From an uncultured bacterium (GTDB lineage: Bacteria; Bacillota_I; Bacilli_A; RFN20; CAG-826): DNA of 64,000 bases. Positions 1 to 64,000 of the stretch are shown here, one piece after another; positions within the stretch are counted from its first letter, which is position 1; each line of letters opens with the position of its first letter. The stretch covers positions 113,051-177,050 of the forward strand of contig CASGAB010000002.1 in the NCBI GenBank assembly GCA_949299395.1. Direction: 5' to 3'. The translations under genes and the position numbers were made by a program. The notes beneath the pieces are model-generated. The model worked only from the letters and a program-made list of their open reading frames with translations. It did no database searches and was not told where the DNA came from.

Positions 1-20
1 TAAATACGAGGTTAAAGAAA

Positions 21-1649
21 ATGATTAAAAAAATATTTGAAAACACATATCGAATTAATGAATGGGGACCATTTGGAAATGTTAAAACTTATCTTTTGGT
101 AGGCCAAGAAAAAGCTCTGTTAATCGATTCTGGTTATGGCAAAGAAGATTTAGCTAAAGAAGTAAGAAAAATAACCGATAAACCAGTGGTGGTTTTCTTA
201 ACTCACGGACATTTAGATCATGCGAATGGTGCCTATAGATTTGAAGATGTTTATTTGCACCCAAATGATGAAATTATTTATAAAAGCCACTTAAATCCTG
301 ATTTTGTTCATCAATATTTTAAAAACTTAGACATTCCCCAAGTCACCACGAAGGAAATCCCTATTGGTGAATACGATTTAGGCGGAAGAGTTGTTAAAGT
401 CATTCATACTCCTGGCCATACATTAGGTTCGATTAGTGTATTAGACCCATTTAGTGGAATTGCTTTTGTGGGTGACTTTATTAACCCATGGGATACTTGG
501 CTTGGACTAGATGAATCCACTAGTGTGGAAGAATATTTAAACACCCTTAAATATTTCAAACAAGAAATAACAAATTGTGGAATAAACAAACTATATTCTG
601 GCCACAATGAATTGGCGATGTCGACAAAATATATTGATAATTATATAACTTTGTGTCGCCAAATCATTAGTGGTGACATCACCAAAGCCAAAAAGAAAGA
701 CAAAGGCATTTGCAAAGGGTATTGTTCAAAATACAGAAGAGCAAAACTTATTTATAAACGAGACAATCCTCAAATAAATAAAAGAAGAAGGAGAAAACAG
801 CGCATGATATTAGGTTTTTCAATTGCTGGAGGTGTCATTTTGTCTCTTGGTTTAGTTGCTTTTATTTGCCTTGCTCATTTTGTTGGCTTTCCAAAATGTG
901 TTGGGGAAAAGGAATATAGATATAACGAAATTGAAATACATGTTGAACATGATGATATTAATTTGTTTGGCAAAGCTTTAATCCCGCAAGGAAGTGAAAG
1001 CAAATACCCGTTAGTGATATACGCTCATGGGGCGGAATCATCATACAATTCTGACTATACAACACTTAAATCACTAGCAATGTCAGGTATTGCTACTTAT
1101 TCGTTTGATTTCTATGGATGGAGTAAAAGAACAACCGGACCAAAAGCGGGTGACTGGTTTAAAGGAGCGCCTCGCGGTGTAGATGACGCCTATGAAAAAC
1201 AAGTTTTAGAACAAGTTAAAGACTTAAATGCCGTCATCGAAAAATGTAAAACTTTTGATTTTGTGGATGTTAATAACATTTATTTATTAAGAAGTAGCAT
1301 GGGTGGGGCAACGGCCGCAACATGCGCAGTCACTCATTCAGATGATATTAGAGCGATGATTCTTCAATATCCAGCAATTAATCTTAATCCAGATGCTATG
1401 GTTGATGGAGCGGATTTAGATGTCAATAAATACACTAGAGATGTATTGATTTTACAAGGCAATAAAGACGTTATTGTTCCATTAAGTATGTCTGAATCTT
1501 TACTCACGCATTATAACAAATTAAGAAGCGACCACGCTCAAATGATTATTTATGATGGAGAACCTCATGTTTTTAGAGGCAAATATAAAGTGGTTGCCGC
1601 TTCTGATATTTATAAATTCATTCAAAAGGAGAATGCCAGTAATGAATAA
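21..1649 (+). CDS. Two-domain hydrolase. N-terminal MBL-fold metallo-hydrolase (THGHLDH motif), a basic K/R-rich linker, one TM helix, then a C-terminal alpha/beta hydrolase (dienelactone-hydrolase/S9-like, nucleophile elbow SSMGG).
   Basis: Uninterrupted 542-aa ORF. HxHxDH motif, a later HTPGH motif, a hydrophobic 25-aa segment after a KRRRRKQR stretch, and the C-terminal domain with YAHG...SSMGG...D...H spacing. Confidence 0.6.
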   Translation: MIKKIFENTYRINEWGPFGNVKTYLLVGQEKALLIDSGYGKEDLAKEVRKITDKPVVVFLTHGHLDHANGAYRFEDVYLHPNDEIIYKSHLNPDFVHQYFKNLDIPQVTTKEIPIGEYDLGGRVVKVIHTPGHTLGSISVLDPFSGIAFVGDFINPWDTWLGLDESTSVEEYLNTLKYFKQEITNCGINKLYSGHNELAMSTKYIDNYITLCRQIISGDITKAKKKDKGICKGYCSKYRRAKLIYKRDNPQINKRRRRKQRMILGFSIAGGVILSLGLVAFICLAHFVGFPKCVGEKEYRYNEIEIHVEHDDINLFGKALIPQGSESKYPLVIYAHGAESSYNSDYTTLKSLAMSGIATYSFDFYGWSKRTTGPKAGDWFKGAPRGVDDAYEKQVLEQVKDLNAVIEKCKTFDFVDVNNIYLLRSSMGGATAATCAVTHSDDIRAMILQYPAINLNPDAMVDGADLDVNKYTRDVLILQGNKDVIVPLSMSESLLTHYNKLRSDHAQMIIYDGEPHVFRGKYKVVAASDIYKFIQKENASNE

Positions 1650-2703
1650 CTGCATTTATCCAGGACAAATCTTATTAGATAATAACAACAAAAGAGTGCA
1701 AGCCCATGGGGGCAGCCTATTCTTTGAGAATGGTATTTATTATTTCTATGGTGAAAATAAAGAATTCACGACTGGAAAAAATAAGATTTGGACTGCTGGA
1801 GTCAAATATTATTCATCAACTGATTTATACAATTGGAAAGATGAAGGATTCCTTATTGAACCTAGTGAAGATAAAAATTCTATATTACATCCTTCACATT
1901 GTTTAGATAGACCACATATTGTTAAAAACAATAAGACAGGTAAATACGTTTGTTATTTAAAATTTTCTCATCCCAAAAAAGAATCGTTTTTTGTGGTTTT
2001 AGTGGCTGATAGATTTATTGGACCATATTCAATTGTTAAAAACGAATATCGACCATTCAATTTATTAGTGGGAGACTTCGATATTTATATCGATAAAAAC
2101 AATGACGCTTACCTATATTTTTCTAATATGAAAGACGGCATAGTGGCCATGAAATTAAGTGACGATTATTTAGATGTCGTTGGTGAATATAAAAGATATT
2201 ACGTGGGTCTAAATTTTCCGTTTGCTAGAGAAGGTGTTGCTGTTTTTGAACATGATAACAAACTCTATATGATCACAAGTGGGATGACAGGATATGTGCC
2301 TAATCAATCAAAAATTGCTCTATTGAAATCACCTTTAGGTGAATTAGTTGAATTAGGGGACCCTGCGATTGACGACCCCACTAATACGACCTTCCATAGT
2401 CAAATATCTACAGTCTTTAAAGATCCTAAAACCGGAACTTATATTTCACTGGCAGACCGATGGATCCCATCATTAAAATTCACTCCAAAAAAGAGCGAGA
2501 GAATGATAAGAGCGGCTGCTTCCACGAATGACAAAAACTATAAAGCAAATATATTTGAATTAGCAACTTTAGGTTTTATTCCTTTTAATTGTGCGAAAGT
2601 AAATACTTCAGTTGCAGATTATGTGTGGCTACCAATTAATTTTGATGGCGAGTTTCCGCAAATTAGATGGCTGGATAGTTGGACATTAGAGGAGGAAAAA
2701 TAA
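1642..2703 (+). CDS. Beta-propeller glycoside hydrolase, GH43-like (family assignment tentative), linked to the rhamnose genes.
   Basis: Long ORF; aaggag RBS 10 nt upstream of ATG 1642; 8-nt overlap with the upstream stop. GH43-like N-terminal blade (AHGGSLFFENGIYYFYGE), but no clear catalytic Asp. Confidence 0.45.
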   Translation: MNNCIYPGQILLDNNNKRVQAHGGSLFFENGIYYFYGENKEFTTGKNKIWTAGVKYYSSTDLYNWKDEGFLIEPSEDKNSILHPSHCLDRPHIVKNNKTGKYVCYLKFSHPKKESFFVVLVADRFIGPYSIVKNEYRPFNLLVGDFDIYIDKNNDAYLYFSNMKDGIVAMKLSDDYLDVVGEYKRYYVGLNFPFAREGVAVFEHDNKLYMITSGMTGYVPNQSKIALLKSPLGELVELGDPAIDDPTNTTFHSQISTVFKDPKTGTYISLADRWIPSLKFTPKKSERMIRAAASTNDKNYKANIFELATLGFIPFNCAKVNTSVADYVWLPINFDGEFPQIRWLDSWTLEEEK

Positions 2704-2704
2704 A

Positions 2705-3520
2705 ATGAATTTTATTGAATCAAAATTTGTTAAAGAAGTTAGTGAAATCACTAACAATATGTATCATCAAGGATGGGATGAAAGGAATGGTGGTAACATC
2801 TCTTATTTAATTGATGAAGAATTTGTAAGAGAATATTTCCCAAAAGATGAATTTATTAGGGATATTGAATTAGGATTTACCGCTGATGAAGTATTAAGAA
2901 ATAAATATTTCTTAGTTACTGGAACAGGTAAATATTTTAAGAATGTTATTAAAGATCCAGAAACAAATTTAGGATTAGTTAAAATAGACACTAATGGTCA
3001 TACCGCTCATTTATTATGGGGATATAGAGATAGTGGTCGTATGACTAGCGAATTCCCTGCTCATTTAATGAGTCACGCTGTTAGATTAAAAGTCAATCCA
3101 AACAATAGAGTAATTATGCACACTCACCCAACATACACAATTTGTATGGGTGCTTGTTTACCAACTGATGAAGTAATCTTCACAAGAAAATTATGGAAAT
3201 CAAATACAGAAGCAGTCGTTGTTTTTCCTGAAGGTGTAGGCGTTTTACCTTGTATGGTATGTGGCACAACTGAAATTGGTGAAGCAACTGCAGAAAAGAT
3301 GAAAGAACATAGAATTGTCACTTGGACGAACCATGGTATTTATGGAGCGGGCAATGATATCGATGAAGCCTTTGGTTTAATTGAAACAGTGGAAAAAACC
3401 GCTCAAATATATATGTTAACTCTTGGCCATGTCGTTAATGAGATTCCTGATGAAGTGATTATTGGTTTAGCCAAATTATGGAATTTAAAAATGATGCCTG
3501 GAGTCATCGAGGAGAAATAA
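2705..3520 (+). CDS. rhaD: Rhamnulose-1-phosphate aldolase (class II aldolase/adducin family).
   Basis: 271 aa; strong resemblance along its length to E. coli RhaD (GWDERNGGN, FxVTGTGKYF, VIMHTHP, VVFPEGVG). Confidence 0.85.
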   Translation: MNFIESKFVKEVSEITNNMYHQGWDERNGGNISYLIDEEFVREYFPKDEFIRDIELGFTADEVLRNKYFLVTGTGKYFKNVIKDPETNLGLVKIDTNGHTAHLLWGYRDSGRMTSEFPAHLMSHAVRLKVNPNNRVIMHTHPTYTICMGACLPTDEVIFTRKLWKSNTEAVVVFPEGVGVLPCMVCGTTEIGEATAEKMKEHRIVTWTNHGIYGAGNDIDEAFGLIETVEKTAQIYMLTLGHVVNEIPDEVIIGLAKLWNLKMMPGVIEEK

Positions 3521-4824
3521 TGAAATACTATCTTGCGATAGATTTGGGTGCGACCTCCGGCAGACATGTGATTGGCTTTCAGAATGGTGGAAAAATCATC
3601 CTAAAAGAGATTCATCGATTTAAAACTCAAATGGACGATTCTCCAGATGGTTTAGTTTGGGATCTTCCGCGCATCTATAACGAGATCAAATTTGGTATTA
3701 AAAAAGCGTTTGAAGAGTACCCAGTTATCGAGTCAATTTCTATCGATACTTGGGGAGTTGATTATGTCCTCATAAACGGAGATAAAGAGATTCCTCCATA
3801 TTATGCATATAGGAATGAAAGATGCCAAAAAAGTGCGCAAAAAGTCCATAAAATCGTGAATTTTGACGATATTTATATAAAAACTGGTATTCAATTCGCT
3901 GCCTTTAATACCTTATATCAACTCTTTGATGATAAAGAAAAAGGCAGATTGGTTGAAGCCACCGATTACTTGATGTTACCAAGCTATTTCACATTTAAAC
4001 TCACTGGAGTTAAGACCCATGAATATACAAATGAATCTACTGGTAGTTTATTAAACGCAAAAACTGGTGAATATGATTATGAACTATTAGATAGATTAGG
4101 ACTTCCAAGAAAACTATTTGGAGAGATTAGAAAGCCAGGAGTTGTAGTGGGAGAGTTGCTTCCAGAGATTCAAAAAGAAGTTGTAGGCAATTCAAAAGTG
4201 ATCTTATGCGCATCACATGATACAGGAAGTGCGTTTGAATCAGTGAATATTGATGATGATTCAATAATCCTCAGTAGTGGAACTTGGTCATTATTAGGAA
4301 TCAAAACCAATGGACCAATTATCTCTAATGAATCACTTGAAGCAAATTACACGAACGAAGGAGGAGTGGGATACATCAGATTCCTCAAGAACATCATGGG
4401 AATGTACCTCGCTAATCGAGTGATAGACGAAACTGGATTAGATTTCAAAACGCTTGATAGCCTCATCTTCGATAGTGATTATAAAGAAACCTTCGATATT
4501 CATGATAGTGGTTTGAATGCTCCTAAAAAGATGAAAAAAGCGATATTGGAGTTATTAAAGAAGAATCCTCCTAAAAACGACATTGATTTATTCGCCTCAA
4601 TATATCGATCTCAAGCGGTGTGCTATAAGAAAGCAATTGATGAACTAGAGAAAATAACAAAGAAGAAATATAAAAAGATTTACATTATTGGAGGAGGAGC
4701 TAGAAACCTCTTCCTCAACCACATGGTTAAAGAATATACAGGATTAAAAGTTATCCCAATGCCAATTGAAGCAACGGCATTAGGAAACATATTAGTACAA
4801 ATGAAAGCGAGCAAAGAATTATGA
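3520..4824 (+). CDS. rhaB: Rhamnulokinase (FGGY carbohydrate kinase).
   Basis: Start ATG overlaps the rhaD stop (TAATG), with GGAG upstream. N-terminal AIDLGATSGR, FGGY-like length; TGA stop overlapping the rhaA ATG. Confidence 0.8.
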   Translation: MKYYLAIDLGATSGRHVIGFQNGGKIILKEIHRFKTQMDDSPDGLVWDLPRIYNEIKFGIKKAFEEYPVIESISIDTWGVDYVLINGDKEIPPYYAYRNERCQKSAQKVHKIVNFDDIYIKTGIQFAAFNTLYQLFDDKEKGRLVEATDYLMLPSYFTFKLTGVKTHEYTNESTGSLLNAKTGEYDYELLDRLGLPRKLFGEIRKPGVVVGELLPEIQKEVVGNSKVILCASHDTGSAFESVNIDDDSIILSSGTWSLLGIKTNGPIISNESLEANYTNEGGVGYIRFLKNIMGMYLANRVIDETGLDFKTLDSLIFDSDYKETFDIHDSGLNAPKKMKKAILELLKKNPPKNDIDLFASIYRSQAVCYKKAIDELEKITKKKYKKIYIIGGGARNLFLNHMVKEYTGLKVIPMPIEATALGNILVQMKASKEL

Positions 4825-6053
4825 GAAAAGAAGTGAAAGAAATTTATGCATCCTACGGAGTGGATGTCTCTAAAGCCCTTAAAGAATTAGCAAAAACCAA
4901 AATCTCTTTACATTGTTGGCAACTTGATGATGTAAATGGATTTGAGCAAGAAGGAAGCTTAACCGGTGGTATTCAAACAACCGGAAACTATCCAGGAAAA
5001 GCAAGAAACTTTAAAGAATTAACTCAAGACTTGGATAAGGCTCTTAGTTATATCCCAGGAAGCAAGAAGATTAATCTTCATGCGATTTATCAAACTGGCA
5101 AGATTGTGGAAAGAAATGAAGTCGGAATTGAGCAATTTAAAGATTGGGTTAGCTATGCTAAAGAAAGAGGATTAGGCTTAGACTATAACCCAACTATCTT
5201 TTCTCATCCAATGCTTGTTGATGGTCTATCCTTATCTTCTCCAGATGAAAAAGTAAGAGAATACTGGATTAAACATTGCGTTGAAGGATTAAAGATTACT
5301 GAACATTTTGCTAAAGAAACTGGACAAAAATCTTTAATGAATATCTGGATTCCTGATGGTTTAAAGGATGTTCCTGCGGATAGACTAGGCCCTAGAAAAA
5401 GATTAAAAGATTCTTTAGACAAGATTCTTGCCGGATATAAATATGATAAAAAAGTCATGGACGTCTCTGTCGAAAGTAAGGTATTCGGCATTGGGGTGGA
5501 AAGCTACACTGTTGGCAGTAATGAATTCTATTTGAACTACGCTGCTAGTAGACATATTTGTTGTTTATTAGACACTGGGCACTTTCATCCAACTGAAAAT
5601 GTTGCTGATAAGATTTCTAGTATGTTCTGTTATTACGATAAGTTAGCGTTCCATGTTTCTAGACCAGTGAGATGGGATAGTGATCATGTTTTAAAGCTTA
5701 ATGATGATCTTCAAGATGTTGCAGACGAACTCGTTAAATGTGATGGCTTACAAAGAAGCTATATTGGATTAGATTATTTTGATGCTTCTATTAATAGAAT
5801 TGCGGCGATGGTTATCGGGGCAAGAAATATGGAGAAAGCTCTTCTTAGAGCGTTATTAACTCCATGGAATTTATTAAAAAAAGCTCAAGATAATTACGAT
5901 CACACCAAAGTTCTTGCTTTGCAAGAGGAATTAAAAACACTGCCTTGGGGTGAAGTTTGGGACGAATATATTAAACGCCAAGGAATGGTCAGTGATGCTC
6001 AAATGTTTGAAGAAGTAAGAGTGTACGAAAAAGAAGTTTTGTCTAAACGATAA
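4821..6053 (+). CDS. rhaA: L-rhamnose isomerase.
   Basis: 410 aa; matches the E. coli RhaA N-terminus (SLHCWQxDDVxGFE, GGIQTTGNYPGKARN). Confidence 0.85.
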   Translation: MRKEVKEIYASYGVDVSKALKELAKTKISLHCWQLDDVNGFEQEGSLTGGIQTTGNYPGKARNFKELTQDLDKALSYIPGSKKINLHAIYQTGKIVERNEVGIEQFKDWVSYAKERGLGLDYNPTIFSHPMLVDGLSLSSPDEKVREYWIKHCVEGLKITEHFAKETGQKSLMNIWIPDGLKDVPADRLGPRKRLKDSLDKILAGYKYDKKVMDVSVESKVFGIGVESYTVGSNEFYLNYAASRHICCLLDTGHFHPTENVADKISSMFCYYDKLAFHVSRPVRWDSDHVLKLNDDLQDVADELVKCDGLQRSYIGLDYFDASINRIAAMVIGARNMEKALLRALLTPWNLLKKAQDNYDHTKVLALQEELKTLPWGEVWDEYIKRQGMVSDAQMFEEVRVYEKEVLSKR

Positions 6054-6065
6054 TTAAAAATATTA

Positions 6066-6204
6066 AACCTCGTGTCCGTCCAGATTTTTCACGGGGTTTT
6101 TATGTGTCCAGTTACAAATTGATTAAAGTCGTATTCACAAGACCAAATATAGCAAATAATGTTTAAGAATAAAAAAACACGCACTTTTATGTACGTGTCT
6201 AGAC
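6066..6204. repeat. Copy A of a ~140-bp direct repeat (CCTCGTGTCCGTCCAG ... AAAAACACGcACTTTTAtgTACGTGT hairpin).
   Basis: Both ends match copy B at 6568-6712 directly; the middle diverges. Confidence 0.6.
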
Positions 6205-6420
6205 AATCAATGTACCTTCCCCATTTCTTTTGCCCAATGGGTATTAACTCTTGCCTACATTAAACTAGATTACAATTATTTTGTAAAGATAATCGATATC
6301 GATATGGACTCATGCCTTAACATGAAATGTCGCAGAATAAAATTTTATAGTTTGGGTTTTGTGTGGTTTTGATAGAAAAAATGCTTTAAAAAACTTCAAC
6401 ATCTAGTGGGGTCAAAAAAT

Positions 6421-6456
6421 AAAAAGATTGGAAGACCGAAATACCAATCCTTTTTA
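6421..6456. terminator. Hairpin GATTGG-N12-CCAATC flanked by an A-run and a T-run (bidirectional terminator-like) in the middle of the noncoding region.
   Basis: Seen in sequence. Confidence 0.35.
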
Positions 6457-6567
6457 TATGGTAATTATTTGTTCCTGTTTCGATTGATATAAAGGACTAT
6501 TTTTCTCATCCTTTCAAACACATGTCAATGTCACTCCCAAAACCAACATTATCATTATGGCGTTTAC

Positions 6568-6712
6568 AACCCTCGTGTCTGTCCAGTTTTAATAAGGGGT
6601 TTAAAGAGTAACCCTATATGACTCTCAACCAGGTGGAATAAAAATACTAAATATATTAAAAATCTTCAAAAAAGTAATAAAAAACACGTATTTTTACGTA
6701 CGTGTTTCGACA
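6568..6712. repeat. Copy B of the ~140-bp direct repeat. It ends in a perfect 9-bp hairpin (AAACACGTA/TACGTGTTT) that acts as a minus-strand terminator for tRNA-Ser.
   Basis: Direct comparison with copy A. The hairpin at 6682-6707 is followed by a T-run on the minus strand. Confidence 0.6.
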
Positions 6713-6720
6713 TTTAATCG

Positions 6721-6809
6721 TGGCGGAGAAAAGGGGATTTGAACCCCTGCGCCTGTTACAGCCTACGAGCTTTCCAAGCCCGCCCCTTCAGCCTCTTGGG
6801 TATTTCTCC
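6721..6809 (-). tRNA. tRNA-Ser (anticodon GGA), long variable arm, CCA encoded.
   Basis: Reverse complement folds as a cloverleaf: acceptor GGAGAAA/TTTCTCC, anticodon stem CGGGC/GCTCG with loop TTGGAAA, T-arm AGGGG-TTCAAAT-CCCCT. Confidence 0.85.
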
Positions 6810-6880
6810 ATCTTTTATTTGTATAAGCTCTTTTAAAGCCTTATTATTTTATCATTAGGGTAATATAAAGTCACTTAAAA

Positions 6881-7852
6881 ATGAAAGAATTTGTAATAAC
6901 ACATAATGATAAAAATCAACGAGTTGATAAGTTTGTAAAAAAATATTTAAAGAATGCTCCGTTATCTTTTATTTATAAAACTTTCCGTAAAAAAGATATT
7001 AAAGTTAATGGAAAATGGGTAAAAGAGAACTACATTTTAAATGAAAATGACGTTTTGAGAATCTATATTAGCGATGAAAAAATCGCCGAATTTTTAAGTG
7101 ATAGTTTTGAAAATATTAAATATAATTTTGAAATTATTTATGAAGATCAAAATATCTTAATAATAAATAAAGATAGAGGAATCTTAATTCATGGCGATAA
7201 TAATGAGAAAAAATATACTTTATCAAATGAAGTTTTATCTTATTTAATAGATAAGGGTGAATATTCTCCTCGAAATGATAACTTTATTCCTTCTCCAATT
7301 CATCGACTTGACCGAAATACATCTGGATTAATAATTTTTGCTAAAAATTTAATGGCTTTTAAAGAAGGAAGCGACTTATTTAAAAATAAGATAGAGATAG
7401 AAAAGCATTATCTTGCTTTAGTTTTTGGTGAAACTAAAGAAAAAGGCGAAATTAATGCCCCTTTATTAAAAAATAGTAAGACAAATACCGTCAAAGTTGA
7501 TTATCAAAATGGTAAAGATTCATTAACAAAATATGAAAAAATCGCTGGAAATAATAAATATTCATTATTAAATGTAAATTTAATTACTGGAAGAACTCAT
7601 CAAATTAGAGTTCATTTAGCTTATATTCATTATCCAATTGTTGGGGATGAAAAGTATGGAAATTTTGTATTAAATAAAGATTTTAATAAAGAATTTAAAT
7701 ATGAAAAACAATTTTTACATGCGTATTCTTTAACTTTTAAAGATATAAAAGGTGAACTTTCTTATTTATCAAATAAAACCTTTTATGCGCCGCTTAAAAA
7801 GGATGAAAAGAATATATTAAATAATTTGAATTTTAATATAGAAAAAAATTAA
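6881..7852 (+). CDS. RluA-family 23S rRNA pseudouridine synthase (RluD/RluC-like, with an N-terminal S4 domain).
   Basis: HRLDRNTSGLIIFAKN catalytic motif; 323 aa. Confidence 0.8.
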   Translation: MKEFVITHNDKNQRVDKFVKKYLKNAPLSFIYKTFRKKDIKVNGKWVKENYILNENDVLRIYISDEKIAEFLSDSFENIKYNFEIIYEDQNILIINKDRGILIHGDNNEKKYTLSNEVLSYLIDKGEYSPRNDNFIPSPIHRLDRNTSGLIIFAKNLMAFKEGSDLFKNKIEIEKHYLALVFGETKEKGEINAPLLKNSKTNTVKVDYQNGKDSLTKYEKIAGNNKYSLLNVNLITGRTHQIRVHLAYIHYPIVGDEKYGNFVLNKDFNKEFKYEKQFLHAYSLTFKDIKGELSYLSNKTFYAPLKKDEKNILNNLNFNIEKN

Positions 7853-7881
7853 AATATTAATATTAAAAAAAGGAAATTTGT

Positions 7882-9594
7882 ATGAAAGAAATCGTTAAAA
7901 AGAACTTAGAAAGATGGTTAAATTCTTCTCGTGTAAGTGCTGAAGATAAAGCAAAGTTAAATGCAATGAGTGAAGAACAACTTGATGATGCATTTTTTAA
8001 AAATATTGCTTTTGGAACCGCTGGAATTAGAGGAATTTTAGGTCCTGGAACTAATAGAATGAATTATTTTACAGTTTTAAAAGCAACTGTTGGTTTTGGA
8101 CTTTATTTAAAAGAATTATATAAAGATTTAGACTCAATAAGTGTTGCGATTTCTCATGATAATCGTCATTTTAGTAGAGAATTCACATTAGAAAGTGCTG
8201 AAATTTTAAATAAAATGGGAATTAATACTTATATTTTTGATTCATTAAGACCAACCCCAGAACTTTCTTATGCAGTTAGATATAAAAAATGCCAAGGCGG
8301 AATTATGATTACTGCTTCACATAACCCAAAAGAACATAATGGTTATAAAGTTTATGATGAAGAAGGTTGCCAATTAGTTCCTTCAAAAATTAAAAGATTA
8401 ATTGAAATTATCGGCTCTTTAAATGATGAATTAAACGTTGATGTTCCACTTTCTGATAAGCCTGGTAAAAACGAAGTTTTAGGACCAGATGTTGATGAAA
8501 CATATGTAAAAGAAGTAGAAAAAATTGTTATTGATCCTGCTTTAGATAAGAAAAATTTCAAAATTGTTTATTCACCAAATCATGGAACAAGTTTTGTTAA
8601 TGCAATGAAAGTTTTCAAAGATGAAGGTTATGAAGTTTATCCTGTAACTTCTCAATGTCCTCCAGATCCAAACTTTAGTGCTACACTTTCTCCAAATCCA
8701 GAAGATCCTAGAGCATTTATTGAAAGTATTAAATTAGCTAATGAAATTGGTGCTGATCAAATTTGTATGACTGACCCAGATGGAGATAGAGTTGGTTTAG
8801 CAACAAAACTTCCTAATGGCGAATTTGCTTTAATGACTGGAAATGAATCAGCTGCAATTTTACTAGATTACATCCTTATTCATAAAAAAGAAAAAGGCGA
8901 AGATTTATCAAAATATGTTGTTTATAACACAGTTGTTTCTTCAATGTTAGGTAAAGCAATTTGTGATTATTATGGCGTAAGAATCGAATCTTTCTTAACT
9001 GGATTTAAGTATATTGGTGATAGAATTCATCATTATGAAGTTAATGGTGGATATGAATTCTTATTTGGATATGAAGAAAGTTATGGGTGTTTAGCCTCAC
9101 CATTTGTTAGAGATAAAGACGGCATCCAAGCAATCCTTTTATATAGTGAAATGGGTTTAGCATATCATTTAAAAGGAAAGAATTTAGTCGAAGCTTATGA
9201 TGAAATTTGTAATAAGGTTGGAAAATTCTATCATTCAGAATTATTTAATATTTATTTTGAAGGTAGTGAAGGTCAAGCAAAAATGGATTCTATTATGACT
9301 CGACTTGAAACTGACCCATTTAAAGAAATTAATGGTAAAAAAGTTTCTGTTATCGAAAATTATTTCAAATTAACAAGAAAAGATTTATTAACTGGTGAAG
9401 AAACTCCAATTGAAGGATTACCAAAAGGTGATTTAGTTAAGTTCTATTTTGAAGATGGTAGTAATATTGCTATTAGACCAAGTGGAACCGAACCAAAATG
9501 TAAATTCTATATCGAAGTTTGTGCTAAAAATAGAAAAGAAGCAGAAGGAAAACCTGCGGAATTATTTGAAGAATTAAAGAAGAACTTACTCTAA
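7882..9594 (+). CDS. pgcA: Phosphoglucomutase/phosphomannomutase (alpha-D-phosphohexomutase, PgcA-like).
   Basis: TASHNP phosphoserine motif (GGIMITASHNPKEHNGYK); 570 aa, like the B. subtilis PgcA size; aggaa RBS. Confidence 0.8.
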   Translation: MKEIVKKNLERWLNSSRVSAEDKAKLNAMSEEQLDDAFFKNIAFGTAGIRGILGPGTNRMNYFTVLKATVGFGLYLKELYKDLDSISVAISHDNRHFSREFTLESAEILNKMGINTYIFDSLRPTPELSYAVRYKKCQGGIMITASHNPKEHNGYKVYDEEGCQLVPSKIKRLIEIIGSLNDELNVDVPLSDKPGKNEVLGPDVDETYVKEVEKIVIDPALDKKNFKIVYSPNHGTSFVNAMKVFKDEGYEVYPVTSQCPPDPNFSATLSPNPEDPRAFIESIKLANEIGADQICMTDPDGDRVGLATKLPNGEFALMTGNESAAILLDYILIHKKEKGEDLSKYVVYNTVVSSMLGKAICDYYGVRIESFLTGFKYIGDRIHHYEVNGGYEFLFGYEESYGCLASPFVRDKDGIQAILLYSEMGLAYHLKGKNLVEAYDEICNKVGKFYHSELFNIYFEGSEGQAKMDSIMTRLETDPFKEINGKKVSVIENYFKLTRKDLLTGEETPIEGLPKGDLVKFYFEDGSNIAIRPSGTEPKCKFYIEVCAKNRKEAEGKPAELFEELKKNLL

Positions 9595-9619
9595 TATAAA
9601 AAAAGGGATAGGCTAAGAC

Positions 9620-10462
9620 TTATCCCTTTTTCTTTTGAAAGAATTTTTTAAGTTCTTCAATTACTCCATCATGATTATTATCAAATTCAGTAATATATTT
9701 TGCGGCATATCTTATTTTTGGATTGCCATTTTTCATTAAAAATGAGTTAGGAAACATTTCTAACATTTCAATATCATTATCTGCATCTCCAAAAACTAAA
9801 ACATGATCTTTATCTATATTTAAATAGCTAGCAACATCGAGTAAGGTTTTGGCTTTTGAAACATCTTTAACATGAATTTCAGCATAAGGACAATCCCGCC
9901 AAAATCTAATTCGATATTTTTTATCTTTATCTAGTTCTCTAACTTTTTCGATTAATTTTGCTTTAGTTTCTTCACTTTCATCAATTATTTTTATAACAAA
10001 GGTAAAGGTAGGAGTATTTAAGATTTTATCAGCAGAATCTATTTTTACTTCAAGATTTCCTTTTTCAAAGAAAGCGAATAAAAATTCATCATCATTATCG
10101 CAAAAAATCGTAGTTTCATTTTCCGCTAAATATGATATAACTCCCTTATTTATTGTTTCTTTATATAAAAAAATAGAGAAATTTTCATCAATTTTATGAT
10201 GAAAAGTTTTGAAATTTTCATTTTTAGGATCAAATGATAATGCCCCATTATATGCAACAATAGGAGAAGTCAGATTTAAAAAATCGTAGTATTTTTGAAT
10301 ACTACGAGGAGCTCTACCAGAGCAAAGAACTATTAAATGACCTTCTTTTTCTAGCTGATTTAAATATTCTTTTGTTTTTAAAGAAATTTCTTTCTCATCA
10401 TTTAATAAAGTTCCATCTAAATCGAGGGCAATTAAATATTTATTATTTTCCATAAATACCAA
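9620..10462 (-). CDS. Cof-type HAD-IIB hydrolase (sugar-phosphate phosphatase-like).
   Basis: LIALDLDGTLL motif I, a C-terminal GDxxND motif, 280 aa. Confidence 0.75.
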   Translation of the reverse strand: MVFMENNKYLIALDLDGTLLNDEKEISLKTKEYLNQLEKEGHLIVLCSGRAPRSIQKYYDFLNLTSPIVAYNGALSFDPKNENFKTFHHKIDENFSIFLYKETINKGVISYLAENETTIFCDNDDEFLFAFFEKGNLEVKIDSADKILNTPTFTFVIKIIDESEETKAKLIEKVRELDKDKKYRIRFWRDCPYAEIHVKDVSKAKTLLDVASYLNIDKDHVLVFGDADNDIEMLEMFPNSFLMKNGNPKIRYAAKYITEFDNNHDGVIEELKKFFQKKKG

Positions 10463-11450
10463 CTGTTTGTTGAACTCTTTTTAAAGTTTCTTTTGCAACT
10501 TTTTTAGCTTTTTCTGCGCCTTCTTTTAAAACTTCATCAACTAAATTTGAAGCAATAATTTCGTTATATCTATCTTGAATTTTCTTAATTTCTTCGCAAA
10601 CAACAGCAGCAACTTCCTTTTTAAAATCACCGTAGCGATGGCAATCTTTAAAATGTTCGGTTGCTTCATCAATTGTAATGTCTTTTAAAGAAGCATAAAC
10701 TGTTAATAAGTTTGAGATTCCAGGTTTATTTTCTTTATCAAAATAAATATCACTACCTAAATCAGTAGTAGCTCTCATAATTTTCTTTTCGATTGATTTT
10801 AAATCTTCTAAAAGGAAAATATCGCCTTTTTCATCACTTTTTGACATTTTCTTTGTTGGATCTGATAAGGACATAATACGAGCTCCAACATGAGGAATTG
10901 TAGGTTCAGGCATAACAAAAACATCTTTTTGATAACGAGTATTAAATCTATGAACTAAGTCTCTACAAAGTTCAACGTGCTGTTTTTGATCTTCACCAAT
11001 TGGAACAACATCTGCATCATAAAGTAAAATGTCAGCACACATTAAAACTGGATAAGCAAAAAGTCCTAAACCAATAGCGTTTTGATTCATTTTTTGGCTC
11101 TTATCTTTAAATTGAGTCATTCTGGATAATTCACCCATATAAAGATAGTTTTGTAAGATTGAATTTAATTCACTATGTTCAGAAACATCGCTTTGTAAAA
11201 AGATAGTTGTTTTATTTGGATCAAGACCGCAAGCTAAATATAAAGCAACTAAATCACGAGTATTATTTCTTAAATATTCAGGATCAATTGGGAGAGTTAA
11301 AGCGTGTAAGTCTGCAACGAAAATAAAGTTATCATATTCGTTTTGAAAACTTGGGAAATTTTTTAATGCCCCAATATAATTTCCCAATGTTAATTTTCCG
11401 GTTGGTTTAACCGCACTTAAAGATCTTTTCATACTCGAAAATAATAGCAT
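10443..11450 (-). CDS. trpS: Tryptophan--tRNA ligase.
   Basis: TGKLTLGNYIGA (the HIGH-equivalent of TrpRS), KMSKS motif, ~330 aa. The start may be the internal Met at 11432. Confidence 0.85.
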   Translation of the reverse strand: MLLFSSMKRSLSAVKPTGKLTLGNYIGALKNFPSFQNEYDNFIFVADLHALTLPIDPEYLRNNTRDLVALYLACGLDPNKTTIFLQSDVSEHSELNSILQNYLYMGELSRMTQFKDKSQKMNQNAIGLGLFAYPVLMCADILLYDADVVPIGEDQKQHVELCRDLVHRFNTRYQKDVFVMPEPTIPHVGARIMSLSDPTKKMSKSDEKGDIFLLEDLKSIEKKIMRATTDLGSDIYFDKENKPGISNLLTVYASLKDITIDEATEHFKDCHRYGDFKKEVAAVVCEEIKKIQDRYNEIIASNLVDEVLKEGAEKAKKVAKETLKRVQQTVGIYGK

Positions 11451-11494
11451 TAATGATAGAAAATATCAATTTATGTTGGTATAATTTTAAGGCT

Positions 11495-12826
11495 ATGGAA
11501 ATCAAATTTTATAACTCATTATCAAATAAAATAGAGCCTTTTAAAACGATTAAAGAAAACGAAGTATCAATGTATGTTTGTGGACCAACAGTTTATAATT
11601 TTCCTCATATTGGAAATATTAGACCTGTTGTATTTTTTGATACATTAAGAAAATTTTTAGAAACAGTTGGTTATAAAGTTACGTATGTTTCAAATTTTAC
11701 CGATGTAGACGATAAAATTATTAACAAGGCTTTAGAACAAAAAATAAGTGAAAAAGAATTAACCGATTATTATATTAATGAATATTTAAAAACACTCGAT
11801 TCTTTCCATGTTAAAAGAGCTGATCACAATCCACGTGTTAGTGAATATATGGAACAAATTGTTACCTATATTGATGAATTAGTTGATAAAGGTAGCGCAT
11901 ATGTCAAAGACGGTGAAGTATTTTTTGATGTCTTAAGTGATAAAAAATATGGAGAATTATCTAAAATTTCTACTGATGATTTAGAAAGTGGCGCTAGAAT
12001 CGAAGTTAATGAAAAGAAAAAATCACCATTAGATTTCTTATTATGGAAAGATACTGATGTTGGTATTAAACGGCCTTCTCCTTGGGGTGAAGGAAGACCT
12101 GGCTGGCATACCGAATGTTGCGTCATGATTCATTCAATTTTTAATGATAAAATCGATATTCATGGTGGAGGAAGCGATTTGAAATTCCCTCATCACGAAA
12201 ATGAAATTGCTCAAAGTGAAGCTCATGATGGGAATGCTTTAGCAAATTTCTGGATTCATAATGCAATGATGAATATTAACGGTGATAAAATGTCAAAATC
12301 TTTAGGAAATGTTATTTTAGCTAAAGATGCTGTTAATGAATATGGAGCAAATTTAACAAGATTATTACTTTTAAACGCTCCTTATCGTTCAATTATTGAT
12401 TTTAGTGATGAATCTTTAAAAAATAACCAAGCAATTTTATCAAAAATTGAATTTGTTATTAAACAATCTAGCTTAACTTTAAATTTAAATAATGTTTCTT
12501 TAGAAGGCGAAGCAACAAAACTTACTCCATTTTTAGAAGCATTAAGCGATGATATGAATATTCCTAATGGAATCACATATTTGTTAGATTTAATTAAAGA
12601 ATCAAATATCGCTTTAAGAAATAAGGAAAAAGATTTAAATCTTATTGCTACAAATTTTTATACAATTAACAAAATTTTATATATTTTAGGAATTGAAGTT
12701 CCTTATAGAAAATTTAGCGAAGAAGAAGTCTCACTTTATAATGAATATTTAACTTTAAAAGCAGAGAAAAACTTCGAAAAATCTGATGTTTTAAGAGATA
12801 AACTTATTAGTTTAGGTATTTTATAG
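11495..12826 (+). CDS. cysS: Cysteine--tRNA ligase.
   Basis: HIGN and KMSKS motifs; likely start MEIKFYNSL at 11495 (the ORF track starts at 11453). Confidence 0.85.
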   Translation: MEIKFYNSLSNKIEPFKTIKENEVSMYVCGPTVYNFPHIGNIRPVVFFDTLRKFLETVGYKVTYVSNFTDVDDKIINKALEQKISEKELTDYYINEYLKTLDSFHVKRADHNPRVSEYMEQIVTYIDELVDKGSAYVKDGEVFFDVLSDKKYGELSKISTDDLESGARIEVNEKKKSPLDFLLWKDTDVGIKRPSPWGEGRPGWHTECCVMIHSIFNDKIDIHGGGSDLKFPHHENEIAQSEAHDGNALANFWIHNAMMNINGDKMSKSLGNVILAKDAVNEYGANLTRLLLLNAPYRSIIDFSDESLKNNQAILSKIEFVIKQSSLTLNLNNVSLEGEATKLTPFLEALSDDMNIPNGITYLLDLIKESNIALRNKEKDLNLIATNFYTINKILYILGIEVPYRKFSEEEVSLYNEYLTLKAEKNFEKSDVLRDKLISLGIL

Positions 12827-12879
12827 TTTTTGCTATAATATTTACAGTAATTTAATAATAGTTTTTAGAGGTGATTAGT

Positions 12880-13638
12880 ATGGTTTTTGCTAACTCTTAC
12901 ACACCACCCTTTTCTATCGACGGGTGGATAGTAGAATTTTTTGAATCCGGATTTAACGGAGCAACAGAAAAAATATTTGGTGTCTCGTTATTGATCTTTT
13001 TATCGATACTTTTCTCAATTTTATTTAGTGCATGTATTGGTTTACAAAGAGAAAAAAATGGGCATCCTGCTGGATTAAGAACCCATCTTCTTATTGGTTT
13101 AGGTTCAGCATTAATTATGATAATTTCAATTTATGCTGCTCCAGGAAATTATGAAACTCGTGATCCAATGAGACTTGCTGCAGCTGGCGTTACTGGAATT
13201 GGTTTTTTAGGAGCTGGTGCTATTATTCAAAATGGTTTTTCTGTTAGAGGATTAACAAGTGCTGCTTCAATTTGGATTACTATGGCAATAGGAATGTGCG
13301 CTGGAAGCGGTTATTTTATCATCGGAACTATTGTTACAGGATTAACACTTTTATTCTTAACGTTCTTCCACAAGCTTGAAACTAAAGCTAATTCAAGAAG
13401 CGCATTCATTGTTGTTGTTTCGAATATTGAAGATAAAACCCTCGATAAAATCATTGAAATTTGTAATCAAGATGAAATAAAAATCGGAGAATTATCAACT
13501 GAATTAATTAAATCAGGAGATAAACTTGTTAGCCGTTTAGTTTTTAAAGCTACAGGCAAAGAAAAAGAGGCAATGAATAAGCTAGTTATTAAAATAATTA
13601 GTGAAACTTCACCTCTCGAATGTAAAATATTGCACTAG
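12880..13638 (+). CDS. mgtC: MgtC/SapB family membrane protein.
   Basis: MgtC signature in the TM region (GLRTHLLIGLGSALIM). ATG at 12880 follows a gaggtg RBS; the upstream GTG at 12871 is less likely. Confidence 0.7.
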   Translation: MVFANSYTPPFSIDGWIVEFFESGFNGATEKIFGVSLLIFLSILFSILFSACIGLQREKNGHPAGLRTHLLIGLGSALIMIISIYAAPGNYETRDPMRLAAAGVTGIGFLGAGAIIQNGFSVRGLTSAASIWITMAIGMCAGSGYFIIGTIVTGLTLLFLTFFHKLETKANSRSAFIVVVSNIEDKTLDKIIEICNQDEIKIGELSTELIKSGDKLVSRLVFKATGKEKEAMNKLVIKIISETSPLECKILH

Positions 13639-13653
13639 CTGCAATATTTTTTT
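13627..13653 (+). terminator. Rho-independent terminator (ATATTGCA-ctagc-TGCAATAT + T6) overlapping the mgtC stop.
   Basis: Seen in sequence. Confidence 0.55.
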
Positions 13654-13760
13654 ACAATATATTTTGTAAATTTTAATAAAAATAATATATTTTTAGTAAA
13701 ATTCTAAAGGTATAAAAATGATAAATGTTAGAGCTTTTTATCATTTAAAAGGGAGTTTCT

Positions 13761-14474
13761 ATGGATATAATTTATGGCACTAATTCTGTTATGCTCGCTT
13801 TAGATGCAAATCGAGTAAAAAAACTAATAATCTCAAGTGATTATTCGAATGACAAATTATTAAAGCTAGCAAAAGAGAAAAAAGTTGAGGTTTCCAAATT
13901 ATCGAAAAAAGAGCTCGACTCTTTATCTAAAGGAAAAAATTCTCAAGGAATCGTTGCTTATATTATTCCTTATAAGACTTATACTTTAGAAGAAATTTTA
14001 AAGACTCCAACTGATAGTACAGAACATAGGATCGTAGCAATTTTAGATGAATTGACCGATCCAAACAATTTAGGAGCGATTATTAGAAGCGCCGAAATAT
14101 TTTGCGTAGATTCGATTATTTATAAGAAAAATAATTCTGTATCACTATCTCCATTGGTCGCAAAAATAGCTTCTGGAGCATTAAATTATATTAGATGCTG
14201 CGAAGTTACTAATCTTTCTAGAACTATCGAGACGTTAAAAGATAATAAATTCTGGGTATATGGATTAGATGGGAATGCAAAAATAACCATTGACCAAATT
14301 GATAAAAGTACGAATATTTGCATCGTTATTGGCTCAGAAGGTAAAGGTATTTCTAGATTGGTTAAGGAAAATTGCGATGAATTAGTCAAGATTCCTCAAC
14401 TTGGCCACACCCCTTGCCTAAATGCATCTAATGCAGCAGCAATAGCATTTTATGAATTAAGAAGAAAACAATAG
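13761..14474 (+). CDS. rlmB: 23S rRNA (Gm2251) 2'-O-methyltransferase, SpoU/TrmH family (RlmB/YacO-like).
   Basis: SpoU-type motifs (ILDELTDPNNLGAIIRSA, IVIGSEGKGIS); conserved position after cysS. Confidence 0.75.
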   Translation: MDIIYGTNSVMLALDANRVKKLIISSDYSNDKLLKLAKEKKVEVSKLSKKELDSLSKGKNSQGIVAYIIPYKTYTLEEILKTPTDSTEHRIVAILDELTDPNNLGAIIRSAEIFCVDSIIYKKNNSVSLSPLVAKIASGALNYIRCCEVTNLSRTIETLKDNKFWVYGLDGNAKITIDQIDKSTNICIVIGSEGKGISRLVKENCDELVKIPQLGHTPCLNASNAAAIAFYELRRKQ

Positions 14475-14499
14475 TCCTCCATCTAGCGAGGACTTTTAT

Positions 14500-15093
14500 A
14501 TGAAAGATACAGTTTATATTCAAGCTAAACTTGGAGATTCTCATTCACAAAAATTATTATTTGATCATTTTGTGAATATTTCTAAACCAATCACTTACAA
14601 ACATTCAAAAAGTAATAAAAACACTGGAGGAATACCTCCGATTGATTTAGAAACATTAATTATCGAAGCTTACGAAACTATTTTGTTTAGCAGTGAAATT
14701 CACTATAAAGCTGATGAATTCTTTAAATATCTTTATATTCAAAGAATCAAAGATTATTTTAGAAAGAAGCTTAGAAAAGAAGAACTTCTAAAAAAATATG
14801 CTGAAGATAATTATTTCGAGAAAACTGAAGTAATCAATAACACCACAATTTATGAACAAAATTATTCAAATGGTCATGAGCTTATTGATGTAATTTTAGA
14901 TGATAAGAAAGCAGGCTTAACTGAGTTAGAAAAAAGAATACTTTCAATGTTTTTAAAATCCTTCACAGTTGAAGAAATTTCTTCGATTTTATCTATCTGT
15001 TATTCTCAAGTTTTCCGTAAACTAAGAAACGCTCAAAAAAAGTGCAAAAATTATATCGAAAAATATTTGCCTGATTTACCACCAAATAAGTGA
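14500..15093 (+). CDS. sigH: Sigma-70-family sigma factor, SigH-like.
   Basis: Sits in the sigH slot (rlmB, x, rpmG, secE, nusG). Alignable by eye to B. subtilis SigH region 2 (LGDS...) and the region 4 HTH (LTELEKRILSMFL...EEISSIL...VFRKLRNAQKK). Confidence 0.55.
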   Translation: MKDTVYIQAKLGDSHSQKLLFDHFVNISKPITYKHSKSNKNTGGIPPIDLETLIIEAYETILFSSEIHYKADEFFKYLYIQRIKDYFRKKLRKEELLKKYAEDNYFEKTEVINNTTIYEQNYSNGHELIDVILDDKKAGLTELEKRILSMFLKSFTVEEISSILSICYSQVFRKLRNAQKKCKNYIEKYLPDLPPNK

Positions 15094-15100
15094 AAAACAT

Positions 15101-15129
15101 TTGACAATAGCCGTTTGTTTCTCTATATT
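15101..15129 (+). promoter_or_regulatory. Sigma-A-type promoter (TTGACA, 17 bp, TATATT) ahead of rpmG-secE-nusG.
   Basis: Seen in sequence. Confidence 0.45.
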
Positions 15130-15163
15130 TTTTATAGTTTGTATGTTATAAATAATAATTGTT

Positions 15164-15313
15164 ATGAGAAAAAAAGTTATTTTAATATGCAGCGAATGTT
15201 TAGCTAGAAATTATACTACAACAAAAAAAGAAGAAGATCGTGATACTCGTATTGAGTTAAAAAAGTTCTGTCCTCGTTGTAATAAGTACACCATTCACAA
15301 AGAATCAAAATAG
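15164..15313 (+). CDS. rpmG: 50S ribosomal protein L33 (49 aa; too short for the ORF track).
   Basis: Hand translation gives [49 protein letters not shown]. It has a C4 zinc ribbon and sits in the conserved slot before secE. Confidence 0.85.
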
Positions 15314-15342
15314 TTAAACAGCTTAAGAAAGGGAAAAAGATT

Positions 15343-15540
15343 ATGAAAAGTATCTTAAGATATTTCAAAGGTGTTGGTAGAGAAGTTAAAAGAATCAAAT
15401 GGCCTACTAGAGAAACATTCATCCCATCGATGATTGTTGTTATTTGTATTGCTCTTTTTGCAGGAATTTTCCTTTCATTAGAAGATTTAGCTGCAGCAAC
15501 AATTCTTGAACAACTCAGAAATGCATTTGCAAACATGTAA
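15343..15540 (+). CDS. secE: Preprotein translocase subunit SecE.
   Basis: 65 aa, single TM, KWPTR motif, gggaaaaag RBS. Confidence 0.85.
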   Translation: MKSILRYFKGVGREVKRIKWPTRETFIPSMIVVICIALFAGIFLSLEDLAAATILEQLRNAFANM

Positions 15541-15561
15541 TTAATTTGAGAGGGGAGAATT

Positions 15562-16158
15562 ATGAGTGAAGAAAAATTAGCTGAAAAGCAATGGTATGCT
15601 GTAACAACATTCATTGGTCACGAAAATAAAGCTGCTGAAAATATTAAGACTAGAATCGAAACTTATGGTCTTTCTGATTATATTTTTAGAGTTATCGTTG
15701 CTGAAGAAAAAGTTGCTTCCATTAATAAAAATGGCGATCCTGTTATGAGAAGAAATAAAGAAACAGGAGAAATGGAACAAAAATATAAAATTTTAAACCT
15801 TTATCCAGGATATGTTTTCGTTGAAATGATTATGACTGATTCTGTTTGGTATGTCGTTAGAAATACCCCTGAAGTTACTGGTATTACAGGATCAAGTGGT
15901 GGTGGTCAAAAACCTACCCCAATTACTTCTAGAGAAATTGAAGCTGTCTTAAAAAGAATGGGTATGGTCGATTCATCAATGTATGATAACTATCATGTTG
16001 GTGATATTGTCAAAATTATTCATGGCACATTTGATGGTGTTGAAGGAACAATTATCTCGATTGATAAGGAGGCTGGAACTGTCAAAGTTGATACAATCTT
16101 CTTTGGTAGACATACTCCAGTTGATGTTGATTTCTCTGAAATTGTTCACATTTCTTAG
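15562..16158 (+). CDS. nusG: Transcription termination/antitermination factor NusG.
   Basis: WYAV N-terminal NGN domain and a C-terminal KOW motif (VGDIVKIIHGTFDGVEGTI); gagggga RBS. Confidence 0.9.
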   Translation: MSEEKLAEKQWYAVTTFIGHENKAAENIKTRIETYGLSDYIFRVIVAEEKVASINKNGDPVMRRNKETGEMEQKYKILNLYPGYVFVEMIMTDSVWYVVRNTPEVTGITGSSGGGQKPTPITSREIEAVLKRMGMVDSSMYDNYHVGDIVKIIHGTFDGVEGTIISIDKEAGTVKVDTIFFGRHTPVDVDFSEIVHIS

Positions 16159-16171
16159 TTTTAAAGAAAAA

Positions 16172-16210
16172 CAAGTTCCTCATTACGGCGGGGAACTTTT
16201 ATTTTTTTAG
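16172..16210 (+). terminator. Rho-independent terminator after nusG (AAGTTCC-N11-GGGAACTT + T-run).
   Basis: Seen in sequence. Confidence 0.6.
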
Positions 16211-16423
16211 AAAATATTTATATATTTTGGTACATTGAAATTCAAAGTTGTTAAATAATTAAATTTCCGATGAATTTCCTATAAACGCATAATTTTTGAA
16301 ATTCGAAAAGGCTATATTTTGCTTTAATGATGCTTTCATCATTAAATAATGGTAAAATTTTTGCATAAGAAAATGGATATTGTTTAGGTAAGAAAAACAA
16401 TATGGTTAATTTAGGTATTGAAT

Positions 16424-17664
16424 GTGATCCACAATCTTTTGCTATAAAGTAGGTGTCGGCCTACTTTTTATTTTTCTAAAATGGATGCGTTTAGAACCAA
16501 TTTATCAGGTTCTATTTGTTGCAAATGTAACTCCTTTAAAACTGTTTTCCCATAAACATGTAAAAGCAATTCAAATGGAGTAAAATCATTTATTGAATTT
16601 TTATTAATTGAATTAATTGCATTTGTTATAGAAATGGCATCTGAATCACATAATCTATCCATTGATACACCTTTAGGTATAATGTACCTAATTAATCGAT
16701 GATTATTTTCCGCCAAACCTTTATCTCCTGATCTATAAGGTCTCGCGTAGAAAACCCTTCCTCTTTGGCGTCCGTTTTCATTAAATTCCATCAAATAGAG
16801 CTGTTCAAATTCGACACCATTGTCACAAATTATTACTCCGAATATTTTGTAATATAGATCGTCACCAAGTCTGTTTCTTATCTCTAAAAGTTTTTCATTA
16901 ACAGCTTGAGCAGTGCAAGATTCAAGCAAGAATACAAATTGAAATTTAATCTTTGTTACGCAAAGGCTTTAAAGACATTTTTTATCGCCTTTTTTTCCAT
17001 GTATAGTATCAATTTCGACAACAATTTTATCTTTATTTTCTTCGATATATTTTAAGAAATCCTCATATTGTCGATGATTTTTGTAATCTTTTGGAATTGA
17101 TACAGACTTTTTATATAGCTTTCTAGCCTTTCTTTTAACACTTTGTTTTAAATCGATAGGTTTAACTTTTAATTTAAGTTCTGAAATTAAATTGTAAATT
17201 TGTCTTTCCGAATAAATACACTGTGGATGATTAACTCGATAATTATGAACAGTGTTTGAATTTAAAACCACCCACTTAAATAAGTCTTCATTAAAAGCAT
17301 CAAATTCATCTTTCTTTCTGTGAATTACTTTTCTCGATTCCGAAATATGTTTTTGTGAATATATTTCTGCTTTTCTAGCACTATATTTGACTTTTCTTTT
17401 GTGACAAACAAAATCATGTTTACAACCATTACAAACAAATGGAAATTTCAAAAGCCTTTCACAATAACCTTTATCAAAGTCATTGTCACTTCTAACTCCC
17501 CAAGAATGATTAATTATTTCTCTGATTAATGTTGTTCTTGGTATACCAGTAAATTCGGTTGCTTCTCGACATGAAATTTTATCTTGAGTTAAACAAGATT
17601 CTATTAAAATTCTTTTGCTATAATCCATAATTCCTCCTTTTGACGCAAAAGAATGTAGATCACA
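16424..17664 (-). mobile_element. IS30-family insertion sequence (~1.24 kb) with ~20-bp imperfect terminal inverted repeats (TGTGATCCACAATCTTTTGC / TGTGATCTACATTCTTTTGC).
   Basis: The IRs at 16424-16443 and 17645-17664 match 18 of 20. The transposase ORFs lie between them. Confidence 0.8.
16468..17628 (-). pseudogene. IS30-family DDE transposase interrupted by one in-frame TAA (16969-16971). The N-terminal HTH part is 16969..17628 and the DDE part is 16468..16968.
   Basis: The two ORFs are in the same frame (699 nt apart). The read-through sequence GDKKCL*SLCVTK matches the IS30 GxxxxKxLLTLVERKT block, so TTA to TAA. The C-terminal part has ICDNGVEF and ENNHRLIRYIIPKG, the IS30 hallmarks. 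Confidence 0.8.
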
Positions 17665-17763
17665 AGTATATTTTAAACGAAATTCGAATCGGATATTATT
17701 TTTATATTTTCGCTCATAATGTTTTTCAATTAATAATATTTATATATTTTTATAAAAATATAT

Positions 17764-17791
17764 TGCCACTTAGAGATATTTAAGGTATATT
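17764..17791 (+). promoter_or_regulatory. Putative sigma-A promoter (TTGCCA, 16 bp, TATATT) for rplK-rplA, followed by a ~90-nt leader.
   Basis: Seen in sequence. Confidence 0.4.
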
Positions 17792-17882
17792 TATTAAGCA
17801 CAACTTTGCTGTGTGCAAATTTTTTGTAGGAGAAGAGCGATTCTTCGCACTACAGTATCTATGTTTAAAGGAGAATTTAACA

Positions 17883-18296
17883 ATGGGTAAAAAAATCGCA
17901 AAGGTTGTTAAAATGGAACTTCCTGGCGGGGATGCAAAACCAGGACCAAAATTAGCATCAGCTGGCGTTGTTATGCCAAAATTCTGTACAGAATTTAATG
18001 CTAAAACAGCCGATAGAAGAGGTGAAGTCGTTCCTGTTATTATTACAGCTTATGAAGACAAAACCTTCGATATGGAAATTAAAACTTCCCCAGTTACAGG
18101 TCTTTTATTAAAGGCTGCAGGTGTTCAAAAAGGTAGTGCTAATGCAAAAACCACAATTGTTGGTCAAGTTACAAAAGCACAAATTAAAGAAATCGCAGAA
18201 TATAAAATGCCTGATTTAAATGCAAACGATATCGACGCTGCATGTAGAATCGTTGAAGGTAGTGCTCGTAATATGGGCATTAAGGTCGTTGATTAA
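17883..18296 (+). CDS. rplK: 50S ribosomal protein L11.
   Basis: Start at MGKKIAKVVKMELPGG after an aaaggag RBS; the ORF-track start at 17811 is an upstream extension. Confidence 0.9.
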   Translation: MGKKIAKVVKMELPGGDAKPGPKLASAGVVMPKFCTEFNAKTADRRGEVVPVIITAYEDKTFDMEIKTSPVTGLLLKAAGVQKGSANAKTTIVGQVTKAQIKEIAEYKMPDLNANDIDAACRIVEGSARNMGIKVVD

Positions 18297-18316
18297 TTTT
18301 GAAGGAGTAGATAAAG

Positions 18317-18997
18317 ATGAAACACAGTAAGAAATATCAAGCTGCTTTAAAATTAGTTGATAAGACAAAATCTTATACAGTTAAAGAAGCAGTCGAAGTT
18401 ATCGGAAAAACATCAACTACAAAGTTTGATGCATCAGTTGGAATTTCATTCAACTTAAATATCAATACAAAATCTGCTGATCAACAAATCAGAGGTACAG
18501 TTATTCTTCCAGCAGGTACAGGTAAAAACGTTAGAGTTTGTGCTATTACTTCAAAAGCTGATGAAGCTAAAGCTGCAGGTGCAGATTTTGCAGGTGGTAA
18601 AGAATTATTAGAAAAAATTTCTAATGAAAAATGGTTTGACTTTGATGTCATGTGTGCAACTCCAGAAATGATGGGTGAAATCGGTAAATTAGGCCGTGTC
18701 TTAGGTCCTAAAGGATTAATGCCAAACCCAAAAACTGGTACAGTTGGTCCAGACATTACAAAAATGGTCACTGAACTTAAAGCTGGTAAAGTTGAATACC
18801 GTGCTGATAAAGACGGTAACGTTAACTTAGCAGTTGGTAAATGTTCATTCGAACCAGCAAAACTTGAAGAAAACGTTAACGCTGTTGTTAACCAAATTTT
18901 AAAAGTTAGACCAGCAAGTGTTAAAGGTGTTTATGTTAAATCATGCCACCTCGTCACAACAATGGGTCCATCAATTAAATTAGCAATTGGTGACTAA
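18317..18997 (+). CDS. rplA: 50S ribosomal protein L1.
   Basis: 226 aa with L1 motifs; gaaggag RBS. Confidence 0.9.
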
Positions 18998-18999
18998 TT

Positions 19000-19131
19000 A
19001 AATTTGTTTTGAAGGATAAATATACCAAAGACAGTAACGGGCTAGTCCTTAATAATGTTACCGAGGTTAATTAATATAAATAAATATATCAACCTTATGT
19101 ATATATATCCTCAATATATAGGAGGTAAAAG
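19000..19131 (+). promoter_or_regulatory. Possible L10-leader-type autoregulatory mRNA leader ahead of rplJ-rplL.
   Basis: 132-nt leader with hairpin GTAAC-N18-GTTAC. Its position matches the Firmicute L10 leader, but the consensus was not verified. Confidence 0.3.
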
Positions 19132-19617
19132 ATGAATCAAGACGTCTTAAAGGAAAAAGAAGGTGTCGTTGGTGAAGTTAAAGACCTTGTTAATGAAAAT
19201 GGTAACTTTGTTATCTGCGAATACCGTGGATTAACAGTTGCTGAAATTTCTACATTAAGAAGAGAGTTAACTAAACATGAAGCAAAAGCTAATGTTTACA
19301 AAAATTCATTAGTTTCAAGAGCTTTAAAAGATGATTATGAAGATCTTGAAAATTATTTAACAGGACCAAATATTTACATTTTCTTAAAAGATCCAACTAA
19401 CGGTTCTTTAAAAGCAATCTCAAAATTTGCTAGAAGAAACGACAATTTCGTCATCAAAGGTGGCGTTATCGATGGAAATGTCAAAGATGCAGCTTACATT
19501 AAAACTCTCGCATCATTACCATCAAAAGAAGGACTTGTTTCTATGTTATTAAGCGTATTACAAGCTCCAATGAGAAACTTAGCTTACAGCTTATCTCAAG
19601 TAAGCGAAAAGAAGTAA
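19132..19617 (+). CDS. rplJ: 50S ribosomal protein L10.
   Basis: 161 aa; taggagg RBS. Confidence 0.9.
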   Translation: MNQDVLKEKEGVVGEVKDLVNENGNFVICEYRGLTVAEISTLRRELTKHEAKANVYKNSLVSRALKDDYEDLENYLTGPNIYIFLKDPTNGSLKAISKFARRNDNFVIKGGVIDGNVKDAAYIKTLASLPSKEGLVSMLLSVLQAPMRNLAYSLSQVSEKK

Positions 19618-19655
19618 GCAATTGCTATTAACTAATTTAGGAGGAAAAATAATTT

Positions 19656-20030
19656 ATGGCAAAATTAACAAATGAAGAAATTATCGCTGCTGTTAAAGAA
19701 ATGACAGTTGTTGAATTAAATGATTTAGTAAAAGCTATCGAAGAAGAATTCGGTGTTACAGCTGCTGCTCCAGTCGCTGCTGGTGCTGCTCCAGCTGAAG
19801 AAGATGAAAAGAAAGGACCAAGTGAAGTTTCATTAATCTTAAAATCAGCAGGTGCTAGTAAAGTTGCTGTTATTAAAGCAGTTCAAGCTATCACAGGCTT
19901 AGGCTTAATGGATGCTAAAAAATTAGTTGACGCAGCTCCAAGCCCAGTCAAAGAAAACATTTCACCAGTCGAAGCTGAAGAACACAAGAAAGCTTTAGTC
20001 GCTGCTGGTGCTGAAGTTGAAATTAAATAG
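19656..20030 (+). CDS. rplL: 50S ribosomal protein L7/L12.
   Basis: 124 aa, Ala-rich hinge, C-terminal domain. Confidence 0.9.
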
Positions 20031-20050
20031 TTTTAACTAAAGTTTATTTA

Positions 20051-20084
20051 ACCTGCTTCTATATTTTTTAGGGGCAGGTTTTTG
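20051..20084 (+). terminator. Terminator/attenuator after rplL (ACCTGC-N17-GCAGGT + TTTT).
   Basis: Seen in sequence. Confidence 0.5.
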
Positions 20085-20104
20085 CCTATTTAAAGGAATG
20101 CATA

Positions 20105-20698
20105 ATGAGCCATTATTTTATTGAAGATACAACTCTAGCGAAAGATCCAAAAACTATCGATTTTATCGTGAAAAATCACAAAATAATGGTTGTAAGTGAT
20201 AAAGGGACATTCTCTAAATACCGAGTTGATTTAGGAACAAGAATTTTTATTAATACACTCATTGCTTTACCAATAAATGGCGATATTCTGGATTTAGGTT
20301 GCGGGAATGGAATTATAGGAATTTCAATAAAAAAAGTCTTTGAAGATAACGTTAATGTTAGTTTTTTAGATATAAACCCATATTGTGTTGAACTTACTAA
20401 AAAAAGTTTAAAACTTAATAACCTTGATGGAGAAGTTTATCAAGGAGATGGGTTAAAAGATGTTGAAAAGAAATTTAATTTTATTCTTCTAAATTCCCCT
20501 ATATCTGCCGGAAAAGATGTTTGCTATCGTCTATATGATGAAGCAAATAAAAAACTTAATGACGATGGTAAATTACTTATTGTCATTAGGAAAGACAAAG
20601 GCGCTTTATCTCATAAAAAATATCTGGAAACGATATTTAAAAACGTTGAGTTATTAGAAAAAGAGAAAGGTTACTTTGTTATAGAATCATGGAATTAA
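20105..20698 (+). CDS. ybxB: Class I SAM-dependent methyltransferase, YbxB/RsmC-like small rRNA methyltransferase.
   Basis: DLGCGNGIIG SAM motif I; conserved position between rplL and rpoB. Confidence 0.7.
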   Translation: MSHYFIEDTTLAKDPKTIDFIVKNHKIMVVSDKGTFSKYRVDLGTRIFINTLIALPINGDILDLGCGNGIIGISIKKVFEDNVNVSFLDINPYCVELTKKSLKLNNLDGEVYQGDGLKDVEKKFNFILLNSPISAGKDVCYRLYDEANKKLNDDGKLLIVIRKDKGALSHKKYLETIFKNVELLEKEKGYFVIESWN

Positions 20699-20713
20699 GA
20701 AAAGGAGAAAGTA

Positions 20714-23700
20714 ATGAAATCATATAAAGATTATCCAAGACTTAATAATGATCGTATTAATTTTTCAAAAATTAGTGGTCATTTAGACTTACCTTATTTA
20801 TGTGAAATTCAAACTGATTCATATCGCTCTTTCTTAAAAGAGGGTATCGATGAAGTCTTCAGAGACGTTTTCCCAATCGTTTCAAATAACGAAAAAATGT
20901 CTTTAGAATATGTTGATTTTAGAATTGAAGAACCAAAATTTACTGCTCTTCAATGTAAAGAGAAAGATTTAACATATAGCGCTCCATTAACTGTAAATCT
21001 TGCATTAGTTGATCAAGAAAACAAAGGACAAGTTATTAAAAGCGACGTTTTCATGGGTGATATCCCTTTAATGACTGATAGTGGTACATTCATTGTTAAC
21101 GGTGCTGAAAGAGTCATTGTTTCTCAAATCGTCAGATCTCCAGGTGCATATTTATCAAAAACTATGGATCCAAAAAACGGTATTTATGTTTATAATGCTG
21201 ACCTTATTCCTGGTAGAGGAACATGGTTAGAATTTGAAAGTGATACTAAAGGTTTTTTATGGGTAAGAATTGATAGACAAAGAAAAATGCCTGCAACAAT
21301 TTTACTTAAGGCTTTAGGTTTCACAACTGAAAAAGATATCAATCGTTTATTTGGCGAAAGAGAAGTTTTATCAAAGACTTGGGAAAAAGATATTGTTAAA
21401 GCTGAAACAACATCAAAATCACTTGAAATTGCTGCTTTAACATACATTTTCACAAAATTAAAACCAGGCGAACCATTCACTGATGAAGGTGTTCATACCT
21501 TTATGATTCAAAAATTCTTTGATGAAAAAAGATATGATTTAGGTAGAGCTGGTAGATTTAAATATAAAAACAAGTTAGGAATCTATAACCGTTTAGTTAA
21601 TAGAATCCTTGCTGAAGATTTAATCGATGCTAATGGCGAAGTTAAATATAGTAAAAATACTCTTTTAACAAGAGAAATGGTTGAAGAACTTCAAAATGAA
21701 GAATTCTTTGAACAAGGTGCTCATCAACATGTTTTAAAAGTTAATGAGAAACTTGATACAAATAGTATTGTTAACATCGTCAAAGTTTATAACAACGAAA
21801 ACAAAGAATTAGTTTCAAACGTTATTGGTACTGATTTAAATTTAAAAGTTTCAAGAGTTACAATCTCTGATATTGTTGCTATTTTCTCATACTTCTTAAA
21901 TTTAATGGATGGTTTTGGTGGAGTTGATGATATCGACCATTTATCAAACAGAAGAATTAGATGTGTTGGTGAACTTATTCAAACTCAATTTAGAATTGGT
22001 TTAACCAAAATGGCTAAGAGTGTTACTCAAAAAATGTCTATTACTACTGGTGATAACTTAAAAGAAGTTACGCCAAAAAGTTTAGTTAATATTAGACCTT
22101 TAGCTTCTGCAATTAGAGAATTCTTTGCTTCTTCACAACTTTCTCAATTCATGGATCAAACAAATCCACTTGCTGAATTAGCAAATAAAAGAAGAATCTC
22201 TGCATTAGGTCCAGGTGGTATTACAAGAGATAGAGCTTCTATGGAAGTCCGTGACGTTCACTTTACTCACTATGGAAGAATTTGTCCTATTGAAACACCT
22301 GAAGGTCAAAACATCGGTTTAATTAATAACCTTTCAACATATGCAAAGGTTGATAAATACGGATTTATTGAAACTCCATATAGAAGAGTTGATAAAGAAA
22401 CCGGAAAAATCAGCGAAGAAACAGAATATTTTTCAGCTGCTGATGAAAATAACCACTATATCGCTCAAGCAACAAGAGAAGATATTAAAGACGGTTATTT
22501 AGTTGGAGATAGAGTTGTTGCAAGATATAATGGCCAAAACGTTTTAGTTGATAGACACGAAGTTGATTTCATTGATGAATCACCAATGCAAATCGTCTCT
22601 GTTGCTACAGCTTGTATTCCATTCCTTGAAAACGATGATAACCACAGAGCTTTAATGGGTGCTAACATGCAACGTCAAGCATTACCTCTTTTAAGACCTA
22701 ATGCACCATATATTGGTACAGGTTTAGAAAGTAAAATTGCTCATGACTGTGGTTTAGCGGTTGTTGCTGTTGATGATGGTGTTGTTACTTACAGCGATGC
22801 TAAAGAAATTAGAGTCATGGAAAAAGGTAATAACGAAAGAACCTATCATTTACAAAAATTTGAAAGAAGTAACCAAGGAACATGTATTAACCAAACATCA
22901 ATTGTTAAAGTTGGTCAAAAAGTTAAAAAAGGCGCTATTATCGCTGATGGTCCTTCAATGCAAAATGGTGATTTAGCATTAGGTCAAAACGTTACTATCG
23001 CATTCATGACTTGGGAAGGTTATAACTATGAAGATGCTGTCATTATGTCAGATCGTTTAGTTAAAGAAGACGTTTATACAACTATCCATATTGAACAATA
23101 TGAAGTTGAATGTCGTGAAACTAAAAACGGTAAAGAAATGATTACAGCTGATGTCCCTAACATCGGTGAAAAAGGTAAAGTTAACCTTGATGAAGACGGT
23201 ATTGTTATTGTTGGTACTGATGTTAAAGAAGGAGATATTTTAGTTGGTAAAGTTACTCCAAAAGGACAAAGCGAACCTACACCAGATCAAAAATTATTAG
23301 ATGCTATCTTTGGTGATAAATCAAAAGATGGTAAAGATACATCTCTTAGAGTTCCTCACGGAGGTGCTGGTACTGTTTTAGCAGTTAAAGTATTCTCAAG
23401 AGAAAATAAAGATGAACTTTCTCCAGGCGTTATTAAGAAAATCAGAGTTTATATCGTTCAAAAGAGAAAGATTTCTGAAGGTGATAAGATGTCAGGTAGA
23501 CACGGTAATAAAGGTGTTATTTCCTGTATCGTACCTCAAGAAGATATGCCGTTTATGGAAGATGGTACACCAGTTGATATTTTATTAAATCCTCAAGGTG
23601 TTCCTTCCCGTATGAACATCGGTCAAGTTCTTGAAGTCCATTTAGGTATGGCTTGTAAAAAACTTGGTGGTGTAAAAGTTGCAACTCCTGTCTTTGATGG

Positions 23701-24325
23701 AATTTCAAATGAAGAAATTATGCAAATGATGGAAGAAGCAAAATGTTCAAAAGATGGCAAATACACATTATATGATGGAAGAACTGGCGAAAAATTCGAT
23801 GATAGAATTAATGTCGGTGTCATGTATATGATTAAACTTGTCCACATGGTTGATGATAAGTTACATGCTCGTGCTACAGGACCTTACTCAATGGTTACAC
23901 AACAACCTTTAGGTGGTAAAGCACAAAACGGCGGACAAAGATTCGGTGAAATGGAAGTCTGGGCACTTGAAGCTTATGGTGCTGCTTATACATTACAAGA
24001 AATGATGACCATTAAATCTGATGATAGAGTTGGTAGAAGAAAAACTTATGAATCTATCATTAAAGGTAGACCTCTCCCAACACCATCTATCCCTGAAGCA
24101 TTCAAGGTTTTAACTAAAGAATTACAAGGTTTAGCTTTAAACGTTGAACTTAGAGATAAGAGTGGACAAATCATTGATATGGATAAGATTGCAAGAGATA
24201 CTCAAAAAGAAGAACAACAATCTTTAAGAAGTGTTAGAACCTTCGGTGAAGAAAATCGTGTTTCTTTCGATGATGATGAAGTTGATTTTGTAGTCGATGA
24301 CACTATCAATGAGTTAATTAACTAA
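20714..24325 (+). CDS. rpoB: DNA-directed RNA polymerase subunit beta.
   Basis: 1203 aa; universal RpoB motifs; aaaggag RBS. Confidence 0.95.
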   Translation: MKSYKDYPRLNNDRINFSKISGHLDLPYLCEIQTDSYRSFLKEGIDEVFRDVFPIVSNNEKMSLEYVDFRIEEPKFTALQCKEKDLTYSAPLTVNLALVDQENKGQVIKSDVFMGDIPLMTDSGTFIVNGAERVIVSQIVRSPGAYLSKTMDPKNGIYVYNADLIPGRGTWLEFESDTKGFLWVRIDRQRKMPATILLKALGFTTEKDINRLFGEREVLSKTWEKDIVKAETTSKSLEIAALTYIFTKLKPGEPFTDEGVHTFMIQKFFDEKRYDLGRAGRFKYKNKLGIYNRLVNRILAEDLIDANGEVKYSKNTLLTREMVEELQNEEFFEQGAHQHVLKVNEKLDTNSIVNIVKVYNNENKELVSNVIGTDLNLKVSRVTISDIVAIFSYFLNLMDGFGGVDDIDHLSNRRIRCVGELIQTQFRIGLTKMAKSVTQKMSITTGDNLKEVTPKSLVNIRPLASAIREFFASSQLSQFMDQTNPLAELANKRRISALGPGGITRDRASMEVRDVHFTHYGRICPIETPEGQNIGLINNLSTYAKVDKYGFIETPYRRVDKETGKISEETEYFSAADENNHYIAQATREDIKDGYLVGDRVVARYNGQNVLVDRHEVDFIDESPMQIVSVATACIPFLENDDNHRALMGANMQRQALPLLRPNAPYIGTGLESKIAHDCGLAVVAVDDGVVTYSDAKEIRVMEKGNNERTYHLQKFERSNQGTCINQTSIVKVGQKVKKGAIIADGPSMQNGDLALGQNVTIAFMTWEGYNYEDAVIMSDRLVKEDVYTTIHIEQYEVECRETKNGKEMITADVPNIGEKGKVNLDEDGIVIVGTDVKEGDILVGKVTPKGQSEPTPDQKLLDAIFGDKSKDGKDTSLRVPHGGAGTVLAVKVFSRENKDELSPGVIKKIRVYIVQKRKISEGDKMSGRHGNKGVISCIVPQEDMPFMEDGTPVDILLNPQGVPSRMNIGQVLEVHLGMACKKLGGVKVATPVFDGISNEEIMQMMEEAKCSKDGKYTLYDGRTGEKFDDRINVGVMYMIKLVHMVDDKLHARATGPYSMVTQQPLGGKAQNGGQRFGEMEVWALEAYGAAYTLQEMMTIKSDDRVGRRKTYESIIKGRPLPTPSIPEAFKVLTKELQGLALNVELRDKSGQIIDMDKIARDTQKEEQQSLRSVRTFGEENRVSFDDDEVDFVVDDTINELIN

Positions 24326-24340
24326 TAAGGAGGAAAGATT

Positions 24341-27300
24341 ATGTTTGATGTAAATAATTTAGCTTCAATTAAAGTCGGACTTGCTTCCCCAGATAAAATT
24401 AGACAAGCTTCACATGGTGAAGTTACAAAACCAGAAACAATTAACTATCGTTCTCAAAAGCCAGAAATGGATGGTTTATTCTGTGAAAAAATCTTTGGAC
24501 CTAGTAAAGATTTTGAATGTCACTGTGGTAAATATAAAAAGAGTAGATACGCTGGTGTTGTTTGCGAAAAATGTGGTGTCGAAGTTATTTCGAAAGAAGT
24601 TAGAAGAGAAAGAGTTGGACATATCGAACTTTCTTCTCCTTGTTCCCACATTTGGTATTTAAAAGGTATTCCTTCAAGAATGGCTCTTGTCTTAGACATG
24701 TCACCAAAAGAACTTGAAGAAATCGTTTATTATAGTGCTCACGTTTGTTTAAATGCTGGAAATTCAAAAACATTACTCTACAAGCAATTTTTAGATGATG
24801 CAAAAGGTAGAGAAGCATTTACAGCAACTATTAAAGAAATTTTAGAAACATTAGAACCAGGAACTTATGATTATTCTAAAGCTAGCGATTTACTCGAAGG
24901 CTTAGAAAGATTAAGAGATCCATTCGATTTCTATTCTAATGCTGAATTTATTTCTGAAAAATTAGGCGTTGAATTCGGCGAAGGTGCTGAAGCAGTTAAA
25001 CGCTTACTTAAAGAAGTTAATCTTCAAGACGAATTTAATAGAGTCAACGAAGAAATTAGAAAAGCTTCTGGTCAAAAATTAACAAAATTAACAAAAAGAT
25101 TAGAAGTTTTAGATGCATTCATTAAATCTGAAAATAAACCAGAATGGATGGTTTTAGATGCTATTCCAGTTATTCCACCAGATTTAAGACCAATGCTTCA
25201 ACTTGATGGCGGCAGATTTGCTACCTCAGATTTAAACGATTTATATCGTAGAATTATTACTCGTAACAATCGTTTAAAGAAATTACAAGAAATGAACGCC
25301 CCAACCGTTATCTTAGTTAACGAAAAGAGAATGCTTCAAGAAGCAGTCGACGCATTAATTGATAATGGTAGAAGAAATGGTAAACCAGTTACGGGTCAAA
25401 ACGGCAGACCTTATAAATCACTTTCAGGTGCATTAAAAGGTAAGCAAGGTAGATTTAGACAAAACTTACTTGGTAAGAGAGTTGACTATTCTGGCCGTTC
25501 CGTTATTGCAATTGGACCAAAATTAAAAATGTATCAATGTGGTCTCCCAAGAGAAATGGCAATTAATCTTTTAAGACCATTTATTGCAGCAATTTTAATT
25601 AAAGAAGGTAAATGTTCATTACATAGACAAGCTGATCGTAAGATTAACGATAAAGATAACGATGTTTATGATATTGTTGAAAGAATCATTTCTTACCACC
25701 CTGTCTTACTTAACCGTGCTCCTACACTTCACCGTTTAGGTATTCAAGCTTTCCAACCAATTTTAGTTGAAGGAAGAGCTATCAGATTACATCCGCTTGT
25801 TTGTACTGGATTCAACGCTGACTTCGATGGTGACCAAATGGCTGTTCACGTTCCACTTGGAAAAGCTGCTCAAGAAGAAGCTGTTGATTTAATGCTTGCT
25901 TCAAATAACATTCTTGCTCCAAAAGATGGAAAACCAATCGTTACTCCATCTCAAGATATCTTAATTGGTAACTATTATTTAACAATGGAAGCTGATGCTA
26001 ATGATTTCGAAAGAAAAGCTAAAAAGTACGAAGATAATGGCGATATCGAAGAAGCAGAAAGATATAGAGGCTTCATCAATATGGAAGGCAAAGTCTTTAA
26101 AGATATTGATGAATGTATTAAATGTTATGAACTTGGTAAAATCCACCTTCATAATAGAATCGCTCTTCCAGGAAAAGCATTAAGAAAGACAATCTTTACT
26201 CCTGAACAAAATAATTCATATGTTATTACAACAGTTGGTAAAGTTATCTTTAACCTTATCTTCCCTTCAGATTTCCCATACATTAACTCAAAAGATTCAA
26301 GAAATTTAAAAGAAACATTACCTGAATTCTTTGTTAAGAAAGGAACTGATATTAAAGAAGTTATTAAAAATACTCCTGTTAGAGAAGCTATTGAAAAGAA
26401 ATATATTACTTCAATTATTGATGAAGTTTATGCTAAATATGGAACAACAAAAACTTCAGCAATTCTTGATAAAATCAAAGACTATGGTTATAAATATTCA
26501 ACAATTTCAGGCTTAACAGTCGCAATTAGTGATATTTATGTCATGCCAAATAAATCAGAACTCATCAAAAGAGGTGATGAAGAAGTCGCTAAGATTGAAA
26601 ATATGTATGAAAGAGGCTTCTTAACAAACGAAGAAAGACACTCTCTTGTTATTAAGTTATGGACTAAGATTAACGATGAAGTCGGTAACGATGTTGAAAA
26701 AGTCTTAAAGAGTGATACAAGAAACCCACTTTATATCATGTGGCATTCTGGAGCTAGAGGTAGTAAATCTAACTATACTCAACTTATGGGTATGAGAGGA
26801 CTTATGTCATCTACATCAGGTGATACTATCGAAATTCCAGTTAAATCATGCTTTAGAGAAGGCTTAAACGTTGCTGAATTCTTTACCGGTACCCACGGTG
26901 CTCGTAAAGGTGGTGCTGATACCGCTCTTAAAACTGCTGACTCAGGTTATTTAACAAGAAGACTTGTTGACGTTTCTCAAGACGTTATCGTTAGAGAAGA
27001 AGATTGTCATTCAGATCATGGTACAATCGTTAGCGATATTATCGATACAGCTCAAGACACAGTCATTGTTAAGTTATACGATAGACTTGTTGGTAGATTT
27101 AGCTGTCACGATATTTATCATCCAGAAACTGGCGAACTTATTATTGGTGCAGATAAACTTATTGAAGAAGATGTTGCTCAAAAAATTGTTGATGCAGGTA
27201 TTCAAAAAGTTGAAATTAGATCATTATTTGGTTGTGAAACTAAAGATGGTGTCTGTGTCCACTGTTATGGTAGAAACTTAGCTACTGGTAAGCTTGTTGA

Positions 27301-28267
27301 AATTGGTGAAGCTGTTGGTATTATGGCTGCACAATCAATTGGTGAACCAGGTACTCAATTAACCATGAGAACATTCCACACTGGTGGTGTTGCTACTACT
27401 GAAGATATTACTCAAGGTCTCCCTAGAGTCCAAGAATTATTCGAAGCTAGAACTCCAAAAGGTGAAGCTACTATTTCTGAAATTAGTGGTAAAGTCACTG
27501 ATATTAAAGAAAATAATGGTATTTACACTGTTAGAGTTGAAAATGACCTTGAATTTAAAGAATATACAACAACATTCGGTGCTCGTTTAAGGGTTAGAAA
27601 AGGTGATGAAGTTAAAAATGGCGGTAAGATTACTGAAGGTGCTATTTCACCTAAAAAATTACTTGAATGTGCTGATGTTGGTAGTGTCGAACGTTATATT
27701 ATTAAAGAAATTCAAAAAGTTTATCGTTCCCAAGGTATTGGAATTAGTGATAAGCATATTGAAGTTATCGTTAGACAAATGTTAAGAAAAGTTGTCGTTG
27801 TTGATGGCGGCGAAACTTCACTTATCTCTGGAACAAGAGTTTCACTTGCTGAATTTACAGAGAAAAATAGAGACGCATTATTAAATGGAAAACGTCCTGC
27901 ATTCTGTAAACCATTGGTTTTAGGTATTACTAAAGCTGCTCTTGAAACTGAATCATTCCTCTCAGCTGCATCATTCCAAGAAACTACAAGAGTTTTAACA
28001 GATGCTGCAATTAAAGGAAAAATCGATAATTTACATGGTTTAAAAGAAAATGTTATTACCGGTAAACTTATTCCAGCAGGAAGAGGACTCAACTCTATCG
28101 AAAACGAAAAAGAAATTTTATCAACATTCGATGTCATGGATGCAATGCAAAAAGTTAAAGATCAATATATTGGAGTTCACGATAAAAATTCCGATATTGA
28201 AACAAGAGATCAAGAACTCGATAACATTGAATCATTAGTCACTCAAAATTTATTAATGAATAAATAA
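24341..28267 (+). CDS. rpoC: DNA-directed RNA polymerase subunit beta' (about 110 aa longer than Bacillus RpoC; lineage-specific insertion).
   Basis: 1308 aa; NADFDGD catalytic motif, zinc-binding Cys clusters; aaggagg RBS. Confidence 0.95.
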
Positions 28268-28268
28268 T

Positions 28269-28295
28269 AAAAAGAGGCTCCGGCCTCTTTTTTTA
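28269..28295. terminator. Bidirectional rho-independent terminator (GAGGC-tccg-GCCTC) between rpoC and the convergent gene.
   Basis: Seen in sequence. Confidence 0.7.
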
Positions 28296-28763
28296 TGTAT
28301 ACAAGTAGTAATTTGATTTTAAATATAAAGCATTTTTTAAATTATCAAAGTTAGAATCAATATAATAAATGTGTTCTAATGTTCGATCTTTTTGATCAAC
28401 AATTAGTTTTCCTTCATAAACTTTTATAAAAATATTTTCATAAGTTTTCTTAATTAGAGGTAAGTAGAAGTTCAAATTTTTTAAAAATATATCATCATAA
28501 AGTTTATTTGAAATAACTTTAAAAACTTTTAAATTAAAACTTCTTATAATGTCTTCTTCGTTTTTACACTTTTCTTTTATATTGGTAAATAAATATGTAA
28601 ATGCATTTTCAATCAAAGAATCTCGATTTAATTTCTTTTTATAATAATAAGACGTAGAAATTTTTAAATATTTGCAGATAGTTTCTTTATTTAAAATTGT
28701 TAAATCTTTACTAAAAAATAAATCAAAAATTTTAATATATAGTTTTTCTTCACTTATTGACAT
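28293..28763 (-). CDS. Small regulator, possibly TetR/AcrR-like (N-terminal HTH ICKYLKISTSYYYKKKLNRDSL).
   Basis: 156 aa; the pattern resembles the TetR HTH consensus (IAxxxGxSxGxLYxxFxxKExL). Divergent from the protease gene. Confidence 0.35.
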   Translation of the reverse strand: MSISEEKLYIKIFDLFFSKDLTILNKETICKYLKISTSYYYKKKLNRDSLIENAFTYLFTNIKEKCKNEEDIIRSFNLKVFKVISNKLYDDIFLKNLNFYLPLIKKTYENIFIKVYEGKLIVDQKDRTLEHIYYIDSNFDNLKNALYLKSNYYLYT

Positions 28764-28854
28764 CTTTTAAAATTATATACCTAAAAACAATAGACACCAT
28801 AATAAGGTTAAATCACTTTTATGGATTTATAAACATTGTTATAATATCTAACAT

Positions 28855-31800
28855 ATGAAAAAGAATGGATTATTAGTCTTTTTTGCTTCAGTTTTTGCTT
28901 TATCATTTTGTTTATATATTAAAAATGATATTGGAAATAAAAAAGATTTGGATACAAACGTAATTGTAAGACTTAAAGATAGTGATGTTTATTCAAAAGA
29001 AGAGATGTCACGCGCTTTTTATAATGAATTAGTTTCAATAGTTTCATTTAATTATCGAAATGTCGAATCGATCGATGAAGTTTTAAATTTTAAAGTTTTA
29101 AAAGTAAATAGTGAAGATATTAATAAGATAAATAATATGTCGACTGTTGAATATGCTTATGAAGAAATCGAATATTATTTCGATCCAAGCGATCCAACTT
29201 ATGATTATTTTGGTTATAACGAAGTCCTTGATACCAATTATAGTGAAATCGAAATGAATATTGGTGAAGATATTAAAGATGGCGAAAATACGATAGTTGC
29301 TGTTATTGATAGCTGTTTAAACTATAATCATGAGGCTTTCCAAAATATTAATACTTCGACAATGCGTTATACAAAAGAAGATATTGATTCAAAGGCTGCT
29401 TCTAATGGATTTAATGCTAAAAATTATCTCCGAATTAACGATAAAATTCCTTTTTCATATGATTATTGTAATGATGATAATGATGTTTTAGCTAGAGATA
29501 CTCATGGTAGCCACGTTTCATCTTTAGCAGTAGGAAACGGACGATATAAAGGTGTGGCTAATGAAGCTCAACTCGCTTTTATGAAAGTCTTTACTGATAA
29601 TGGTGGAGGCTGTACTTCTGCAGTTTATTTAAAAGCTCTTGAAGATGCATATTTACTCGATGTTGATGCAGTAAATATGTCTTTTGGTAACTCTTTAACA
29701 TATGGAAAAACTACAACTGATTTAGCAGTTGAAGATGTTTTAAATAAATTAAGAGAAAACGGAACAAATGTTTTTATTTCCGCTGGTAATGATGGAAGAG
29801 AACAATTTAGAGGTTCTACATATGAATATTCAACAACATCTGCTTATGAAAGTGGAATGCTTGGTTCTATCGCGTTAAATGAAGATTCAATTACTGTTGC
29901 TAATGCTACTTTAAGTGATGATCAAAGTAATGTTCATGCTTTAGTTGATAAAAAAAGACCAATCGAACTTTTTGATAGAGCAGTTGATCATACTGGTCAA
30001 AGCGAAGGATCTGATGAATGGAGAATCACCGATTTTCCAACTGAATATCGTTTTTCCGATTTAATCGATGAAGGTAATTATGAATACGTAATGATTCCTA
30101 ATAAAGGAAAAGATGAAGATTATGCTGGTTTAGATGTAAAAAATAAAATAGCAGTAGTTGAAAGAGGAGAACTCAATTTTACAGTTAAAATTTATAACGC
30201 TATTAAAAATGGAGCTAGCGGCTTAATTATTTATAACCAAAAAAGTGATACAGAAATTCCATTTTTCTCATTTGCAATCGATGATGCTGCACTAGAACAA
30301 TGTCCTGATATTCCTACAACCGTAGATCAATATGGCGAAACAATTTTTGATCTTTCTTATGTAAATATTCCTATTGCAGTTGCTTCTTATGAAGCAGGAA
30401 AAAGATTAAATGAAGCTGAAAATAAAGTTTTAAGTTTTTATAGCGAAGAACTTTCATTATCTTCATCAATGGGTGCAACTGCAGATTTAAGACTTAAACC
30501 TGATTTATCTGCTCCAGGTGAAAATATTTATGGTGCATGGAGTTACTATAGACCAAATAATAAACCAAATAGTGGAAATTATTATTTAGATGATGCTTAT
30601 ACCTATATGAGTGGTACATCTATGGCTTCTCCAAATTTAATGGGTGCTTATGTTTCTTTATTATCAACATATGGAATAGATTCAGATTATTCTAGAGAAA
30701 CAGCTGCTAAATTACTTAGAAATAAGATGTATTCCAATACAACAATTTTAGAAGATGAAGATGGCGTTCCTATTACTCCAAGAAAACAAGGAAATGGTTT
30801 AGTAAATATTGATTCAACCTATAATTCTAGTGCTTATCTTTTATTTAATGATGATAATCAAATGGAACTTGGAAATGATTCAATGATTCAAAATGGAGTT
30901 ATTTCTGGTGATATTCATTTATTTGAAGAAAGTGCATCAAATAATTATGAAGTTAGTATAAAAATAATGGCTCCAAAAATTATTGAAGAAGATTATTTAG
31001 GAAAGACAGTAAAACTTGTTGGAACTAAAGATGTTTTACTTGAAGAGAAGATCCTTAACAATAATTTCCAAACTAAATTTGGTGATAACATTTTTACAAT
31101 TGATGAAGTTATTTCTAGTTCAACTAGAGAATATCTTTCTCAATTTGAAAACGGAACATATTTAGAAGGTTATATTACATTTAAGAGTGAAAATAACACC
31201 TTAAATATGCCTTTTTTAGGATATTATGGTGAATATTATGGTGTTAGACCTTATGAACCATTCTCTTTTGAAAAAGATCCAAATAAACTTTATGAATCTG
31301 ATTTAATGGATGATTATTTAAGAGAAAATCTTAATCAAAGTAATGCTTATACCGGTTCATATTTTATGATTGGTGATAACGAAATTTATTATAAGAGAAA
31401 CATTTTATCTTCTTCATATTCATTTATTAAACAATACAATGAAATGGAAGCGGTTTATGATGAATATGACGATATTTATCATATTTATACCGGTGAAGAT
31501 TATAGTCGACATAGAGGAATTATTGTTCAACTTTATATGTTACGAACAATAAAATCTAACCGCGTAACAATGTATGATAAAAACGGTAGTATGCTTGAAG
31601 AGTTCTATCTTAAAGATAATTTATTTGATACATCTTTAACTCATGAACTCTATAGAAACTACATTTTAATTCAAGATACTCGTTTAACAGGAAGAGATTA
31701 TTATACTCATAGAAGTTATTTATATATTCCGCTTGTAGAAAACGATAGCTTAGGTATTTTTAAATATCAAAACGGTGAATATACTCTCGAATTTGAATTT

Positions 31801-32511
31801 ACTTTTGTAGATGATTCTAAATATGTTGAAAGATATCAACTTCATATTGGTGAAACATATAAATCGATTCCAGAAGTTTATGATGTTTCTTTATATCAAA
31901 ATTTATTAAGAGTTTACGTTAAAGAACAAGAAATCACTGAAATTATTATTAATAATAAAGAATTTGATCTTGGTTTATTAGGAACAGTTGGAACTGGTAG
32001 ATATTATTTTGATCTTAATTTAACTAATTATACTGAAGATATCTTTATTTCAATAAATAATGCTGATGGAAATGTTTCATATTTTAAATATTTTATTGAG
32101 AATAATATGTTCGTTTCTGGTGAAAATATCGATGAAAGCATGAATATGATGATAGAAGTTAGAAATAAAACTACCTATCTTATTCATTTAGTTGATAGCT
32201 CTAATTATCTTGTTGAATTAGAAAAAGAAGTATTATACGGATTTGTTCCTGAATCATATTTCACTGATGTTCAAGCAATTGATGGAAATTCAACCGTTAC
32301 TATCATGTATCAAAATGTAACAAGTGAAAATGAACTTATTAGATTTAATTCATCTTATTCATCATTCTTGATTAATAACGAACTTAATAGTGATGGGTTA
32401 TTAAAACTTTTCTTACCTTTAATTATTAGTGTTTCAATAATTGCAGGTATAACAATTATTGTAATTTCTGTAGTTTTAATTAAAGATAATCGAAAAAAGA
32501 ACAAAAAATAA
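28855..32511 (+). CDS. Cell-envelope subtilisin-like serine protease (S8 family, lactocepin/PrtP-like) with a signal peptide, a large insert between the catalytic His and Ser, and a C-terminal TM anchor.
   Basis: Catalytic triad motifs AVIDSC (Asp), DTHGSHVSS (His) and GTSMASP (Ser). 1218 aa, N-terminal signal, and a C-terminal hydrophobic helix followed by KDNRKKNKK. Confidence 0.8.
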   Translation: MKKNGLLVFFASVFALSFCLYIKNDIGNKKDLDTNVIVRLKDSDVYSKEEMSRAFYNELVSIVSFNYRNVESIDEVLNFKVLKVNSEDINKINNMSTVEYAYEEIEYYFDPSDPTYDYFGYNEVLDTNYSEIEMNIGEDIKDGENTIVAVIDSCLNYNHEAFQNINTSTMRYTKEDIDSKAASNGFNAKNYLRINDKIPFSYDYCNDDNDVLARDTHGSHVSSLAVGNGRYKGVANEAQLAFMKVFTDNGGGCTSAVYLKALEDAYLLDVDAVNMSFGNSLTYGKTTTDLAVEDVLNKLRENGTNVFISAGNDGREQFRGSTYEYSTTSAYESGMLGSIALNEDSITVANATLSDDQSNVHALVDKKRPIELFDRAVDHTGQSEGSDEWRITDFPTEYRFSDLIDEGNYEYVMIPNKGKDEDYAGLDVKNKIAVVERGELNFTVKIYNAIKNGASGLIIYNQKSDTEIPFFSFAIDDAALEQCPDIPTTVDQYGETIFDLSYVNIPIAVASYEAGKRLNEAENKVLSFYSEELSLSSSMGATADLRLKPDLSAPGENIYGAWSYYRPNNKPNSGNYYLDDAYTYMSGTSMASPNLMGAYVSLLSTYGIDSDYSRETAAKLLRNKMYSNTTILEDEDGVPITPRKQGNGLVNIDSTYNSSAYLLFNDDNQMELGNDSMIQNGVISGDIHLFEESASNNYEVSIKIMAPKIIEEDYLGKTVKLVGTKDVLLEEKILNNNFQTKFGDNIFTIDEVISSSTREYLSQFENGTYLEGYITFKSENNTLNMPFLGYYGEYYGVRPYEPFSFEKDPNKLYESDLMDDYLRENLNQSNAYTGSYFMIGDNEIYYKRNILSSSYSFIKQYNEMEAVYDEYDDIYHIYTGEDYSRHRGIIVQLYMLRTIKSNRVTMYDKNGSMLEEFYLKDNLFDTSLTHELYRNYILIQDTRLTGRDYYTHRSYLYIPLVENDSLGIFKYQNGEYTLEFEFTFVDDSKYVERYQLHIGETYKSIPEVYDVSLYQNLLRVYVKEQEITEIIINNKEFDLGLLGTVGTGRYYFDLNLTNYTEDIFISINNADGNVSYFKYFIENNMFVSGENIDESMNMMIEVRNKTTYLIHLVDSSNYLVELEKEVLYGFVPESYFTDVQAIDGNSTVTIMYQNVTSENELIRFNSSYSSFLINNELNSDGLLKLFLPLIISVSIIAGITIIVISVVLIKDNRKKNKK

Positions 32512-32616
32512 CGATTTTAATGTGAATTAAAGTAGTTCGATTATAGAAATAGGCCTTATATGTTGTTAAAATATATAAGGCTTTTTATATTGCTAGATAA
32601 TTTTAGGAGCTTGTTC

Positions 32617-33588
32617 ATGGAACCAATAATTGAAAAATTTAACGACAAATTTGACTTTTTTGAGATAAAAGTCAACGATTTTGAGTATGTTTTTTCTTCT
32701 TGTGGAGCTAGTTTATATTCCTTAAGAAAAAATAATGTACCATTAATCTTAGAATTAGAAGATAAAAATTTATTTATCAAGTCACCTCAATTTTTCAATA
32801 AAACATTAGGTATGGTTGCTGGAAGAATTCCTGCAAATTATGAATATAATGGTAAAAAATTTAACTTAAAAGATACTGGTAATAATATTTGCTTACATGG
32901 AGGTGTTTTATCTTCCCTCTCTTTTAAACCTTGGAAATATAAAATCAAAGAATATACCAATAAAATCGATGTTATTTTCACTATTTCTCCAAGAAAAGGT
33001 GAAAATGGCTTTGATGGAAAAGTAAAAATCTATAATATTTATTCACTTTTTAAGAATAAATCCGGTTTTAGAATTACTCAAAAAGCAACTGTAAAAGAAG
33101 ATAGTTTATTAAGTTTATCAAATCACATTTATTGGAATTTAAATTCGCTAGATATTAATGATTATTCTTTAAAATTCCAATCATATAGAGTCGGAAAAGT
33201 TAACGATGATTTATTAATGGTCGATACTATTGATTCTCCAGATTATCTTCTTTTCAATAAAAAAACAAAATTAAAATCTCGTTTAGATAAAGCTAAAAAA
33301 TTACCTATTGGAACTATCGATAACACCTTTGTTTTTGATTATTTAGATAATAAAGTTTTATTAGAAAACGAAAAATATAAAATTAAGATGCGAACAAATT
33401 ATCCAGCAATGAATATTTATTGTGACTCATCTTTAACCCCTGTTAAATTCGTTAATAACCCTGATTTATATGAAAGAAGAGGTATTGCTTTAGAACCTCA
33501 ATTATATTTATTAGATAAAGATTCAATTTATTATAAAAAAGGCGATAAATACAATCGTTTTATTGAATATATTATTTTAGAAAAATAA
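32617..33588 (+). CDS. galM: Aldose 1-epimerase (galactose mutarotase).
   Basis: NICLHGG and NHIYWNL motifs; aggag RBS before ATG 32617 (the ORF-track start 32560 is upstream). Confidence 0.7.
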   Translation: MEPIIEKFNDKFDFFEIKVNDFEYVFSSCGASLYSLRKNNVPLILELEDKNLFIKSPQFFNKTLGMVAGRIPANYEYNGKKFNLKDTGNNICLHGGVLSSLSFKPWKYKIKEYTNKIDVIFTISPRKGENGFDGKVKIYNIYSLFKNKSGFRITQKATVKEDSLLSLSNHIYWNLNSLDINDYSLKFQSYRVGKVNDDLLMVDTIDSPDYLLFNKKTKLKSRLDKAKKLPIGTIDNTFVFDYLDNKVLLENEKYKIKMRTNYPAMNIYCDSSLTPVKFVNNPDLYERRGIALEPQLYLLDKDSIYYKKGDKYNRFIEYIILEK

Positions 33589-33597
33589 GGGGGAAGT

Positions 33598-35121
33598 ATG
33601 GATATTAATTTAATTGTTAATGAATTAGTAGGTTATGCTAAAGTAAATTTTGAAATCAATTCACTTGATGAAATTTATTTTAGGAACATGATTCTTGGGG
33701 AATTAGGTCTTAATTCTTTTAAGGAAGAAGAAGTTGATGAAACTCGTATTTCTTCATATAAAAATCCTGATTATTTTACAGATCTTTTAACTGAATATTT
33801 AAAAGGAACTACCGAATTAACTGATAATGAAATCGATAGAAAACTTTCAAAAATTTATGGTTTTTTAACTCCTACACCTTCAAAAGTTGTAGAAAAATTT
33901 ACTTCAATTTATGAAAGCGAAGGAAATGATAAGGCTTTAAATTATTTCTATGATTTATCAATTAAAAATGACTATGTAAAAAAATCGAAAATTGATAAAA
34001 ATTTACTTTGGTCATCATCATATCCAGATAAAAATATTGAAGTTTCAATTAACCTTTCTAAACCAGAAAAAAATAATAAGGATATTGCTAGACTTTTAGT
34101 TAAACCAAAAACAAGCGATATTAAATACCCTTCCTGTTTATTATGTAAAGAAAATCTTGGCTATTATGGTAGAGATGACCACCCAGCTAGAGAAAATATT
34201 CGTCTTATTCCTTTAAAACTTGACGATGAAAATTGGTATTTACAATATTCACCATATGGCTATTTCAATATGCATTGCATTGTTTTAAGAGATTGCCACT
34301 CAAATATGGTAATTAATGAATCAACATTCAAAAAATTATTAACTTTTGTTGATAAATTCCCATATTTCTTTGTTGGCAGCAATGCTGATTTACCAATTGT
34401 TGGTGGTTCAATTTTAAATCATGAACACTATCAAGGTGGTGAACATCGTTTACCAATTATGCATTCAAAACCAAAAAAAGAATTTGCTCTACCATCAAAT
34501 TATGAAAGTAAACTTTATCTTTTAGATTGGTATAACTCTACCTTTATGATTGAAGGAAAAAATAAGGATGAAATCGTAAAAATTGCATCAAAAATCCTTT
34601 CAAAATGGAGAGATTATGATGATTTAGATAATGATATCTTATCTCATACAGAAGAAACAAAACACAATACTATTACACCTTGTGTTAAAAAAGATGGCGA
34701 TGTTTACTCTTTATATTTAATTTTAAGAAACAATAGATGTGATGAAAAATATCCTGATGGTATTTTCCATGCTCATCCAGAATATCACCATATTAAACAC
34801 GAAGGTATCGGTATTATTGAAGCAATGGGCTTATTCATTTTACCTGCTAGATTAGTTAGACAAACTAACCAAATTAAAGATGTCTTAGAAAACCATTTTA
34901 ATGATGAAGAAATCGTCAAAAAATATGAAGATATGGACGGTTTATTCCTTGATATGATTCATTATTTAGCTAAAAACTATAATAAAGATACTATTGATAA
35001 CGATATTAGAGAATATATTAATAATGTTTGTAGAAACATTTTAATAAATACCGCTGTATTTAAAGATAATGAAAAAGGTAATAGTGGAATTCAAAAATTT
35101 ATTGATTCTATAGAATTTTAA
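33598..35121 (+). CDS. galT: Galactose-1-phosphate uridylyltransferase, family 2 (Gram-positive type).
   Basis: 507 aa; GGSILNHEHYQGG motif typical of family-2 GalT; aaggggga RBS. Confidence 0.75.
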   Translation: MDINLIVNELVGYAKVNFEINSLDEIYFRNMILGELGLNSFKEEEVDETRISSYKNPDYFTDLLTEYLKGTTELTDNEIDRKLSKIYGFLTPTPSKVVEKFTSIYESEGNDKALNYFYDLSIKNDYVKKSKIDKNLLWSSSYPDKNIEVSINLSKPEKNNKDIARLLVKPKTSDIKYPSCLLCKENLGYYGRDDHPARENIRLIPLKLDDENWYLQYSPYGYFNMHCIVLRDCHSNMVINESTFKKLLTFVDKFPYFFVGSNADLPIVGGSILNHEHYQGGEHRLPIMHSKPKKEFALPSNYESKLYLLDWYNSTFMIEGKNKDEIVKIASKILSKWRDYDDLDNDILSHTEETKHNTITPCVKKDGDVYSLYLILRNNRCDEKYPDGIFHAHPEYHHIKHEGIGIIEAMGLFILPARLVRQTNQIKDVLENHFNDEEIVKKYEDMDGLFLDMIHYLAKNYNKDTIDNDIREYINNVCRNILINTAVFKDNEKGNSGIQKFIDSIEF

Positions 35122-35139
35122 TTTAAAAAGGGGATGTTT

Positions 35140-36300
35140 ATGGAAGAAATATTAACTTTATTTGAAGATTTTTATAAAGAAAAACCAGAATTTTTATTAG
35201 ATACTGGCGGAAGATTTGAAATTATTGGTAACCATACAGATCATAATCACGGCTTATGTTTAGTCGCTAACTGTTCTTTAAGAGCAAAAGCTGCTTTATC
35301 ATTAAATGGTGATATTGTTTTAGTTAAATCAAAAGGATATAGAGAATTTTCATTCAATGTTAACGATTTAACAAAAGATAAAGCAAGTGAAGGAACAACC
35401 TTAGGTTTAGCAAAAGGAATTTTATCTAAACTTAAAGAATTAGGCTATAAAATTGGTGGGTTTAAAATGTTTATTGATAGCGAAATTCCTGATGGAAGTG
35501 GTGTTTCTTCTTCAGCAGCAATTGAATCACTTTTTGGTTATACAATTTCTCACTTATTTAATGCTGGTAAAATTTCGCCATTAGAAATTGCTAAAACTGG
35601 TCAATATGCTGAGAATGTTTATTTCAATAAACCATGTGGTTTATTAGATCAAATTGGAACATCTTTTGATTCATCTAACTTTATTGATTTTAAAAATATT
35701 ACTGAACCAGTTATTACAACTCTTCCATTCAATTTGCCTTTAACTTTATATTTAATTAAATCAATTGGTGATCACTCAGCTTTAACTCCTTTATATGCTG
35801 CTATTCCATCGTCAATGAAAGAAGTTGCTAAACTTTTAGAAAACAAAGAATTCTTAAGAGATTTAGAAAATATTGATAATATCGAGGCAAAAATTGATGC
35901 ATTAGAGGTTAAAGATGAAGTAAAAAGAAAAGCAAAACACTTCTTTATTGAAAATGTTAATGTATTAAATGCAAAAGAAGCGGTCGAAAATTCAAATTTA
36001 GAAGAATTCTTAGACGCAATTCGAAAATCTCAAAATTCTTCAAACCTTAACTTAGAAAATACCTATGTTAAAGGAGAATATGAAGGTTCACCTCAATCAA
36101 TTATTGATGAATTAACTCCAGTTATTGGAGAACATGGTGCTATTAGAATCCATGGCGGTGGATTTAAAGGAACTGTTTTAGCATTTGTTAAAAATGATTT
36201 TGTTAATGAATTTGATAAATGTTTAGAAGAAAGATATCCAAAAGAAAGATATTTTAAAGTTTATATTTCTAAAAACGCTTGTAACTTTAAAAAATTATAA
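35140..36300 (+). CDS. galK: Galactokinase (GHMP kinase).
   Basis: GRFEIIGNHTDHNHG galactokinase signature and PDGSGVSSSAA GHMP motif. Confidence 0.85.
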   Translation: MEEILTLFEDFYKEKPEFLLDTGGRFEIIGNHTDHNHGLCLVANCSLRAKAALSLNGDIVLVKSKGYREFSFNVNDLTKDKASEGTTLGLAKGILSKLKELGYKIGGFKMFIDSEIPDGSGVSSSAAIESLFGYTISHLFNAGKISPLEIAKTGQYAENVYFNKPCGLLDQIGTSFDSSNFIDFKNITEPVITTLPFNLPLTLYLIKSIGDHSALTPLYAAIPSSMKEVAKLLENKEFLRDLENIDNIEAKIDALEVKDEVKRKAKHFFIENVNVLNAKEAVENSNLEEFLDAIRKSQNSSNLNLENTYVKGEYEGSPQSIIDELTPVIGEHGAIRIHGGGFKGTVLAFVKNDFVNEFDKCLEERYPKERYFKVYISKNACNFKKL

Positions 36301-36304
36301 AAAT

Positions 36305-36330
36305 AAAAGGGCCGAGGCCCTTTTTATTAT
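36305..36330. terminator. Bidirectional terminator (AAAGGGCC-gag-GCCCTTT) between galK and hpt.
   Basis: Seen in sequence. Confidence 0.7.
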
Positions 36331-36896
36331 TCTTGAGAATTATTTTTTAATAATTCATTCCATTCATCAAGTTCTTTTTCATCTGGAATGAAGATATAAG
36401 GAGTGTTTCTTTTTATTTCGTTATAGTCTAAACCATATCCAACTAAGAATTGATTTTTAGTTAAAGAAACTCCAACGATATCAGCTTCTAAATCAACTTT
36501 TCTTAATGGTTTTTTATCTAAGAAAGAACAAATTGTAATTGAACGTGGTTGATATTTAATTTTTATATATTGTTTTAAATAAGATAAAGTAGTACCGGTA
36601 TCAACGATATCTTCAATTAAAACAACGTCTTTATTTTTAATATCTTCACTAACATCTTTTTTAAGATGAATAACTCCAGTAGAAGAAGTTCCATCATAAG
36701 AAGAAACTTGAATAAAATCTTCAATAACCGGAAGATCATAATATTTTAATAAATCCATCATAAAAGGCATTGCACCTTTTAAAACGCCAATAAAGACCGG
36801 AATCGAATCACTATCTTTAAATCTTTCTTTTAATTCTTCAGCAACTCTTTTTACTGCTTCTTGAATTTCAGCTTCATTTAAAACAATTTCTTTCAT
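36327..36896 (-). CDS. hpt: Hypoxanthine-guanine phosphoribosyltransferase.
   Basis: VLIEDIVDTGTTL PRPP-binding motif; 189 aa. Confidence 0.85.
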   Translation of the reverse strand: MKEIVLNEAEIQEAVKRVAEELKERFKDSDSIPVFIGVLKGAMPFMMDLLKYYDLPVIEDFIQVSSYDGTSSTGVIHLKKDVSEDIKNKDVVLIEDIVDTGTTLSYLKQYIKIKYQPRSITICSFLDKKPLRKVDLEADIVGVSLTKNQFLVGYGLDYNEIKRNTPYIFIPDEKELDEWNELLKNNSQE

Positions 36897-37014
36897 ATCT
36901 TTCCTCTAAAAATATAGAATTATTTAAATATTTATCTTTGATATAGTCAATTAGAAGAGATATCTTAAATAAAAAACTAATATTATCTTAATAAATTGCC
37001 TCACGAACTATATA

Positions 37015-37130
37015 ATAGGATAAGAATTTTGGGCAAAATTCTTATCCTATTAAAAAGGAACAATTGCCACGCCCTTAATGCCGTAGCTATTAAGTAACAT
37101 GCTGCGAGTCGTGAATTTTATTCACTTTTT
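37015..37130 (+). ncRNA. Candidate small structured RNA or cis-regulatory leader. It has a perfect 13-bp hairpin (GGATAAGAATTTT-gggc-AAAATTCTTATCC), a GC-rich 60-nt core, and a terminator hairpin GTGAA-tttta-TTCAC + T5.
   Basis: Seen in sequence; no family recognised. Confidence 0.3.
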
Positions 37131-37172
37131 GATAAAAATTAATAAAATCTTAATATTAATAAAGGAGATGTT

Positions 37173-37517
37173 ATGCCATTTATTGAATTAAACACAAATA
37201 GAAAAATCGAATTAACTATTAAAGATGAAATTAAAACAGAATTAGGTAAATTAATCGAAATTTTACCTGGTAAAAGTGAAAACTGGTTAATGGTTAATAT
37301 TAATGATGAAGTTTCACTTTATTTTAAGGGAACAAATGATGATTCTATCATGATAAAATTTTTAGTTTATGGAAATGAGATTCCTTCAACTATTTTAAAT
37401 AAATTTACTTGTGAAGTTACTTCGTATTTATCAGAAAAATTAAACATTAACTCTTCAAGAATTTATGTTTCATATTTTTTCACCACTAATTGGGGTTGGA
37501 ACGGATCAAATTTCTAA
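37173..37517 (+). CDS. MIF (macrophage migration inhibitory factor)-family tautomerase homologue.
   Basis: N-terminal MPFIELNTN (the catalytic Pro-1 context) and a C-terminal RIYVSYFFTTNWGWNGSNF that parallels MIF [22 protein letters not shown]. Confidence 0.6.
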   Translation: MPFIELNTNRKIELTIKDEIKTELGKLIEILPGKSENWLMVNINDEVSLYFKGTNDDSIMIKFLVYGNEIPSTILNKFTCEVTSYLSEKLNINSSRIYVSYFFTTNWGWNGSNF

Positions 37518-37528
37518 TTTAGTTATTT

Positions 37529-38647
37529 ATGAAAAAGATTTATTGGTTAGTAAATCAATTTTTTAAAATTGGCGGAACAGAAATTGTAACTTATCAAATC
37601 TTAAGTGAACTTAAAAAAAATTATGAAGTTCACATTATTTTGTTATCCGATGATTCGATTAATGAAGAAGTTTTTAGTGATTTAAATGGATTAATCGTTC
37701 ATAAATTAAATATTGATAAGCAAATAATTAGAAATGAAGATTTTTTTGCTAAGAAAAACTTTTTTGTTTCTCTTCAAACTGTTTTTAAAGTTGGATATTT
37801 TAACTTTATTAAAAAATTTAAATATAGAAAAGAAATCTTAAAATTAACTAATGAAAATGATTTGATTTTTTATTCATCAATTTTTTGCTACATGATTGCT
37901 CCAAAAAATAGAAAAAATTATTATCATGTTCACTATAATAGCCGTTATATTAATTCATTTTTAAATAAAATTGTTTTTAATGTTTTATCAAAGAAACCAA
38001 AAAAATATATTTTCCTATGCGATGAAACGATGAATAAGGTCGGTTTAAAACCTTCAACTTTTATATATAATCCTTCAAGGATTGCTATTCATGATAATTT
38101 TGTTGAAAACGAAAAAGCTAAGTTAATTTTTATTGCTAGATTTGAGCATCAAAAAGATCCTCTCTCGGCAGTAAAAGTTATTAATGAATTATCTAAATTA
38201 ACGTCAAATTTCGAATGCGATTTTTATGGAAAAGGCGATTTAAAAGAAAAAATGGTTTCTTTAGCTAAAGAATTAGGTATTTTAGATAAATTCATTCATA
38301 TGCACGATGCAACTTCAGATGTGGTAAAAGCTTTTGAAGGAAAGGATTTAATGTTAATGACTTCAAAATTTGAAGGATTTGCATTATCGATTATTGAAGC
38401 TTCAAGTATGTGTGTCCCAACATGTTTATATAATTATGGAGATGGATGTAAAGAAGAAATAATAAATGGAGTAACCGGATTATATATTGATAAAAAAGAT
38501 GAAAAAGAATTAGCAAAAGAAATATATAATATTATTAATGATAAAAAACGTCTTAATGAGATGAAAATTAATGCTCAAAAGCATGCTAGAAAGTTTGAAA
38601 TAGAAAAAATCGGTAACGATTGGGTAGAATTTATAAATGGAGAATAA
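37529..38647 (+). CDS. Glycosyltransferase family 4 (GT-B, group 1).
   Basis: C-terminal EGFALSIIEA...GLYID motif region typical of GT4. Confidence 0.7.
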   Translation: MKKIYWLVNQFFKIGGTEIVTYQILSELKKNYEVHIILLSDDSINEEVFSDLNGLIVHKLNIDKQIIRNEDFFAKKNFFVSLQTVFKVGYFNFIKKFKYRKEILKLTNENDLIFYSSIFCYMIAPKNRKNYYHVHYNSRYINSFLNKIVFNVLSKKPKKYIFLCDETMNKVGLKPSTFIYNPSRIAIHDNFVENEKAKLIFIARFEHQKDPLSAVKVINELSKLTSNFECDFYGKGDLKEKMVSLAKELGILDKFIHMHDATSDVVKAFEGKDLMLMTSKFEGFALSIIEASSMCVPTCLYNYGDGCKEEIINGVTGLYIDKKDEKELAKEIYNIINDKKRLNEMKINAQKHARKFEIEKIGNDWVEFINGE

Positions 38648-39347
38648 AGCTTTAGATACAAAATTATTTGTTGTTTCTCATAAAAAATTAGATAAGAAAT
38701 ATTATCCTGATAGAGAAATTATTTATGTTGGAAAAAATAAGGATAATATTGCTAGTGAAACTGATTATCGTGATGATTTTGGCGATAATATTGCTTCAAA
38801 AAATTATACATATTGCGAATGTACAGCAATTTATGAAATATGGAAAAATATTAAATGCGATATTGTTGGAATTGAACACTACCGCAGATTTTTCTTTAAT
38901 TTATTTGGTATAAAAAAGAAAAAATATTTCGAAAAGAAGTTAGAAAAACATGATTTTATAGTCATGACTGAATATCCATTTTTACCAACTATTAAAAAGC
39001 AATTTATTAAAGGACACGGAATTGAAGCATATACTTGTTTAGAAAACGCAATAAAAAATATTGCTCCCGATTATTTAGATGCCTTTAATAAAGTAATGAA
39101 TGGACATCGTATCGCTTGGTGTAATATGTTTGTTACTACTAAAGCTAAATTTGATGATTATTGTGAATTTTTATTTAAAGTTTTAACTTATGTAGAAAAT
39201 AATTTTGAAATTCCTTCTGATCCTTATCAAGCTAGATTAATTGGTTTTGTTAGTGAAAGACTTTTAAGTGTTTATTTAGTTAAAAATAAACTTAAAGTTA
39301 AGCAATCATTTGTTTTTTTCTCGAATAAATATAAAAAAGTTAAATAA
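38637..39347 (+). CDS. DUF4422-like protein of polysaccharide/glycosylation loci.
   Basis: 236 aa, overlaps the GT4 gene end; assignment by resemblance only. Confidence 0.35.
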   Translation: MENKALDTKLFVVSHKKLDKKYYPDREIIYVGKNKDNIASETDYRDDFGDNIASKNYTYCECTAIYEIWKNIKCDIVGIEHYRRFFFNLFGIKKKKYFEKKLEKHDFIVMTEYPFLPTIKKQFIKGHGIEAYTCLENAIKNIAPDYLDAFNKVMNGHRIAWCNMFVTTKAKFDDYCEFLFKVLTYVENNFEIPSDPYQARLIGFVSERLLSVYLVKNKLKVKQSFVFFSNKYKKVK

Positions 39348-39404
39348 TTGAGCATTTTTATCTTGAATATTTTCTAAAATAATCTACTATATTAGGTTGT
39401 AAAG

Positions 39405-39618
39405 ATTGATAGAGGCGCGATCAAAAAGAGTAATTAATGGAGGAGACATCCGATGAAGTTAATGAAAGGTGCGATCGCCGAAACAAGTTTAAGGTATTAA
39501 ACTTGATTGGTCTATGGGAGAAGATCCTTATAGACTCCTAGAAATTCTAGAGGCGCTATCGATGTAAATCTTTTAAAAAGTTAAGATTGCATCGAGCGAT
39601 GCAATCTTTTTGTTTTTA
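39405..39618 (+). promoter_or_regulatory. Lysine riboswitch (L-box) with an intrinsic terminator (39583-39618).
   Basis: Conserved L-box blocks are present: GAUAGAGGCGCGAUC...AGAGUA, UGGAGGAG, GGUGCGAUCGCCGAAAC, AGAGGCGCUAUC. A terminator hairpin AAGATTGCATCG/GATGCAATCTT + T-run sits immediately before the RBS. Confidence 0.8.
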
Positions 39619-39630
39619 AAGGAGATAAAT

Positions 39631-40515
39631 ATGAATAAAAAATTATTAACTTTAGGAGTAATTGTTACTTTATTTGGTACTGCATTAACTTCCTGTGGAA
39701 AAAGTGGTTTAACCGTTTCTAACGATGTTTTAGTTATTGGAATGGAAGCAAATTATCAACCATTTAACTGGACTACTTATAGTGAAACTGAATATACTCT
39801 TCCTATTTATGGTACAAATGAATTTGCTGATGGATATGATGTTTCAATTGCTAAATATTTAAGTGAAGAAACTGGAAAAGATGTTTATATTAAAAGAATT
39901 GTTTGGGATAGTTTAATTCCTTCGCTTCAACAAGATGAAGTTAATCTTGTTTTAGCAGGTATGACTGATACTCCAGAAAGAAGAGAATCAATTGATTTTA
40001 CAGATCCATATTTAACAAGCGATTTAGCTTTCTTAATTAGAACTGAAGATATGCCAGAAGGATATGGTACAGAAGATAATCCAGCAACATATGAACAATT
40101 ATTAGAATTATTTGATGGTCAAACATTAGTTTGCCAAGCTAATGTTGTTGGCGATGGATTTATCGATACTTATTTTGTTAATAATAATCAAGGTAAAACT
40201 ATTAGACATGCAAATCCTCAATTAACTTACCCTTCAGCAGCTAATGAAGTTAAAGGTGGAGTTTCATTTGCAATGCCTGCAGAACTCCCAGTTATTGAAA
40301 CTATGACTAATCTTGGTGGTTTAAGTGTTTTATACTGTGATTATAAGAGCTTCTTAAGTGAAGAAGATTTAAATGGTTTATCAGTTTCTATCGGTGTTAA
40401 AAAAGGAAATACTGAATTAACCGAAGAAATCAATGCCGCTTTAGCAAAATTAAATGATGATGATAGAAATAAAATGATGGGGGATGCTGCTTCTAGAAGC
40501 GCAAATAACGCATAA
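39631..40515 (+). CDS. Amino-acid ABC transporter substrate-binding lipoprotein (likely lysine or basic amino acid).
   Basis: aaaggag RBS; signal peptide with lipobox LTSC; PBP type-2 fold features. Confidence 0.75.
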   Translation: MNKKLLTLGVIVTLFGTALTSCGKSGLTVSNDVLVIGMEANYQPFNWTTYSETEYTLPIYGTNEFADGYDVSIAKYLSEETGKDVYIKRIVWDSLIPSLQQDEVNLVLAGMTDTPERRESIDFTDPYLTSDLAFLIRTEDMPEGYGTEDNPATYEQLLELFDGQTLVCQANVVGDGFIDTYFVNNNQGKTIRHANPQLTYPSAANEVKGGVSFAMPAELPVIETMTNLGGLSVLYCDYKSFLSEEDLNGLSVSIGVKKGNTELTEEINAALAKLNDDDRNKMMGDAASRSANNA

Positions 40516-41300
40516 TGATTGATTTTGGAAAAATGCGGAATGTTTTAGGTCAAAATTATACCTTTATCATTTATGCAATTATTACAACATTAATATTAGC
40601 TATATTTGGTACCTTTGTCGGTTTATTTTTAGGTATTTTTATCGCTTATGGTAAAAATTTAAAAACTAAAGAAATGGATAAAGGATTTGTTAAAGCTATT
40701 AAATATGTAATTAAAGGAATTTGTAGTATTTATTCTACGGTTTTACGTGGAACCCCAATGATGGTTCAAGCTTTATTATTTAAGTTTGGTTGCCAAGCTT
40801 TAGGTTTAAACTGGGGCGATATTTATTTTCAAGGTGAAATTAATAATGTTTTTAATGGTTGGTTTTTCGCTGGATTAATTGTTATTACACTTAATACTGC
40901 CGCTTATATGGGGGAAATCGTTAGAAGTGGACTTAATGGGGTTGAGCAAGGACAAGTTGAAGGCGCAAGAAGTTTAGGAATGAGCGCTTCAAGAACAAGT
41001 TTTTCAATTATTCTTCCTCAAGCTTTAAGAAATTCACTTCCTACAATTGGTAACGAACTTATTGTTAATATTAAAGATTCATCTGTTTTAAATGTTATTA
41101 GTGTTACTGAACTTTTCTATAGAATGAATTTAATTGCTGGTAAAAACTTTGCTTATATGGAATGTTATCTTATCGCTGCAATTATTTATTTAGTTTTAAC
41201 TCTTATTACGACCGGAGTTTTAAAACTTGTTGAAAAGAAAATGGACGGAGTTAAATTCTCTTTCAATCCATTCCGTTTTAGGAGAAGTTTTAAAATATGA
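40515..41300 (+). CDS. Amino-acid ABC transporter permease (HisMQ/GlnP family).
   Basis: EAA-loop region ([24 protein letters not shown]); 261 aa. Confidence 0.8.
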
Positions 41301-42301
41301 GTGAATTATTATTAAAAATTGAAAATATTGCTAAGTTTTTTGGACCTTTAAAGGTTTTAAAAGATATTTCTTTAGAAGTTAATAAGGGCGATGTTATAGC
41401 TATTATTGGACCTTCCGGAAGTGGCAAATCAACGTTTTTAAGATGTTTAAATCTTTTAGAAACTCCTACAAGAGGTAAGTTAACATTTAAAGGTGAAGAA
41501 TATTTTAATATCGCTAATTGTAAAGATGATTTCGTTGATTATGAAAGATATGTTCATGATTATGATGCATATAAAGAACTTTATATTGAAAAAGAAGATA
41601 ATTATGCAATCGTTTTAAATAAATATTTAGAAGATAAAAAAGCTAATAAAGATTTAAAACCCGAAATCAAAGAAAAGAAGAAAGAATTTAATTACGTTAA
41701 AAAACATCCTGTTTTAAAAGAAAGTTATTTCGACAAAGAAGCTTATAAAGCTGCAATCAAAGAGAACCCAAATGTTATTATTCCTTCTAAAAAGATCAAT
41801 GAAATTAGAAGTAAAATGGGAATGGTTTTCCAATCATTTAATTTATTTAATAACTACGATGTATTAGCAAATTGTACTTTAGCTCAACAAAAAGTTTTAA
41901 AAAGAAAATATAGCGAAGCTAAAGATATTGCAGTTCATAATCTTACACAAGTTAATATGCAAGATAGAATGAACTACAAAATTAAAGAACTTAGCGGCGG
42001 TCAAAAACAAAGAGTCGCTATTGCTAGATCTTTATGTATGAATCCTGAAATTTTACTTTTTGATGAACCTACATCAGCTTTAGATCCAGAAATGGTTAAT
42101 GAAGTTTTAGATGTTATGAAAACATTAGCAAATCAAGGAATGACAATGATTGTTGTTACCCATGAAATGAACTTTGCTAGAAACGTTTCAAATAAAGTTG
42201 TATTTATGGAAAATGGATACATTGTTGAAAGTGGGACTCCAGAAGAAATTTTTGATCATCCAAAAGAAGAAAGAACTAAGGAATTTTTACATTTAAAATA
42301 G
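41297..42301 (+). CDS. Amino-acid ABC transporter ATP-binding protein with a ~90-aa insertion between the Walker A and the Q-loop.
   Basis: GPSGSGKST Walker [14 protein letters not shown] signature, Walker [12 protein letters not shown]. The insertion is rich in K/E/Y. Confidence 0.8.
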
Positions 42302-42348
42302 GTTAAAAAGACCGATAAAAAAATGTTTATTTTTAATAAACTTTTCTA

Positions 42349-42378
42349 TTGACTTGATACATTACTTTTAAGTAAAAT
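42349..42378 (+). promoter_or_regulatory. Putative str-operon promoter (TTGACT, 18 bp, TAAAAT).
   Basis: Seen in sequence. Confidence 0.35.
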
Positions 42379-42458
42379 ATCTGAGCAACTGAAAAGTTTA
42401 TTTTTTTAGTGTTATTATTGATACACTGGGAATTGTGTATATTGGAGGAAAGAAAAGG

Positions 42459-42878
42459 ATGCCAACTATAAATCAATTAGTTAGACAAGGTAGAAGCAAA
42501 ACTACTGAAAAATCAAAAGCACCTGCACTTTTAAAAAGATATAATTCTTTAACTAAAAAAGAAACAAATCAAAATAGTGCACAAAAAAGAGGCGTCTGTA
42601 CCCGTGTTGGTACTATGACACCTAAAAAACCAAACTCTGCTTTAAGAAAATATGCAAGAGTTAAGTTATCAAACGGATACGAAGTTACAGCCTATATCGG
42701 TGGAGAAGGCCACAACTTACAAGAACACTCTACAGTTATGATTAGAGGAGGTAGAGTTAAAGACCTCCCAGGTGTTAGATATCATATCATTAGAGGTACT
42801 TTAGATTGTGCTGGTATCGAAACACGTAGACAAGGTAGATCACTTTACGGTACCAAAAAACCAAAGGATAGCGAATAG
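42459..42878 (+). CDS. rpsL: 30S ribosomal protein S12.
   Basis: [12 protein letters not shown] start after a ggagg RBS (the ORF-track start 42435 is upstream). Confidence 0.9.
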
Positions 42879-42891
42879 GAGGTAAATAGTA

Positions 42892-43362
42892 ATGTCAAGA
42901 AAAGGATTTAATCAAAAAAGAGACGTTTTACCTGATCCAATTTATAATTCAAAGTTAGTTACACGTTTAATTAACAGAATTATGTTAGACGGTAAAAAAG
43001 GTACTGCTCAAACAATTCTTTATAATGCATTTAAAAGAATTGAAGAAAAAACTCAAAAACCTGCAATGGATGTCTTTGCTACAGCTATTAACAACATCAT
43101 GCCAGAAGTTGAATTAAAAGCTAAAAGAATCGGTGGTGCAAACTTCCAAGTTCCAACTGAAGTTTCTCCAGAAAGAAAAGTTACATTAGGTTTAAGATGG
43201 TTAGTTTCTTATGCAAGATTAAGAAAAGAAAAATCAATGGAAGAAAAATTATGTAACGAAATCATCGATGCAGCAAATGGCACAGGTGGTGCAGTTAAGA
43301 AAAGAGAAGATACACATAAAATGGCTGAAGCTAATAAAGCTTACGCTCACTATAAGTGGTAA
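42892..43362 (+). CDS. rpsG: 30S ribosomal protein S7.
   Basis: 156 aa. Confidence 0.9.
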
Positions 43363-43385
43363 TTTTATAAAAAAGGAAAAATATT

Positions 43386-45458
43386 ATGGCAAGAGAATAC
43401 GATTTAGCTCATACACGTAATATCGGTATCATGGCTCACATCGATGCTGGTAAAACTACAACAACAGAACGTATTTTATATTACACACACAAAATCCATA
43501 AAATTGGTGAAACACACGAAGGTGCTGCAACAATGGACTGGATGGCTCAAGAACAAGAAAGAGGTATTACAATTACTTCTGCAGCTACAACATGTTTCTG
43601 GAAAGAACATAGATTTAATATCATCGACACTCCTGGGCACGTCGACTTTACCGTTGAAGTTGAACGTTCATTAAGAGTTCTTGATGGTGCTGTCACAGTT
43701 CTTGATGGTAAGAACGGTGTCGAACCACAAACTGAAACAGTTTGGAGACAAGGCTCAAAATACGGTGTTCCTAGAATTGTTTTCGTTAATAAACTTGATG
43801 CTATTGGTGCTGATTTTGAAATGTCAGTTGACTCATTAAAAGAAAAATTAGGCGCTAATGCTAAAGCTGTTCAATACCCAATTGGTATTTCATCAACACT
43901 TAAAGGTGTTATTGACTTAGTCAAAATGGAAGCTTGGGATTTCACAGATAAAGATAAACCTGTTCAAATCGACATTCCTGAAGAATATCAAGCTAAATGC
44001 GAAAAATATAGAAACGAATTAATCGAAACTATTGCTGGATTTGACGATGATTTAATGATGAAAGTTCTTGAAGGCGAAGAACCAACAGTCGAAGAAATCA
44101 AAGCAGTCATTAGAAAAGCAACAATTAGCGGTCAATTCCACCCAGTTTTCTGTGGATCTGCATATAAAAACAAAGGTGTTCAATTATTGTTAGATGGTAT
44201 TGTTGATTATTTACCTTCACCACTTGATATTCCTGAAGCAAAAGGTACTGATGCAAAAGGTAATGAATACTTATGTAAAGCAGATGATAAAGAACCATTC
44301 GTTGGTTTAGCATTCAAAATTGCTACTGACCCATTCATTGGCAGACTTGCTTACGTTAGAGTTTATTCAGGCGTCTTAAAATCAGGTTCTTATGTTTTAA
44401 ATAGTAATAAGGACCAAAAAGAAAGAATCGGTAGATTGGTCTTAATGCACGCTAACCACAGAGAAGAAGTCGATCAATTAAGTGCTGGTGAAATTGGTGC
44501 TATTATTGGTTTAAAAAATACTACAACTGGTGAAACATTATGTGATGAAAATCTTGATGTAGTATTAGAAAAAATGGAATTCCCAGAACCAGTTATTGAA
44601 GAAGCTGTTGAACCAAAAACAAAAGCTGATCAAGAAAAAATGACAATTGCTTTAGCAAAACTTGCTGAAGAAGACCCAACATTCAAAGTTTCAACTTCTG
44701 AAGAAACAGGTCAAACAATTATCGCTGGAGTTGGTGAATTACACCTTGATATTATCGTCGATAGATTAAAGAGAGAATTCGGTGTCCAAGTTAATGTTGG
44801 TAAACCACAAGTTGGATATAGAGAAACTATTAAAGGCGTCGGCGATTGTGAAGGTAAATATATCAAACAATCTGGTGGTAGAGGTCAATATGGTCATGTT
44901 GTTATCAAATTCGAACCTAACCCAGGTAAAGGATTTGAATTCGTCAATGGCATCGTTGGTGGTGTTATTCCAAAAGAATACATTAAACCTACACAAGATG
45001 GTCTTGAAGACGCTTTAAATAGAGGTTTAGTTGCTGGTTATCCAGTTATCGATATTAAAGCCACATTATTTGATGGTTCTTACCATGATGTCGACTCATC
45101 TGAAGCTGCTTATAAGATTGCTGCATCAATGGCATTAAAAGAAGCTGCTAAAAAATGTAGTCCAGTTATCTTAGAACCAATCATGAAAGTCGAAGTTACT
45201 GTTCCAGAACAATATTACGGTGATGTTATCGGTGATATCTCAAGAAGAAGAGGTCAAATGACTGGCGAATCTCAAAGAGGTAATGCAAAAATTATCGATG
45301 CTGAAGTTCCACTTGCAGAAATGTTCGGTTATGTTACTGACTTACGTTCATTCACTCAAGGCAGAGGTTCATACACAATGGAATTCTCACACTTCGGTGA
45401 AACACCTAAATTCATTCAAGACGAAATTATTAAAAAATCAGGAATGAGCGGACGTTAA
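43386..45458 (+). CDS. fusA: Elongation factor G.
   Basis: 690 aa; [10 protein letters not shown]1 motif. Confidence 0.95.
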
Positions 45459-45595
45459 TCGCTCGTTTCTGAGATAAAAAATCAACTAAATATATAATCG
45501 TAAATATCTAGGATATTTATTGATAATATAAATAAAATGCTATAAAATTATATCATTGCAAAGCGCAAGGTATTATTAGGAGGAAATGAATACTT

Positions 45596-46759
45596 ATGGC
45601 AAAAGAGAAATTTGATAGAAGTAAGGTTCATATGAATATTGGTACCATCGGTCACGTTGATCATGGTAAAACAACCTTAACTGCAGCTATCACACACGTT
45701 TTAGCAAAAAAAGGCTTATCTGAAGTTAAAGATTACGATCAAATCGATGCTGCTCCAGAAGAAAAAGCAAGAGGTATTACAATTAATACTGCTCACATCG
45801 AATATCAAACAGTCGACTGTCCTGGACACGCTGACTACGTTAAAAATATGATTACTGGTGCTGCACAAATGGATGGTGCTATCCTTGTTGTTGCTGCTAC
45901 TGATGGTGTTATGCCACAAACTAGAGAACATATTCTTTTAGCTAGACAAGTCGGTGTTCCTTACATTGTTGTCTTCTTAAATAAATGTGACCTCGTTGAT
46001 GACCCAGAATTAATCGACTTAGTCGAAATGGACGTCAGAGACTTATTAAATAAATATGGATATCCAGGTGATGATACTCCAATCGTTAGAGGTTCTGCTA
46101 GAAAAGCATTAGATGGTGATCCTGCTGCTGAAGAAGCTGTCTTAAAATTAATGGAAGAAGTTGATAACTATCTCCCAGATCCAGTTAGAGATACTGATAA
46201 ACCATTCTTAATGCCAATCGAAGACGTCTTAACAATTACTGGTAGAGGTACTGTCGTTACTGGTAGAGTTGAAAGAGGTACGGTTAGATTAAACGATGAA
46301 GTTGAAATCGTCGGTATTAAAGAAACAAAGAAATCAGTTGTTACTGGTATCGAAATGTTCAGAAAAACTCTTGATTTCGCAGAAGCTGGTGATAACGCTG
46401 GTGTCTTATTAAGAGGTGTCAACAGAGACGAAGTCGTCAGAGGACAAGTCTTAGCAAAACCAGGCAGTGTTACTCCACATACAAAATTCACATGTCAAGC
46501 TTACATCTTAACTAAAGAAGAAGGCGGTAGACATACTGGATTTTTATCAAACTACAGACCACAATTCTACTTCCACACAACTGATATTACTGGTACAATT
46601 ACTCTTCCACAAGGAACAGAAATGGTTATGCCAGGTGATAACGTCAACTTCACAGTTGAATTAATCCACCCAGTTGCTGTTGAAAAAGGTACTAAATTCT
46701 CAATCCGTGAAGGTGGTAGAACAGTTGGTGCTGGTACAGTTAGCGAAATTATTAAATAA
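45596..46759 (+). CDS. tuf: Elongation factor Tu.
   Basis: GHVDHGKTT and DCPGH motifs; taggagg RBS. Confidence 0.95.
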
Positions 46760-46784
46760 TTTATCTAACACAGTAAACTAAAAA

Positions 46785-46815
46785 ATAAGCAGGTTTCTAG
46801 ACCTGCTTTTTATTA
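46785..46815. terminator. Bidirectional terminator (AAGCAGGT-ttctag-ACCTGCTT + T-run) between tuf and zupT.
   Basis: Seen in sequence. Confidence 0.7.
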
Positions 46816-46824
46816 TGCTTACTT

Positions 46825-47646
46825 TTAGATAAATAACAATATTGTTGAAATAGCAAAGCCTAAAACAAAGATAATTATCGTATATTTTGTTTTATATTCA
46901 TAGTATAAGGATGGTAAAAGTTCAATCAAAAGAACGTATATTAAACTGCCACTTGAGATAGCAAAAATAATTGTAGTAATAATCTCTGGGAAAGAAATAG
47001 AAAAATAAAAACCTGCAATTGCTAAAAGATATGAAACTAATCCATTTAAAGTAGTTAATGAAATAGAGAATAATTTTCCTTTATTGCTTCTTTTAAATGA
47101 TGAAGAAATCGAATAACCAATAATAATATTATGGATAAATAATGAAATAGACATAATAATTCCGCTAATTGGAAGATTACCGTTAAAAAATGTTCCTAAA
47201 ACAAAACCTTCAGGAATGTTATGAATTAATATTGCAAATAAATAAATTAAGCTTGAAACCAAAGTAATTTTTTCTTTGGTGATTAATTCATTAGAGTGAA
47301 CGTGATCATGGCAAGGTTCGTTATCTTCATGATCTTCATCGTGATGATGAGTAAATTTATGAATAAGCTCATGTAATAAATAGAAAATAAAAGCAGTTAG
47401 TGAAATTATTCCTAGACCTATTAAAACGCCATATATTTCCTTATCAAATAAATTAATTCCATGTTCAATGGTATGAGGAATAAGTTCGATAAATAATAAA
47501 GAAACAATCATACCAATTGAAAAAGTCATGAAAATAGAAGTTAATTTTTTATACTCTTTTTTAAAGATAAATGGAAAAATAGAACCTAAAAATGTAGGCA
47601 ATAAAGTTCCAATAAAAGCAAAAATAAATAAATATAATTCTTTCAT
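46825..47646 (-). CDS. zupT: ZIP-family divalent metal (zinc) transporter, ZupT-like, with a His-rich cytoplasmic loop.
   Basis: 8 TM helices, HHHDEDHEDNEPCHDHVH loop; aaggag RBS. Confidence 0.75.
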   Translation of the reverse strand: MKELYLFIFAFIGTLLPTFLGSIFPFIFKKEYKKLTSIFMTFSIGMIVSLLFIELIPHTIEHGINLFDKEIYGVLIGLGIISLTAFIFYLLHELIHKFTHHHDEDHEDNEPCHDHVHSNELITKEKITLVSSLIYLFAILIHNIPEGFVLGTFFNGNLPISGIIMSISLFIHNIIIGYSISSSFKRSNKGKLFSISLTTLNGLVSYLLAIAGFYFSISFPEIITTIIFAISSGSLIYVLLIELLPSLYYEYKTKYTIIIFVLGFAISTILLFI

Positions 47647-47687
47647 ATTTTCAATTTTACTCCTTTTTCTTTATAATAAAAAACGAT

Positions 47688-48869
47688 ATGAAAGTATTTA
47701 TTATAGGTTCATCTTCAGCCGGATTATTTCTTAGTATTTATTTAAAAATTGCTAAACCTTCTTTAGATGTTTTTGCTATAGAAAAAAACGAGCAAATTGC
47801 TAAAAAGATGTATGCAACGGGTAATGGAAGATGTAATATTACAAATCTTAATTTAATCGATGAAGCATATAATTCAGATGAAACTAATGAAATAGTTAAA
47901 AATTTTGATGCTTTGAAAATTATCGATTATTTAAATAATAAATTAGGAATTTTAACAACCTCGATTGATGGTCTTATTTATCCATATTCTTTAAGTGCAA
48001 AAAGTTTTGTCGATTCGCTTATTAAAAATGCAAAAGAACTCGGCGTAAAATTTTTATTAAATGAAAAACTTATAGATTATAAAATTAATGAAAATATTAA
48101 TATAAAGACTTCAAATGCCGATTATATTGCTGATTTTTTAATCTTTGCTACCGGAGGAAAATCTTCTCCTAACTTAGGAAGCGACGGAAATATTTTTTCT
48201 ATATTAGAAAAACATAATTATGAAATCAGTTCTTTAAAAGCAGGACTCACGCCAATAAAAGTAAATGAAAAGCTCGCTGAAATTGAAAACGAAAGATTAA
48301 AAACAGTTATTACTTTAAAAATTGATGAAAAAATCTATAAAGAAGAAGGGGAAGTTATTTTCAAAAAAGATCGAATCAGCGGAATTGTTTCTTTCAATGT
48401 TTCCTCAATAATAAAAAGATATTTATTAAGAAAAAATACCAATGATATTTCGCTTTCTTTAGATTTAATGCCTGATTTTAGTGAAGACTCTTTAGTAAAA
48501 CTCCTTAACAATTTCAAAAAAGTTAATGAAAACTTCTTAGAAGGAATCTTCTCCAAACGAATTGCTTCCTTTTTAAATAAAAGATTTAAAAAAGAAATTG
48601 ATTCTTCAAATCTTGAAGCTATTTCAAAAGGACTTATGAACTTAGAATTTACTTATAAATATGATGATGATTTTGCTTCATCTCAAGTTACAGTTGGTGG
48701 AGTTGAATATTTAAATCTTAATAGTGAATTAGAATCTAAAAACGAAAAAAACACCTATTTTATCGGCGAAATTTTAAATGCTGATGGATTATGTGGTGGT
48801 TATAATATTACTTTTGCTTTTGCTAGTGCTAAAAAAGCAGCTGATAGTATTATTAAAAAAATAAATTAG
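47688..48869 (+). CDS. HI0933/BaiN-family flavoprotein (aminoacetone-oxidase-like NAD(FAD)-utilising dehydrogenase).
   Basis: ATGNGRCNITN family motif; the N-terminal dinucleotide fold (IIGSSSAGL) is a degenerate GxGxxG. Confidence 0.65.
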   Translation: MKVFIIGSSSAGLFLSIYLKIAKPSLDVFAIEKNEQIAKKMYATGNGRCNITNLNLIDEAYNSDETNEIVKNFDALKIIDYLNNKLGILTTSIDGLIYPYSLSAKSFVDSLIKNAKELGVKFLLNEKLIDYKINENINIKTSNADYIADFLIFATGGKSSPNLGSDGNIFSILEKHNYEISSLKAGLTPIKVNEKLAEIENERLKTVITLKIDEKIYKEEGEVIFKKDRISGIVSFNVSSIIKRYLLRKNTNDISLSLDLMPDFSEDSLVKLLNNFKKVNENFLEGIFSKRIASFLNKRFKKEIDSSNLEAISKGLMNLEFTYKYDDDFASSQVTVGGVEYLNLNSELESKNEKNTYFIGEILNADGLCGGYNITFAFASAKKAADSIIKKIN

Positions 48870-49330
48870 TATAAATATATTTTTCTTTCAACGTGAATCT
48901 TATTATCATCATCAATTAAAATAACAGCATATGAACCATCAATATCATCTCTTGGTTTTGTTAAAGAACCTGGATTGACTAAGATGGTTTTTTCATTAAA
49001 AACGCCGCTATAAAATTGATGAGTATGTCCAAAAATAAATAAATCACAATCTAAATCCTTTAAATAGTTTCTCCTATTTGCAATAAAGTTAAAACCATCA
49101 CCATGTTCTAAATGAACTTTTAATCCTTTTATATTAAGATCCCTTTTATAAGGAAACTCGGTTGAATAATCATTATTTCCTTTAACTGCTAAAAATGGTT
49201 TAACTAAATAATCTGGAATACAAAAATCTCCTAGATGGAAGAAATAATCTGCATCAAATTCTTTGTTATATATATCTAATAATGGTTGATAAGAACCATG
49301 AGTATCACTAATTGCGACAATTTTTATCAT
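48866..49330 (-). CDS. YfcE-family metallophosphoesterase.
   Basis: DTHG, GDFC, GNND and GHTH motifs; 154 aa. Confidence 0.75.
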   Translation of the reverse strand: MIKIVAISDTHGSYQPLLDIYNKEFDADYFFHLGDFCIPDYLVKPFLAVKGNNDYSTEFPYKRDLNIKGLKVHLEHGDGFNFIANRRNYLKDLDCDLFIFGHTHQFYSGVFNEKTILVNPGSLTKPRDDIDGSYAVILIDDDNKIHVERKIYLY

Positions 49331-49397
49331 GCAAATATTATAATTTGTTAAAAAATGATTGTCATATAAATTAGAAGTCTTTATTATATTTTTGCAT

Positions 49398-50882
49398 ATG
49401 AGAAAGTATGATTTAGAAGAGCAAAAAAAGACCCCTTATTTAGATGCTTATAAAAAGTATTTAAAGGAAAGAGTAGCTGTTTTTGATGTTCCTGGTCATC
49501 ACCAAGGAAATATTAGAACAGATTTTAATAAGGTTTTTGGTCCTTCTATTTATAAAAGTGATGTTAATGCACCAAGAGGAATGGATAATTTATCTCATCC
49601 AACAGGCGTTATTAAAGAAGCGCAAGATCTTTTTGCAAAGGCTTGTGGAGCAACATATTCAAAATTCTTAATTAACGGCAGTAGCCAAGGAAATTTAATA
49701 ATGTTAATGGCTGCTTTAAAATCAAATGATAAGATTTTAATGCCTAGAAATGTCCATAAGTCAGTAATTAATGGGCTCGTTTTAAGTGGTGCTACACCTG
49801 TTTTCGTAATGCCAGAAATTGATAAAAATACAGAAATTGTAAATCAAATTTCATATAAAACTTGGAAAAAAGCAATTGATGAAAATCCTGATGCTAAAGC
49901 GATTTTTATTATTAATCCAACATATTTTGGTGCAACATGTAACTTAAAAAAGATCGTTGTATATGCACATTTAAAAAACATGGTTGTTCTTGTTGATGAA
50001 GCTCATGGATCTCATTTTTATTTTTCATCTCACTCTCCAATTACTGCAATGGAAGCTGGAGCTGATATGTCGACTTTATCTATTCATAAAACTGGCGGAA
50101 GTTTAACTCAATCTTCAGTGTTGTTAGTTAACGGAAATAGAGTTCCTCGATATGACGTTGTTAAAACTTTCAATCTTTTAACAACAACTTCACCATCATC
50201 TTTATTAATTGCTTCATTAGATTCAGCTAGAAAATATTTAGTTTTTCATGGTTCAAGAACTATAAATCACGTCATTAAACTTGCAAAAGAAGCAAGAGAG
50301 AGAATTAATGAAATTAAAGGTTTCAAAGCTCGCGGAAAAGATTATTTTAAAGAAAACGGTGCTTATGATTATGATGAAACAAAAGTAGTTGTTGAGCTTG
50401 ATAATCTTGCTTTAACTGGTTTTGAATTATATAAAATCTTAAAAGATAAATTTAATATTCAAATTGAACTTGGCGAAACTTACGTATTTTTATTACTTTT
50501 TACAGTTGGAACTAAAAAGAGTGATGTTGATAAAATTATTAATGCTTTAACTAAAATTTCTAAAAAGTATTATAAAGATGATATTATTTATCCTGATCAT
50601 CACTATTTAAAAGATAATTTCCCTCCTTTAGCATTAAGACCTAGAGATGCATATCACGCTTCACTTAAAGTTGTTAAACTTAAAAATGCTTTAAATAAAA
50701 TATCAAAAGAAATGATTATGACTTATCCTCCTGGAATTCCAATTATTATTCCGGGGGAAAGATTTAATCAAAGTGTTATCGATGAACTTACTTATTATAA
50801 AAAGATTAAAGCAAATATCTTAAGTGACTTCGAAGGAGTCAATGAAGTAAGTGTTGTTGATGAACCTAAAAAGAAAAAATAA
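49398..50882 (+). CDS. PLP-dependent Orn/Lys/Arg decarboxylase (fold type I, SpeA/Ldc-like).
   Basis: SIHKTGGS PLP-lysine motif; ~495 aa. Probable start at ATG 49398 (the ORF track uses a TTG at 49359). Confidence 0.7.
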   Translation: MRKYDLEEQKKTPYLDAYKKYLKERVAVFDVPGHHQGNIRTDFNKVFGPSIYKSDVNAPRGMDNLSHPTGVIKEAQDLFAKACGATYSKFLINGSSQGNLIMLMAALKSNDKILMPRNVHKSVINGLVLSGATPVFVMPEIDKNTEIVNQISYKTWKKAIDENPDAKAIFIINPTYFGATCNLKKIVVYAHLKNMVVLVDEAHGSHFYFSSHSPITAMEAGADMSTLSIHKTGGSLTQSSVLLVNGNRVPRYDVVKTFNLLTTTSPSSLLIASLDSARKYLVFHGSRTINHVIKLAKEARERINEIKGFKARGKDYFKENGAYDYDETKVVVELDNLALTGFELYKILKDKFNIQIELGETYVFLLLFTVGTKKSDVDKIINALTKISKKYYKDDIIYPDHHYLKDNFPPLALRPRDAYHASLKVVKLKNALNKISKEMIMTYPPGIPIIIPGERFNQSVIDELTYYKKIKANILSDFEGVNEVSVVDEPKKKK

Positions 50883-50921
50883 CCTTTTGCTTTATAAGTG
50901 AGAGGTTTTTTTAGGTAAAAT

Positions 50922-50950
50922 AAAACCCCTTTTTTAAACAAAAGGGGTAC
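50922..50950. terminator. Hairpin CCCCTTTT-ttaaac-AAAAGGGG, terminator for tRNA-His (minus) and probably for the decarboxylase gene (plus).
   Basis: Seen in sequence. Confidence 0.5.
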
Positions 50951-50959
50951 AATTTTATC

Positions 50960-51036
50960 TGGGGCGAAATACCGGGATCGAACCGGTGAATGCTTGGTTC
51001 ACAGCCAAGTGAGTTAACCGCTTCTCCAATTTCGCC
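50960..51036 (-). tRNA. tRNA-His (anticodon GUG).
   Basis: Reverse complement: acceptor GGCGAAA/TTTCGCC, anticodon stem CTTGG/CCAAG with loop CTGTGAA, T-arm CCGG-TTCGATC-CCGG, 3' CCA. Confidence 0.8.
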
Positions 51037-51181
51037 ATCTCGTAATGCTTAAATATTATAGCGAAAGAGGTTATATAAATCAACAAGTTTATTTACGATA
51101 AAATTCGAATAAATATCTTATTATAAAAATAAAAAAACTTAGCCGATAAAGCTAAGTTTAATTATTAAAAAATAGATTTAA

Positions 51182-51565
51182 CTATAATTCTTTAACCCAT
51201 AAACCGTGGAGATTACAATATTCGAAAACTTTAAGTGGTGTTTCGTTTTCAATAAAGAAATCAGCAACTGGTTTACCTGTATGAGATAAATCAACTCTAT
51301 GAATAGCTTTATCAGTAACTAAATAGATAAATGCGATATGATGCTCTTCCATCATTGGATGTTCAACGCTTCCAACTTGAACATGGACATGATTTCCATT
51401 AACTGTGACAACTGGAACGTGTTTTTCAGTAGCAGCATCAGTTGAGTTTGCACTTAATTCAACCATTGGTTCACCACAGCAAAAAGTTTGGCAACCATGT
51501 GTTCCTGGTAAAAGTTCAATAACTTTTCCACATTTATTACATTTGAATAATCTTAATTCTGGCAT
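51182..51565 (-). CDS. dfx: Desulfoferrodoxin (2Fe superoxide reductase).
   Basis: N-terminal desulforedoxin Cys cluster (CNKCGK...CC), C-terminal SOR domain (HVPV...H...C...H). 127 aa. Confidence 0.8.
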   Translation of the reverse strand: MPELRLFKCNKCGKVIELLPGTHGCQTFCCGEPMVELSANSTDAATEKHVPVVTVNGNHVHVQVGSVEHPMMEEHHIAFIYLVTDKAIHRVDLSHTGKPVADFFIENETPLKVFEYCNLHGLWVKEL

Positions 51566-51749
51566 AAAATTTCTCCTTATTGAATATATATTTATTATAT
51601 TCGCTTTTTCTAGTTTTTAAAGTGGTTTGCACCTATATTTATTATTTATAAAATTTCTCAAAAAGGTTAATACAAATTTATGTATTTAATTTATTATTGT
51701 ACTTATAAAATGATATAATTTTAATGTAGATTTTTGATTGGAGATAATT

Positions 51750-53570
51750 ATGTATTTAAAAAGATTAGTCACAAAAGATACTTATTATGTTGGTGCTAGT
51801 GAAAGAAGATTAGCACTTTTTGAAAATATTTATCCTTTAACAAATGGAGTTAGCTATAATTCCTACATTATTAATGATGAAAAAACATGTTTATTAGACA
51901 CTGTTGATTCTTCGGTTTCTGGCATATTCTTCGAGAAAATTGAAGATGTCTTAGAAGGAAAGAAACTAGATTATTTAATCATTAACCACATGGAACCAGA
52001 TCACTCTGCTGAAATTGCAAAGGTTATTGATAAATATAGTGATGTAACAGTTGTTACAACTGATAAAGCTTATAAAATGTTCCAAAACTATACAAACGGA
52101 AGAGTCATTGATAATTTAATTTTAGTTAAAGAAGGTGACACTCTTTCTTTAGGTAAACATACTTTAACATTCGTCATGGCTCCAATGGTTCACTGGCCAG
52201 AAGTCATGGTTACATATGATATTTATACAAAAACATTATTCTCAGCTGATGCTTTTGGTACTTTCGGTGCTTTAAGTGGTAATTTATTTGCTCATGAAAT
52301 GAATTTTGATCATGACTATTTAGATGAAGCTAGAAGATATTACACAAATATTGTTGGAAAATACGGTACTCAAGTTCAAGCAATCTTAAAAAAAGCTGGA
52401 ACAATTGAAATTGAAACAATTTGTCCATTACACGGTCCAATTTGGAGAGAAAATCTCCCTTATTTAATCAACTTCTATGATAAATGGTCTGCATATGAAC
52501 CAGAAGTTAAAGGTGTTTTAATTGTTTATGGATCAATTTATGGCAATAGTGAAAAAGTTGCTAATATGATTGCTGATAGCTTAAGTATGGAAGGTATTAG
52601 AGACATTCATATGTATGATGCTTCTAAAACTGATAAATCATATTTAGTTGCTGAAACATTCAAATATTCCCATTTAGTCGTTGTTTCATCTACATATAAC
52701 ATGGGAATTTTCACTCCAGTTGAAGAATTCTTATTAGATTTAAAATATCACAATATGCAAAATAGAACTGTTGCTTTAGTTGAAAACGGAACTTGGGCAC
52801 CAAATTCACTTAAATTAATGAATGAAATTTTTGCTTCAATGAAAAATATGAAAGTATTAAATGATGTTTCATTCACTATTAACAGTGCTTTAAGAAGTTC
52901 ACAAGTCGAAAATGTTAAAGCTTTAGCTCGTGAAATTGCTAAAGATTTCCCAAAAACAGTTTTAAATTCTAATCCATTATTTAATATTTCATATGGTTTA
53001 TATGTTTTAACTTCAAATGATGGAAGTAAAAATAACGGAATGATTTTAAATACAGTTTGCCAAGTTGCAGAAAATCCAACAAAAATTATGTTTGGAATTA
53101 ACAAAAACAACTATTCTGCAGAAGTTATTAAAGATACTAAAAAAGCAACTGTTTCAATTTTATCAACAAATACTCCATTCTCAATCTTCAAAAACTTTGG
53201 TTTCCAAAGTGGAAGAGATGTTAATAAATTTGAAAACTATCCATTCGTAAAACGCGATAAAAATGGTCTTTTATATTTAACAAAATATACAAATGCATAT
53301 TTATCATTAAACGTTGAAGAAGTAAAAGATTTAGGTTCACATTACTCTTTTGTTGCAACAATTGCTGATAGCAAAGAATTATGTAAAGAAAAATCATTAA
53401 CATATTCATACTATATGGATAATATCAAACCAAAACCAGCAAGAGGTGAAAAGAAAGTTGGTTGGATCTGTAAGATCTGTGGCTATGTTTATGAAGGTGA
53501 AGAAATCCCTGCAGATTTCATTTGCCCACTTTGTAAACACGGTGTAGCTGATTTTGAAAAAATTAAATAA
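51750..53570 (+). CDS. Multidomain flavodiiron protein: MBL-like diiron domain + flavodoxin + flavin-reductase-like domain + C-terminal rubredoxin.
   Basis: HMEPDHS diiron motif, flavodoxin-like middle, and C-terminal CKICGYV...CPLCKHG rubredoxin. GGAG RBS before ATG 51750. Confidence 0.75.
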   Translation: MYLKRLVTKDTYYVGASERRLALFENIYPLTNGVSYNSYIINDEKTCLLDTVDSSVSGIFFEKIEDVLEGKKLDYLIINHMEPDHSAEIAKVIDKYSDVTVVTTDKAYKMFQNYTNGRVIDNLILVKEGDTLSLGKHTLTFVMAPMVHWPEVMVTYDIYTKTLFSADAFGTFGALSGNLFAHEMNFDHDYLDEARRYYTNIVGKYGTQVQAILKKAGTIEIETICPLHGPIWRENLPYLINFYDKWSAYEPEVKGVLIVYGSIYGNSEKVANMIADSLSMEGIRDIHMYDASKTDKSYLVAETFKYSHLVVVSSTYNMGIFTPVEEFLLDLKYHNMQNRTVALVENGTWAPNSLKLMNEIFASMKNMKVLNDVSFTINSALRSSQVENVKALAREIAKDFPKTVLNSNPLFNISYGLYVLTSNDGSKNNGMILNTVCQVAENPTKIMFGINKNNYSAEVIKDTKKATVSILSTNTPFSIFKNFGFQSGRDVNKFENYPFVKRDKNGLLYLTKYTNAYLSLNVEEVKDLGSHYSFVATIADSKELCKEKSLTYSYYMDNIKPKPARGEKKVGWICKICGYVYEGEEIPADFICPLCKHGVADFEKIK

Positions 53571-53591
53571 TAAATATTTGAGGATTTTAGT

Positions 53592-53933
53592 ATGAGTGAA
53601 TATAAATTAGACTTTAACGAATATCAAAAACACGCATATAATCTTATTTCTCCAGAAGGAAAAAAAGATATGGTTACTAATGGTGTTTTAGGTCTTGCTG
53701 GCGAAGCAGGAGAATGCTGCGATATTGTTAAAAAATATAAATATCAAGGACATGAACTTGATAAAGAACATCTTAAAGACGAACTTGGGGATGTTTTATG
53801 GTACATTGCCGAAACAGCAAGTGGCTTAGGAATCACTTTAGAAGAAGTTGCTCAATATAATTTAGATAAATTACATAAAAGATATCATGGAGAAACTTTC
53901 CATGCAGAGGACTCAGTAAATAGAGAAAAATAA
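53592..53933 (+). CDS. Small MazG-like nucleotide pyrophosphohydrolase.
   Basis: GLAGEAGE and ELGDVLWY motifs; 113 aa. Confidence 0.6.
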   Translation: MSEYKLDFNEYQKHAYNLISPEGKKDMVTNGVLGLAGEAGECCDIVKKYKYQGHELDKEHLKDELGDVLWYIAETASGLGITLEEVAQYNLDKLHKRYHGETFHAEDSVNREK

Positions 53934-53934
53934 A

Positions 53935-55386
53935 ATGGATAAAAAGGTATTGGACGTAATAATTATTGGTGGTGGAGTAATAGGTTGTGCGATTGCTCGC
54001 TATCTTTCGCGCTTTGAAGTAAATGCGCTTTTAATTGAAAAGCATGCTGATGTTTGTGAAGAGACATCATGTGCAAACAGTGCAATTGTTCATAGTGGTT
54101 ATGATCCAAAACCTAATACAAAAAAAGCCTATTTTAACTTAAAAGGAAACAAAATGATGGAAGAAGTTTGTAAAGAACTTCACGTTCCTTTTATTAAAAA
54201 CGGCTCATTAACAATCGGTTTTAATGAAGAAGATAAAAAAACATTAGAAGATTTAGTTTTAAGAGCTAAAGAAAATGGTGTTGATGCCAGATTAATTGAA
54301 AAAGATGAGCTCTTAAAAATGGAACCTAATTTAAATGATACATGTCTTTATGCTTTATATGCTAAAGATAGTGGTATTGTTTCTCCATTTGAATTAACTG
54401 TTGCTTTAATGGAAAACGCTATGGATAATGGCGTTAAATTAAAATTACGTGAAAAAGTTACAAATATTGTTAAAAAAGATGATATTTATGAAGTTATCAC
54501 TAATAAAGATACTTATTACTCTAAAACTGTTGTCGATGCTGCTGGTTTATATTCTGATGAAGTTTTAACTTATTTAGAAAAACCAAAATTTAAAATTATT
54601 CCTAGAAAAGGGGAATATATTTTATTAGATCATTTTGATAATACTTGGTGTAAACACACACTTTTTATGTGCCCAACTAAAGTCGGAAAAGGTGTATTAG
54701 TTTCTCCAACTACATCTTTTAACTATATTATTGGTCCTTCAAATGATGAATCTACAAAAGAAGATACATCCACAGATTCATTAACAATGGTAAGTTTAAA
54801 AGATTCTGCAGCAAAATTATTTAAAAATATACCTTATGCAGAAACAATTAGAACTTTTACTGGGGTAAGAGCAAATCCTGATATTGATGATTTTATAATC
54901 GAAGAAAGTAAAATAAATTCAGGATTATTTATCGTTGCTGGAATTATGTCTCCAGGCTTAGCATCTTCTCCAGCTATTGGTGAATATGTTTCTGACTTAA
55001 TTAAAGATAAATTAAATTTACCTGAAAACAAGAATTTTAATAAAAATAGAAGAGCAACACCTTCATTATTTAATCTTGGAATTGAAAAATATAACGAACT
55101 TATTAAAAAAGATAATACCTTTGGAAAAATGGTTTGCCGCTGTGAAAAAATTAGTGAAGGTCAAATCATTGATATTATTCATAGAAATTGTGGCGCAACT
55201 ACAATTAAAGGTGTTAAAAAGAGATTACGTCCTGGCTTTGGAAAATGCCAAGGAAGTTTCTGCCAAGAAGAAGTTGCTAAGATTTTAGCTAGAGAATTAA
55301 ACGTTCCATTATCTTCAATCCTTTATAAAGATGAAGGTAGTGAAGTTTTTAAATATAAGAGCAAGGGTGCAAACTATGAGAAATAG
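53935..55386 (+). CDS. FAD-dependent oxidoreductase, GlpA/LhgO-like, with a C-terminal BFD-like [2Fe-2S] domain.
   Basis: IIIGGGVIGCAIA FAD fold; C-terminal CRCEKISEG...GKCQGSFC. Confidence 0.7.
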   Translation: MDKKVLDVIIIGGGVIGCAIARYLSRFEVNALLIEKHADVCEETSCANSAIVHSGYDPKPNTKKAYFNLKGNKMMEEVCKELHVPFIKNGSLTIGFNEEDKKTLEDLVLRAKENGVDARLIEKDELLKMEPNLNDTCLYALYAKDSGIVSPFELTVALMENAMDNGVKLKLREKVTNIVKKDDIYEVITNKDTYYSKTVVDAAGLYSDEVLTYLEKPKFKIIPRKGEYILLDHFDNTWCKHTLFMCPTKVGKGVLVSPTTSFNYIIGPSNDESTKEDTSTDSLTMVSLKDSAAKLFKNIPYAETIRTFTGVRANPDIDDFIIEESKINSGLFIVAGIMSPGLASSPAIGEYVSDLIKDKLNLPENKNFNKNRRATPSLFNLGIEKYNELIKKDNTFGKMVCRCEKISEGQIIDIIHRNCGATTIKGVKKRLRPGFGKCQGSFCQEEVAKILARELNVPLSSILYKDEGSEVFKYKSKGANYEK

Positions 55387-56644
55387 TGATAATCAATACG
55401 ATATTGTTGTTGTTGGCGGAGGAAGTGCTGGATTAAGTGCTGCAAAAAAGGCATTTGAAGAAGGAATCACTTCGATTTTAATTATCGAAAGAAGTAATGA
55501 ACTTGGTGGAATTTTAAATCAATGTATTCATAATGGCTTTGGTTTACATAAATTCAAAAAAGAATTAACCGGTCCAGAATATGCTTATCAATATATTAAA
55601 TTTGTTAAAGAAAATGATATTGAATATCTTTTAAATACTCTTGTTTTATCGATAAATTCAAACAATAAATCAATCGTTTGTTCTTCAAGTGAAGAAGGAA
55701 TTGTAAATATTAAATATAAATGTTTAATATTTGCTGCTGGATGTAACGAAAGAACAAGTGGTCAAATCATGATTCCTGGAGAAAGACCAAATGGTGTTTA
55801 TACTGCTGGTCTTGCTCAAAAATTACTTAATATTGATGGATATTTAGTTGGTAAAAATGTTTATATTTTAGGAAGTGGTGACATTGGCTTAATTATGGCT
55901 AGAAGAATGAAGCTTGAAGGAGCAAATGTTATTGGTGTTAGTGAATTAATGCCTTATTCAAATGGATTAAATAGAAATATCGTTCAATGTTTAAACGATT
56001 ATGATATTCCTTTAAGACTTCATAATACAGTTGTCAAAATTCATGGAAAAAATCAACTCGAAGGAATTACTATTTGTGATGTTGATGATTCATTAAAACC
56101 TATTCCTGGAAAAGAAGAATATATCAAGTGTGATACACTTTTATTATCAATTGGACTTTATCCATTTAATGGATTATTAAAAAATAATGGAGCAAAAGTA
56201 AATCTTGAAACAAAAGGTGCATATGTTGATCAAAATTTAGAAACTACACTCGATGGAGTTTTTTCTTGCGGAAATGTTTTACATGTCCATGATTTAGTTG
56301 ACTTTGTTTCTGATGAAGGTGAAATTACTGGAAAAAATGCTGCTTTATTAATTAAAAACGGAAGAAAAGAAGTTATAAAAACTATTTCAGTTTCTCATAA
56401 TCAAAATTTAGGTTATGTTTTACCAAACGAAATTAAAGTAAATAAAGATTTAAACGAAGTTAATTTCTCTTTTAGAGTTAAAAAACCAATTAGTAAAGGC
56501 GAAATTATCTTTAAAGATGGTGATAAGATTATTAAAAAACTTATTAAACCTGATTTAATACCATCAGAAATGGTGAAATTGAAATTAGGAGATGTTGATT
56601 TTAATAGTTTTGAAAACATTTGTGTTGAAGTTAATGAGATTTAA
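55376..56644 (+). CDS. NAD(P)/FAD-dependent pyridine nucleotide-disulfide-type oxidoreductase.
   Basis: Two Rossmann motifs (VVVGGGSAGLSAA and ILGSGDIGLIMA). Start at MRNSDNQYDIVVVGGG overlaps the upstream gene by 11 nt. Confidence 0.7.
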   Translation: MRNSDNQYDIVVVGGGSAGLSAAKKAFEEGITSILIIERSNELGGILNQCIHNGFGLHKFKKELTGPEYAYQYIKFVKENDIEYLLNTLVLSINSNNKSIVCSSSEEGIVNIKYKCLIFAAGCNERTSGQIMIPGERPNGVYTAGLAQKLLNIDGYLVGKNVYILGSGDIGLIMARRMKLEGANVIGVSELMPYSNGLNRNIVQCLNDYDIPLRLHNTVVKIHGKNQLEGITICDVDDSLKPIPGKEEYIKCDTLLLSIGLYPFNGLLKNNGAKVNLETKGAYVDQNLETTLDGVFSCGNVLHVHDLVDFVSDEGEITGKNAALLIKNGRKEVIKTISVSHNQNLGYVLPNEIKVNKDLNEVNFSFRVKKPISKGEIIFKDGDKIIKKLIKPDLIPSEMVKLKLGDVDFNSFENICVEVNEI

Positions 56645-56646
56645 TT

Positions 56647-56988
56647 ATGAGTAAAGAGTTTATTTGTATTATTTGTCCAAAAGGTTGCCATATTAAAGTA
56701 GATGGCGAAAATATTACTGGTTATACATGTTTGCGTGGTTTAAATTATGTAAAACAAGAAAGCGTAAATCCAGTTAGAACTTTAACATCGACTGTTTTAG
56801 TTGATGGCGAATTAGATTTAGTTTGCCCTGTTAAAACTTCAGGTGAAATCCCTAAAAAAGAAATTTTTAATGTAATGAATGAAATTAATAAAATAAAAGT
56901 TAAAAAACCAATTAAAATGAATCAAGTTTTAATTGAAAATGTTTTAAATTTAGGTGTTAATATTATTTCTACTAAAGAGATTTTATAA
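56647..56988 (+). CDS. DUF1667-domain protein (CxxCPxGC), the usual partner of the two oxidoreductases above.
   Basis: CIICPKGCH motif; 113 aa. Confidence 0.6.
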   Translation: MSKEFICIICPKGCHIKVDGENITGYTCLRGLNYVKQESVNPVRTLTSTVLVDGELDLVCPVKTSGEIPKKEIFNVMNEINKIKVKKPIKMNQVLIENVLNLGVNIISTKEIL

Positions 56989-56990
56989 AA

Positions 56991-58121
56991 ATGGCGACTA
57001 TTAAGAATTTTTTAAAATTAAAAAAGGATGATTCTTTTAAAAAGACTCCTCTTTGTGAAAGCGATATTGTTGCTTTGACAGCACTTTCTTATGCTGATTT
57101 TAAAAATTCTATTTATTTTGATGAGAAAACAACTCATGGAATGGTACCTTTAAGTATTTTCGGAAAAAATACAATTATTTCAAAACTTAAAAAGAAATAT
57201 TTAGCATTAGGAAGAGGTTATATCCAATTTTTAAGCCTTCTTTTTTCTGCTTCTAGATATGAAGATGTAAAAATTGGTTATTTCTGTGATCGATTTAATG
57301 AAGACAAAGATACACAATTTTTCGCTCTAACTTATTATATTGATGGAAAATATGTAATAGTTTTTCGAGGAACTGATAATACGATAACTGGCTGGAAAGA
57401 AGATCTTAACATGGCTTTAATGGAAAAAATTCCAGCTCAAAAATTAGCTAGAGATTATGCTAGAAAAGTTTTAAAAGAAGTAAAAGGAAAAGTTTATATT
57501 GCGGGTCACTCAAAGGGTGGAAATCTTGCGTATTATACATATTTCAACCTCAATAAAAGAGAAAGAAATAGAATAAAGTTTGTTTATAATTTTGATGGTC
57601 CTGGTTTTAGAGATGATGAATATGATTACAGTGAATATGGAAAAAAATTCCATAAATATGTAACAGAAGACGATATTATTGGGATGATTTTTGATACTTC
57701 AAATAACTGGGAAATTGTTCCTTCAACAAGAATTAATATTTCAGCTCATGATTTATTAACCTGGAAACTTGATAGAAAAACAAAATATACAACACTCCAA
57801 AGACTGAGTAGTTTAACTGTTTATTCTAGCTGTTTTAACACAACTTTTAATACTTGGTATTATCAAACGAACAGAAAAGATGCAAAAACTTTAACAAAAT
57901 TTGTTTTTGATTTAGTTGAAACTAATAAAATTATGACTCTAGGTGGCTTACTTAAAGATATTCTTTTTGCGGGTGAGGCTTATTATAAAACTATTGAAAA
58001 TTATGATGAAGCAAGTAAAAAGAAGATTAGACTGATGCTTAGAGAACTTGGGAAATTATATTTAAGTAACTTATTAAAAGATAAAAAGAAAATAGATAAA
58101 CCAAAAGAAGAGGTAAAATAA
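56991..58121 (+). CDS. DUF2974/Mbeg1-like alpha/beta hydrolase (class-3 lipase-like).
   Basis: GHSKGGNLA nucleophile elbow; 376 aa. Confidence 0.6.
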
Positions 58122-59596
58122 TGCAAAAATATGTTTTAACTATTGATCAAGGTACAACATCGACTAGAGCTTCTTTAATCGACAAAGAAGGCAATGTTTT
58201 TTATAAATCTCAACAAGAGATTAAATGTTTTTTTCCTCATGATGGATGGGTAGAACAAGATGCCATTGATGTTTGGTTATCCGTATTAAATGTCATAAAT
58301 GATTTATTAGCAAAAACTAATTTAACATATGCCAATATTGATTCAATTGGCTTAACAAATCAAAGAGAAACAACAATTATTTGGGATAAAAAAACAGGAA
58401 TGCCTGTTTATAATGCCTTAGTTTGGCAATCAAGACAATCTGCGTATATTTGTGATGCTTTAGCTGATAAAACTCAACTTGTTAGAGAAAAAACGGGCTT
58501 AATTATTAATCCTTATTTTAGCGCTTCTAAAATTCGTTTCATCTTAGATCATATAGAAAATGGACAAAAAAGAGCAGAAAATGGCGAATTAATGTTTGGA
58601 ACAATTGATACATGGGTTATGTATAAACTTTCTAGTGGAAAGATTTTTAAAACTGATGTTACAAATGCTTCTAGAACAATGTTATTTAATATTAATACAC
58701 TTGAATGGGATGATGAACTTTTAAGATTATTTAATATTCCTAAAATTATGTTACCTGAAGTTTGCCCTTCATCTCATTTTTTCGGTTACGCATCTTTATT
58801 AAAAAAGAATTTAAAGATTTGTGGTGTAGCGGGCGATCAACAAGCAGCATTATTTGGGCAAAACTGTGTTAAAGAGGGTGATGTTAAATCTACCTATGGC
58901 ACTGGATGCTTCGTTTTAATGAATGTTGGTGAAAAACCAATTTATGATAAGGGTGGACTTATTACTACAATAGCATGGCAAATTGATGAAAAAGTAATTT
59001 ATGCAATTGAGGGTTCTGTTTTTGTCGCCGGAGCTTCAATTCAATGGTTAAGAGATCAAATGAGAATGATTAAAAAAGCATCAGAAAGCGAAAAATATGC
59101 TTTAAATTGTGATTCTTGTTTGGGCGTTTATGTAGTTCCTGCTTTTGTTGGGTTAGGCGCTCCTTATTGGGATGATGACTGTCGCGGTGCAGTTTTTGGA
59201 TTAACTAGAGGGACAACAAAAGAACATTTTATTAGAGCTACTTTAAATTCAATTGCTCTTCAAACAAAAGATGTAATTAAAGAAATGGAAAGAATTTCTT
59301 CTAAAAAAATCGATAGTTTAAGAGTCGATGGTGGAGCTAGTGAAAATAATTATTTAATGCAATATCAATCAGATATTTTATCTTCTAAAGTAATTTTACC
59401 TAAGAATTTAGAAACAACATCTTTAGGCGCTGCCTATTTAGCAGGTTTAGCTAGTGGATATTGGAAAAATATCGACGAAATAAGTAAAGTACATAAGATT
59501 CAAAAAACTTTTGAACCAAAAATGGCTCAAGAGGAAGTATTAGAAATTGATAAAAAGTGGAAAAAAGCAATCGAAGCAACTAGAATTTTCAAATAA
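58121..59596 (+). CDS. glpK: Glycerol kinase.
   Basis: FGGY motifs ([22 protein letters not shown]); 491 aa. Confidence 0.9.
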
Positions 59597-59607
59597 TTAA
59601 ATTTGTT

Positions 59608-60585
59608 ATGCTGTATTATTTCTTGTTTAATAACTTTGAAGAACAAGTTTTGTTTGCGATAAAAAATATAGAAAAAATTAATGATTATAATATTATTTAT
59701 CCGAAATATTATAATTTTTTTGTCAAACATTTATTTAAGAAAAATTCGATAAATATCAATAATAATGGAAATAAAAATTTATTTTTAGGATGCGACGATC
59801 TTTTAAAAAATAAAGAAATAAAGGAAGAAGAGCTTTATGAAGAAAATGTTATAATTTTTGCTTCTAGTGAATTAAAGAATAAGAGTTTTATAAATATTAA
59901 GCTTTATTTAAAAGAGGAAACTTTAAAAAAGAAGTTATTTTCCTTGAAAATTCCACCATTATTTGACTATAAAAACCTAATAGCAGCTTCATTTTGTCCT
60001 TTTAGTGTATATTTAATTAATTTATATAATTTGAATTTAAATGATAACTCAATAGACAATACTTTTTTAGAGTCAACATATCTTCCTAAATTTCAAAATG
60101 ATTATGATGAAAATTTTGAAAAACATATAAAAATATTTGATAAAGAAATCACAATGCCATGCCGATATCATTGCAAGGATTCTGAAGGGGAAGTTTATAT
60201 TTTTAATAAAAATGTTTTCGATATGAACTCGATTTACGTTAGTTTGTGCTTGTTAAAAAGCGAAAATGTCGATATTAATGGTGTTTATTATATCAATAAC
60301 GAAGAAAAACATAATTGTTTAAAAGGCTTAACAAATCTTGATATCGGATTTAAAGATATTGATCCTTTTTCTATAGAAAATGAATCTTATATAATTGAAA
60401 AACTCTTTAAAAATGATAAATCCGATAAAATAAAAACTACTTCATTAGGCTTTAAAAATAGTTATTTAGATTGGTCAAAAATAATTAATAATTTATTACT
60501 AATTCTTAAAAATAATAAATTTAGTAAACAAAAGATTCCAAACTGCAAAATATGTAAATTTAGCGATTTATGTGAACTTTATTAG
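59608..60585 (+). CDS. Cas4/AddB-like PD-(D/E)XK-superfamily nuclease with a 4Fe-4S iron-staple, and an N-terminal ~125-aa extension of unknown function.
   Basis: N-terminal cysteine in the FCPFSVYL context (compare Cas4 YCPRRFYL). The extreme C-terminus CKICKFSDLC is CX2CX5C, nearly identical in pattern to Cas4 CKYCIFSVIC. The KIKTTS stretch sits where the EIKTS motif III lies. No SD sequence. Confidence 0.5.
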   Translation: MLYYFLFNNFEEQVLFAIKNIEKINDYNIIYPKYYNFFVKHLFKKNSININNNGNKNLFLGCDDLLKNKEIKEEELYEENVIIFASSELKNKSFINIKLYLKEETLKKKLFSLKIPPLFDYKNLIAASFCPFSVYLINLYNLNLNDNSIDNTFLESTYLPKFQNDYDENFEKHIKIFDKEITMPCRYHCKDSEGEVYIFNKNVFDMNSIYVSLCLLKSENVDINGVYYINNEEKHNCLKGLTNLDIGFKDIDPFSIENESYIIEKLFKNDKSDKIKTTSLGFKNSYLDWSKIINNLLLILKNNKFSKQKIPNCKICKFSDLCELY

Positions 60586-60587
60586 TT

Positions 60588-61997
60588 ATGAGATTGTTAA
60601 AATATATCAATGATACGCCCCGTCATTTAATAGAGGTTGATGATTGGAATTCATTTTTTGGCGAATTATCGACTCCAATAATTATTAAAAAAGAAGGAGA
60701 TTTAATTTCTTTAATTGAAAAAATTAAGGTCAGTGAAGCTCGATATTTTTTTGATGAAAGAACAATTTCTTTTAAGGTTGCTTCAAACGTTTCTTTTAAG
60801 AAGCTTAAAGATATAGATGATTTTAATAACTTATTTATCCAAGATAACGAGGAAGCCATTAATATTGAGGAAGACTTTTTAATATCGCTATTAAAGTCTA
60901 CGATTTTTAATGGTGAAGTTTTTGATGAAATTAAGAAAGTTAAAACATTAAAAATTAAGTTAAGAGCAAAAGATTTTAGCTATATTAAAAAATACTTAGA
61001 GGAAAACAAAAACAAAATTATCAAACTAGATCTTTATAAACTGATGTTAGATATTTCAAAAAGTGGCAAAAATGTCGCTTTATCAGAATTAAATTATATT
61101 CCTTATGAATATAACTCAAATAACGTTCAGGTTCTTAATATTTTTAAAGATTTAAATTTAAAAAACAGTTTAATGAATAATTTTTTGAATGATTTTAAGA
61201 ACTTCTCATTCGGCTCTTTTGTTGAATTTTTTAAAAATAATAAAGAAAAAATAGAAATAAAAAGATTTAAAACTAATAGTGAATTATTTAATAAGATTTT
61301 GATGACTAAATCTAAACAGATAATTTTTGAAGATAAAGATGATTTAGATGATTTTAAAAATTATTTGTTATCCTTAAATGTAAATGTCTTTAATATTGAA
61401 AAGATAGAAAAAAGAGTTGTTAGTTTTTTAATTTATATTTATGAATATCTTTTAGAGATCCCAAATAACGTGAGTAAAGTTTTATTAAAAAAGATAGATA
61501 TTTATAACTTAATAAACGAAAAAATTAATTATTTTAAAAATAATTTAGATATTTTTACCTTTTTAATAGAAGAAGTTGGTCTTTATGAATTATATGATGA
61601 TTTAGATTCACATTATTTGATTAATGAACTTATAAACATTTCAATTAATCATGACATCAAAACTTTTTACAATATCTTAAGAATAATTAAAGATTTAGAT
61701 CTTTCGTTTTTAAGTAATATAGATGAAAATATCAAACTTTTTAGTATTCAGGAGCTCACTTATATTAATAAAAAAGGAAGTGAAAATGTGTTAGTTTTAT
61801 CTCAAAAACGTAAAAAATATACTGAAAATGTTTTATATAAAGGAATAATAATGAAAAATTCATTATTTCTTAAAGAGATATTAAGGTTATCTAAGCATTT
61901 AATTATTTTTAAAAAAGGGCAATATGACGAAAAAATATTTAAGAAAGAGCGAATTGATTCGCTTGCCTTTCTTATTAAATTATTGTCCTATTTGTAG
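60588..61997 (+). CDS. Hypothetical 469-aa protein, K/N/I/L-rich, no recognisable domain.
   Basis: Uninterrupted ORF, 3-nt spacing from the upstream gene, no SD. Confidence 0.5.
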   Translation: MRLLKYINDTPRHLIEVDDWNSFFGELSTPIIIKKEGDLISLIEKIKVSEARYFFDERTISFKVASNVSFKKLKDIDDFNNLFIQDNEEAINIEEDFLISLLKSTIFNGEVFDEIKKVKTLKIKLRAKDFSYIKKYLEENKNKIIKLDLYKLMLDISKSGKNVALSELNYIPYEYNSNNVQVLNIFKDLNLKNSLMNNFLNDFKNFSFGSFVEFFKNNKEKIEIKRFKTNSELFNKILMTKSKQIIFEDKDDLDDFKNYLLSLNVNVFNIEKIEKRVVSFLIYIYEYLLEIPNNVSKVLLKKIDIYNLINEKINYFKNNLDIFTFLIEEVGLYELYDDLDSHYLINELINISINHDIKTFYNILRIIKDLDLSFLSNIDENIKLFSIQELTYINKKGSENVLVLSQKRKKYTENVLYKGIIMKNSLFLKEILRLSKHLIIFKKGQYDEKIFKKERIDSLAFLIKLLSYL

Positions 61998-62020
61998 TAT
62001 TATTTCTTTAGGCGTTAAAA

Positions 62021-63175
62021 ATGAAAGTTGCAAAAATTAATAAAGAACAATTAGAAAATATTTTAAAAGGATTAAATGTAACTCCTCAAGCTTTTGAATA
62101 TTTAGACCAAATCTATGATATTTATGAAAATGTTACAGATGGAGCTTTTGAGGTTTTAAATGCTGCTGTTTTTAAAGAATATAATGCAATAAATCCGGTT
62201 GTTATCGTTCTTTATATTATTAACGAACTTGGTTTTTATTTTAATAGTAGAGGCATGAATAAAGAAGGAATTAAAGCTTCTTTTAATGATGAAAATTTCA
62301 TTTCTTTTATTTGTTCAATTGTTTGTGATAAATATTTAACTAATGAACAACTTAACTATAAATCTCCAGCATTTTTAAATAAGTTTAACCCTCAAATATC
62401 GACTTTATCGCTATATCTTAATTTTTGTTTAAACATTTTAAATAAAGACATGAAGTTAAATAAATACGATTCTTTAATTAAAGATATGTTAAAGAATTCG
62501 TTTTCTTTAGCTCAATGTATCGTCAATCTTTTAGTTAATGCTTTCGAAGTTGAAGCTTTTTCAACTTGGAGAACGATGCATGAAAATGAATGTATTTTAT
62601 ATTGTTTAGTTAAAAATGGCGTAAAAACATTCGATTCCTATTTTAGACATATTCAATATTCTTTAGCATATCGTGGACAAATAAAAGATAAAGAAAAAAC
62701 TGATGAAATTTTCCAAGAAATAAAGCAAATCATGAAAGAACATGATTTAAAAAGTAAAGATATGAAAAAATTCATCGAATATGGTTATCTTTTTTCAATT
62801 GAAAATAAAGAATTAAACGTTGATTTTAAACTTAATTTTAGAGATGGTGTTGAGACTTTAGCAGGTTTAAAACATTATTCAAAAATATATGAATTATCTA
62901 GTGAAATTGCGCATTCTTCGCCACTTTTAATTTTTTCTAATCGTGAATATTATTTTAATATTACTCTTTTAAATTTGTATGAATCATTTTTTAGATTAGA
63001 ATCCGTTTTCTTGGGTTTTTATAAAGCTGTATCAACAAAAAATGAAGCTGCACACTATGAGACTTTAGAAAAAGTCTATCTTGCACAGCTTCATAATATT
63101 CATGATGGAATAGCTAGAGCTTTAAAAATTAGAGCTTCTAAGGCTGGACATCTCGATAACAAGAGCCGCCAATAA
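62021..63175 (+). CDS. Hypothetical 384-aa protein with a C-terminal Rx5H (HEPN-like) motif, KIRASKAGH.
   Basis: Uninterrupted ORF with no recognisable family. The motif observation is weak. Confidence 0.45.
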   Translation: MKVAKINKEQLENILKGLNVTPQAFEYLDQIYDIYENVTDGAFEVLNAAVFKEYNAINPVVIVLYIINELGFYFNSRGMNKEGIKASFNDENFISFICSIVCDKYLTNEQLNYKSPAFLNKFNPQISTLSLYLNFCLNILNKDMKLNKYDSLIKDMLKNSFSLAQCIVNLLVNAFEVEAFSTWRTMHENECILYCLVKNGVKTFDSYFRHIQYSLAYRGQIKDKEKTDEIFQEIKQIMKEHDLKSKDMKKFIEYGYLFSIENKELNVDFKLNFRDGVETLAGLKHYSKIYELSSEIAHSSPLLIFSNREYYFNITLLNLYESFFRLESVFLGFYKAVSTKNEAAHYETLEKVYLAQLHNIHDGIARALKIRASKAGHLDNKSRQ

Positions 63176-63989
63176 ATTCTTTTAATATTGAATTACAAGG
63201 GATATAAGTTTCATCGATATCAATAAAATATTTTAATAATTTGATTAATCTTTCAGCATCAGGCCCAAAAGGTCCGTCTTTATCGATATTATTTAATAAT
63301 GGAAGAGCATATTTTTTCATAATGCACAATTCATAATTTAAGAATGAATCAAAGACATAATCAGCGTATTCTTGAGTTTGATAAATCCATTTAAATTCAC
63401 CTCTTCTAACTGAAGGCCACATTGAAATTGTTTCTTCAGCTGATGAATTACGATATTTTGAATCTCTAACAATTCTTCTGATTAATCTAATATCGGTAAT
63501 AGAAATCGGGTTTTCATAATCTATATTGATTTGAGCTTGAGGTGAAATATAAATTTTAAATTTAATATGTTTAGGAATTAAAGGAGTCATTGCTTCATTT
63601 AAAGCATGAATTCCTTCAATAATAATTGGATCATTTGGTCCGATTTTTAATTTTCGATTAAAGATTCTTTGGTTAGTTTTAAAATCAAAGCGAGGCAAAT
63701 TAACTTCTTCGCCACTTAATAAAGCAAGAACATTTTGGTTAAAGAGTTCAACATCTAAAGCATCGATACTTTCGTAATCTTTATTTCCATCTTCATCAAA
63801 AGGAACATTTTCTCTAGTTTTATAGTAATCATCGATAGAAATTCTAACTGGATTTATACCTCTAGAGATAAGTTCAAGAGTTAAACGATCGGCAAAAGTA
63901 GTTTTTCCGCTACTTGAAGGACCTGCAATACAAATTAATCGAATATTTTTAATCTTATCTTGAATAATTTGTCCAAGTTCAGTAAGCAT
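63138..63989 (-). CDS. P-loop nucleoside kinase of the uridine kinase/phosphoribulokinase family. The N-terminus may continue beyond the window.
   Basis: IAGPSSSGKTT Walker A; 283 aa visible. Overlaps the 3' end of the convergent 62021 gene by 38 nt. Confidence 0.6.
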   Translation of the reverse strand: MLTELGQIIQDKIKNIRLICIAGPSSSGKTTFADRLTLELISRGINPVRISIDDYYKTRENVPFDEDGNKDYESIDALDVELFNQNVLALLSGEEVNLPRFDFKTNQRIFNRKLKIGPNDPIIIEGIHALNEAMTPLIPKHIKFKIYISPQAQINIDYENPISITDIRLIRRIVRDSKYRNSSAEETISMWPSVRRGEFKWIYQTQEYADYVFDSFLNYELCIMKKYALPLLNNIDKDGPFGPDAERLIKLLKYFIDIDETYIPCNSILKEFIGGSCYRDVQP

Positions 63990-64000
63990 TCTGTTATGTC

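Follow-up and report, generated by a model that had tools for sequence, protein, structure and literature searches.

What lies between nusG and rplK in this genome, where does the foreign DNA begin and end, and could it still move? In the window (the whole 64-kb stretch of DNA that we analyzed, with a G+C content of 29.6%), 1724 nt of non-ribosomal DNA separate nusG from rplK (17883–18296), the right neighbor of the insertion. The corresponding spacer of three related lineages with 92% identical NusG is ~165–170 nt long, and the gene order from cysS to rpoB is the same in all three. Besides a terminator hairpin and a brief AT-rich stretch, this spacer holds a promoter of the type TTGATA-N17-TAAAAT and a conserved leader. 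Relatives by NusG go under the names Candidatus Onthovivens, Enteromonas, or "Mollicutes bacterium" in their sources. An insertion sequence (IS) at the nusG-rplK junction, as proposed in an earlier reading of the window (hereafter the original prediction), is thus matched by empty sites in these relatives. The host features around the insertion are as follows:

15562–16158, plus strand: nusG coding sequence, left neighbor of the insertion (from the list of open reading frames [ORFs]; Pfam NusG recorded for the called gene; homologues 92% identical)
16173–16208, plus strand: nusG intrinsic terminator, a 9-bp stem followed by TTATTTTTTT (terminator scan; relatives have an analogous hairpin of other sequence at the same place)
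17763–17791, plus strand: predicted native rplK promoter, TTGCCA, 17 nt, TATATT; the conserved leader extends from there to the start codon of rplK (ATG at 17883) (promoter scan; homology to IS-free relatives)

The original prediction viewed the rplK promoter as "re-established" after the insertion. Instead, positions 17739–17882 share 82–91% identity with the promoter and leader of relatives that lack the IS, so that the rplK promoter is, judging from this homology, the native one.

Between these host features lies a transposase gene on the minus strand that is interrupted by a single stop codon:

16468–17628, minus strand: transposase frame (387 codons), which the stop divides into ORFs of 219 aa and 153 aa (ORF list, translation, profile match, and alignment)
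17633–17638, minus strand: transposase Shine-Dalgarno sequence AGGAGG (sequence; invariant in the alignment of 5' ends)
16969–16971, minus strand: in-frame TAA at codon 220, ancestrally TTA for Leu (frame translation; Leu in 11 of 12 homologues; TTA in the near-identical copy L122)

The joined protein matches the NCBIfam model NF033563 (IS30 family transposase) over residues 78–341 with 97.7 bits (E = 9e-28), well above the cut-off of 80 bits, which upholds the family assignment of the original prediction. Pfam returned no match for the joined protein at E ≤ 1, hence neither rve nor HTH_38; the latter domain (PF13936) is present in homologues at 30–38% identity and absent from the four closest. 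Database homologues are at most 64% identical and comprise the intact P0001 (388 aa), P0003 and P0004 at 42% identity, and a large group at 28–38% that carries HTH_38. Across an alignment of 13 sequences, E205, D207, and E307 do not vary and D269 is conserved to at least 90%, and by their position and motif context (DNG.EF, ENNH) we infer that D207, D269, and E307 form the catalytic triad. We would classify the element as a new IS30-family member, as yet without a name, from an uncultured gut lineage of Bacilli.

How far this element extends is less obvious than it seems, since the most conspicuous inverted repeat around the transposase gene does not mark its ends. The relevant features are:

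16423–16442: 3' arm of an inner inverted repeat, starting 25 nt past the transposase stop codon (repeat search); left "terminal" repeat of the original prediction
17645–17664: 5' arm of the inner inverted repeat, ending 16 nt upstream of the ATG (repeat search); right "terminal" repeat of the original prediction
16229–17734, minus strand: full-length IS30-family element (1506 bp), its transposase encoded on the minus strand (nucleotide homology to L022 copies and the P0001 element; end alignments; L122)
16213–16228: left copy of the target-site duplication, AATATTTATATATTTT, 15–16 bp with a junction ambiguous by 1 nt (exact repeat; homology to related elements stops there)
17735–17750: right copy of the target-site duplication (exact 16-nt repeat)
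16229–16249, minus strand: 3' terminal inverted repeat, reading ...GAATTTCAATGTACC on the element strand (motif and junction comparison)
17714–17734, minus strand: 5' terminal inverted repeat, reading (T)ATTAATTGAAAAACATTATG on the element strand and containing a −35-like TTGAAA (motif and end alignments)

According to the original prediction, the IS measures 1.24 kb and ends at 20-bp inverted repeats, which would make it a 1242-bp unit bounded by the repeats of 16423–17664 and would leave the outer 194 nt and 70 nt as host intergenic DNA. The repeats themselves are real and highly non-random (18 of 20 positions match, with no chance match in 100 shuffles), and they bracket the ORF as tightly as the terminal repeats of compact IS30 elements do. 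Their role as termini is a different matter because homology to related elements in unrelated contexts runs past them by 70 nt at the 5' side and ~195 nt at the 3' side: The P0001 element (L019–L021) aligns with window positions 17733–16293, and the alignment with L022, a relative located on scaffold_916 of the assembly that contains the window, reaches position 16220. The same outer segments are missing from the empty sites of the relatives. L122, a copy 98.6% identical to the window element with another flank, has the 70-nt 5' segment in common with it and lacks the rplK flank; the shared sequence begins at ~17736 going inward. No target duplication is found at the 20-bp repeats, where the flanks read GAA and AGT, and an exact 16-nt direct repeat lies outside of them instead, with just two copies in the window, both at the junctions (0.22 expected). 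We therefore give almost no credence to the 1242-bp unit. One candidate direct repeat (D1) proved identical with the target duplication; another (D4) is a subterminal motif common to both non-coding ends.

The ends of related elements follow the same pattern. The P0001 element is 1511 bp long with ends CCTTAATTGAAAAACA...TGTTTTTCAATTAACC, its terminal repeats match at 14 of 14 core positions, and the flanks of its copy L020, AAATTTGCATTTA, form a 13-nt duplication. The P0004 element (L024) has the ends CGTAAATTGAA...TTTCAATTAACC and flanks TTATTTCTAATTTA with a 14-nt duplication, three copies of the L060 group have duplications of 12–16 nt, and a copy on a Clostridium beijerinckii plasmid (33% identity) ends in ...TTTCAATTAACC next to a 13-nt duplication, GAAAATTAGAAAT. 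Copies in four differing contexts diverge directly after ...CAATTAACC, and L022, L024, L044, L025, and the C. beijerinckii copy all retain terminal repeats of the GGTTAATTGAAA type. Long duplications (13–16 bp at eight independent insertion sites; 15–16 bp for the window element and 12–16 bp for its relatives) thus stand in place of the 2–3 bp typical of the family; a scan for outer repeats and duplications over the whole family was too noisy for family-wide counts and showed extra internal copies of the end motif.

At the window locus, the duplicated target is AT-rich, partly palindromic DNA (AAAATAT-TTAT-ATATTTT, with symmetric arms of 7 nt) of a kind that is common at 29% G+C. It lies just past the nusG terminator and is not the hairpin itself, which places the insertion point ~5–20 nt beyond the T-run of the terminator and 12 nt upstream of the rplK −35 box. 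In silico excision of the element and one repeat copy leaves a spacer of 202 nt. The window copy's own ends, (T)ATTAATTGAAAAAC... and ...TTTCAATGTACC on the element strand, are degenerate: They match at only ~11 of 21 positions, and the 3' repeat is two positions off the conserved CAATTAACC end within the terminal 9-mer. For this reason, decay beyond the stop codon may have affected the ends of this copy, unless its lineage has variant ends. Taken together, we consider it very probable that a 1506-bp element (16229–17734) with a 15–16-bp target duplication transposed into the nusG-rplK spacer of the host lineage and was later inactivated by the stop codon.

The stop itself, in the context GAT AAA AAA TGT CTT TAA AGC CTT, is the sole internal one of the 387-codon frame, just as the original prediction had it, and it falls where 11 of 12 homologues have Leu and the remaining one has Met. 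The ancestral codon can be read from L122 (Logan SRR12763692), which comes from another sample and was found via a cluster look-up: Position 16970 is A in the window and T in L122, giving TTA (Leu), ...GDKKCLLSLCVTK, so that the single TTA-to-TAA change of the original prediction is supported by a sister copy. TTA is also the commonest Leu codon of the transposase ORF. A later T-to-A transversion from Leu220 to TAA would therefore have inactivated the transposase. The stop leaves D207, the first putative catalytic Asp, upstream and the other two acidic residues, D269 and E307, downstream, and with the triad split in this way, this copy would be unable to make active enzyme.

A single-base difference in metagenome-derived sequence might also be a sequencing or assembly artefact, in which case the real genome would have an intact transposase; the original prediction had named a sequencing error as its own alternative. 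We regard this as very improbable, since the 219-aa truncated ORF is found on 100% identical DNA in four assemblies: ERZ16268271 (in which the window is scaffold_2), ERZ17292900, and the separately assembled Logan runs ERR10610672 and ERR10610673. These probably represent one study or population, so that they rule out random error without counting as independent strains. The truncated fragment is also listed from an NCBI record, and a T-to-A change in a non-homopolymer context (CTT TAA AGC) is not a typical systematic error. An alternative genetic code or read-through of TAA was considered and rejected: rpoB (1203 aa) and rpoC (1308 aa) are intact under code 11, TAA is the main stop codon of the window and ends 30 of its 42 long ORFs, and the homologues and L122 have Leu at this codon.

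How old is the lesion? Around 6.4% of the possible single substitutions in the ORF would create a stop, and a single lesion is present in 387 codons, with no other stops or frameshifts in the frame. Downstream of the stop, the window copy is as similar to P0003 (85 of 167 positions) as is the intact P0001 (85 of 168). Based on this sole lesion and the undiminished similarity downstream of it, the inactivation is recent relative to the divergence of the family, with no detectable relaxed evolution, in line with the recent point inactivation of the original prediction. L122 has lesions of its own (three 1-nt indels and a CAA-to-TAA change), which means that these two sister copies are decaying independently. 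Two related copies on scaffold_916 of the same assembly (~60–63% protein identity) carry several stops and a deletion, which indicates that the family is decaying in this metagenome or genome.

The search for further copies covered several levels. Neither blastn nor tblastn found another copy in the 64-kb window, where the end motif has 9 matches (9.3 expected) and marks no extra copy. A scan of GTDB species representatives with the single protein yielded nothing, and an alignment-based scan of the same set yielded one relative at 48% identity with all others at or below 33%; by these two scans, the species representatives hold no copy of the element. Exact look-up of the repaired protein (Leu220) found no intact near-identical copy in the collection, and a homology search listed no intact copy either, which is weak evidence as near-identical fragments in the collection also went unlisted. 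Three short-read assemblies all break at 16349/16350 (k = 31 and k = 87), and this shared break indicates a second sequence in the samples that matches exactly for 87 nt or more up to 16349 and diverges from there on, within the 3' non-coding part.

The non-coding ends make up ~23% of the element and contain additional candidate signals:

16350–16358, plus strand: TGGTAAAAT (in the P0001 element, TGGTATAAT), which resembles an extended −10 box and is oriented antisense to the transposase (sequence reading; conserved alignment block; no promoter-scan score)
16370–16403, minus strand: conserved hairpin ATATTGTTT / AAACAATAT, with a U-run behind it on the element strand (alignment; predicted fold)
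16446–16476, plus strand: intrinsic terminator AAAGTAGG..CCTACTTT followed by TTATTTTTCT, antisense to the transposase (terminator scan)

The stem of the hairpin at 16370–16403 is invariant and its loop is variable across the window copy, the P0001 element, and L022, and this hairpin likely is the terminator of the transposase transcript. The −10-like box might be the start of an antisense RNA of ~110 nt that would end at the terminator of 16446–16476. A small ORF at 16251–16400 (49 aa) was rejected as a gene: It is uncalled in the source annotation, and its strand and position are not conserved in L024. An Rfam search over 14000–21000 matched the L10 leader and nothing inside the element.

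These features also bear on how the host might tolerate the insertion. Because nusG has its own terminator and rplK its own promoter, the element would sit between two transcription units. The duplicated target would keep 28 nt of native sequence upstream of the rplK −35 box, and the plus-strand terminator within the element would halt any read-through from nusG. One could go further and view the locus as an old relic kept for a host benefit, either as a 219-aa N-terminal DNA-binding regulator or as a terminator that insulates rplK. The N-terminal ORF does keep its ribosome-binding site and start codon, the terminator at 16446–16476 is strong, and a recent survey found IS30-family elements between syntenic gene pairs above expectation (PMC13548323). 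Yet the relatives do without the element, nusG already has a terminator of its own, and the N-terminal part shows no excess conservation (60% identity to P0001 versus 70% for the C-terminal part). The different decay of the sister copy L122 and the stops and deletion of the two scaffold_916 copies speak against selection for such a role as well. We thus consider a host benefit highly unlikely and view the element as an ordinary, neutral IS in decay that was inactivated recently.

If the 20-bp repeats are not the ends of the element, what are they? The 5' arm adjoins the AGGAGG, and the same inner arrangement, built from unrelated sequence each time, recurs in the P0001 element (TACAATTAATATTCTTT), the P0004 element L024 (GTTTCGCTTTGCT, 13 of 13 matches), and the L060 group (22 of 22), whose 1517-bp element has the repeat at internal positions 83 nt and 191 nt from its ends. 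Most of the 70 family loci tested have an inner repeat (0 of 100 shuffles reach the observed score), and it is present in at least 30 non-redundant family members. Between the window copy and the P0001 element, 5 or 6 of the 10 outer pairs differ on both arms with complementarity kept, according to our reading of the alignments. Among 34 non-redundant members, mismatches on the transposase-sense strand comprise 12 of the G·U type, 3 of the A·C type, and 6 others; the 12:3 split gives a one-sided binomial p of ~0.02 on 15 mismatches. In the predicted transcript from 17695 to 16375, a stem between the 5' and 3' arms appears in both the minimum-energy and the centroid fold. Covariation of the arms, the bias toward G·U-type mismatches, and the predicted folds favor an RNA: Most likely, the inner repeats pair in the transposase mRNA as a 5'-3' stem that would limit translation or stability, occluding the ribosome-binding region in the finished transcript.

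Alternatively, the arms could be a second pair of transposase-binding sites in the DNA, subterminal and involved in synapsis or autoregulation, with no RNA stem. Subterminal enhancer-like sequences have been described for IS30 itself, the non-coding ends hold other repeats (among them direct repeats, and a copy of the end motif that lies internally, directly behind the 3' arm), and both arms change together between lineages as would the sites of a co-evolving protein. What argues against this account is that the terminal GGTTAATTGAAA repeats hardly vary among elements whose transposases are just 42% identical, while the sequences of the inner arms are unrelated and the arms nevertheless complementary, and that DNA binding does not predict strand-asymmetric mismatches. 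It is a possible account, if a rather unlikely one. Returning to pairing in the mRNA, a more far-reaching proposal would be a widespread IS30-like clade of gut and rumen Bacillota with a previously undescribed architecture. Its members would combine 12–16-bp duplications with nested repeats that act as a 12–22-bp mRNA stem (possibly cut by RNase III or blocking re-initiation), and those of the L060 type would insert at a fixed distance and orientation upstream of the −35 boxes of strong host promoters. We put this forward tentatively and find it doubtful as a whole.

Compared by description, the closest known kind is the long-duplication group of IS30 elements typified by IS1630 of Mycoplasma fermentans. 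Like the window element, IS1630 and ISMhom-1 encode a DDE transposase of the IS30 type, come from a low-GC host (Bacillota or mollicute-like), and have a single ORF between non-coding parts of ~100 nt (5') and 140–230 nt (3'). Insertion beside terminators or intergenic inverted repeats appears to be a further likeness, as Calcutt and colleagues are said to have reported in 1999 that IS1630 inserts next to such sites. For the window element, the duplicated sequence is a partial, AT-rich palindrome next to the terminator and not its hairpin. IS1630 has 27-bp terminal repeats and target duplications of 16–26 bp (PMC3317919), so that the duplications are long and variable in both cases (13–16 bp in the window family), whereas the ~14–20-bp terminal repeats of the window family are shorter and of other sequence. 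ISMhom-1 has non-coding ends of 108 nt and 140 nt (PMC7648426). Sizes differ as well (1506 bp for the window element, 1377 bp for IS1630, and 1.26 kb for ISMhom-1), and the inner covarying repeat pair of the window family finds no mention in the IS1630 and ISMhom-1 literature examined.

The DDE transposase of IS30 of Escherichia coli is recognized by the same NCBIfam model, and that element likewise has a single ORF and terminal inverted repeats. IS30 is 1221 bp long, generates duplications of 2–3 bp, and is nearly filled by its ORF; the window element differs by its 15–16-bp duplication, its large non-coding share, and its nested repeat pair. IS30 moves by copy-out-paste-in transposition via circular or dimer intermediates, and its target choice is biased to palindromic or end-like sequences (PMC9333248). 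More distant relatives are "IS30 family transposase" elements of Clostridia with ~33% identical transposases (C. beijerinckii plasmid NZ_CP107023; a Butyrivibrio fibrisolvens plasmid), annotated in their records merely as a transposase gene. The C. beijerinckii copy shares the end motif and a 13-nt duplication with the window family, and its inner repeat is weak (9 nt). In the Clostridia elements, the 3' non-coding part is longer than that of the window element and contains TTACAAA repeats.

For genome annotation, this locus means that a conspicuous inverted repeat around an IS30-type ORF need not mark the end of the element: Taking the inner repeats as ends would shift the boundaries by 70 nt and 194 nt and miss the target duplication. 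For the host, it means that 1.5 kb of foreign DNA can be accommodated between nusG and rplK if terminator and promoter stay intact, and the dead insertion is usable as a strain marker. Two leads are of interest to specialists of this family, the promoter-proximal insertion of the sister group (L060) and the covarying inner repeat with its RNA-like mismatch bias, whose stem, if it forms, would shut off translation of the transposase once its transcript is complete.

A second copy of the window element was found in another sample (L122, positions 1-2224, Logan SRR12763692), where it is 98.6% identical and lies in a different flank. Its transposase gene has TTA at the codon that reads TAA in the window, but the copy has lesions of its own: a different codon has become a stop, and single nucleotides have been gained or lost at three places. 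Two more related copies, with about 60-63% protein identity, lie on scaffold_916 of ERZ16268271, the assembly containing the window (3540-5059 and 7470-8126), and both are decayed; the damage comprises TGA and TAA stops within the reading frame, a deletion inside the element and degeneration of the 5' end.

The end motif has an internal copy just outside the 3' inner arm, both in the window (16404-16422, ...TTCAATACCTAAATTAACC) and in L060, a human-gut metagenome locus with a sister-group element (2085-2115, TTTAAAAGTTGCATTTAA), which points to a former right end of the element or to an additional site for the transposase. About 8 direct copies of (G/T)TTACAAA, probably subterminal binding sites, occupy the 3' noncoding part of a related IS30-family element on a Clostridium beijerinckii plasmid (NZ_CP107023; L124, 1711-2010). 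The motif TTTGCATTT recurs both in duplicated targets, as AAATTTGCATTTA and tttgcatttcacaa (flanks of L020 and L067), and within the 3' terminus of elements of the L060 type, as GAAATTTGCATTTACC (L060, 2235-2252), and this sharing hints that targets resemble element ends.

The 3' part of the window element also contains a promoter-like signal:

from 16350, plus strand: extended -10-like box TGGTAAAAT, antisense to the transposase

Its counterpart in the element encoding P0001, an intact related transposase, is TGGTATAAT, and a strong plus-strand terminator follows about 90 nt beyond the box, the two features together spanning 16350-16476. Box and terminator could define an antisense RNA of about 110 nt, directed against the 3' untranslated region of the transposase with its 3' inner arm. 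Position 16320 is where two Logan contigs stop, while a pair of MEGAHIT k87 contigs shares just the 87-mer 16263-16349; the common right boundary implies that the same samples hold a second sequence that departs at 16350, exactly at the antisense box.

Downstream of the insertion, the rplK leader (17795-17882) is highly conserved among relatives with the pattern AAGCACAA.TTTG..GTGC...TTTTTTGTAGGAGAAGAGCGAT.CTTC and may be an L1-binding autoregulatory leader; an Rfam scan of window positions 14000-21000 gave no match for it. A further leader lies in the same region:

19007-19108, upstream of rplJ: ribosomal protein L10 leader, matched by RF00557 at 46.8 bits (gathering score 44)

In the window (17735-17791 compared), the -35 box of rplK is 28 nt from the element junction. 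A sister group of elements (1517 bp, transposase 33% identical) occupies at least 9 distinct sites in human-gut metagenome loci L060-L081. Nearly all of these sites have TTGACA in reverse complement at 19-20 nt from the 5' junction, and a box of the form TGnTAnnAT follows another 14-17 nt outward. On the spacing of these boxes, L060-type elements are placed upstream of predicted strong, outward-pointing host promoters, with distance and orientation fixed.

Follow-up and report, generated by a model that had tools for sequence, protein, structure and literature searches.

Probable shrunken, non-catalytic remnants of an addB–addA operon beside an independent DUF5677 gene in an uncultured member of the Bacilli

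We analysed three co-directional open reading frames, p1, p2 and p3, that follow glpK in a 64-kb stretch of DNA from an uncultured bacterium (hereafter the window), and found that p1 and p2 are vertically inherited remnants in the exact slot, order and orientation of an addB–addA operon rather than an acquired cassette, and that p3 is a separate, strongly conserved gene that is not part of the p1/p2 pair. AddAB, or RexAB, is a helicase-nuclease that resects double-strand breaks. The reading that we consider likely is that p1 and p2 are the remains of this operon and would retain a residual non-catalytic role, with p3 a neighbouring gene of the DUF5677 family.

The block begins downstream of the glycerol kinase gene glpK (58121..59596, + strand), the upstream anchor of the slot, which matches Pfam FGGY_N and FGGY_C on an identical contig. 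It consists of p1 (59608..60585, +, 325 aa), p2 (60588..61997, +, 469 aa) and p3 (62021..63175, +, 384 aa), and is followed by the 3′ part (63138..63989, −) of a 548-aa uridine-kinase-like gene (Pfam PRK), the constant tail-to-tail neighbour of p3. The coordinates given in a preliminary description of this DNA were confirmed, and so was the tight packing, with spacings of 11, 2 and 23 nt; the single co-evolving module of three genes that it was taken to indicate is not. Proteins identical to those of the block were seen on five independently assembled contigs. With off-frame stop rates of 0.14–0.15 per codon, the probability that frames of this length would be open by chance is about 1e-21 (p1) or about 1e-34 (p2). 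The surroundings consist of glp genes, the kinase gene and an ATP synthase operon, and the block is not bordered by an integrase, by repeats or by any other hallmark of an island.

Comparison with related uncultured Bacilli genomes (loci labelled with L-numbers) revealed the slot between glpK and p3 in three forms. In the first, it holds compact addB (759–801 aa) and addA (1005–1057 aa) genes (L012, L016, L017, L020, L030, L033, L040, L041, L052 and L058; L043 carries addA and a contig-truncated addB fragment). In Pfam, PDDEXK_1 is hit by the AddB-like proteins (E 1e-24), and UvrD-helicase (E 2e-52), UvrD_C and PDDEXK_1 by the AddA-like proteins; NCBIfam assigns the relatives' proteins to addA_Gpos with E values of 1e-97 to 1e-102 and to addB_Gpos with E 5e-11, and their helicase and nuclease motifs are all intact. 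In the second form, the slot is empty and glpK directly abuts p3 (L010, L019, L022, L034, L044–46, L048–51, L055, L097, L099 and L102), a state that, according to the p3 tree, arose through at least three independent losses. The third form, with p1/p2-like genes, is restricted to a single clade that includes the window and is nested in the p3 tree among addBA-bearing clades. In L005 and L006 the p2 gene is broken up into two ORFs, L009 has no p1, and the sister clade has lost both genes. Across relatives, glpK (64–88% identical) lies immediately upstream of addB, p1 or p3. The slot of p1 is that of the relatives' addB, directly upstream of the addA position, and the pair shares the B-then-A order of the AddAB/RexAB enzymes of Bacillota, such as B. 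subtilis AddAB, whose structure has been described (PMC3321194).

The cysteines of p1 were correctly placed in the preliminary description. The first iron-staple cysteine, C130, lies in FCPFSVYL (59992..60015, +; residues 129–136), which aligns with CPF(R/K)FY of AddB-like proteins, and cysteines 2–4 form a CX2CX5C motif (CKICKFSDLC; 60544..60573, +; residues 313–322). Thus p1 keeps the C...CX2CX5C arrangement of AddB, with C130 and C313/C316/C322 in the same pattern as C801/C1121/C1124/C1130 of the B. subtilis protein (PMC3321194). C313, C316 and C322 are invariant across the p1 family despite an overall identity of ~30%, and the CX2CX5C motif is retained in all p1-like sequences examined, fused forms included; an equivalent of C130 is present in the window, P0007, L005–7, L095 and L100, and absent in L008.

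Profile–profile alignment with hhalign supported descent from AddB, a homology visible only in this clade-specific comparison: the p1 family scored 41.8 against the AddB-like family (P 2e-4), a value reached by 0 of 120 column shuffles (maximum 24.9), while a control alignment of the p1 family against AddA gave P 0.64. Three collinear blocks align between p1 and AddB, with significant similarity to the AddB C-terminal domain and weak collinear similarity to its helicase-like domain in secondary matches (p1 3–127 with AddB 173–281, E 0.007; p1 1–57 with AddB 155–220, P 0.084). The N-terminal ~110 aa of p1 (59608..59937, +) are thus a weak remnant of the large, inactivated SF1 helicase-like (Chi-scanning) domain of AddB, which is not itself found in p1, and even this segment is missing from the 236-aa forms in L005–L007. 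Searches with general models yielded little: the family models TIGR02773 and PF12705 did not match p1 at E ≤ 1, PF12705 matched 2 of the 13 members of a combined p1/p2 set (E 0.054), no NCBIfam model, cas4 included, matched p1 or p2, and Pfam matches to either were sub-threshold or none. Only three relatives of p1 were found among 1.84 billion representatives.

Canonical PD-(D/E)XK motifs (GxID, hhDYK and QhxxY), present in the relatives' AddB-like proteins, which have an intact (I/V)DYK, are not recognisable in p1, which lacks the canonical D, (D/E)xK and QhxxY of AddAB. The sole candidate is an (F/L)-N-K sequence within YIFNK (60196..60210, +), a possible degenerate motif III corresponding to the canonical hh-D-Y-K of AddB; this correspondence was assigned by eye because the segment is not alignable. 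Its lysine, K201, is invariant in the p1 family, and the residue two positions before it is F, L or K, never acidic. The best-conserved p1 motif, GLTNLD (60325..60342, +; G240, T242 and N243 invariant), falls inside the hhalign-aligned C-terminal block and by eye resembles L-K-G-I-T-L-Y-N of the L030 AddB. Judged by its sequence, p1 is a descendant of AddB that has kept the iron-staple cysteines and lost the canonical nuclease motifs, and it could still possess an atypical active site.

This descent also distinguishes p1 from Cas4, an iron-staple PD-(D/E)XK exonuclease (PMC3466216), with which it shares the four-cysteine domain class and, in its C-terminal part (about 200 aa), approximate size. 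However, p1 does not match the cas4 model TIGR00372, which the relatives' AddB does match, its catalytic motifs are unrecognisable, its ancestry lies in AddB and not in a cas locus, and, as first reported, no CRISPR-like repeat array was found in the 64 kb. The domain proposed earlier for p1 therefore holds in kind, as descent from an AddB-type iron-staple nuclease domain, and not as a stand-alone Cas4-like nuclease.

The addA slot is occupied by p2, which also evolves fast. It contains no Walker A, no DExQ motif and no cysteine, and the SF1A helicase motifs (Walker A GxGKT, DExQD and motifs III–VI), all present in the relatives' AddA-like proteins, are absent, as is a recognisable nuclease domain. 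Searches against Pfam, NCBIfam, PADLOC, PHROG and PDB sequences returned no match, and p2 homologues are confined to the remnant clade. No similarity to AddA was detectable by profile–profile, HMM or BLAST-versus-shuffle comparison, either at full length or for the helicase 2A and nuclease regions only; the hhalign score against AddA (15.9) equalled the shuffle mean, with P 0.2–0.9 over the tests. An AlphaFold2 (AF2) model built from a two-sequence alignment reached a pLDDT of 32. In L095 and L100, a single reading frame joins the C-terminal part of p1 to p2. From its position alone, we infer that p2 is derived from AddA.

Both genes evolve far faster than their neighbours. Between the window and L005–7, identity is 30–35% for p1 and 24–26% for p2, compared with 86–88% for glpK and 72–74% for p3. 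Estimates of dN/dS, which are rough because dS is near saturation (0.7–1.1), were 0.19–0.26 for p1 and 0.23–0.51 for p2, against 0.05 for glpK and 0.07–0.09 for p3, so that p1 and p2 lie at 3–8 times the values of their neighbours, yet each of the three close pairs gives a ratio clearly lower than 1. Orthologous p1/p2 frames are open across a clade in which p3 identity falls to about 60–73% and that of p2 below 25%. The two genes are also AT-rich, ranking second and third among the 54 ORFs of the window that were scored (GC 0.213 for p1 and 0.214 for p2); the preliminary description had named all three genes as the most AT-rich, but p3 (0.255) ranks only 11th and the lowest value (0.176) belongs to the ORF at 28293–28763. 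The low GC sits at codon positions 1 and 2 (ranks 1–4 of 54), with GC3 above the median, which points to relaxed constraint and not to foreign origin; F, L, I, M, N, K and Y together make up 63% of residues. A missing Shine–Dalgarno sequence, also put forward as a distinctive mark of the block, is commonplace here: GGAG or GAGG occurs within 20 nt upstream of only 20 of the 54 ORFs, and the neighbouring glp-cluster genes mostly lack it too, with glpK as an exception.

We propose that the ancestral order was glpK–addB–addA–DUF5677 in a lineage of uncultured Bacilli whose genomes are reduced and low in GC, and that in one clade addB and addA shrank from about 780 and 1020 aa to about 325 and 470 aa, leaving a pair of about 800 aa in total, whereas the compact AddAB of relatives has about 1800 aa. 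Of the AddB nuclease domain, p1 has retained the iron staple with its four cysteines, and of the helicase-like domain a trace. Both genes drift quickly to AT-rich codons, yet they are open, under weak purifying selection and, in two lineages, fused. Since the catalytic motifs of p1 are unrecognisable and p2 is devoid of helicase and nuclease motifs, including Walker A/B, the pair would be unable to unwind or resect DNA as the ATP-driven AddAB machine does. The open frames, the weak purifying selection and the fusion in two lineages suggest instead a two-part Fe–S protein with a residual non-catalytic role. This role would most likely be DNA-end binding, the very task of the iron-staple domain in AddAB, where the staple is needed for end binding and domain stability and lies near the AddA interface (PMC3321194). 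A stronger version, in which AddAB has been re-purposed in one clade of gut Bacilli as a motor-less Fe–S heterodimer with a new, non-resecting function such as capping or sensing DNA ends, classical AddAB activity having been abandoned, is possible but doubtful. Against any residual role, the split of p2, the missing p1 and the loss of both genes in the sister clade fit ongoing decay better than retained function.

Such decay could also mean that p1 and p2 are functionless pseudogene remnants heading for deletion, with the open frames and sub-neutral dN/dS merely lagging behind. In line with this, no recognisable catalytic motif is left, the composition at codon positions 1 and 2 has drifted toward mutational equilibrium, dN/dS is elevated over that of the neighbours, p2 is broken in L005 and L006, L009 lacks p1, and both genes have gone completely from the sister clade and other clades, at least three times. 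Nevertheless, we consider this unlikely: frames of 325 and 469 codons have stayed open at the local stop rate, and have done so in orthologues across a diverged clade, dN/dS is clearly below 1 in three close pairs, three p1 cysteines are invariant, and in L095 and L100 the frames were fused, not destroyed. The two genes are probably not dead pseudogenes.

A comparably improbable explanation is that p2 is not derived from AddA, and is a lineage-specific new or replacement gene at the addA position beside an AddB remnant. This would account for the failure of every test to detect AddA similarity and for the restriction of the p2 family to one clade. However, the position, orientation and tight coupling of p2 to an AddB-derived gene are exactly those of addA, and no outside homologue was found as a possible donor. 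As the similarity of p1 to AddB is itself barely detectable, a total loss of signal in the faster-evolving p2, with its higher dN/dS, is plausible under the AddA origin that we prefer.

The third gene, p3, has a different history. Residues 156–302 (62486..62926, +) match the DUF5677 profile (PF18928; E 1.1e-11, 45.6 bits against a gathering cutoff of 27.1, profile positions 7–153 of 166), and R184, H187, E188, E190, H210, R218, R274, E291, E295 and H298 are invariant in this core. An AF2 model shows an all-alpha protein with a pLDDT of 87, exceeding 90 across most of the core. Of the candidates scored in a profile search, 1517 were homologues at E ≤ 0.001; the 120 homologues listed all carry PF18928, and their names are absent or 'hypothetical'. 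The Rx5H motif near the C-terminus (R371–H377; 63131..63151, +), likened earlier to HEPN RNases, exists, but most orthologues lack it or differ there, and it lies in a variable, low-confidence tail, where pLDDT drops to 56 and then 36 and where, from residue 373 on, the coding sequence overlaps that of the convergent uridine-kinase-like gene at its 3′ end. Structure searches gave no specific structural match; a HEPN RNase was rejected as a candidate, the HEPN match ranking only 35th among hundreds of generic helix-bundle matches and no Rx4–6H being conserved.

The synteny of p3 is fixed. In 22 of 29 metagenome loci with p3 orthologues (L033–L059), the uridine-kinase-like gene (NCBIfam udk, E 1e-26 to 3e-29) lies −15 to +133 nt from the p3 stop, the other seven being mostly short contigs, and p3 adjoins this kinase gene irrespective of what the slot contains, be it full addBA, remnants or nothing. 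At 50–74% identity, p3 stays in place with or without p1/p2, and it occupies housekeeping contexts in all lineages examined.

These observations leave very little room for the interpretation first given to the block, that the three genes are an undescribed anti-phage or accessory system built around a stand-alone Cas4-like Fe–S nuclease with two partners. The iron-staple signature of p1 and the rapid divergence and AT-richness of p1/p2, as in many defence genes, speak for it, and AddAB/RecBCD-type enzymes themselves restrict phage DNA. The DUF5677 domain is, moreover, reported to be enriched near serine recombinases in Bacillota, although the DUF5677 ORF tested in the same study was not among the protective ones (PMC12632615); the p3 subfamily, unlike those recombinase-associated members, is chromosomal and syntenic in small-genome Bacilli. 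As first reported, p1, p2 and p3 match no named system, with 0 PADLOC-DB 2.0 families at E ≤ 1, and PHROG gave no significant match. Against a defence function, p1/p2 descend in place from addBA with native GC3, p1 has no recognisable canonical nuclease active site, p3 is conserved independently, does not travel with p1/p2, has no matches in phage and plasmid collections and does not conserve its Rx5H, and island hallmarks are lacking. For the most part, then, the block consists of conserved syntenic genes of housekeeping origin.

Apart from removing a false lead to a new defence system, the locus offers a natural and fairly clean record of the dismantling of a large repair machine with two subunits in the course of genome reduction, with the full enzyme, a miniature stripped of catalytic motifs, a fused form, a single surviving partner and complete loss all represented at one slot among relatives. 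Should the miniature pair prove functional, the iron-staple module would be revealed as the part of AddAB worth keeping without the motor, and the pair would offer a minimal model for Fe–S-dependent DNA-end binding. The analysis also draws attention to DUF5677, an uncharacterised family that is both large and conserved, has invariant His, Glu and Arg residues and is represented in these bacteria by a housekeeping protein. DUF5677 proteins were additionally seen linked to uridine-kinase-like or uracil-methyltransferase genes.

The three forward-strand open reading frames that follow glpK (58121–59596, +), p1 (59608–60585, 325 aa), p2 (60588–61997, 469 aa) and p3 (62021–63175, 384 aa), are real and tightly packed, with gaps of 11 nt between glpK and p1, 2 nt between p1 and p2 and 23 nt between p2 and p3. 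The off-frames of the block contain 0.14–0.15 stops per codon, and the chance of an open frame is ~1e-21 over the 325 codons of p1 and ~1e-34 over the 469 codons of p2. An assembly artefact is ruled out by five contigs from different assemblies of an uncultured Bacilli MAG, which encode identical proteins, and horizontal acquisition of p1 and p2 is ruled out by their native GC3 and vertical synteny.

We used the convergent downstream gene, encoding a 548-aa uridine-kinase-like protein, as an anchor, and fetched 29 loci of other species. A p3 profile added 62 metagenome loci, where an initial scan with one p3 sequence as the query had found none, and a few further loci came from exact look-ups of p3 homologues. 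In essentially all relatives, p3 (50–74% identity) adjoins the kinase gene, and the slot between glpK and p3 occurs in three states: a full operon, empty, or remnants. The full operon, seen at ten loci (L012, L016, L017, L020, L030, L033, L040, L041, L052 and L058), consists of a 759–801-aa gene and a 1005–1057-aa gene; an eleventh locus, L043, holds an addA gene and an addB fragment cut by the contig end. PDDEXK_1 (E 1e-24) forms the C-terminal domain of the first protein, which carries the motifs CPF...CX2CX5C, GxID, (I/V)DYK and LQLPxY, and the second has UvrD-helicase (E 2e-52), UvrD_C and C-terminal PDDEXK_1 domains with all SF1 motifs intact. The top NCBIfam models for the pair are addB_Gpos (E 5e-11) and addA_Gpos (E 1e-97 to 1e-102), and it is a compact addB–addA operon, encoding the AddAB (RexAB) helicase-nuclease for double-strand break resection. 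L040 has an additional 215-aa ORF between addA and p3 (7364–8011), which the window's lineage lacks; gaps of similar size occur in L033, L041, L043 and L058.

In many loci the slot is empty, with p3 directly following glpK. Genes resembling p1 and p2 occupy it in a single clade, to which the window belongs: p1 and p2 are both present in the window, L007 and L008; L005 and L006 pair p1 with a p2 split into two ORFs; L009 has p2 without p1; and in L095 and L100 a single continuous frame joins the C-terminal part of p1 to p2. In a neighbour-joining tree of p3, this remnant clade is monophyletic, has an empty-slot clade as its sister and sits among addBA-bearing clades; both genes were lost completely at least three times. 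The fused frames (L095 5194–6990 and L100 678–2645) remain open for 62 and 125 codons, respectively, upstream of the first ATG, GTG or TTG, a stretch that includes the first-cysteine motif, which implies either a non-canonical start codon, perhaps ATT or ATA, or a sequencing error. Upstream of glpK, L095 carries two tandem Mbeg1-like (lipase-like) genes (1393–3691; 375 and 379 aa), and the window has one (56991–58121).

The preliminary description had put the three genes forward as a candidate undescribed defence or accessory system, made up of a Cas4-like Fe-S nuclease and two partners. That reading does not hold, with p1 and p2 lying in the addBA slot, p3 conserved independently of them, and none of the three proteins matched by PADLOC; PHROGs likewise returned no significant match, and no CRISPR-like array was found in the window, as had been stated. 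The block thus appears, from sequence and synteny, to be the decayed remnant of an addBA operon next to an unrelated conserved neighbour, p3.

The derivation of p1 from AddB had to be recovered by profile comparison, since AddB is undetected in p1 by standard models: there was no match in PADLOC or NCBIfam, Pfam gave sub-threshold matches or none, and the p1 profile had no meaningful match among PDB sequences. An exhaustive HMMER search of 1.84 billion representatives with p1 retrieved only three proteins, p1 and two others, all of the remnant clade, and when 13 members of the p1/p2 family were scanned against Pfam at E<=10, just two PDDEXK_1 matches emerged, both marginal. Aligning the p1-family profile to that of the relatives' AddB-like proteins with hhalign, however, gave a score of 41.8 (P 2e-4) across 88 columns at the C-terminus, against column-shuffled controls of which 0/120 exceeded 24.9; the p1 profile gave P 0.64 against AddA. 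Two more collinear blocks link p1 to AddB, one at the CPF motif and one between the N-terminus and the helicase-like region of AddB. The cysteine motifs are present as originally described (FCPFSVYL at aa 129–136 and CKICKFSDLC at aa 313–322); C313, C316 and C322 are invariant across all family members, fused forms included, and the first cysteine is absent in L008 only. The segment expected to hold the catalytic Asp and (D/E)xK is ~85 residues shorter than in AddB, and its sole candidate catalytic motif, matched to AddB by eye, is (F/L)-N-K, whose Lys is invariant but lacks an acidic partner. We conclude that p1 is AddB-derived, its canonical nuclease site apparently gone; the Cas4/AddB-type assignment named the right domain class.

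The second protein, p2, is more divergent. It contains no Walker A, no DExQ and no cysteine, and has no match in Pfam, NCBIfam, PADLOC, PHROGs or PDB sequences; its profile search retrieved p2 itself and P0009, a protein of the remnant clade, and a structure predicted from a two-sequence alignment was unusable (pLDDT 32). Comparisons of p2 with the relatives' AddA by BLAST, HMMER and hhalign, run at full length, for each half of p2 (N and C) versus the AddA segments 1A, 2A and nuclease, and for the C-termini alone, stayed at noise level against shuffles. By eye, p2 could be aligned to three different parts of AddA in mutually incompatible ways (Walker B, helicase motifs IV–VI, or nuclease motifs II–III), and we therefore rejected by-eye assignment as evidence. 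We infer an AddA origin from its position, its orientation, its tight coupling to the AddB-derived gene, and the fact that no outside donor was found. In another lineage, the gene upstream of p3 is represented by its C-terminal 99 aa (P0117, L103 1–300; YAFNENENNIVFVGSINSIVGTCDRLIFIDDFEHK), on a contig shorter than the gene. The fragment shows a by-eye likeness to AddA nuclease motifs II–III (NNInGxIDLM...IDYK) that is not significant against shuffles; the whole gene could be a less decayed intermediate.

Between the window and its closest relatives, identity falls from 86–88% for glpK and 72–74% for p3 to 30–35% for p1 and 24–26% for p2. Nei-Gojobori dN/dS among the closely related loci L005–L007, where a dS of 0.7–1.1 makes the values rough, is 0.05 for glpK, 0.07–0.09 for p3, 0.19–0.26 for p1 and 0.23–0.51 for p2. 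Frames that stay open across a deep clade, dN/dS below 1, invariant cysteines and in-frame fusion in two lineages argue that p1 and p2 are still weakly constrained protein rather than dead DNA. On the other side, p2 is split in L005 and L006, L009 has lost p1, and sister clades have lost both genes, all of which speaks for a dispensable pair.

The block had been called the most AT-rich coding sequence of the window; among 54 ORFs scored, p1 and p2 indeed rank second and third, but an ORF at 28293–28763 (−) is lower in GC and p3 ranks only 11th. In p1 and p2, GC1 and GC2 are at their window minimum, yet GC3 exceeds the median, and F/L/I/M/N/K/Y make up 63% of the residues; their AT-richness thus reflects drift of the amino-acid content as constraint relaxed in an AT-biased genome, rather than a foreign signature. 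A missing Shine-Dalgarno sequence, also proposed as a mark of the block, is not distinctive, as GGAG or GAGG occurs within 20 nt upstream of only 20 of the 54 ORFs. Promoter-like sites were rarer than in shuffles, and the terminator scan lists a GC-containing, T-tract-poor hairpin (GAGCGAATTGATTCGCTT, 61947–61964, +) within the final 50 nt of p2, which could lessen read-through to p3.

DNA-end binding by AddAB depends on the 4Fe-4S iron staple, as does the folding of the nuclease domain of AddB; the staple is located near the AddA interface (PMC3321194). As a pair, p1 and p2 keep the iron-staple module and, having neither motor motifs nor recognisable nuclease motifs, would be unable to resect DNA; the most economical guess at their residual role is an Fe-S-dependent DNA-end-binding or structural complex. 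Judged as functional proteins, p1 falls outside AddB, p2 outside AddA, and both outside Cas4, and they may best be described as a degenerate variant of addBA. Their value lies in a stepwise natural series of the dismantling of a repair machine, and in a possible new role of the miniature Fe-S pair.

The third gene, p3, belongs to a different family. It matches Pfam DUF5677 above the gathering score (E 1.1e-11). Of the candidates scored in its profile search, 1517 were homologues at E <= 0.001, and the 120 listed all carry PF18928 and are unnamed or "hypothetical"; no meaningful match was found among PDB sequences, and no homologue in plasmid and phage collections. The invariant residues R184, H187, E188, E190, H210, R218, R274, E291, E295 and H298 cluster in the high-confidence core of the model, and p3 is possibly a metal-dependent enzyme. 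The HEPN-like Rx5H motif suggested earlier (R371–H377) is present but is not a conserved feature: the C-terminal tail that holds it varies among orthologues and is modelled with low confidence. From residue 373 on, the tail is encoded by the 38 nt (63138–63175) that p3 shares with the convergent kinase gene at the 3′ ends of both. Most orthologous loci keep this tail-to-tail arrangement, at a spacing of −15 to +133 nt, and it probably accounts for the tail sequence 'HLDNK' being locally conserved in close relatives.

Distant DUF5677 homologues (34–42% identity) at five loci (L060, L061, L074, L080 and L082, ~6000–10400) have a tRNA/rRNA (uracil-5) methyltransferase gene immediately downstream. 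Their upstream gene encodes an HI0933-like flavoprotein in L061 and L080 and a permease in L060, and is without a Pfam match in L074 and L082; an HI0933-like gene also occurs in the window (47688–48869). Taken with the uridine-kinase-like gene beside p3, these neighbours tentatively suggest a connection with uracil or RNA metabolism. The sole literature report on DUF5677 describes enrichment near serine recombinases, and the DUF5677 ORF assayed there was not among the protective ones (PMC12632615). The p3 gene is thus a conserved chromosomal gene, independent of p1 and p2.

Elsewhere in the window, the ORF at 28293–28763 (156 aa; GC 0.176; 66% F/L/I/M/N/K/Y), the most AT-rich of all, is flanked by rpoC and a subtilase gene and is unmatched in Pfam. 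Rfam places a lysine riboswitch at 39402–39566, upstream of the ORF at 39610–40515, a ribosomal protein L10 leader at 19007–19108, and two tRNA genes on the minus strand (6724–6809 and 50963–51035).

Follow-up and report, generated by a model that had tools for sequence, protein, structure and literature searches.

What kind of protein is encoded between the glycerol kinase gene and the DUF5677 gene of this uncultured bacterium, where did it come from, and does it still cut DNA? The window, i.e., the whole stretch of 64,000 nucleotides that was analyzed, carries an intact reading frame at this position, ORF1. A sequence-only reading had taken it for an orphan Cas4-like nuclease with degenerate catalytic motifs. 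We find it probable that ORF1 instead descends from an AddB (RexB) protein that has shrunken in situ, that it very probably no longer cuts DNA, and that the neighboring ORF2 stands in the place of AddA. The features referred to below are as follows.

58121..59596, + strand: glpK (glycerol kinase; Pfam FGGY_N/FGGY_C), the upstream synteny anchor
59608..60585, + strand: ORF1 (P0001), 325 aa, intact ORF and subject of this analysis
59608..59958, + strand: lineage-specific N-terminal extension of ORF1, residues 1-117, aligning with P0002/L009 alone
59959..60585, + strand: putative relic of the iron-staple domain, residues 118-325, with conservation across the five homologues
59995..59997, + strand: codon of Cys130, the first staple cysteine, invariant, in the motif L-x3-S-(F/Y)-C-(P)-F-x2-(Y/F)-L
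60184..60210, + strand: possible vestige of RecB motifs II and III (E193 and I198-F199-N200-K201), placed by low-confidence hhalign extensions
60325..60342, + strand: G240-L-T-N-L-D245, the most conserved motif of the family, nearly invariant
60427..60444, + strand: K274-I-K-T-T-S279, earlier equated with Cas4 EIKTS; K274 and I275 are invariant and residue 276 is K, R, or N
60544..60573, + strand: C313-x2-C316-x5-C322, the second to fourth staple cysteines, all three invariant
60588..61997, + strand: ORF2, 469 aa, adjoining ORF1 and in the addA position
62021..63175, + strand: DUF5677 gene (Pfam DUF5677, E 1e-11), the downstream synteny anchor

ORF1 is a genuine gene. It starts 11 nt past the glpK stop codon and ends 2 nt ahead of ORF2, and orthologues with a dN/dS of 0.20-0.25 were found in the same syntenic slot in at least four other species. 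A word-indexed homologue search with ORF1 matched only ORF1 itself, an exhaustive HMMER search returned two further clusters at 50% identity and no more, and an alignment-based search added two. Conservation is confined to uncultured low-GC Bacilli, about five species in all. The five homologues share approximately 30-35% identity and are 236-325 aa long. No relatives of ORF1 were found in the viral contigs that were scanned. When ORF1, its homologues and the family consensus were compared to Pfam, NCBIfam, PADLOC, PHROGs, and PDB sequences, the C-terminal motif gave sub-threshold matches at most, and no Pfam, NCBIfam, or PDB match covered any part of the ORF1 core.

The origin of the gene was approached through its position. 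The gene order glpK - ORF1 - ORF2 - DUF5677 was found in the window and in four related species, and glpK of the window shares 86-88% identity with that of the relatives. Use of DUF5677 as anchor retrieved 58 loci. One of these, L029, has a 781-aa addB and a 1055-aa addA between glpK and DUF5677, while L013, L020, L021, L023, and L062 have a 756-774-aa addB (in L023 truncated by the end of the contig), a 1016-1041-aa addA and a 215-231-aa ORF, here called the 'C' ORF, before DUF5677. In nine loci glpK is directly followed by DUF5677 and the slot is empty. The ORFs of about 770 aa match PDDEXK_1 over its full length (E 1e-26 to 1e-29), have H, GRxD, DYK, QLPxY, and the staple intact, and have addB_Gpos as their best NCBIfam match. 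The ORFs of about 1030 aa contain UvrD-helicase, UvrD_C, and PDDEXK_1, with addA_Gpos as best match (E 1e-102 or better). An unbootstrapped NJ tree of DUF5677 placed the window clade among the lineages carrying AddA and AddB. ORF1 is thus the positional orthologue of addB in related genomes. Since the glpK-DUF5677 slot holds a divergent addB-addA pair in the relatives, ORF1 is more readily understood as what remains of an AddB (RexB) nuclease domain. Synteny is the decisive evidence for a vestigial AddB/RexB domain over an orphan Cas4, and this is the best reading of the locus.

The sequence-only reading regarded the cysteine ligands of an Fe-S cluster as clearly conserved. This was borne out: C130, C313, C316, and C322 (C-x182-CxxCx5C) are invariant in the five homologues while the remaining cysteines vary, and the four are predicted to bind the cluster. 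K307, six residues ahead of C313, is also invariant. Profile matches to ORF1 were limited to the C-terminal CxxCx5C and the helix preceding it. Pfam PDDEXK_1 matched with its positions 205-247 of 247 (E 0.07-0.23), or 194-247 at the widest, at 11.8-13.5 bits compared to a cutoff of 22, phage exonuclease PHROGs matched the C-terminal motif with E 0.003-0.1, and hhalign aligned helix and CxxCx5C with a Cas4 profile of 43 sequences at E 6e-4 to 1e-3. The hhalign score against Cas4 was 30.6, compared to 12.9 ± 2.5 for a column-shuffle null, and none of 200 shuffles reached it. Against the nuclease domains of the syntenic AddB-like proteins the score was 34.3 over 104 columns (null 13.9 ± 2.3; 0 of 200). 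The N-terminal cysteine motif on its own scored 23.5 against the AddB-like CPF motif, S..L..Y..CPF.YY (null 10.7 ± 2.2; 0 of 150), and an extended hhalign alignment paired Cys130 with Cys32 of SSO0001. Both cysteine motifs are collinear with their iron-staple counterparts in Cas4 and AddB. ORF1 therefore has a four-cysteine iron-staple signature of the Cas4/AddB type, as both motifs align in order and above shuffles. A zinc ribbon or a cluster loop of the EndoIII type (Cx6Cx2Cx5C) was considered and rejected, since no cysteine is found 6 residues before C313 and the fourth ligand is 183 residues off.

Based on these scores alone it is hard to deduce which iron-staple family ORF1 came from. The score against Cas4 is nearly equal to that against the AddB-like domains, so sequence alone does not separate an AddB origin from an origin in Cas4 or another iron-staple protein. 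With the cysteine motifs removed, the middle region of ORF1 scored 13.2 against the AddB-like domains, equal to the null mean, and an HMMER profile of the AddB-like domain did not retrieve ORF1. The distance between the first and second cysteine is 183 aa in ORF1, about 155 in Cas4, 268-290 in the syntenic AddB-like proteins, and about 320 in Bacillus subtilis AddB. The spacing in ORF1 is nearer to Cas4 than to the syntenic AddB-like proteins, so that about 90 aa must have been deleted if ORF1 came from AddB.

ORF1 was also weighed as a solo (orphan) Cas4-family protein that was acquired apart from AddAB and whose catalytic residues were lost afterwards. The references were SSO0001 (PDB 4IC1), Pcal_0546 (4R5Q), Pfam PF01930, and TIGR00372. 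Cas4 and AddB both belong to the iron-staple PD-(D/E)XK class (PMC3321194, PMC5704561). The single domain of about 200 aa, its cysteine spacing and the alignment of the C-terminal helix and CxxCx5C are all Cas4-like; solo Cas4 genes are frequent, and the virus TTV1 offers a case of an inactivated Cas4 derivative (PMC5704561). Against these likenesses, ORF1 gave no match to PF01930 at E ≤ 10 in Pfam or to TIGR00372 at E ≤ 1 in NCBIfam and no PADLOC match, and it had no viral-contig relatives. No cas genes were found in the roughly ±10 kb annotated around ORF1, and no CRISPR-like direct repeats anywhere in the window. The surroundings consist of glp genes, a lipase-like gene, DUF5677, a PRK/udk-like gene, and the atp operon, i.e., a context without CRISPR-cas or a mobile element. 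Unlike Cas4, ORF1 has about 58 aa inserted ahead of the last helix (GLTNLD ... KNKxSxKIxTxSxGF), and this insertion is conserved. The catalytic motifs were kept in all Cas4 proteins surveyed (PMC5704561), and ORF1 and its partner ORF stand exactly where the relatives have addB-addA. We therefore consider an orphan Cas4 improbable, and the name given to the protein by the sequence-only reading was not supported.

The observation that RecB motifs II (GxhD) and III (hhExK) are hard to find did hold. RecB motifs I-IV are not conserved in ORF1; a motif-III-like K201 and a beta1-like E168 remain. I198, N200, and K201 are invariant, and position 193 is D or E in every homologue. Two low-confidence (low-mact) hhalign extensions both put K201 on the motif III lysine, while the acid of motif III falls on N200 or F199 and the Asp of motif II on E193 or Y187. 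No alignment of ORF1 restored D...(D/E)xK, no conserved counterpart of the motif I His helix or of QhxxY was found, and hhalign in global mode gave no alignment of the ORF1 core with Cas4. With respect to SSO0001, residues H62, D99, E113, Q131, and Y135 lack conserved counterparts in ORF1, K115 corresponds to K201, and E78 perhaps to E168. The syntenic AddB-like proteins have GRxD ... DYK ... QLPxY intact, unlike ORF1, in which the site is not conserved.

The segment KIKTTS had been aligned with the Cas4 motif EIKTS, with the acidic residue possibly replaced. This is probably wrong, since position 276 varies and hhalign puts the segment past the catalytic core. It is located in a basic loop, KNKRSxKIxTxSxGF, which hhalign aligned with the post-core loop region of the AddB-like proteins. 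KIKTTS is also unlikely to be motif III because just 37 aa separate it from the CxxC, leaving no room for a helix, two strands, and a helix. GLTNLD was paired by hhalign with L(K/Q)G(L/F)xNxD...F..DP of the syntenic AddB-like proteins; this stretch alone was not significant. That the catalytic motifs may simply be shifted, the second option offered earlier, found no support. The catalytic motifs are degenerate. The first option, a DNA-binding or structural protein without catalysis, is the most reasonable reading, and as judged from the sequence ORF1 has probably lost catalysis.

Catalytic residues are known to migrate within the PD-(D/E)XK superfamily, and this counts for the possibility that ORF1 is an active nuclease with a non-canonical or relocated site built from E168, D/E193, N200, K201, D245, and K274. 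Across the five homologues these positions are either invariant or show conservative replacements, purifying selection still acts on the gene, and one of the hhalign extensions sets D/E193 on the motif II Asp together with K201 on the motif III Lys. Nevertheless, the triad D...(D/E)xK is missing with the motif III acid being Asn or Phe/Leu, nothing conserved corresponds to the His helix or QhxxY, and the distance from D/E193 to K201 is 8 residues, whereas Cas4 and the AddB-like proteins have about 15-16. A helicase partner feeding DNA to the nuclease is not recognizable either. An active enzyme is for these reasons improbable.

Two AlphaFold2 models of ORF1 had a pLDDT of 30 and 41. As the prediction is unconfident, the PD-(D/E)XK fold is a presumed one. 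The low-confidence secondary structure of residues 118-325 reads alpha-alpha-beta-beta-beta-alpha-beta. Could the staple likeness be a coincidence, and ORF1 an unrelated lineage-specific protein with a site for zinc or another metal? The unconfident models, a core without significant similarity to anything, and significant alignments restricted to short cysteine-containing motifs speak for this. Such a coincidence is nonetheless very improbable. Two separate motifs, S-(F/Y)-C-P-F-x2-Y-L and the C-terminal helix with CxxCx5C, match in order and each beats all shuffles, the independent libraries that gave any match point to PD-(D/E)XK exonucleases, the stretch between the motifs has alpha-beta-beta-beta-alpha-beta as its low-confidence secondary structure, and the genomic slot is that of addB.

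The ORF1 reading frame was unbroken in all five species although dS is about 0.8-1.6, i.e., near saturation, and 42 positions are invariant in the alignment of the five homologues, the four staple cysteines included. The ORF1 dN/dS of 0.20-0.25 compares to 0.05-0.09 for the flanking genes between closer species. The flanking genes are 70-88% identical, and ORF1 is 36% identical between the window and L007. ORF1 evolves fast, under purifying selection that is relaxed yet real; it is relic-like and not a pseudogene. That ORF1 and ORF2 should be functionless decaying frames (late pseudogenes), as yet undisrupted, is highly unlikely: the much faster evolution of both compared to their neighbors, an in-frame TGA in ORF2 of two species, the wholly empty slot in nine related loci and a variably present N-terminal region fit such decay, but the intact ORF1 frames at near-saturated dS, an ORF1 dN/dS far under 1, invariant positions including exactly the four staple cysteines, and the preserved spacing and overlap of ORF1 with ORF2 do not.

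The partner gene was examined in the same manner. In the window ORF2 starts 2 nt past ORF1, while in the relatives the two frames overlap by about 23-35 nt; the dN/dS of ORF2 is 0.31-0.41. No match was found in Pfam, NCBIfam, PADLOC, PHROG, or PDB, and hhalign comparisons of ORF2, whole or split at the TGA position, with AddA, AddB, and the 'C' ORF stayed within the null. Since ORF2 has no detectable similarity to AddA, its link to AddA is one of position. From that position it is probable that ORF2 is a relic of AddA. A resemblance by eye to helicase motifs II, V, and VI was discarded, as it is not conserved among the orthologues. Reading the in-frame TGA as Trp by genetic code 4 was rejected as well, because normal genes here terminate at TGA and the relatives have Leu at the homologous codon.

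For comparison with AddB/RexB we used B. subtilis AddB (PDB 3U44), NCBIfam TIGR02773 (addB_Gpos), and Pfam PF12705 (PDDEXK_1). In AddB, C801, C1121, C1124, and C1130 coordinate a 4Fe-4S cluster on which both DNA binding and the stability of the nuclease domain depend, and a lysine in the loop preceding the second cysteine contacts DNA (PMC3321194). Like AddB, ORF1 has its first cysteine in a motif of the type S..L..Y..CPF..Y.L, a CxxCx5C behind a helix at the extreme C-terminus, and a lysine in the loop ahead of the second cysteine. It is also located immediately upstream of a second, coupled ORF, in the slot that holds the divergent addB of the relatives. Unlike AddB, which is about 770-1160 aa long, the ORF1 homologues are 236-325 aa. 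The inactivated SF1-helicase-like domain for Chi recognition is absent, with 0-117 residues preceding the ORF1 nuclease domain, and the partner ORF has no helicase motifs.

The descent from AddB that we favor would have left the C-terminal iron-staple PD-(D/E)XK domain of about 200 aa as the only surviving part. The four cluster-ligating cysteines and the lysine-rich loop preceding the second of them would have been kept, while the His helix of motif I, the motif II Asp, the motif III acid, and QhxxY would have been lost. The helicase-like N-terminal domain of about 450 aa would be gone, with an unrelated extension of about 117 aa instead in two species, and the translationally coupled ORF2 would stand in the place of AddA without recognizable helicase or nuclease motifs. 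ORF1 is predicted still to fold around a [4Fe-4S] cluster, and both cluster and DNA binding may be retained. It would persist under weak purifying selection as a DNA-binding or structural protein, which probably forms a complex with ORF2, or else be in late gene decay.

Inactivated modules of this kind have precedents. The nuclease-like domain of RecC and the dead helicase domain of AddB have both lost catalysis and kept the fold for binding or structure (PMC3321194), and the nucleocapsid protein of TTV1 stems from a Cas4-like nuclease that lost catalysis and took on a structural role (PMC5704561). These act in defined complexes or virions, whereas the partner of ORF1 is unrecognizable and the role of ORF1 is deduced from sequence. 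A more far-reaching and rather unlikely variant is that ORF1 was exapted into a minimal, helicase-free and non-catalytic [4Fe-4S] module for DNA-end binding or redox sensing, forming a new two-protein system with ORF2 in genome-reduced Bacilli. Such a module could serve in end protection or in recruitment of repair factors, for example, with GLTNLD and KNKxSxKIxTxSxGF as functional surface.

If descent from AddB is true, the locus offers a clean natural experiment on the erosion of a large repair machine within a shrinking genome. AddAB comprises approximately 2,300 aa in B. subtilis and approximately 1,800 aa in the relatives, and two small, fast-evolving ORFs would be what is left here. The Fe-S staple and the DNA-binding loop would then outlast all catalytic and motor motifs, and this fits the biochemistry, in which the cluster has a structural role, is required for DNA binding, and is not catalytic. 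An orphan that could not be placed by sequence search was placed by using slow-evolving neighbors as synteny anchors, and the placement guards ORF1 against being mislabeled as Cas4 or as a CRISPR component. Most likely, ORF1 represents ordinary, if tidy, gene decay in a bacterium with a small genome; to specialists this will be plausible and not surprising, and no long-standing question is opened by it.

The N-terminal extension, previously given as 125 aa, is true coding sequence of about 117 aa before the domain. It is not a general part of the family, being present in just one other species and absent in three. Compared to the N-terminal domain of the AddB-like proteins it showed no similarity (E 0.3), and Pfam gave nothing above threshold. 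In P0003-P0005 the extension is missing and the genes begin about 20-27 nt past glpK, while the extensions of ORF1 and P0002/L009 share, for instance, the motif YPxYYxF.

ORF1, the gene under study, lies between the glycerol kinase gene and a second open reading frame, ORF2.

58121-59596, glycerol kinase gene (glpK), upstream of ORF1
59608-60585 (+), ORF1, an intact open reading frame of 325 aa
60588-61997 (+), ORF2, 469 aa
62021-63175, DUF5677 gene, downstream of ORF2

The glpK stop codon and the ORF1 start are separated by 11 nt, and the end of ORF1 and ORF2 by 2 nt. The G+C content of the region is about 21-28%, the host being a low-GC bacterium, and the window also contains rpoB/rpoC-sized genes, ribosomal leaders and a lysine riboswitch. 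The ORF1 protein was recovered from ENA and Logan contigs of one organism; related genomes carry the GTDB label "uncultured Bacilli bacterium".

The ORF1 protein had no relevant match in Pfam, NCBIfam or PDB sequences, and its only match among 5.8 billion proteins in a word-indexed search was itself. An exhaustive HMMER search of 1.84 billion cluster representatives added two clusters, P0002 (328 aa, 32% identity to ORF1) and P0003 (236 aa, 33% identity), and P0004 and P0005 were gained through alignment-based search. The ORF1 family is real but very narrow. Gene order was constant for every homologue (glpA-like, DUF1667, Mbeg1-like lipase, glpK, ORF1, ORF2, DUF5677), followed by a convergent PRK/udk-like gene and the atp operon.

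Because ORF1 evolves too fast to trace, the slowly evolving DUF5677 gene was used as anchor in a scan of metagenome contigs. The scan yielded 58 loci whose DUF5677 genes are 34-60% identical, and the ORFs upstream of them were classed with HMMs. The following arrangements were found upstream of DUF5677:

L029: glpK, a 781-aa ORF and a 1055-aa ORF
L013, L020, L021, L023 and L062: a 756-774-aa ORF (ending at the contig edge in L023), a 1016-1041-aa ORF and a 215-231-aa ORF, here termed C
L018, L034 and L036: the C-terminal part of a large ORF, directly upstream
Nine loci: glpK, directly upstream

The roughly 770-aa proteins contain a full PDDEXK_1 domain (E 1e-26 to 1e-29), have addB_Gpos as top NCBIfam match, and carry textbook motifs (S..L..Y..CPF.YY, G..aH.I.E, GRxD, (I/V)DYKTG, LQLP.Y and CxYCx5C). 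The roughly 1030-aa proteins consist of UvrD-helicase, UvrD_C and PDDEXK_1, with addA_Gpos as top match (E 1e-102 or better). The ORF1-ORF2 slot is therefore the addB-addA slot, which carries these genes in identical order and orientation in some relatives and is empty in others. A neighbor-joining tree of DUF5677 (no bootstrap) placed the window clade among lineages with addA/addB adjoining DUF5677.

In a five-sequence alignment C130, C313, C316 and C322 were invariant (C-x182-C-x2-C-x5-C) while the remaining cysteines of ORF1 varied. The first lies in the context L-x3-S-(F/Y)-C-(P/E/N)-F-x2-(Y/F)-L; the other three are at the extreme C-terminus, preceded by a predicted helix. This C-terminal element was the sole part of ORF1 matched by any profile, namely positions 194-247 of 247 in Pfam PDDEXK_1 (E 0.07-0.23) and the phage "exonuclease" families phrog_1870 and phrog_69 (E 0.003-0.1). 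Against Cas4 (the SSO0001 sequence, 4IC1, and a 43-sequence alignment) hhalign paired the terminal helix and CxxCx5C with E 6e-4 to 1e-3. None of 200 column shuffles of the ORF1 alignment reached the score of 30.6 (null 12.9±2.5).

Comparison of the ORF1 domain with the five syntenic AddB-like nuclease domains gave a score of 34.3 over 104 columns (E 4e-4; null 13.9±2.3, 0/200 shuffles as high). The alignment spans the last 90-100 residues, where GLTNLD, the most conserved motif of ORF1, pairs with the AddB-like stretch L-(K/Q)-G-(L/F)-x-N-x-D...F..DP, and takes in N-x-x-F ahead of the cluster loop and CxxCx5C. The N-terminal Cys motif alone located the AddB-like CPF motif in the right place (23.5 against 10.7±2.2; 0/150). 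Once stripped of the two Cys motifs and the terminal helix, ORF1 scored at null level against the AddB-like domains (13.2), and HMMER with the AddB-like profile did not retrieve it. On these comparisons, sequence proves membership of the iron-staple class, the four-cysteine Fe-S motif common to Cas4 and AddB, only at the two signature motifs, and AddB ancestry is based mainly on genomic position.

A D...(D/E)xK arrangement was not recovered in ORF1 by any search or alignment made. Two extended, low-confidence hhalign alignments, against Cas4 and against the AddB-like domains, agree in placing C130 on the first staple cysteine, E168 on the conserved beta1 glutamate and the invariant K201, in (I/V)-(F/L)-N-K, on the motif III lysine. 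They conflict on the counterparts of the motif II aspartate (Y187 or the conserved D/E193) and the motif III acid (F199 or N200). Under either mapping ORF1 has lost the motif I histidine, the QhxxY motif and one or more metal-binding carboxylates; an active nuclease with a rearranged site is a less likely alternative. The sequence-only reading had equated KIKTTS (residues 274-279) with the EIKTS of Cas4 motif III. This assignment was rejected: the stretch, part of a conserved basic region (KNKxSxKIxTxSxGF), lies 37 residues before CxxC, too few for the about 70 residues (helix, two strands, helix) between motif III and the cluster in Cas4, and hhalign put it downstream of the catalytic core.

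The N-terminal extension, about 117 residues ahead of the domain, is genuine coding sequence, also present in P0002/L009, and resembles nothing searched. It is missing in three species, where ORF1 starts about 20-27 nt after glpK. In its observations the sequence-only reading was thus largely correct, the cysteines being conserved, the catalytic motifs degenerate and the extension present. The structure prediction that it had proposed gave AlphaFold2 models with pLDDT of 30.6 (single sequence) and 41.1 (five-sequence alignment). The better one has helix, helix, three strands, helix, strand and helices between the Cys motifs, a predicted order compatible with a PD-(D/E)XK core and no evidence by itself.

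We favor, with moderate confidence, a reading of ORF1 as the vestige of an AddB (RexB) iron-staple domain in genome-reduced Bacilli, next to what is probably a relic of AddA. The orphan Cas4 of the sequence-only reading is disfavored: hhalign scores for Cas4 and AddB-like domains are similar, but synteny puts ORF1 in the addB-addA slot, and a PF01930 signal was wholly absent. The genomic slot and the two signature motifs, which are collinear, make an unrelated metal-binding protein unlikely.

In Bacillus subtilis AddB, C801, C1121, C1124 and C1130 ligate a 4Fe-4S cluster; without it the nuclease domain unfolds and DNA ends are no longer bound, and a lysine that contacts DNA lies in the loop preceding the second cysteine (PMC3321194). 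ORF1 likewise has four cysteines, adjoining aromatic residues and an invariant lysine, K307, six residues before C313; unlike B. subtilis AddB, it has neither the catalytic residues nor the Chi-scanning helicase-like domain. Since the staple apparatus is kept and the catalytic residues are lost, we infer a non-catalytic protein, stabilized by Fe-S, in which DNA binding may persist. Weak selection would maintain it, probably in a complex with ORF2, as the two genes overlap or are coupled in every species. Retention of an inactivated nuclease has a precedent in TTV1, where a Cas4-like nuclease was reused as a structural protein (PMC5704561). Equally, ORF1 may be a relic heading for complete loss, as in nine related loci. 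As a vestigial AddB domain, ORF1 would be an extreme form of an already known type of protein.

Among three closer species dN/dS was 0.20-0.25 for ORF1 and 0.31-0.41 for ORF2, compared to 0.05-0.09 for glpK, the lipase-like gene and DUF5677. Identity between the window and L007 was 36% for ORF1 and 26% for ORF2, compared to 88% for glpK and 74% for DUF5677. On this evidence both ORFs are real genes evolving several-fold faster than their surroundings, and ORF1 is under selection yet quickly evolving. A dead pseudogene is unlikely: dN/dS is about 0.2, and 42 positions are invariant despite near-saturated synonymous divergence.

For ORF2, whole or in halves, similarity to AddA, AddB or C was undetectable; judged by position alone, AddA ancestry is probable. 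ORF2 orthologues of two species have an in-frame TGA at the same codon (L004:9466-9468, L012:7385-7387, L006:9478-9480 and L010:7382-7384), which is Leu in L007 and L011. It divides the gene into about 260 and 210 codons, the downstream part still being open and conserved. Genetic code 4 was rejected because TGA terminates normal genes in these genomes; a nonsense mutation common to both species, a gene split in two or readthrough at this codon would each be a possible explanation.

The AddB-like proteins of the relatives (L029:518-2860, L020:51-2354, L062:41-2356, L021:1-2268 and L013:3-2324) are just 756-781 aa, compared to about 1160 aa in the addB_Gpos model. Their Pfam matches are confined to roughly the last 300 aa, the first 445 aa or so giving none, and every NCBIfam score is far under the equivalog cutoffs. 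AddB is strongly reduced and divergent already within this group.

DUF5677 lies directly 3' of addA in L018, L029, L034 and L036, 3' of addB-addA and C in L013, L020, L021, L023 and L062, and 3' of C alone, which has no Pfam match, in L037, L048, L050-55, L058-61 and L068. These placements hint at a functional connection of DUF5677 with C and AddAB, seemingly undescribed. The 3' ends of DUF5677 and the convergent PRK/uridine-kinase-like gene (548 aa at full length on the source contig) overlap by 38 nt (63138-63175), an overlap kept in relatives.

Elsewhere in the window, a subtilase (Peptidase_S8) that also has a PA domain is encoded by a 1218-aa ORF (28855-32511, +) located between rpoC and a cluster for galactose utilization (aldose epimerase, GalT, GalK). 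Rfam matches above gathering scores were:

39402-39566 (+), lysine riboswitch
19007-19108 (+), ribosomal protein L10 leader
6724-6809 (-), tRNA
50963-51035 (-), tRNA
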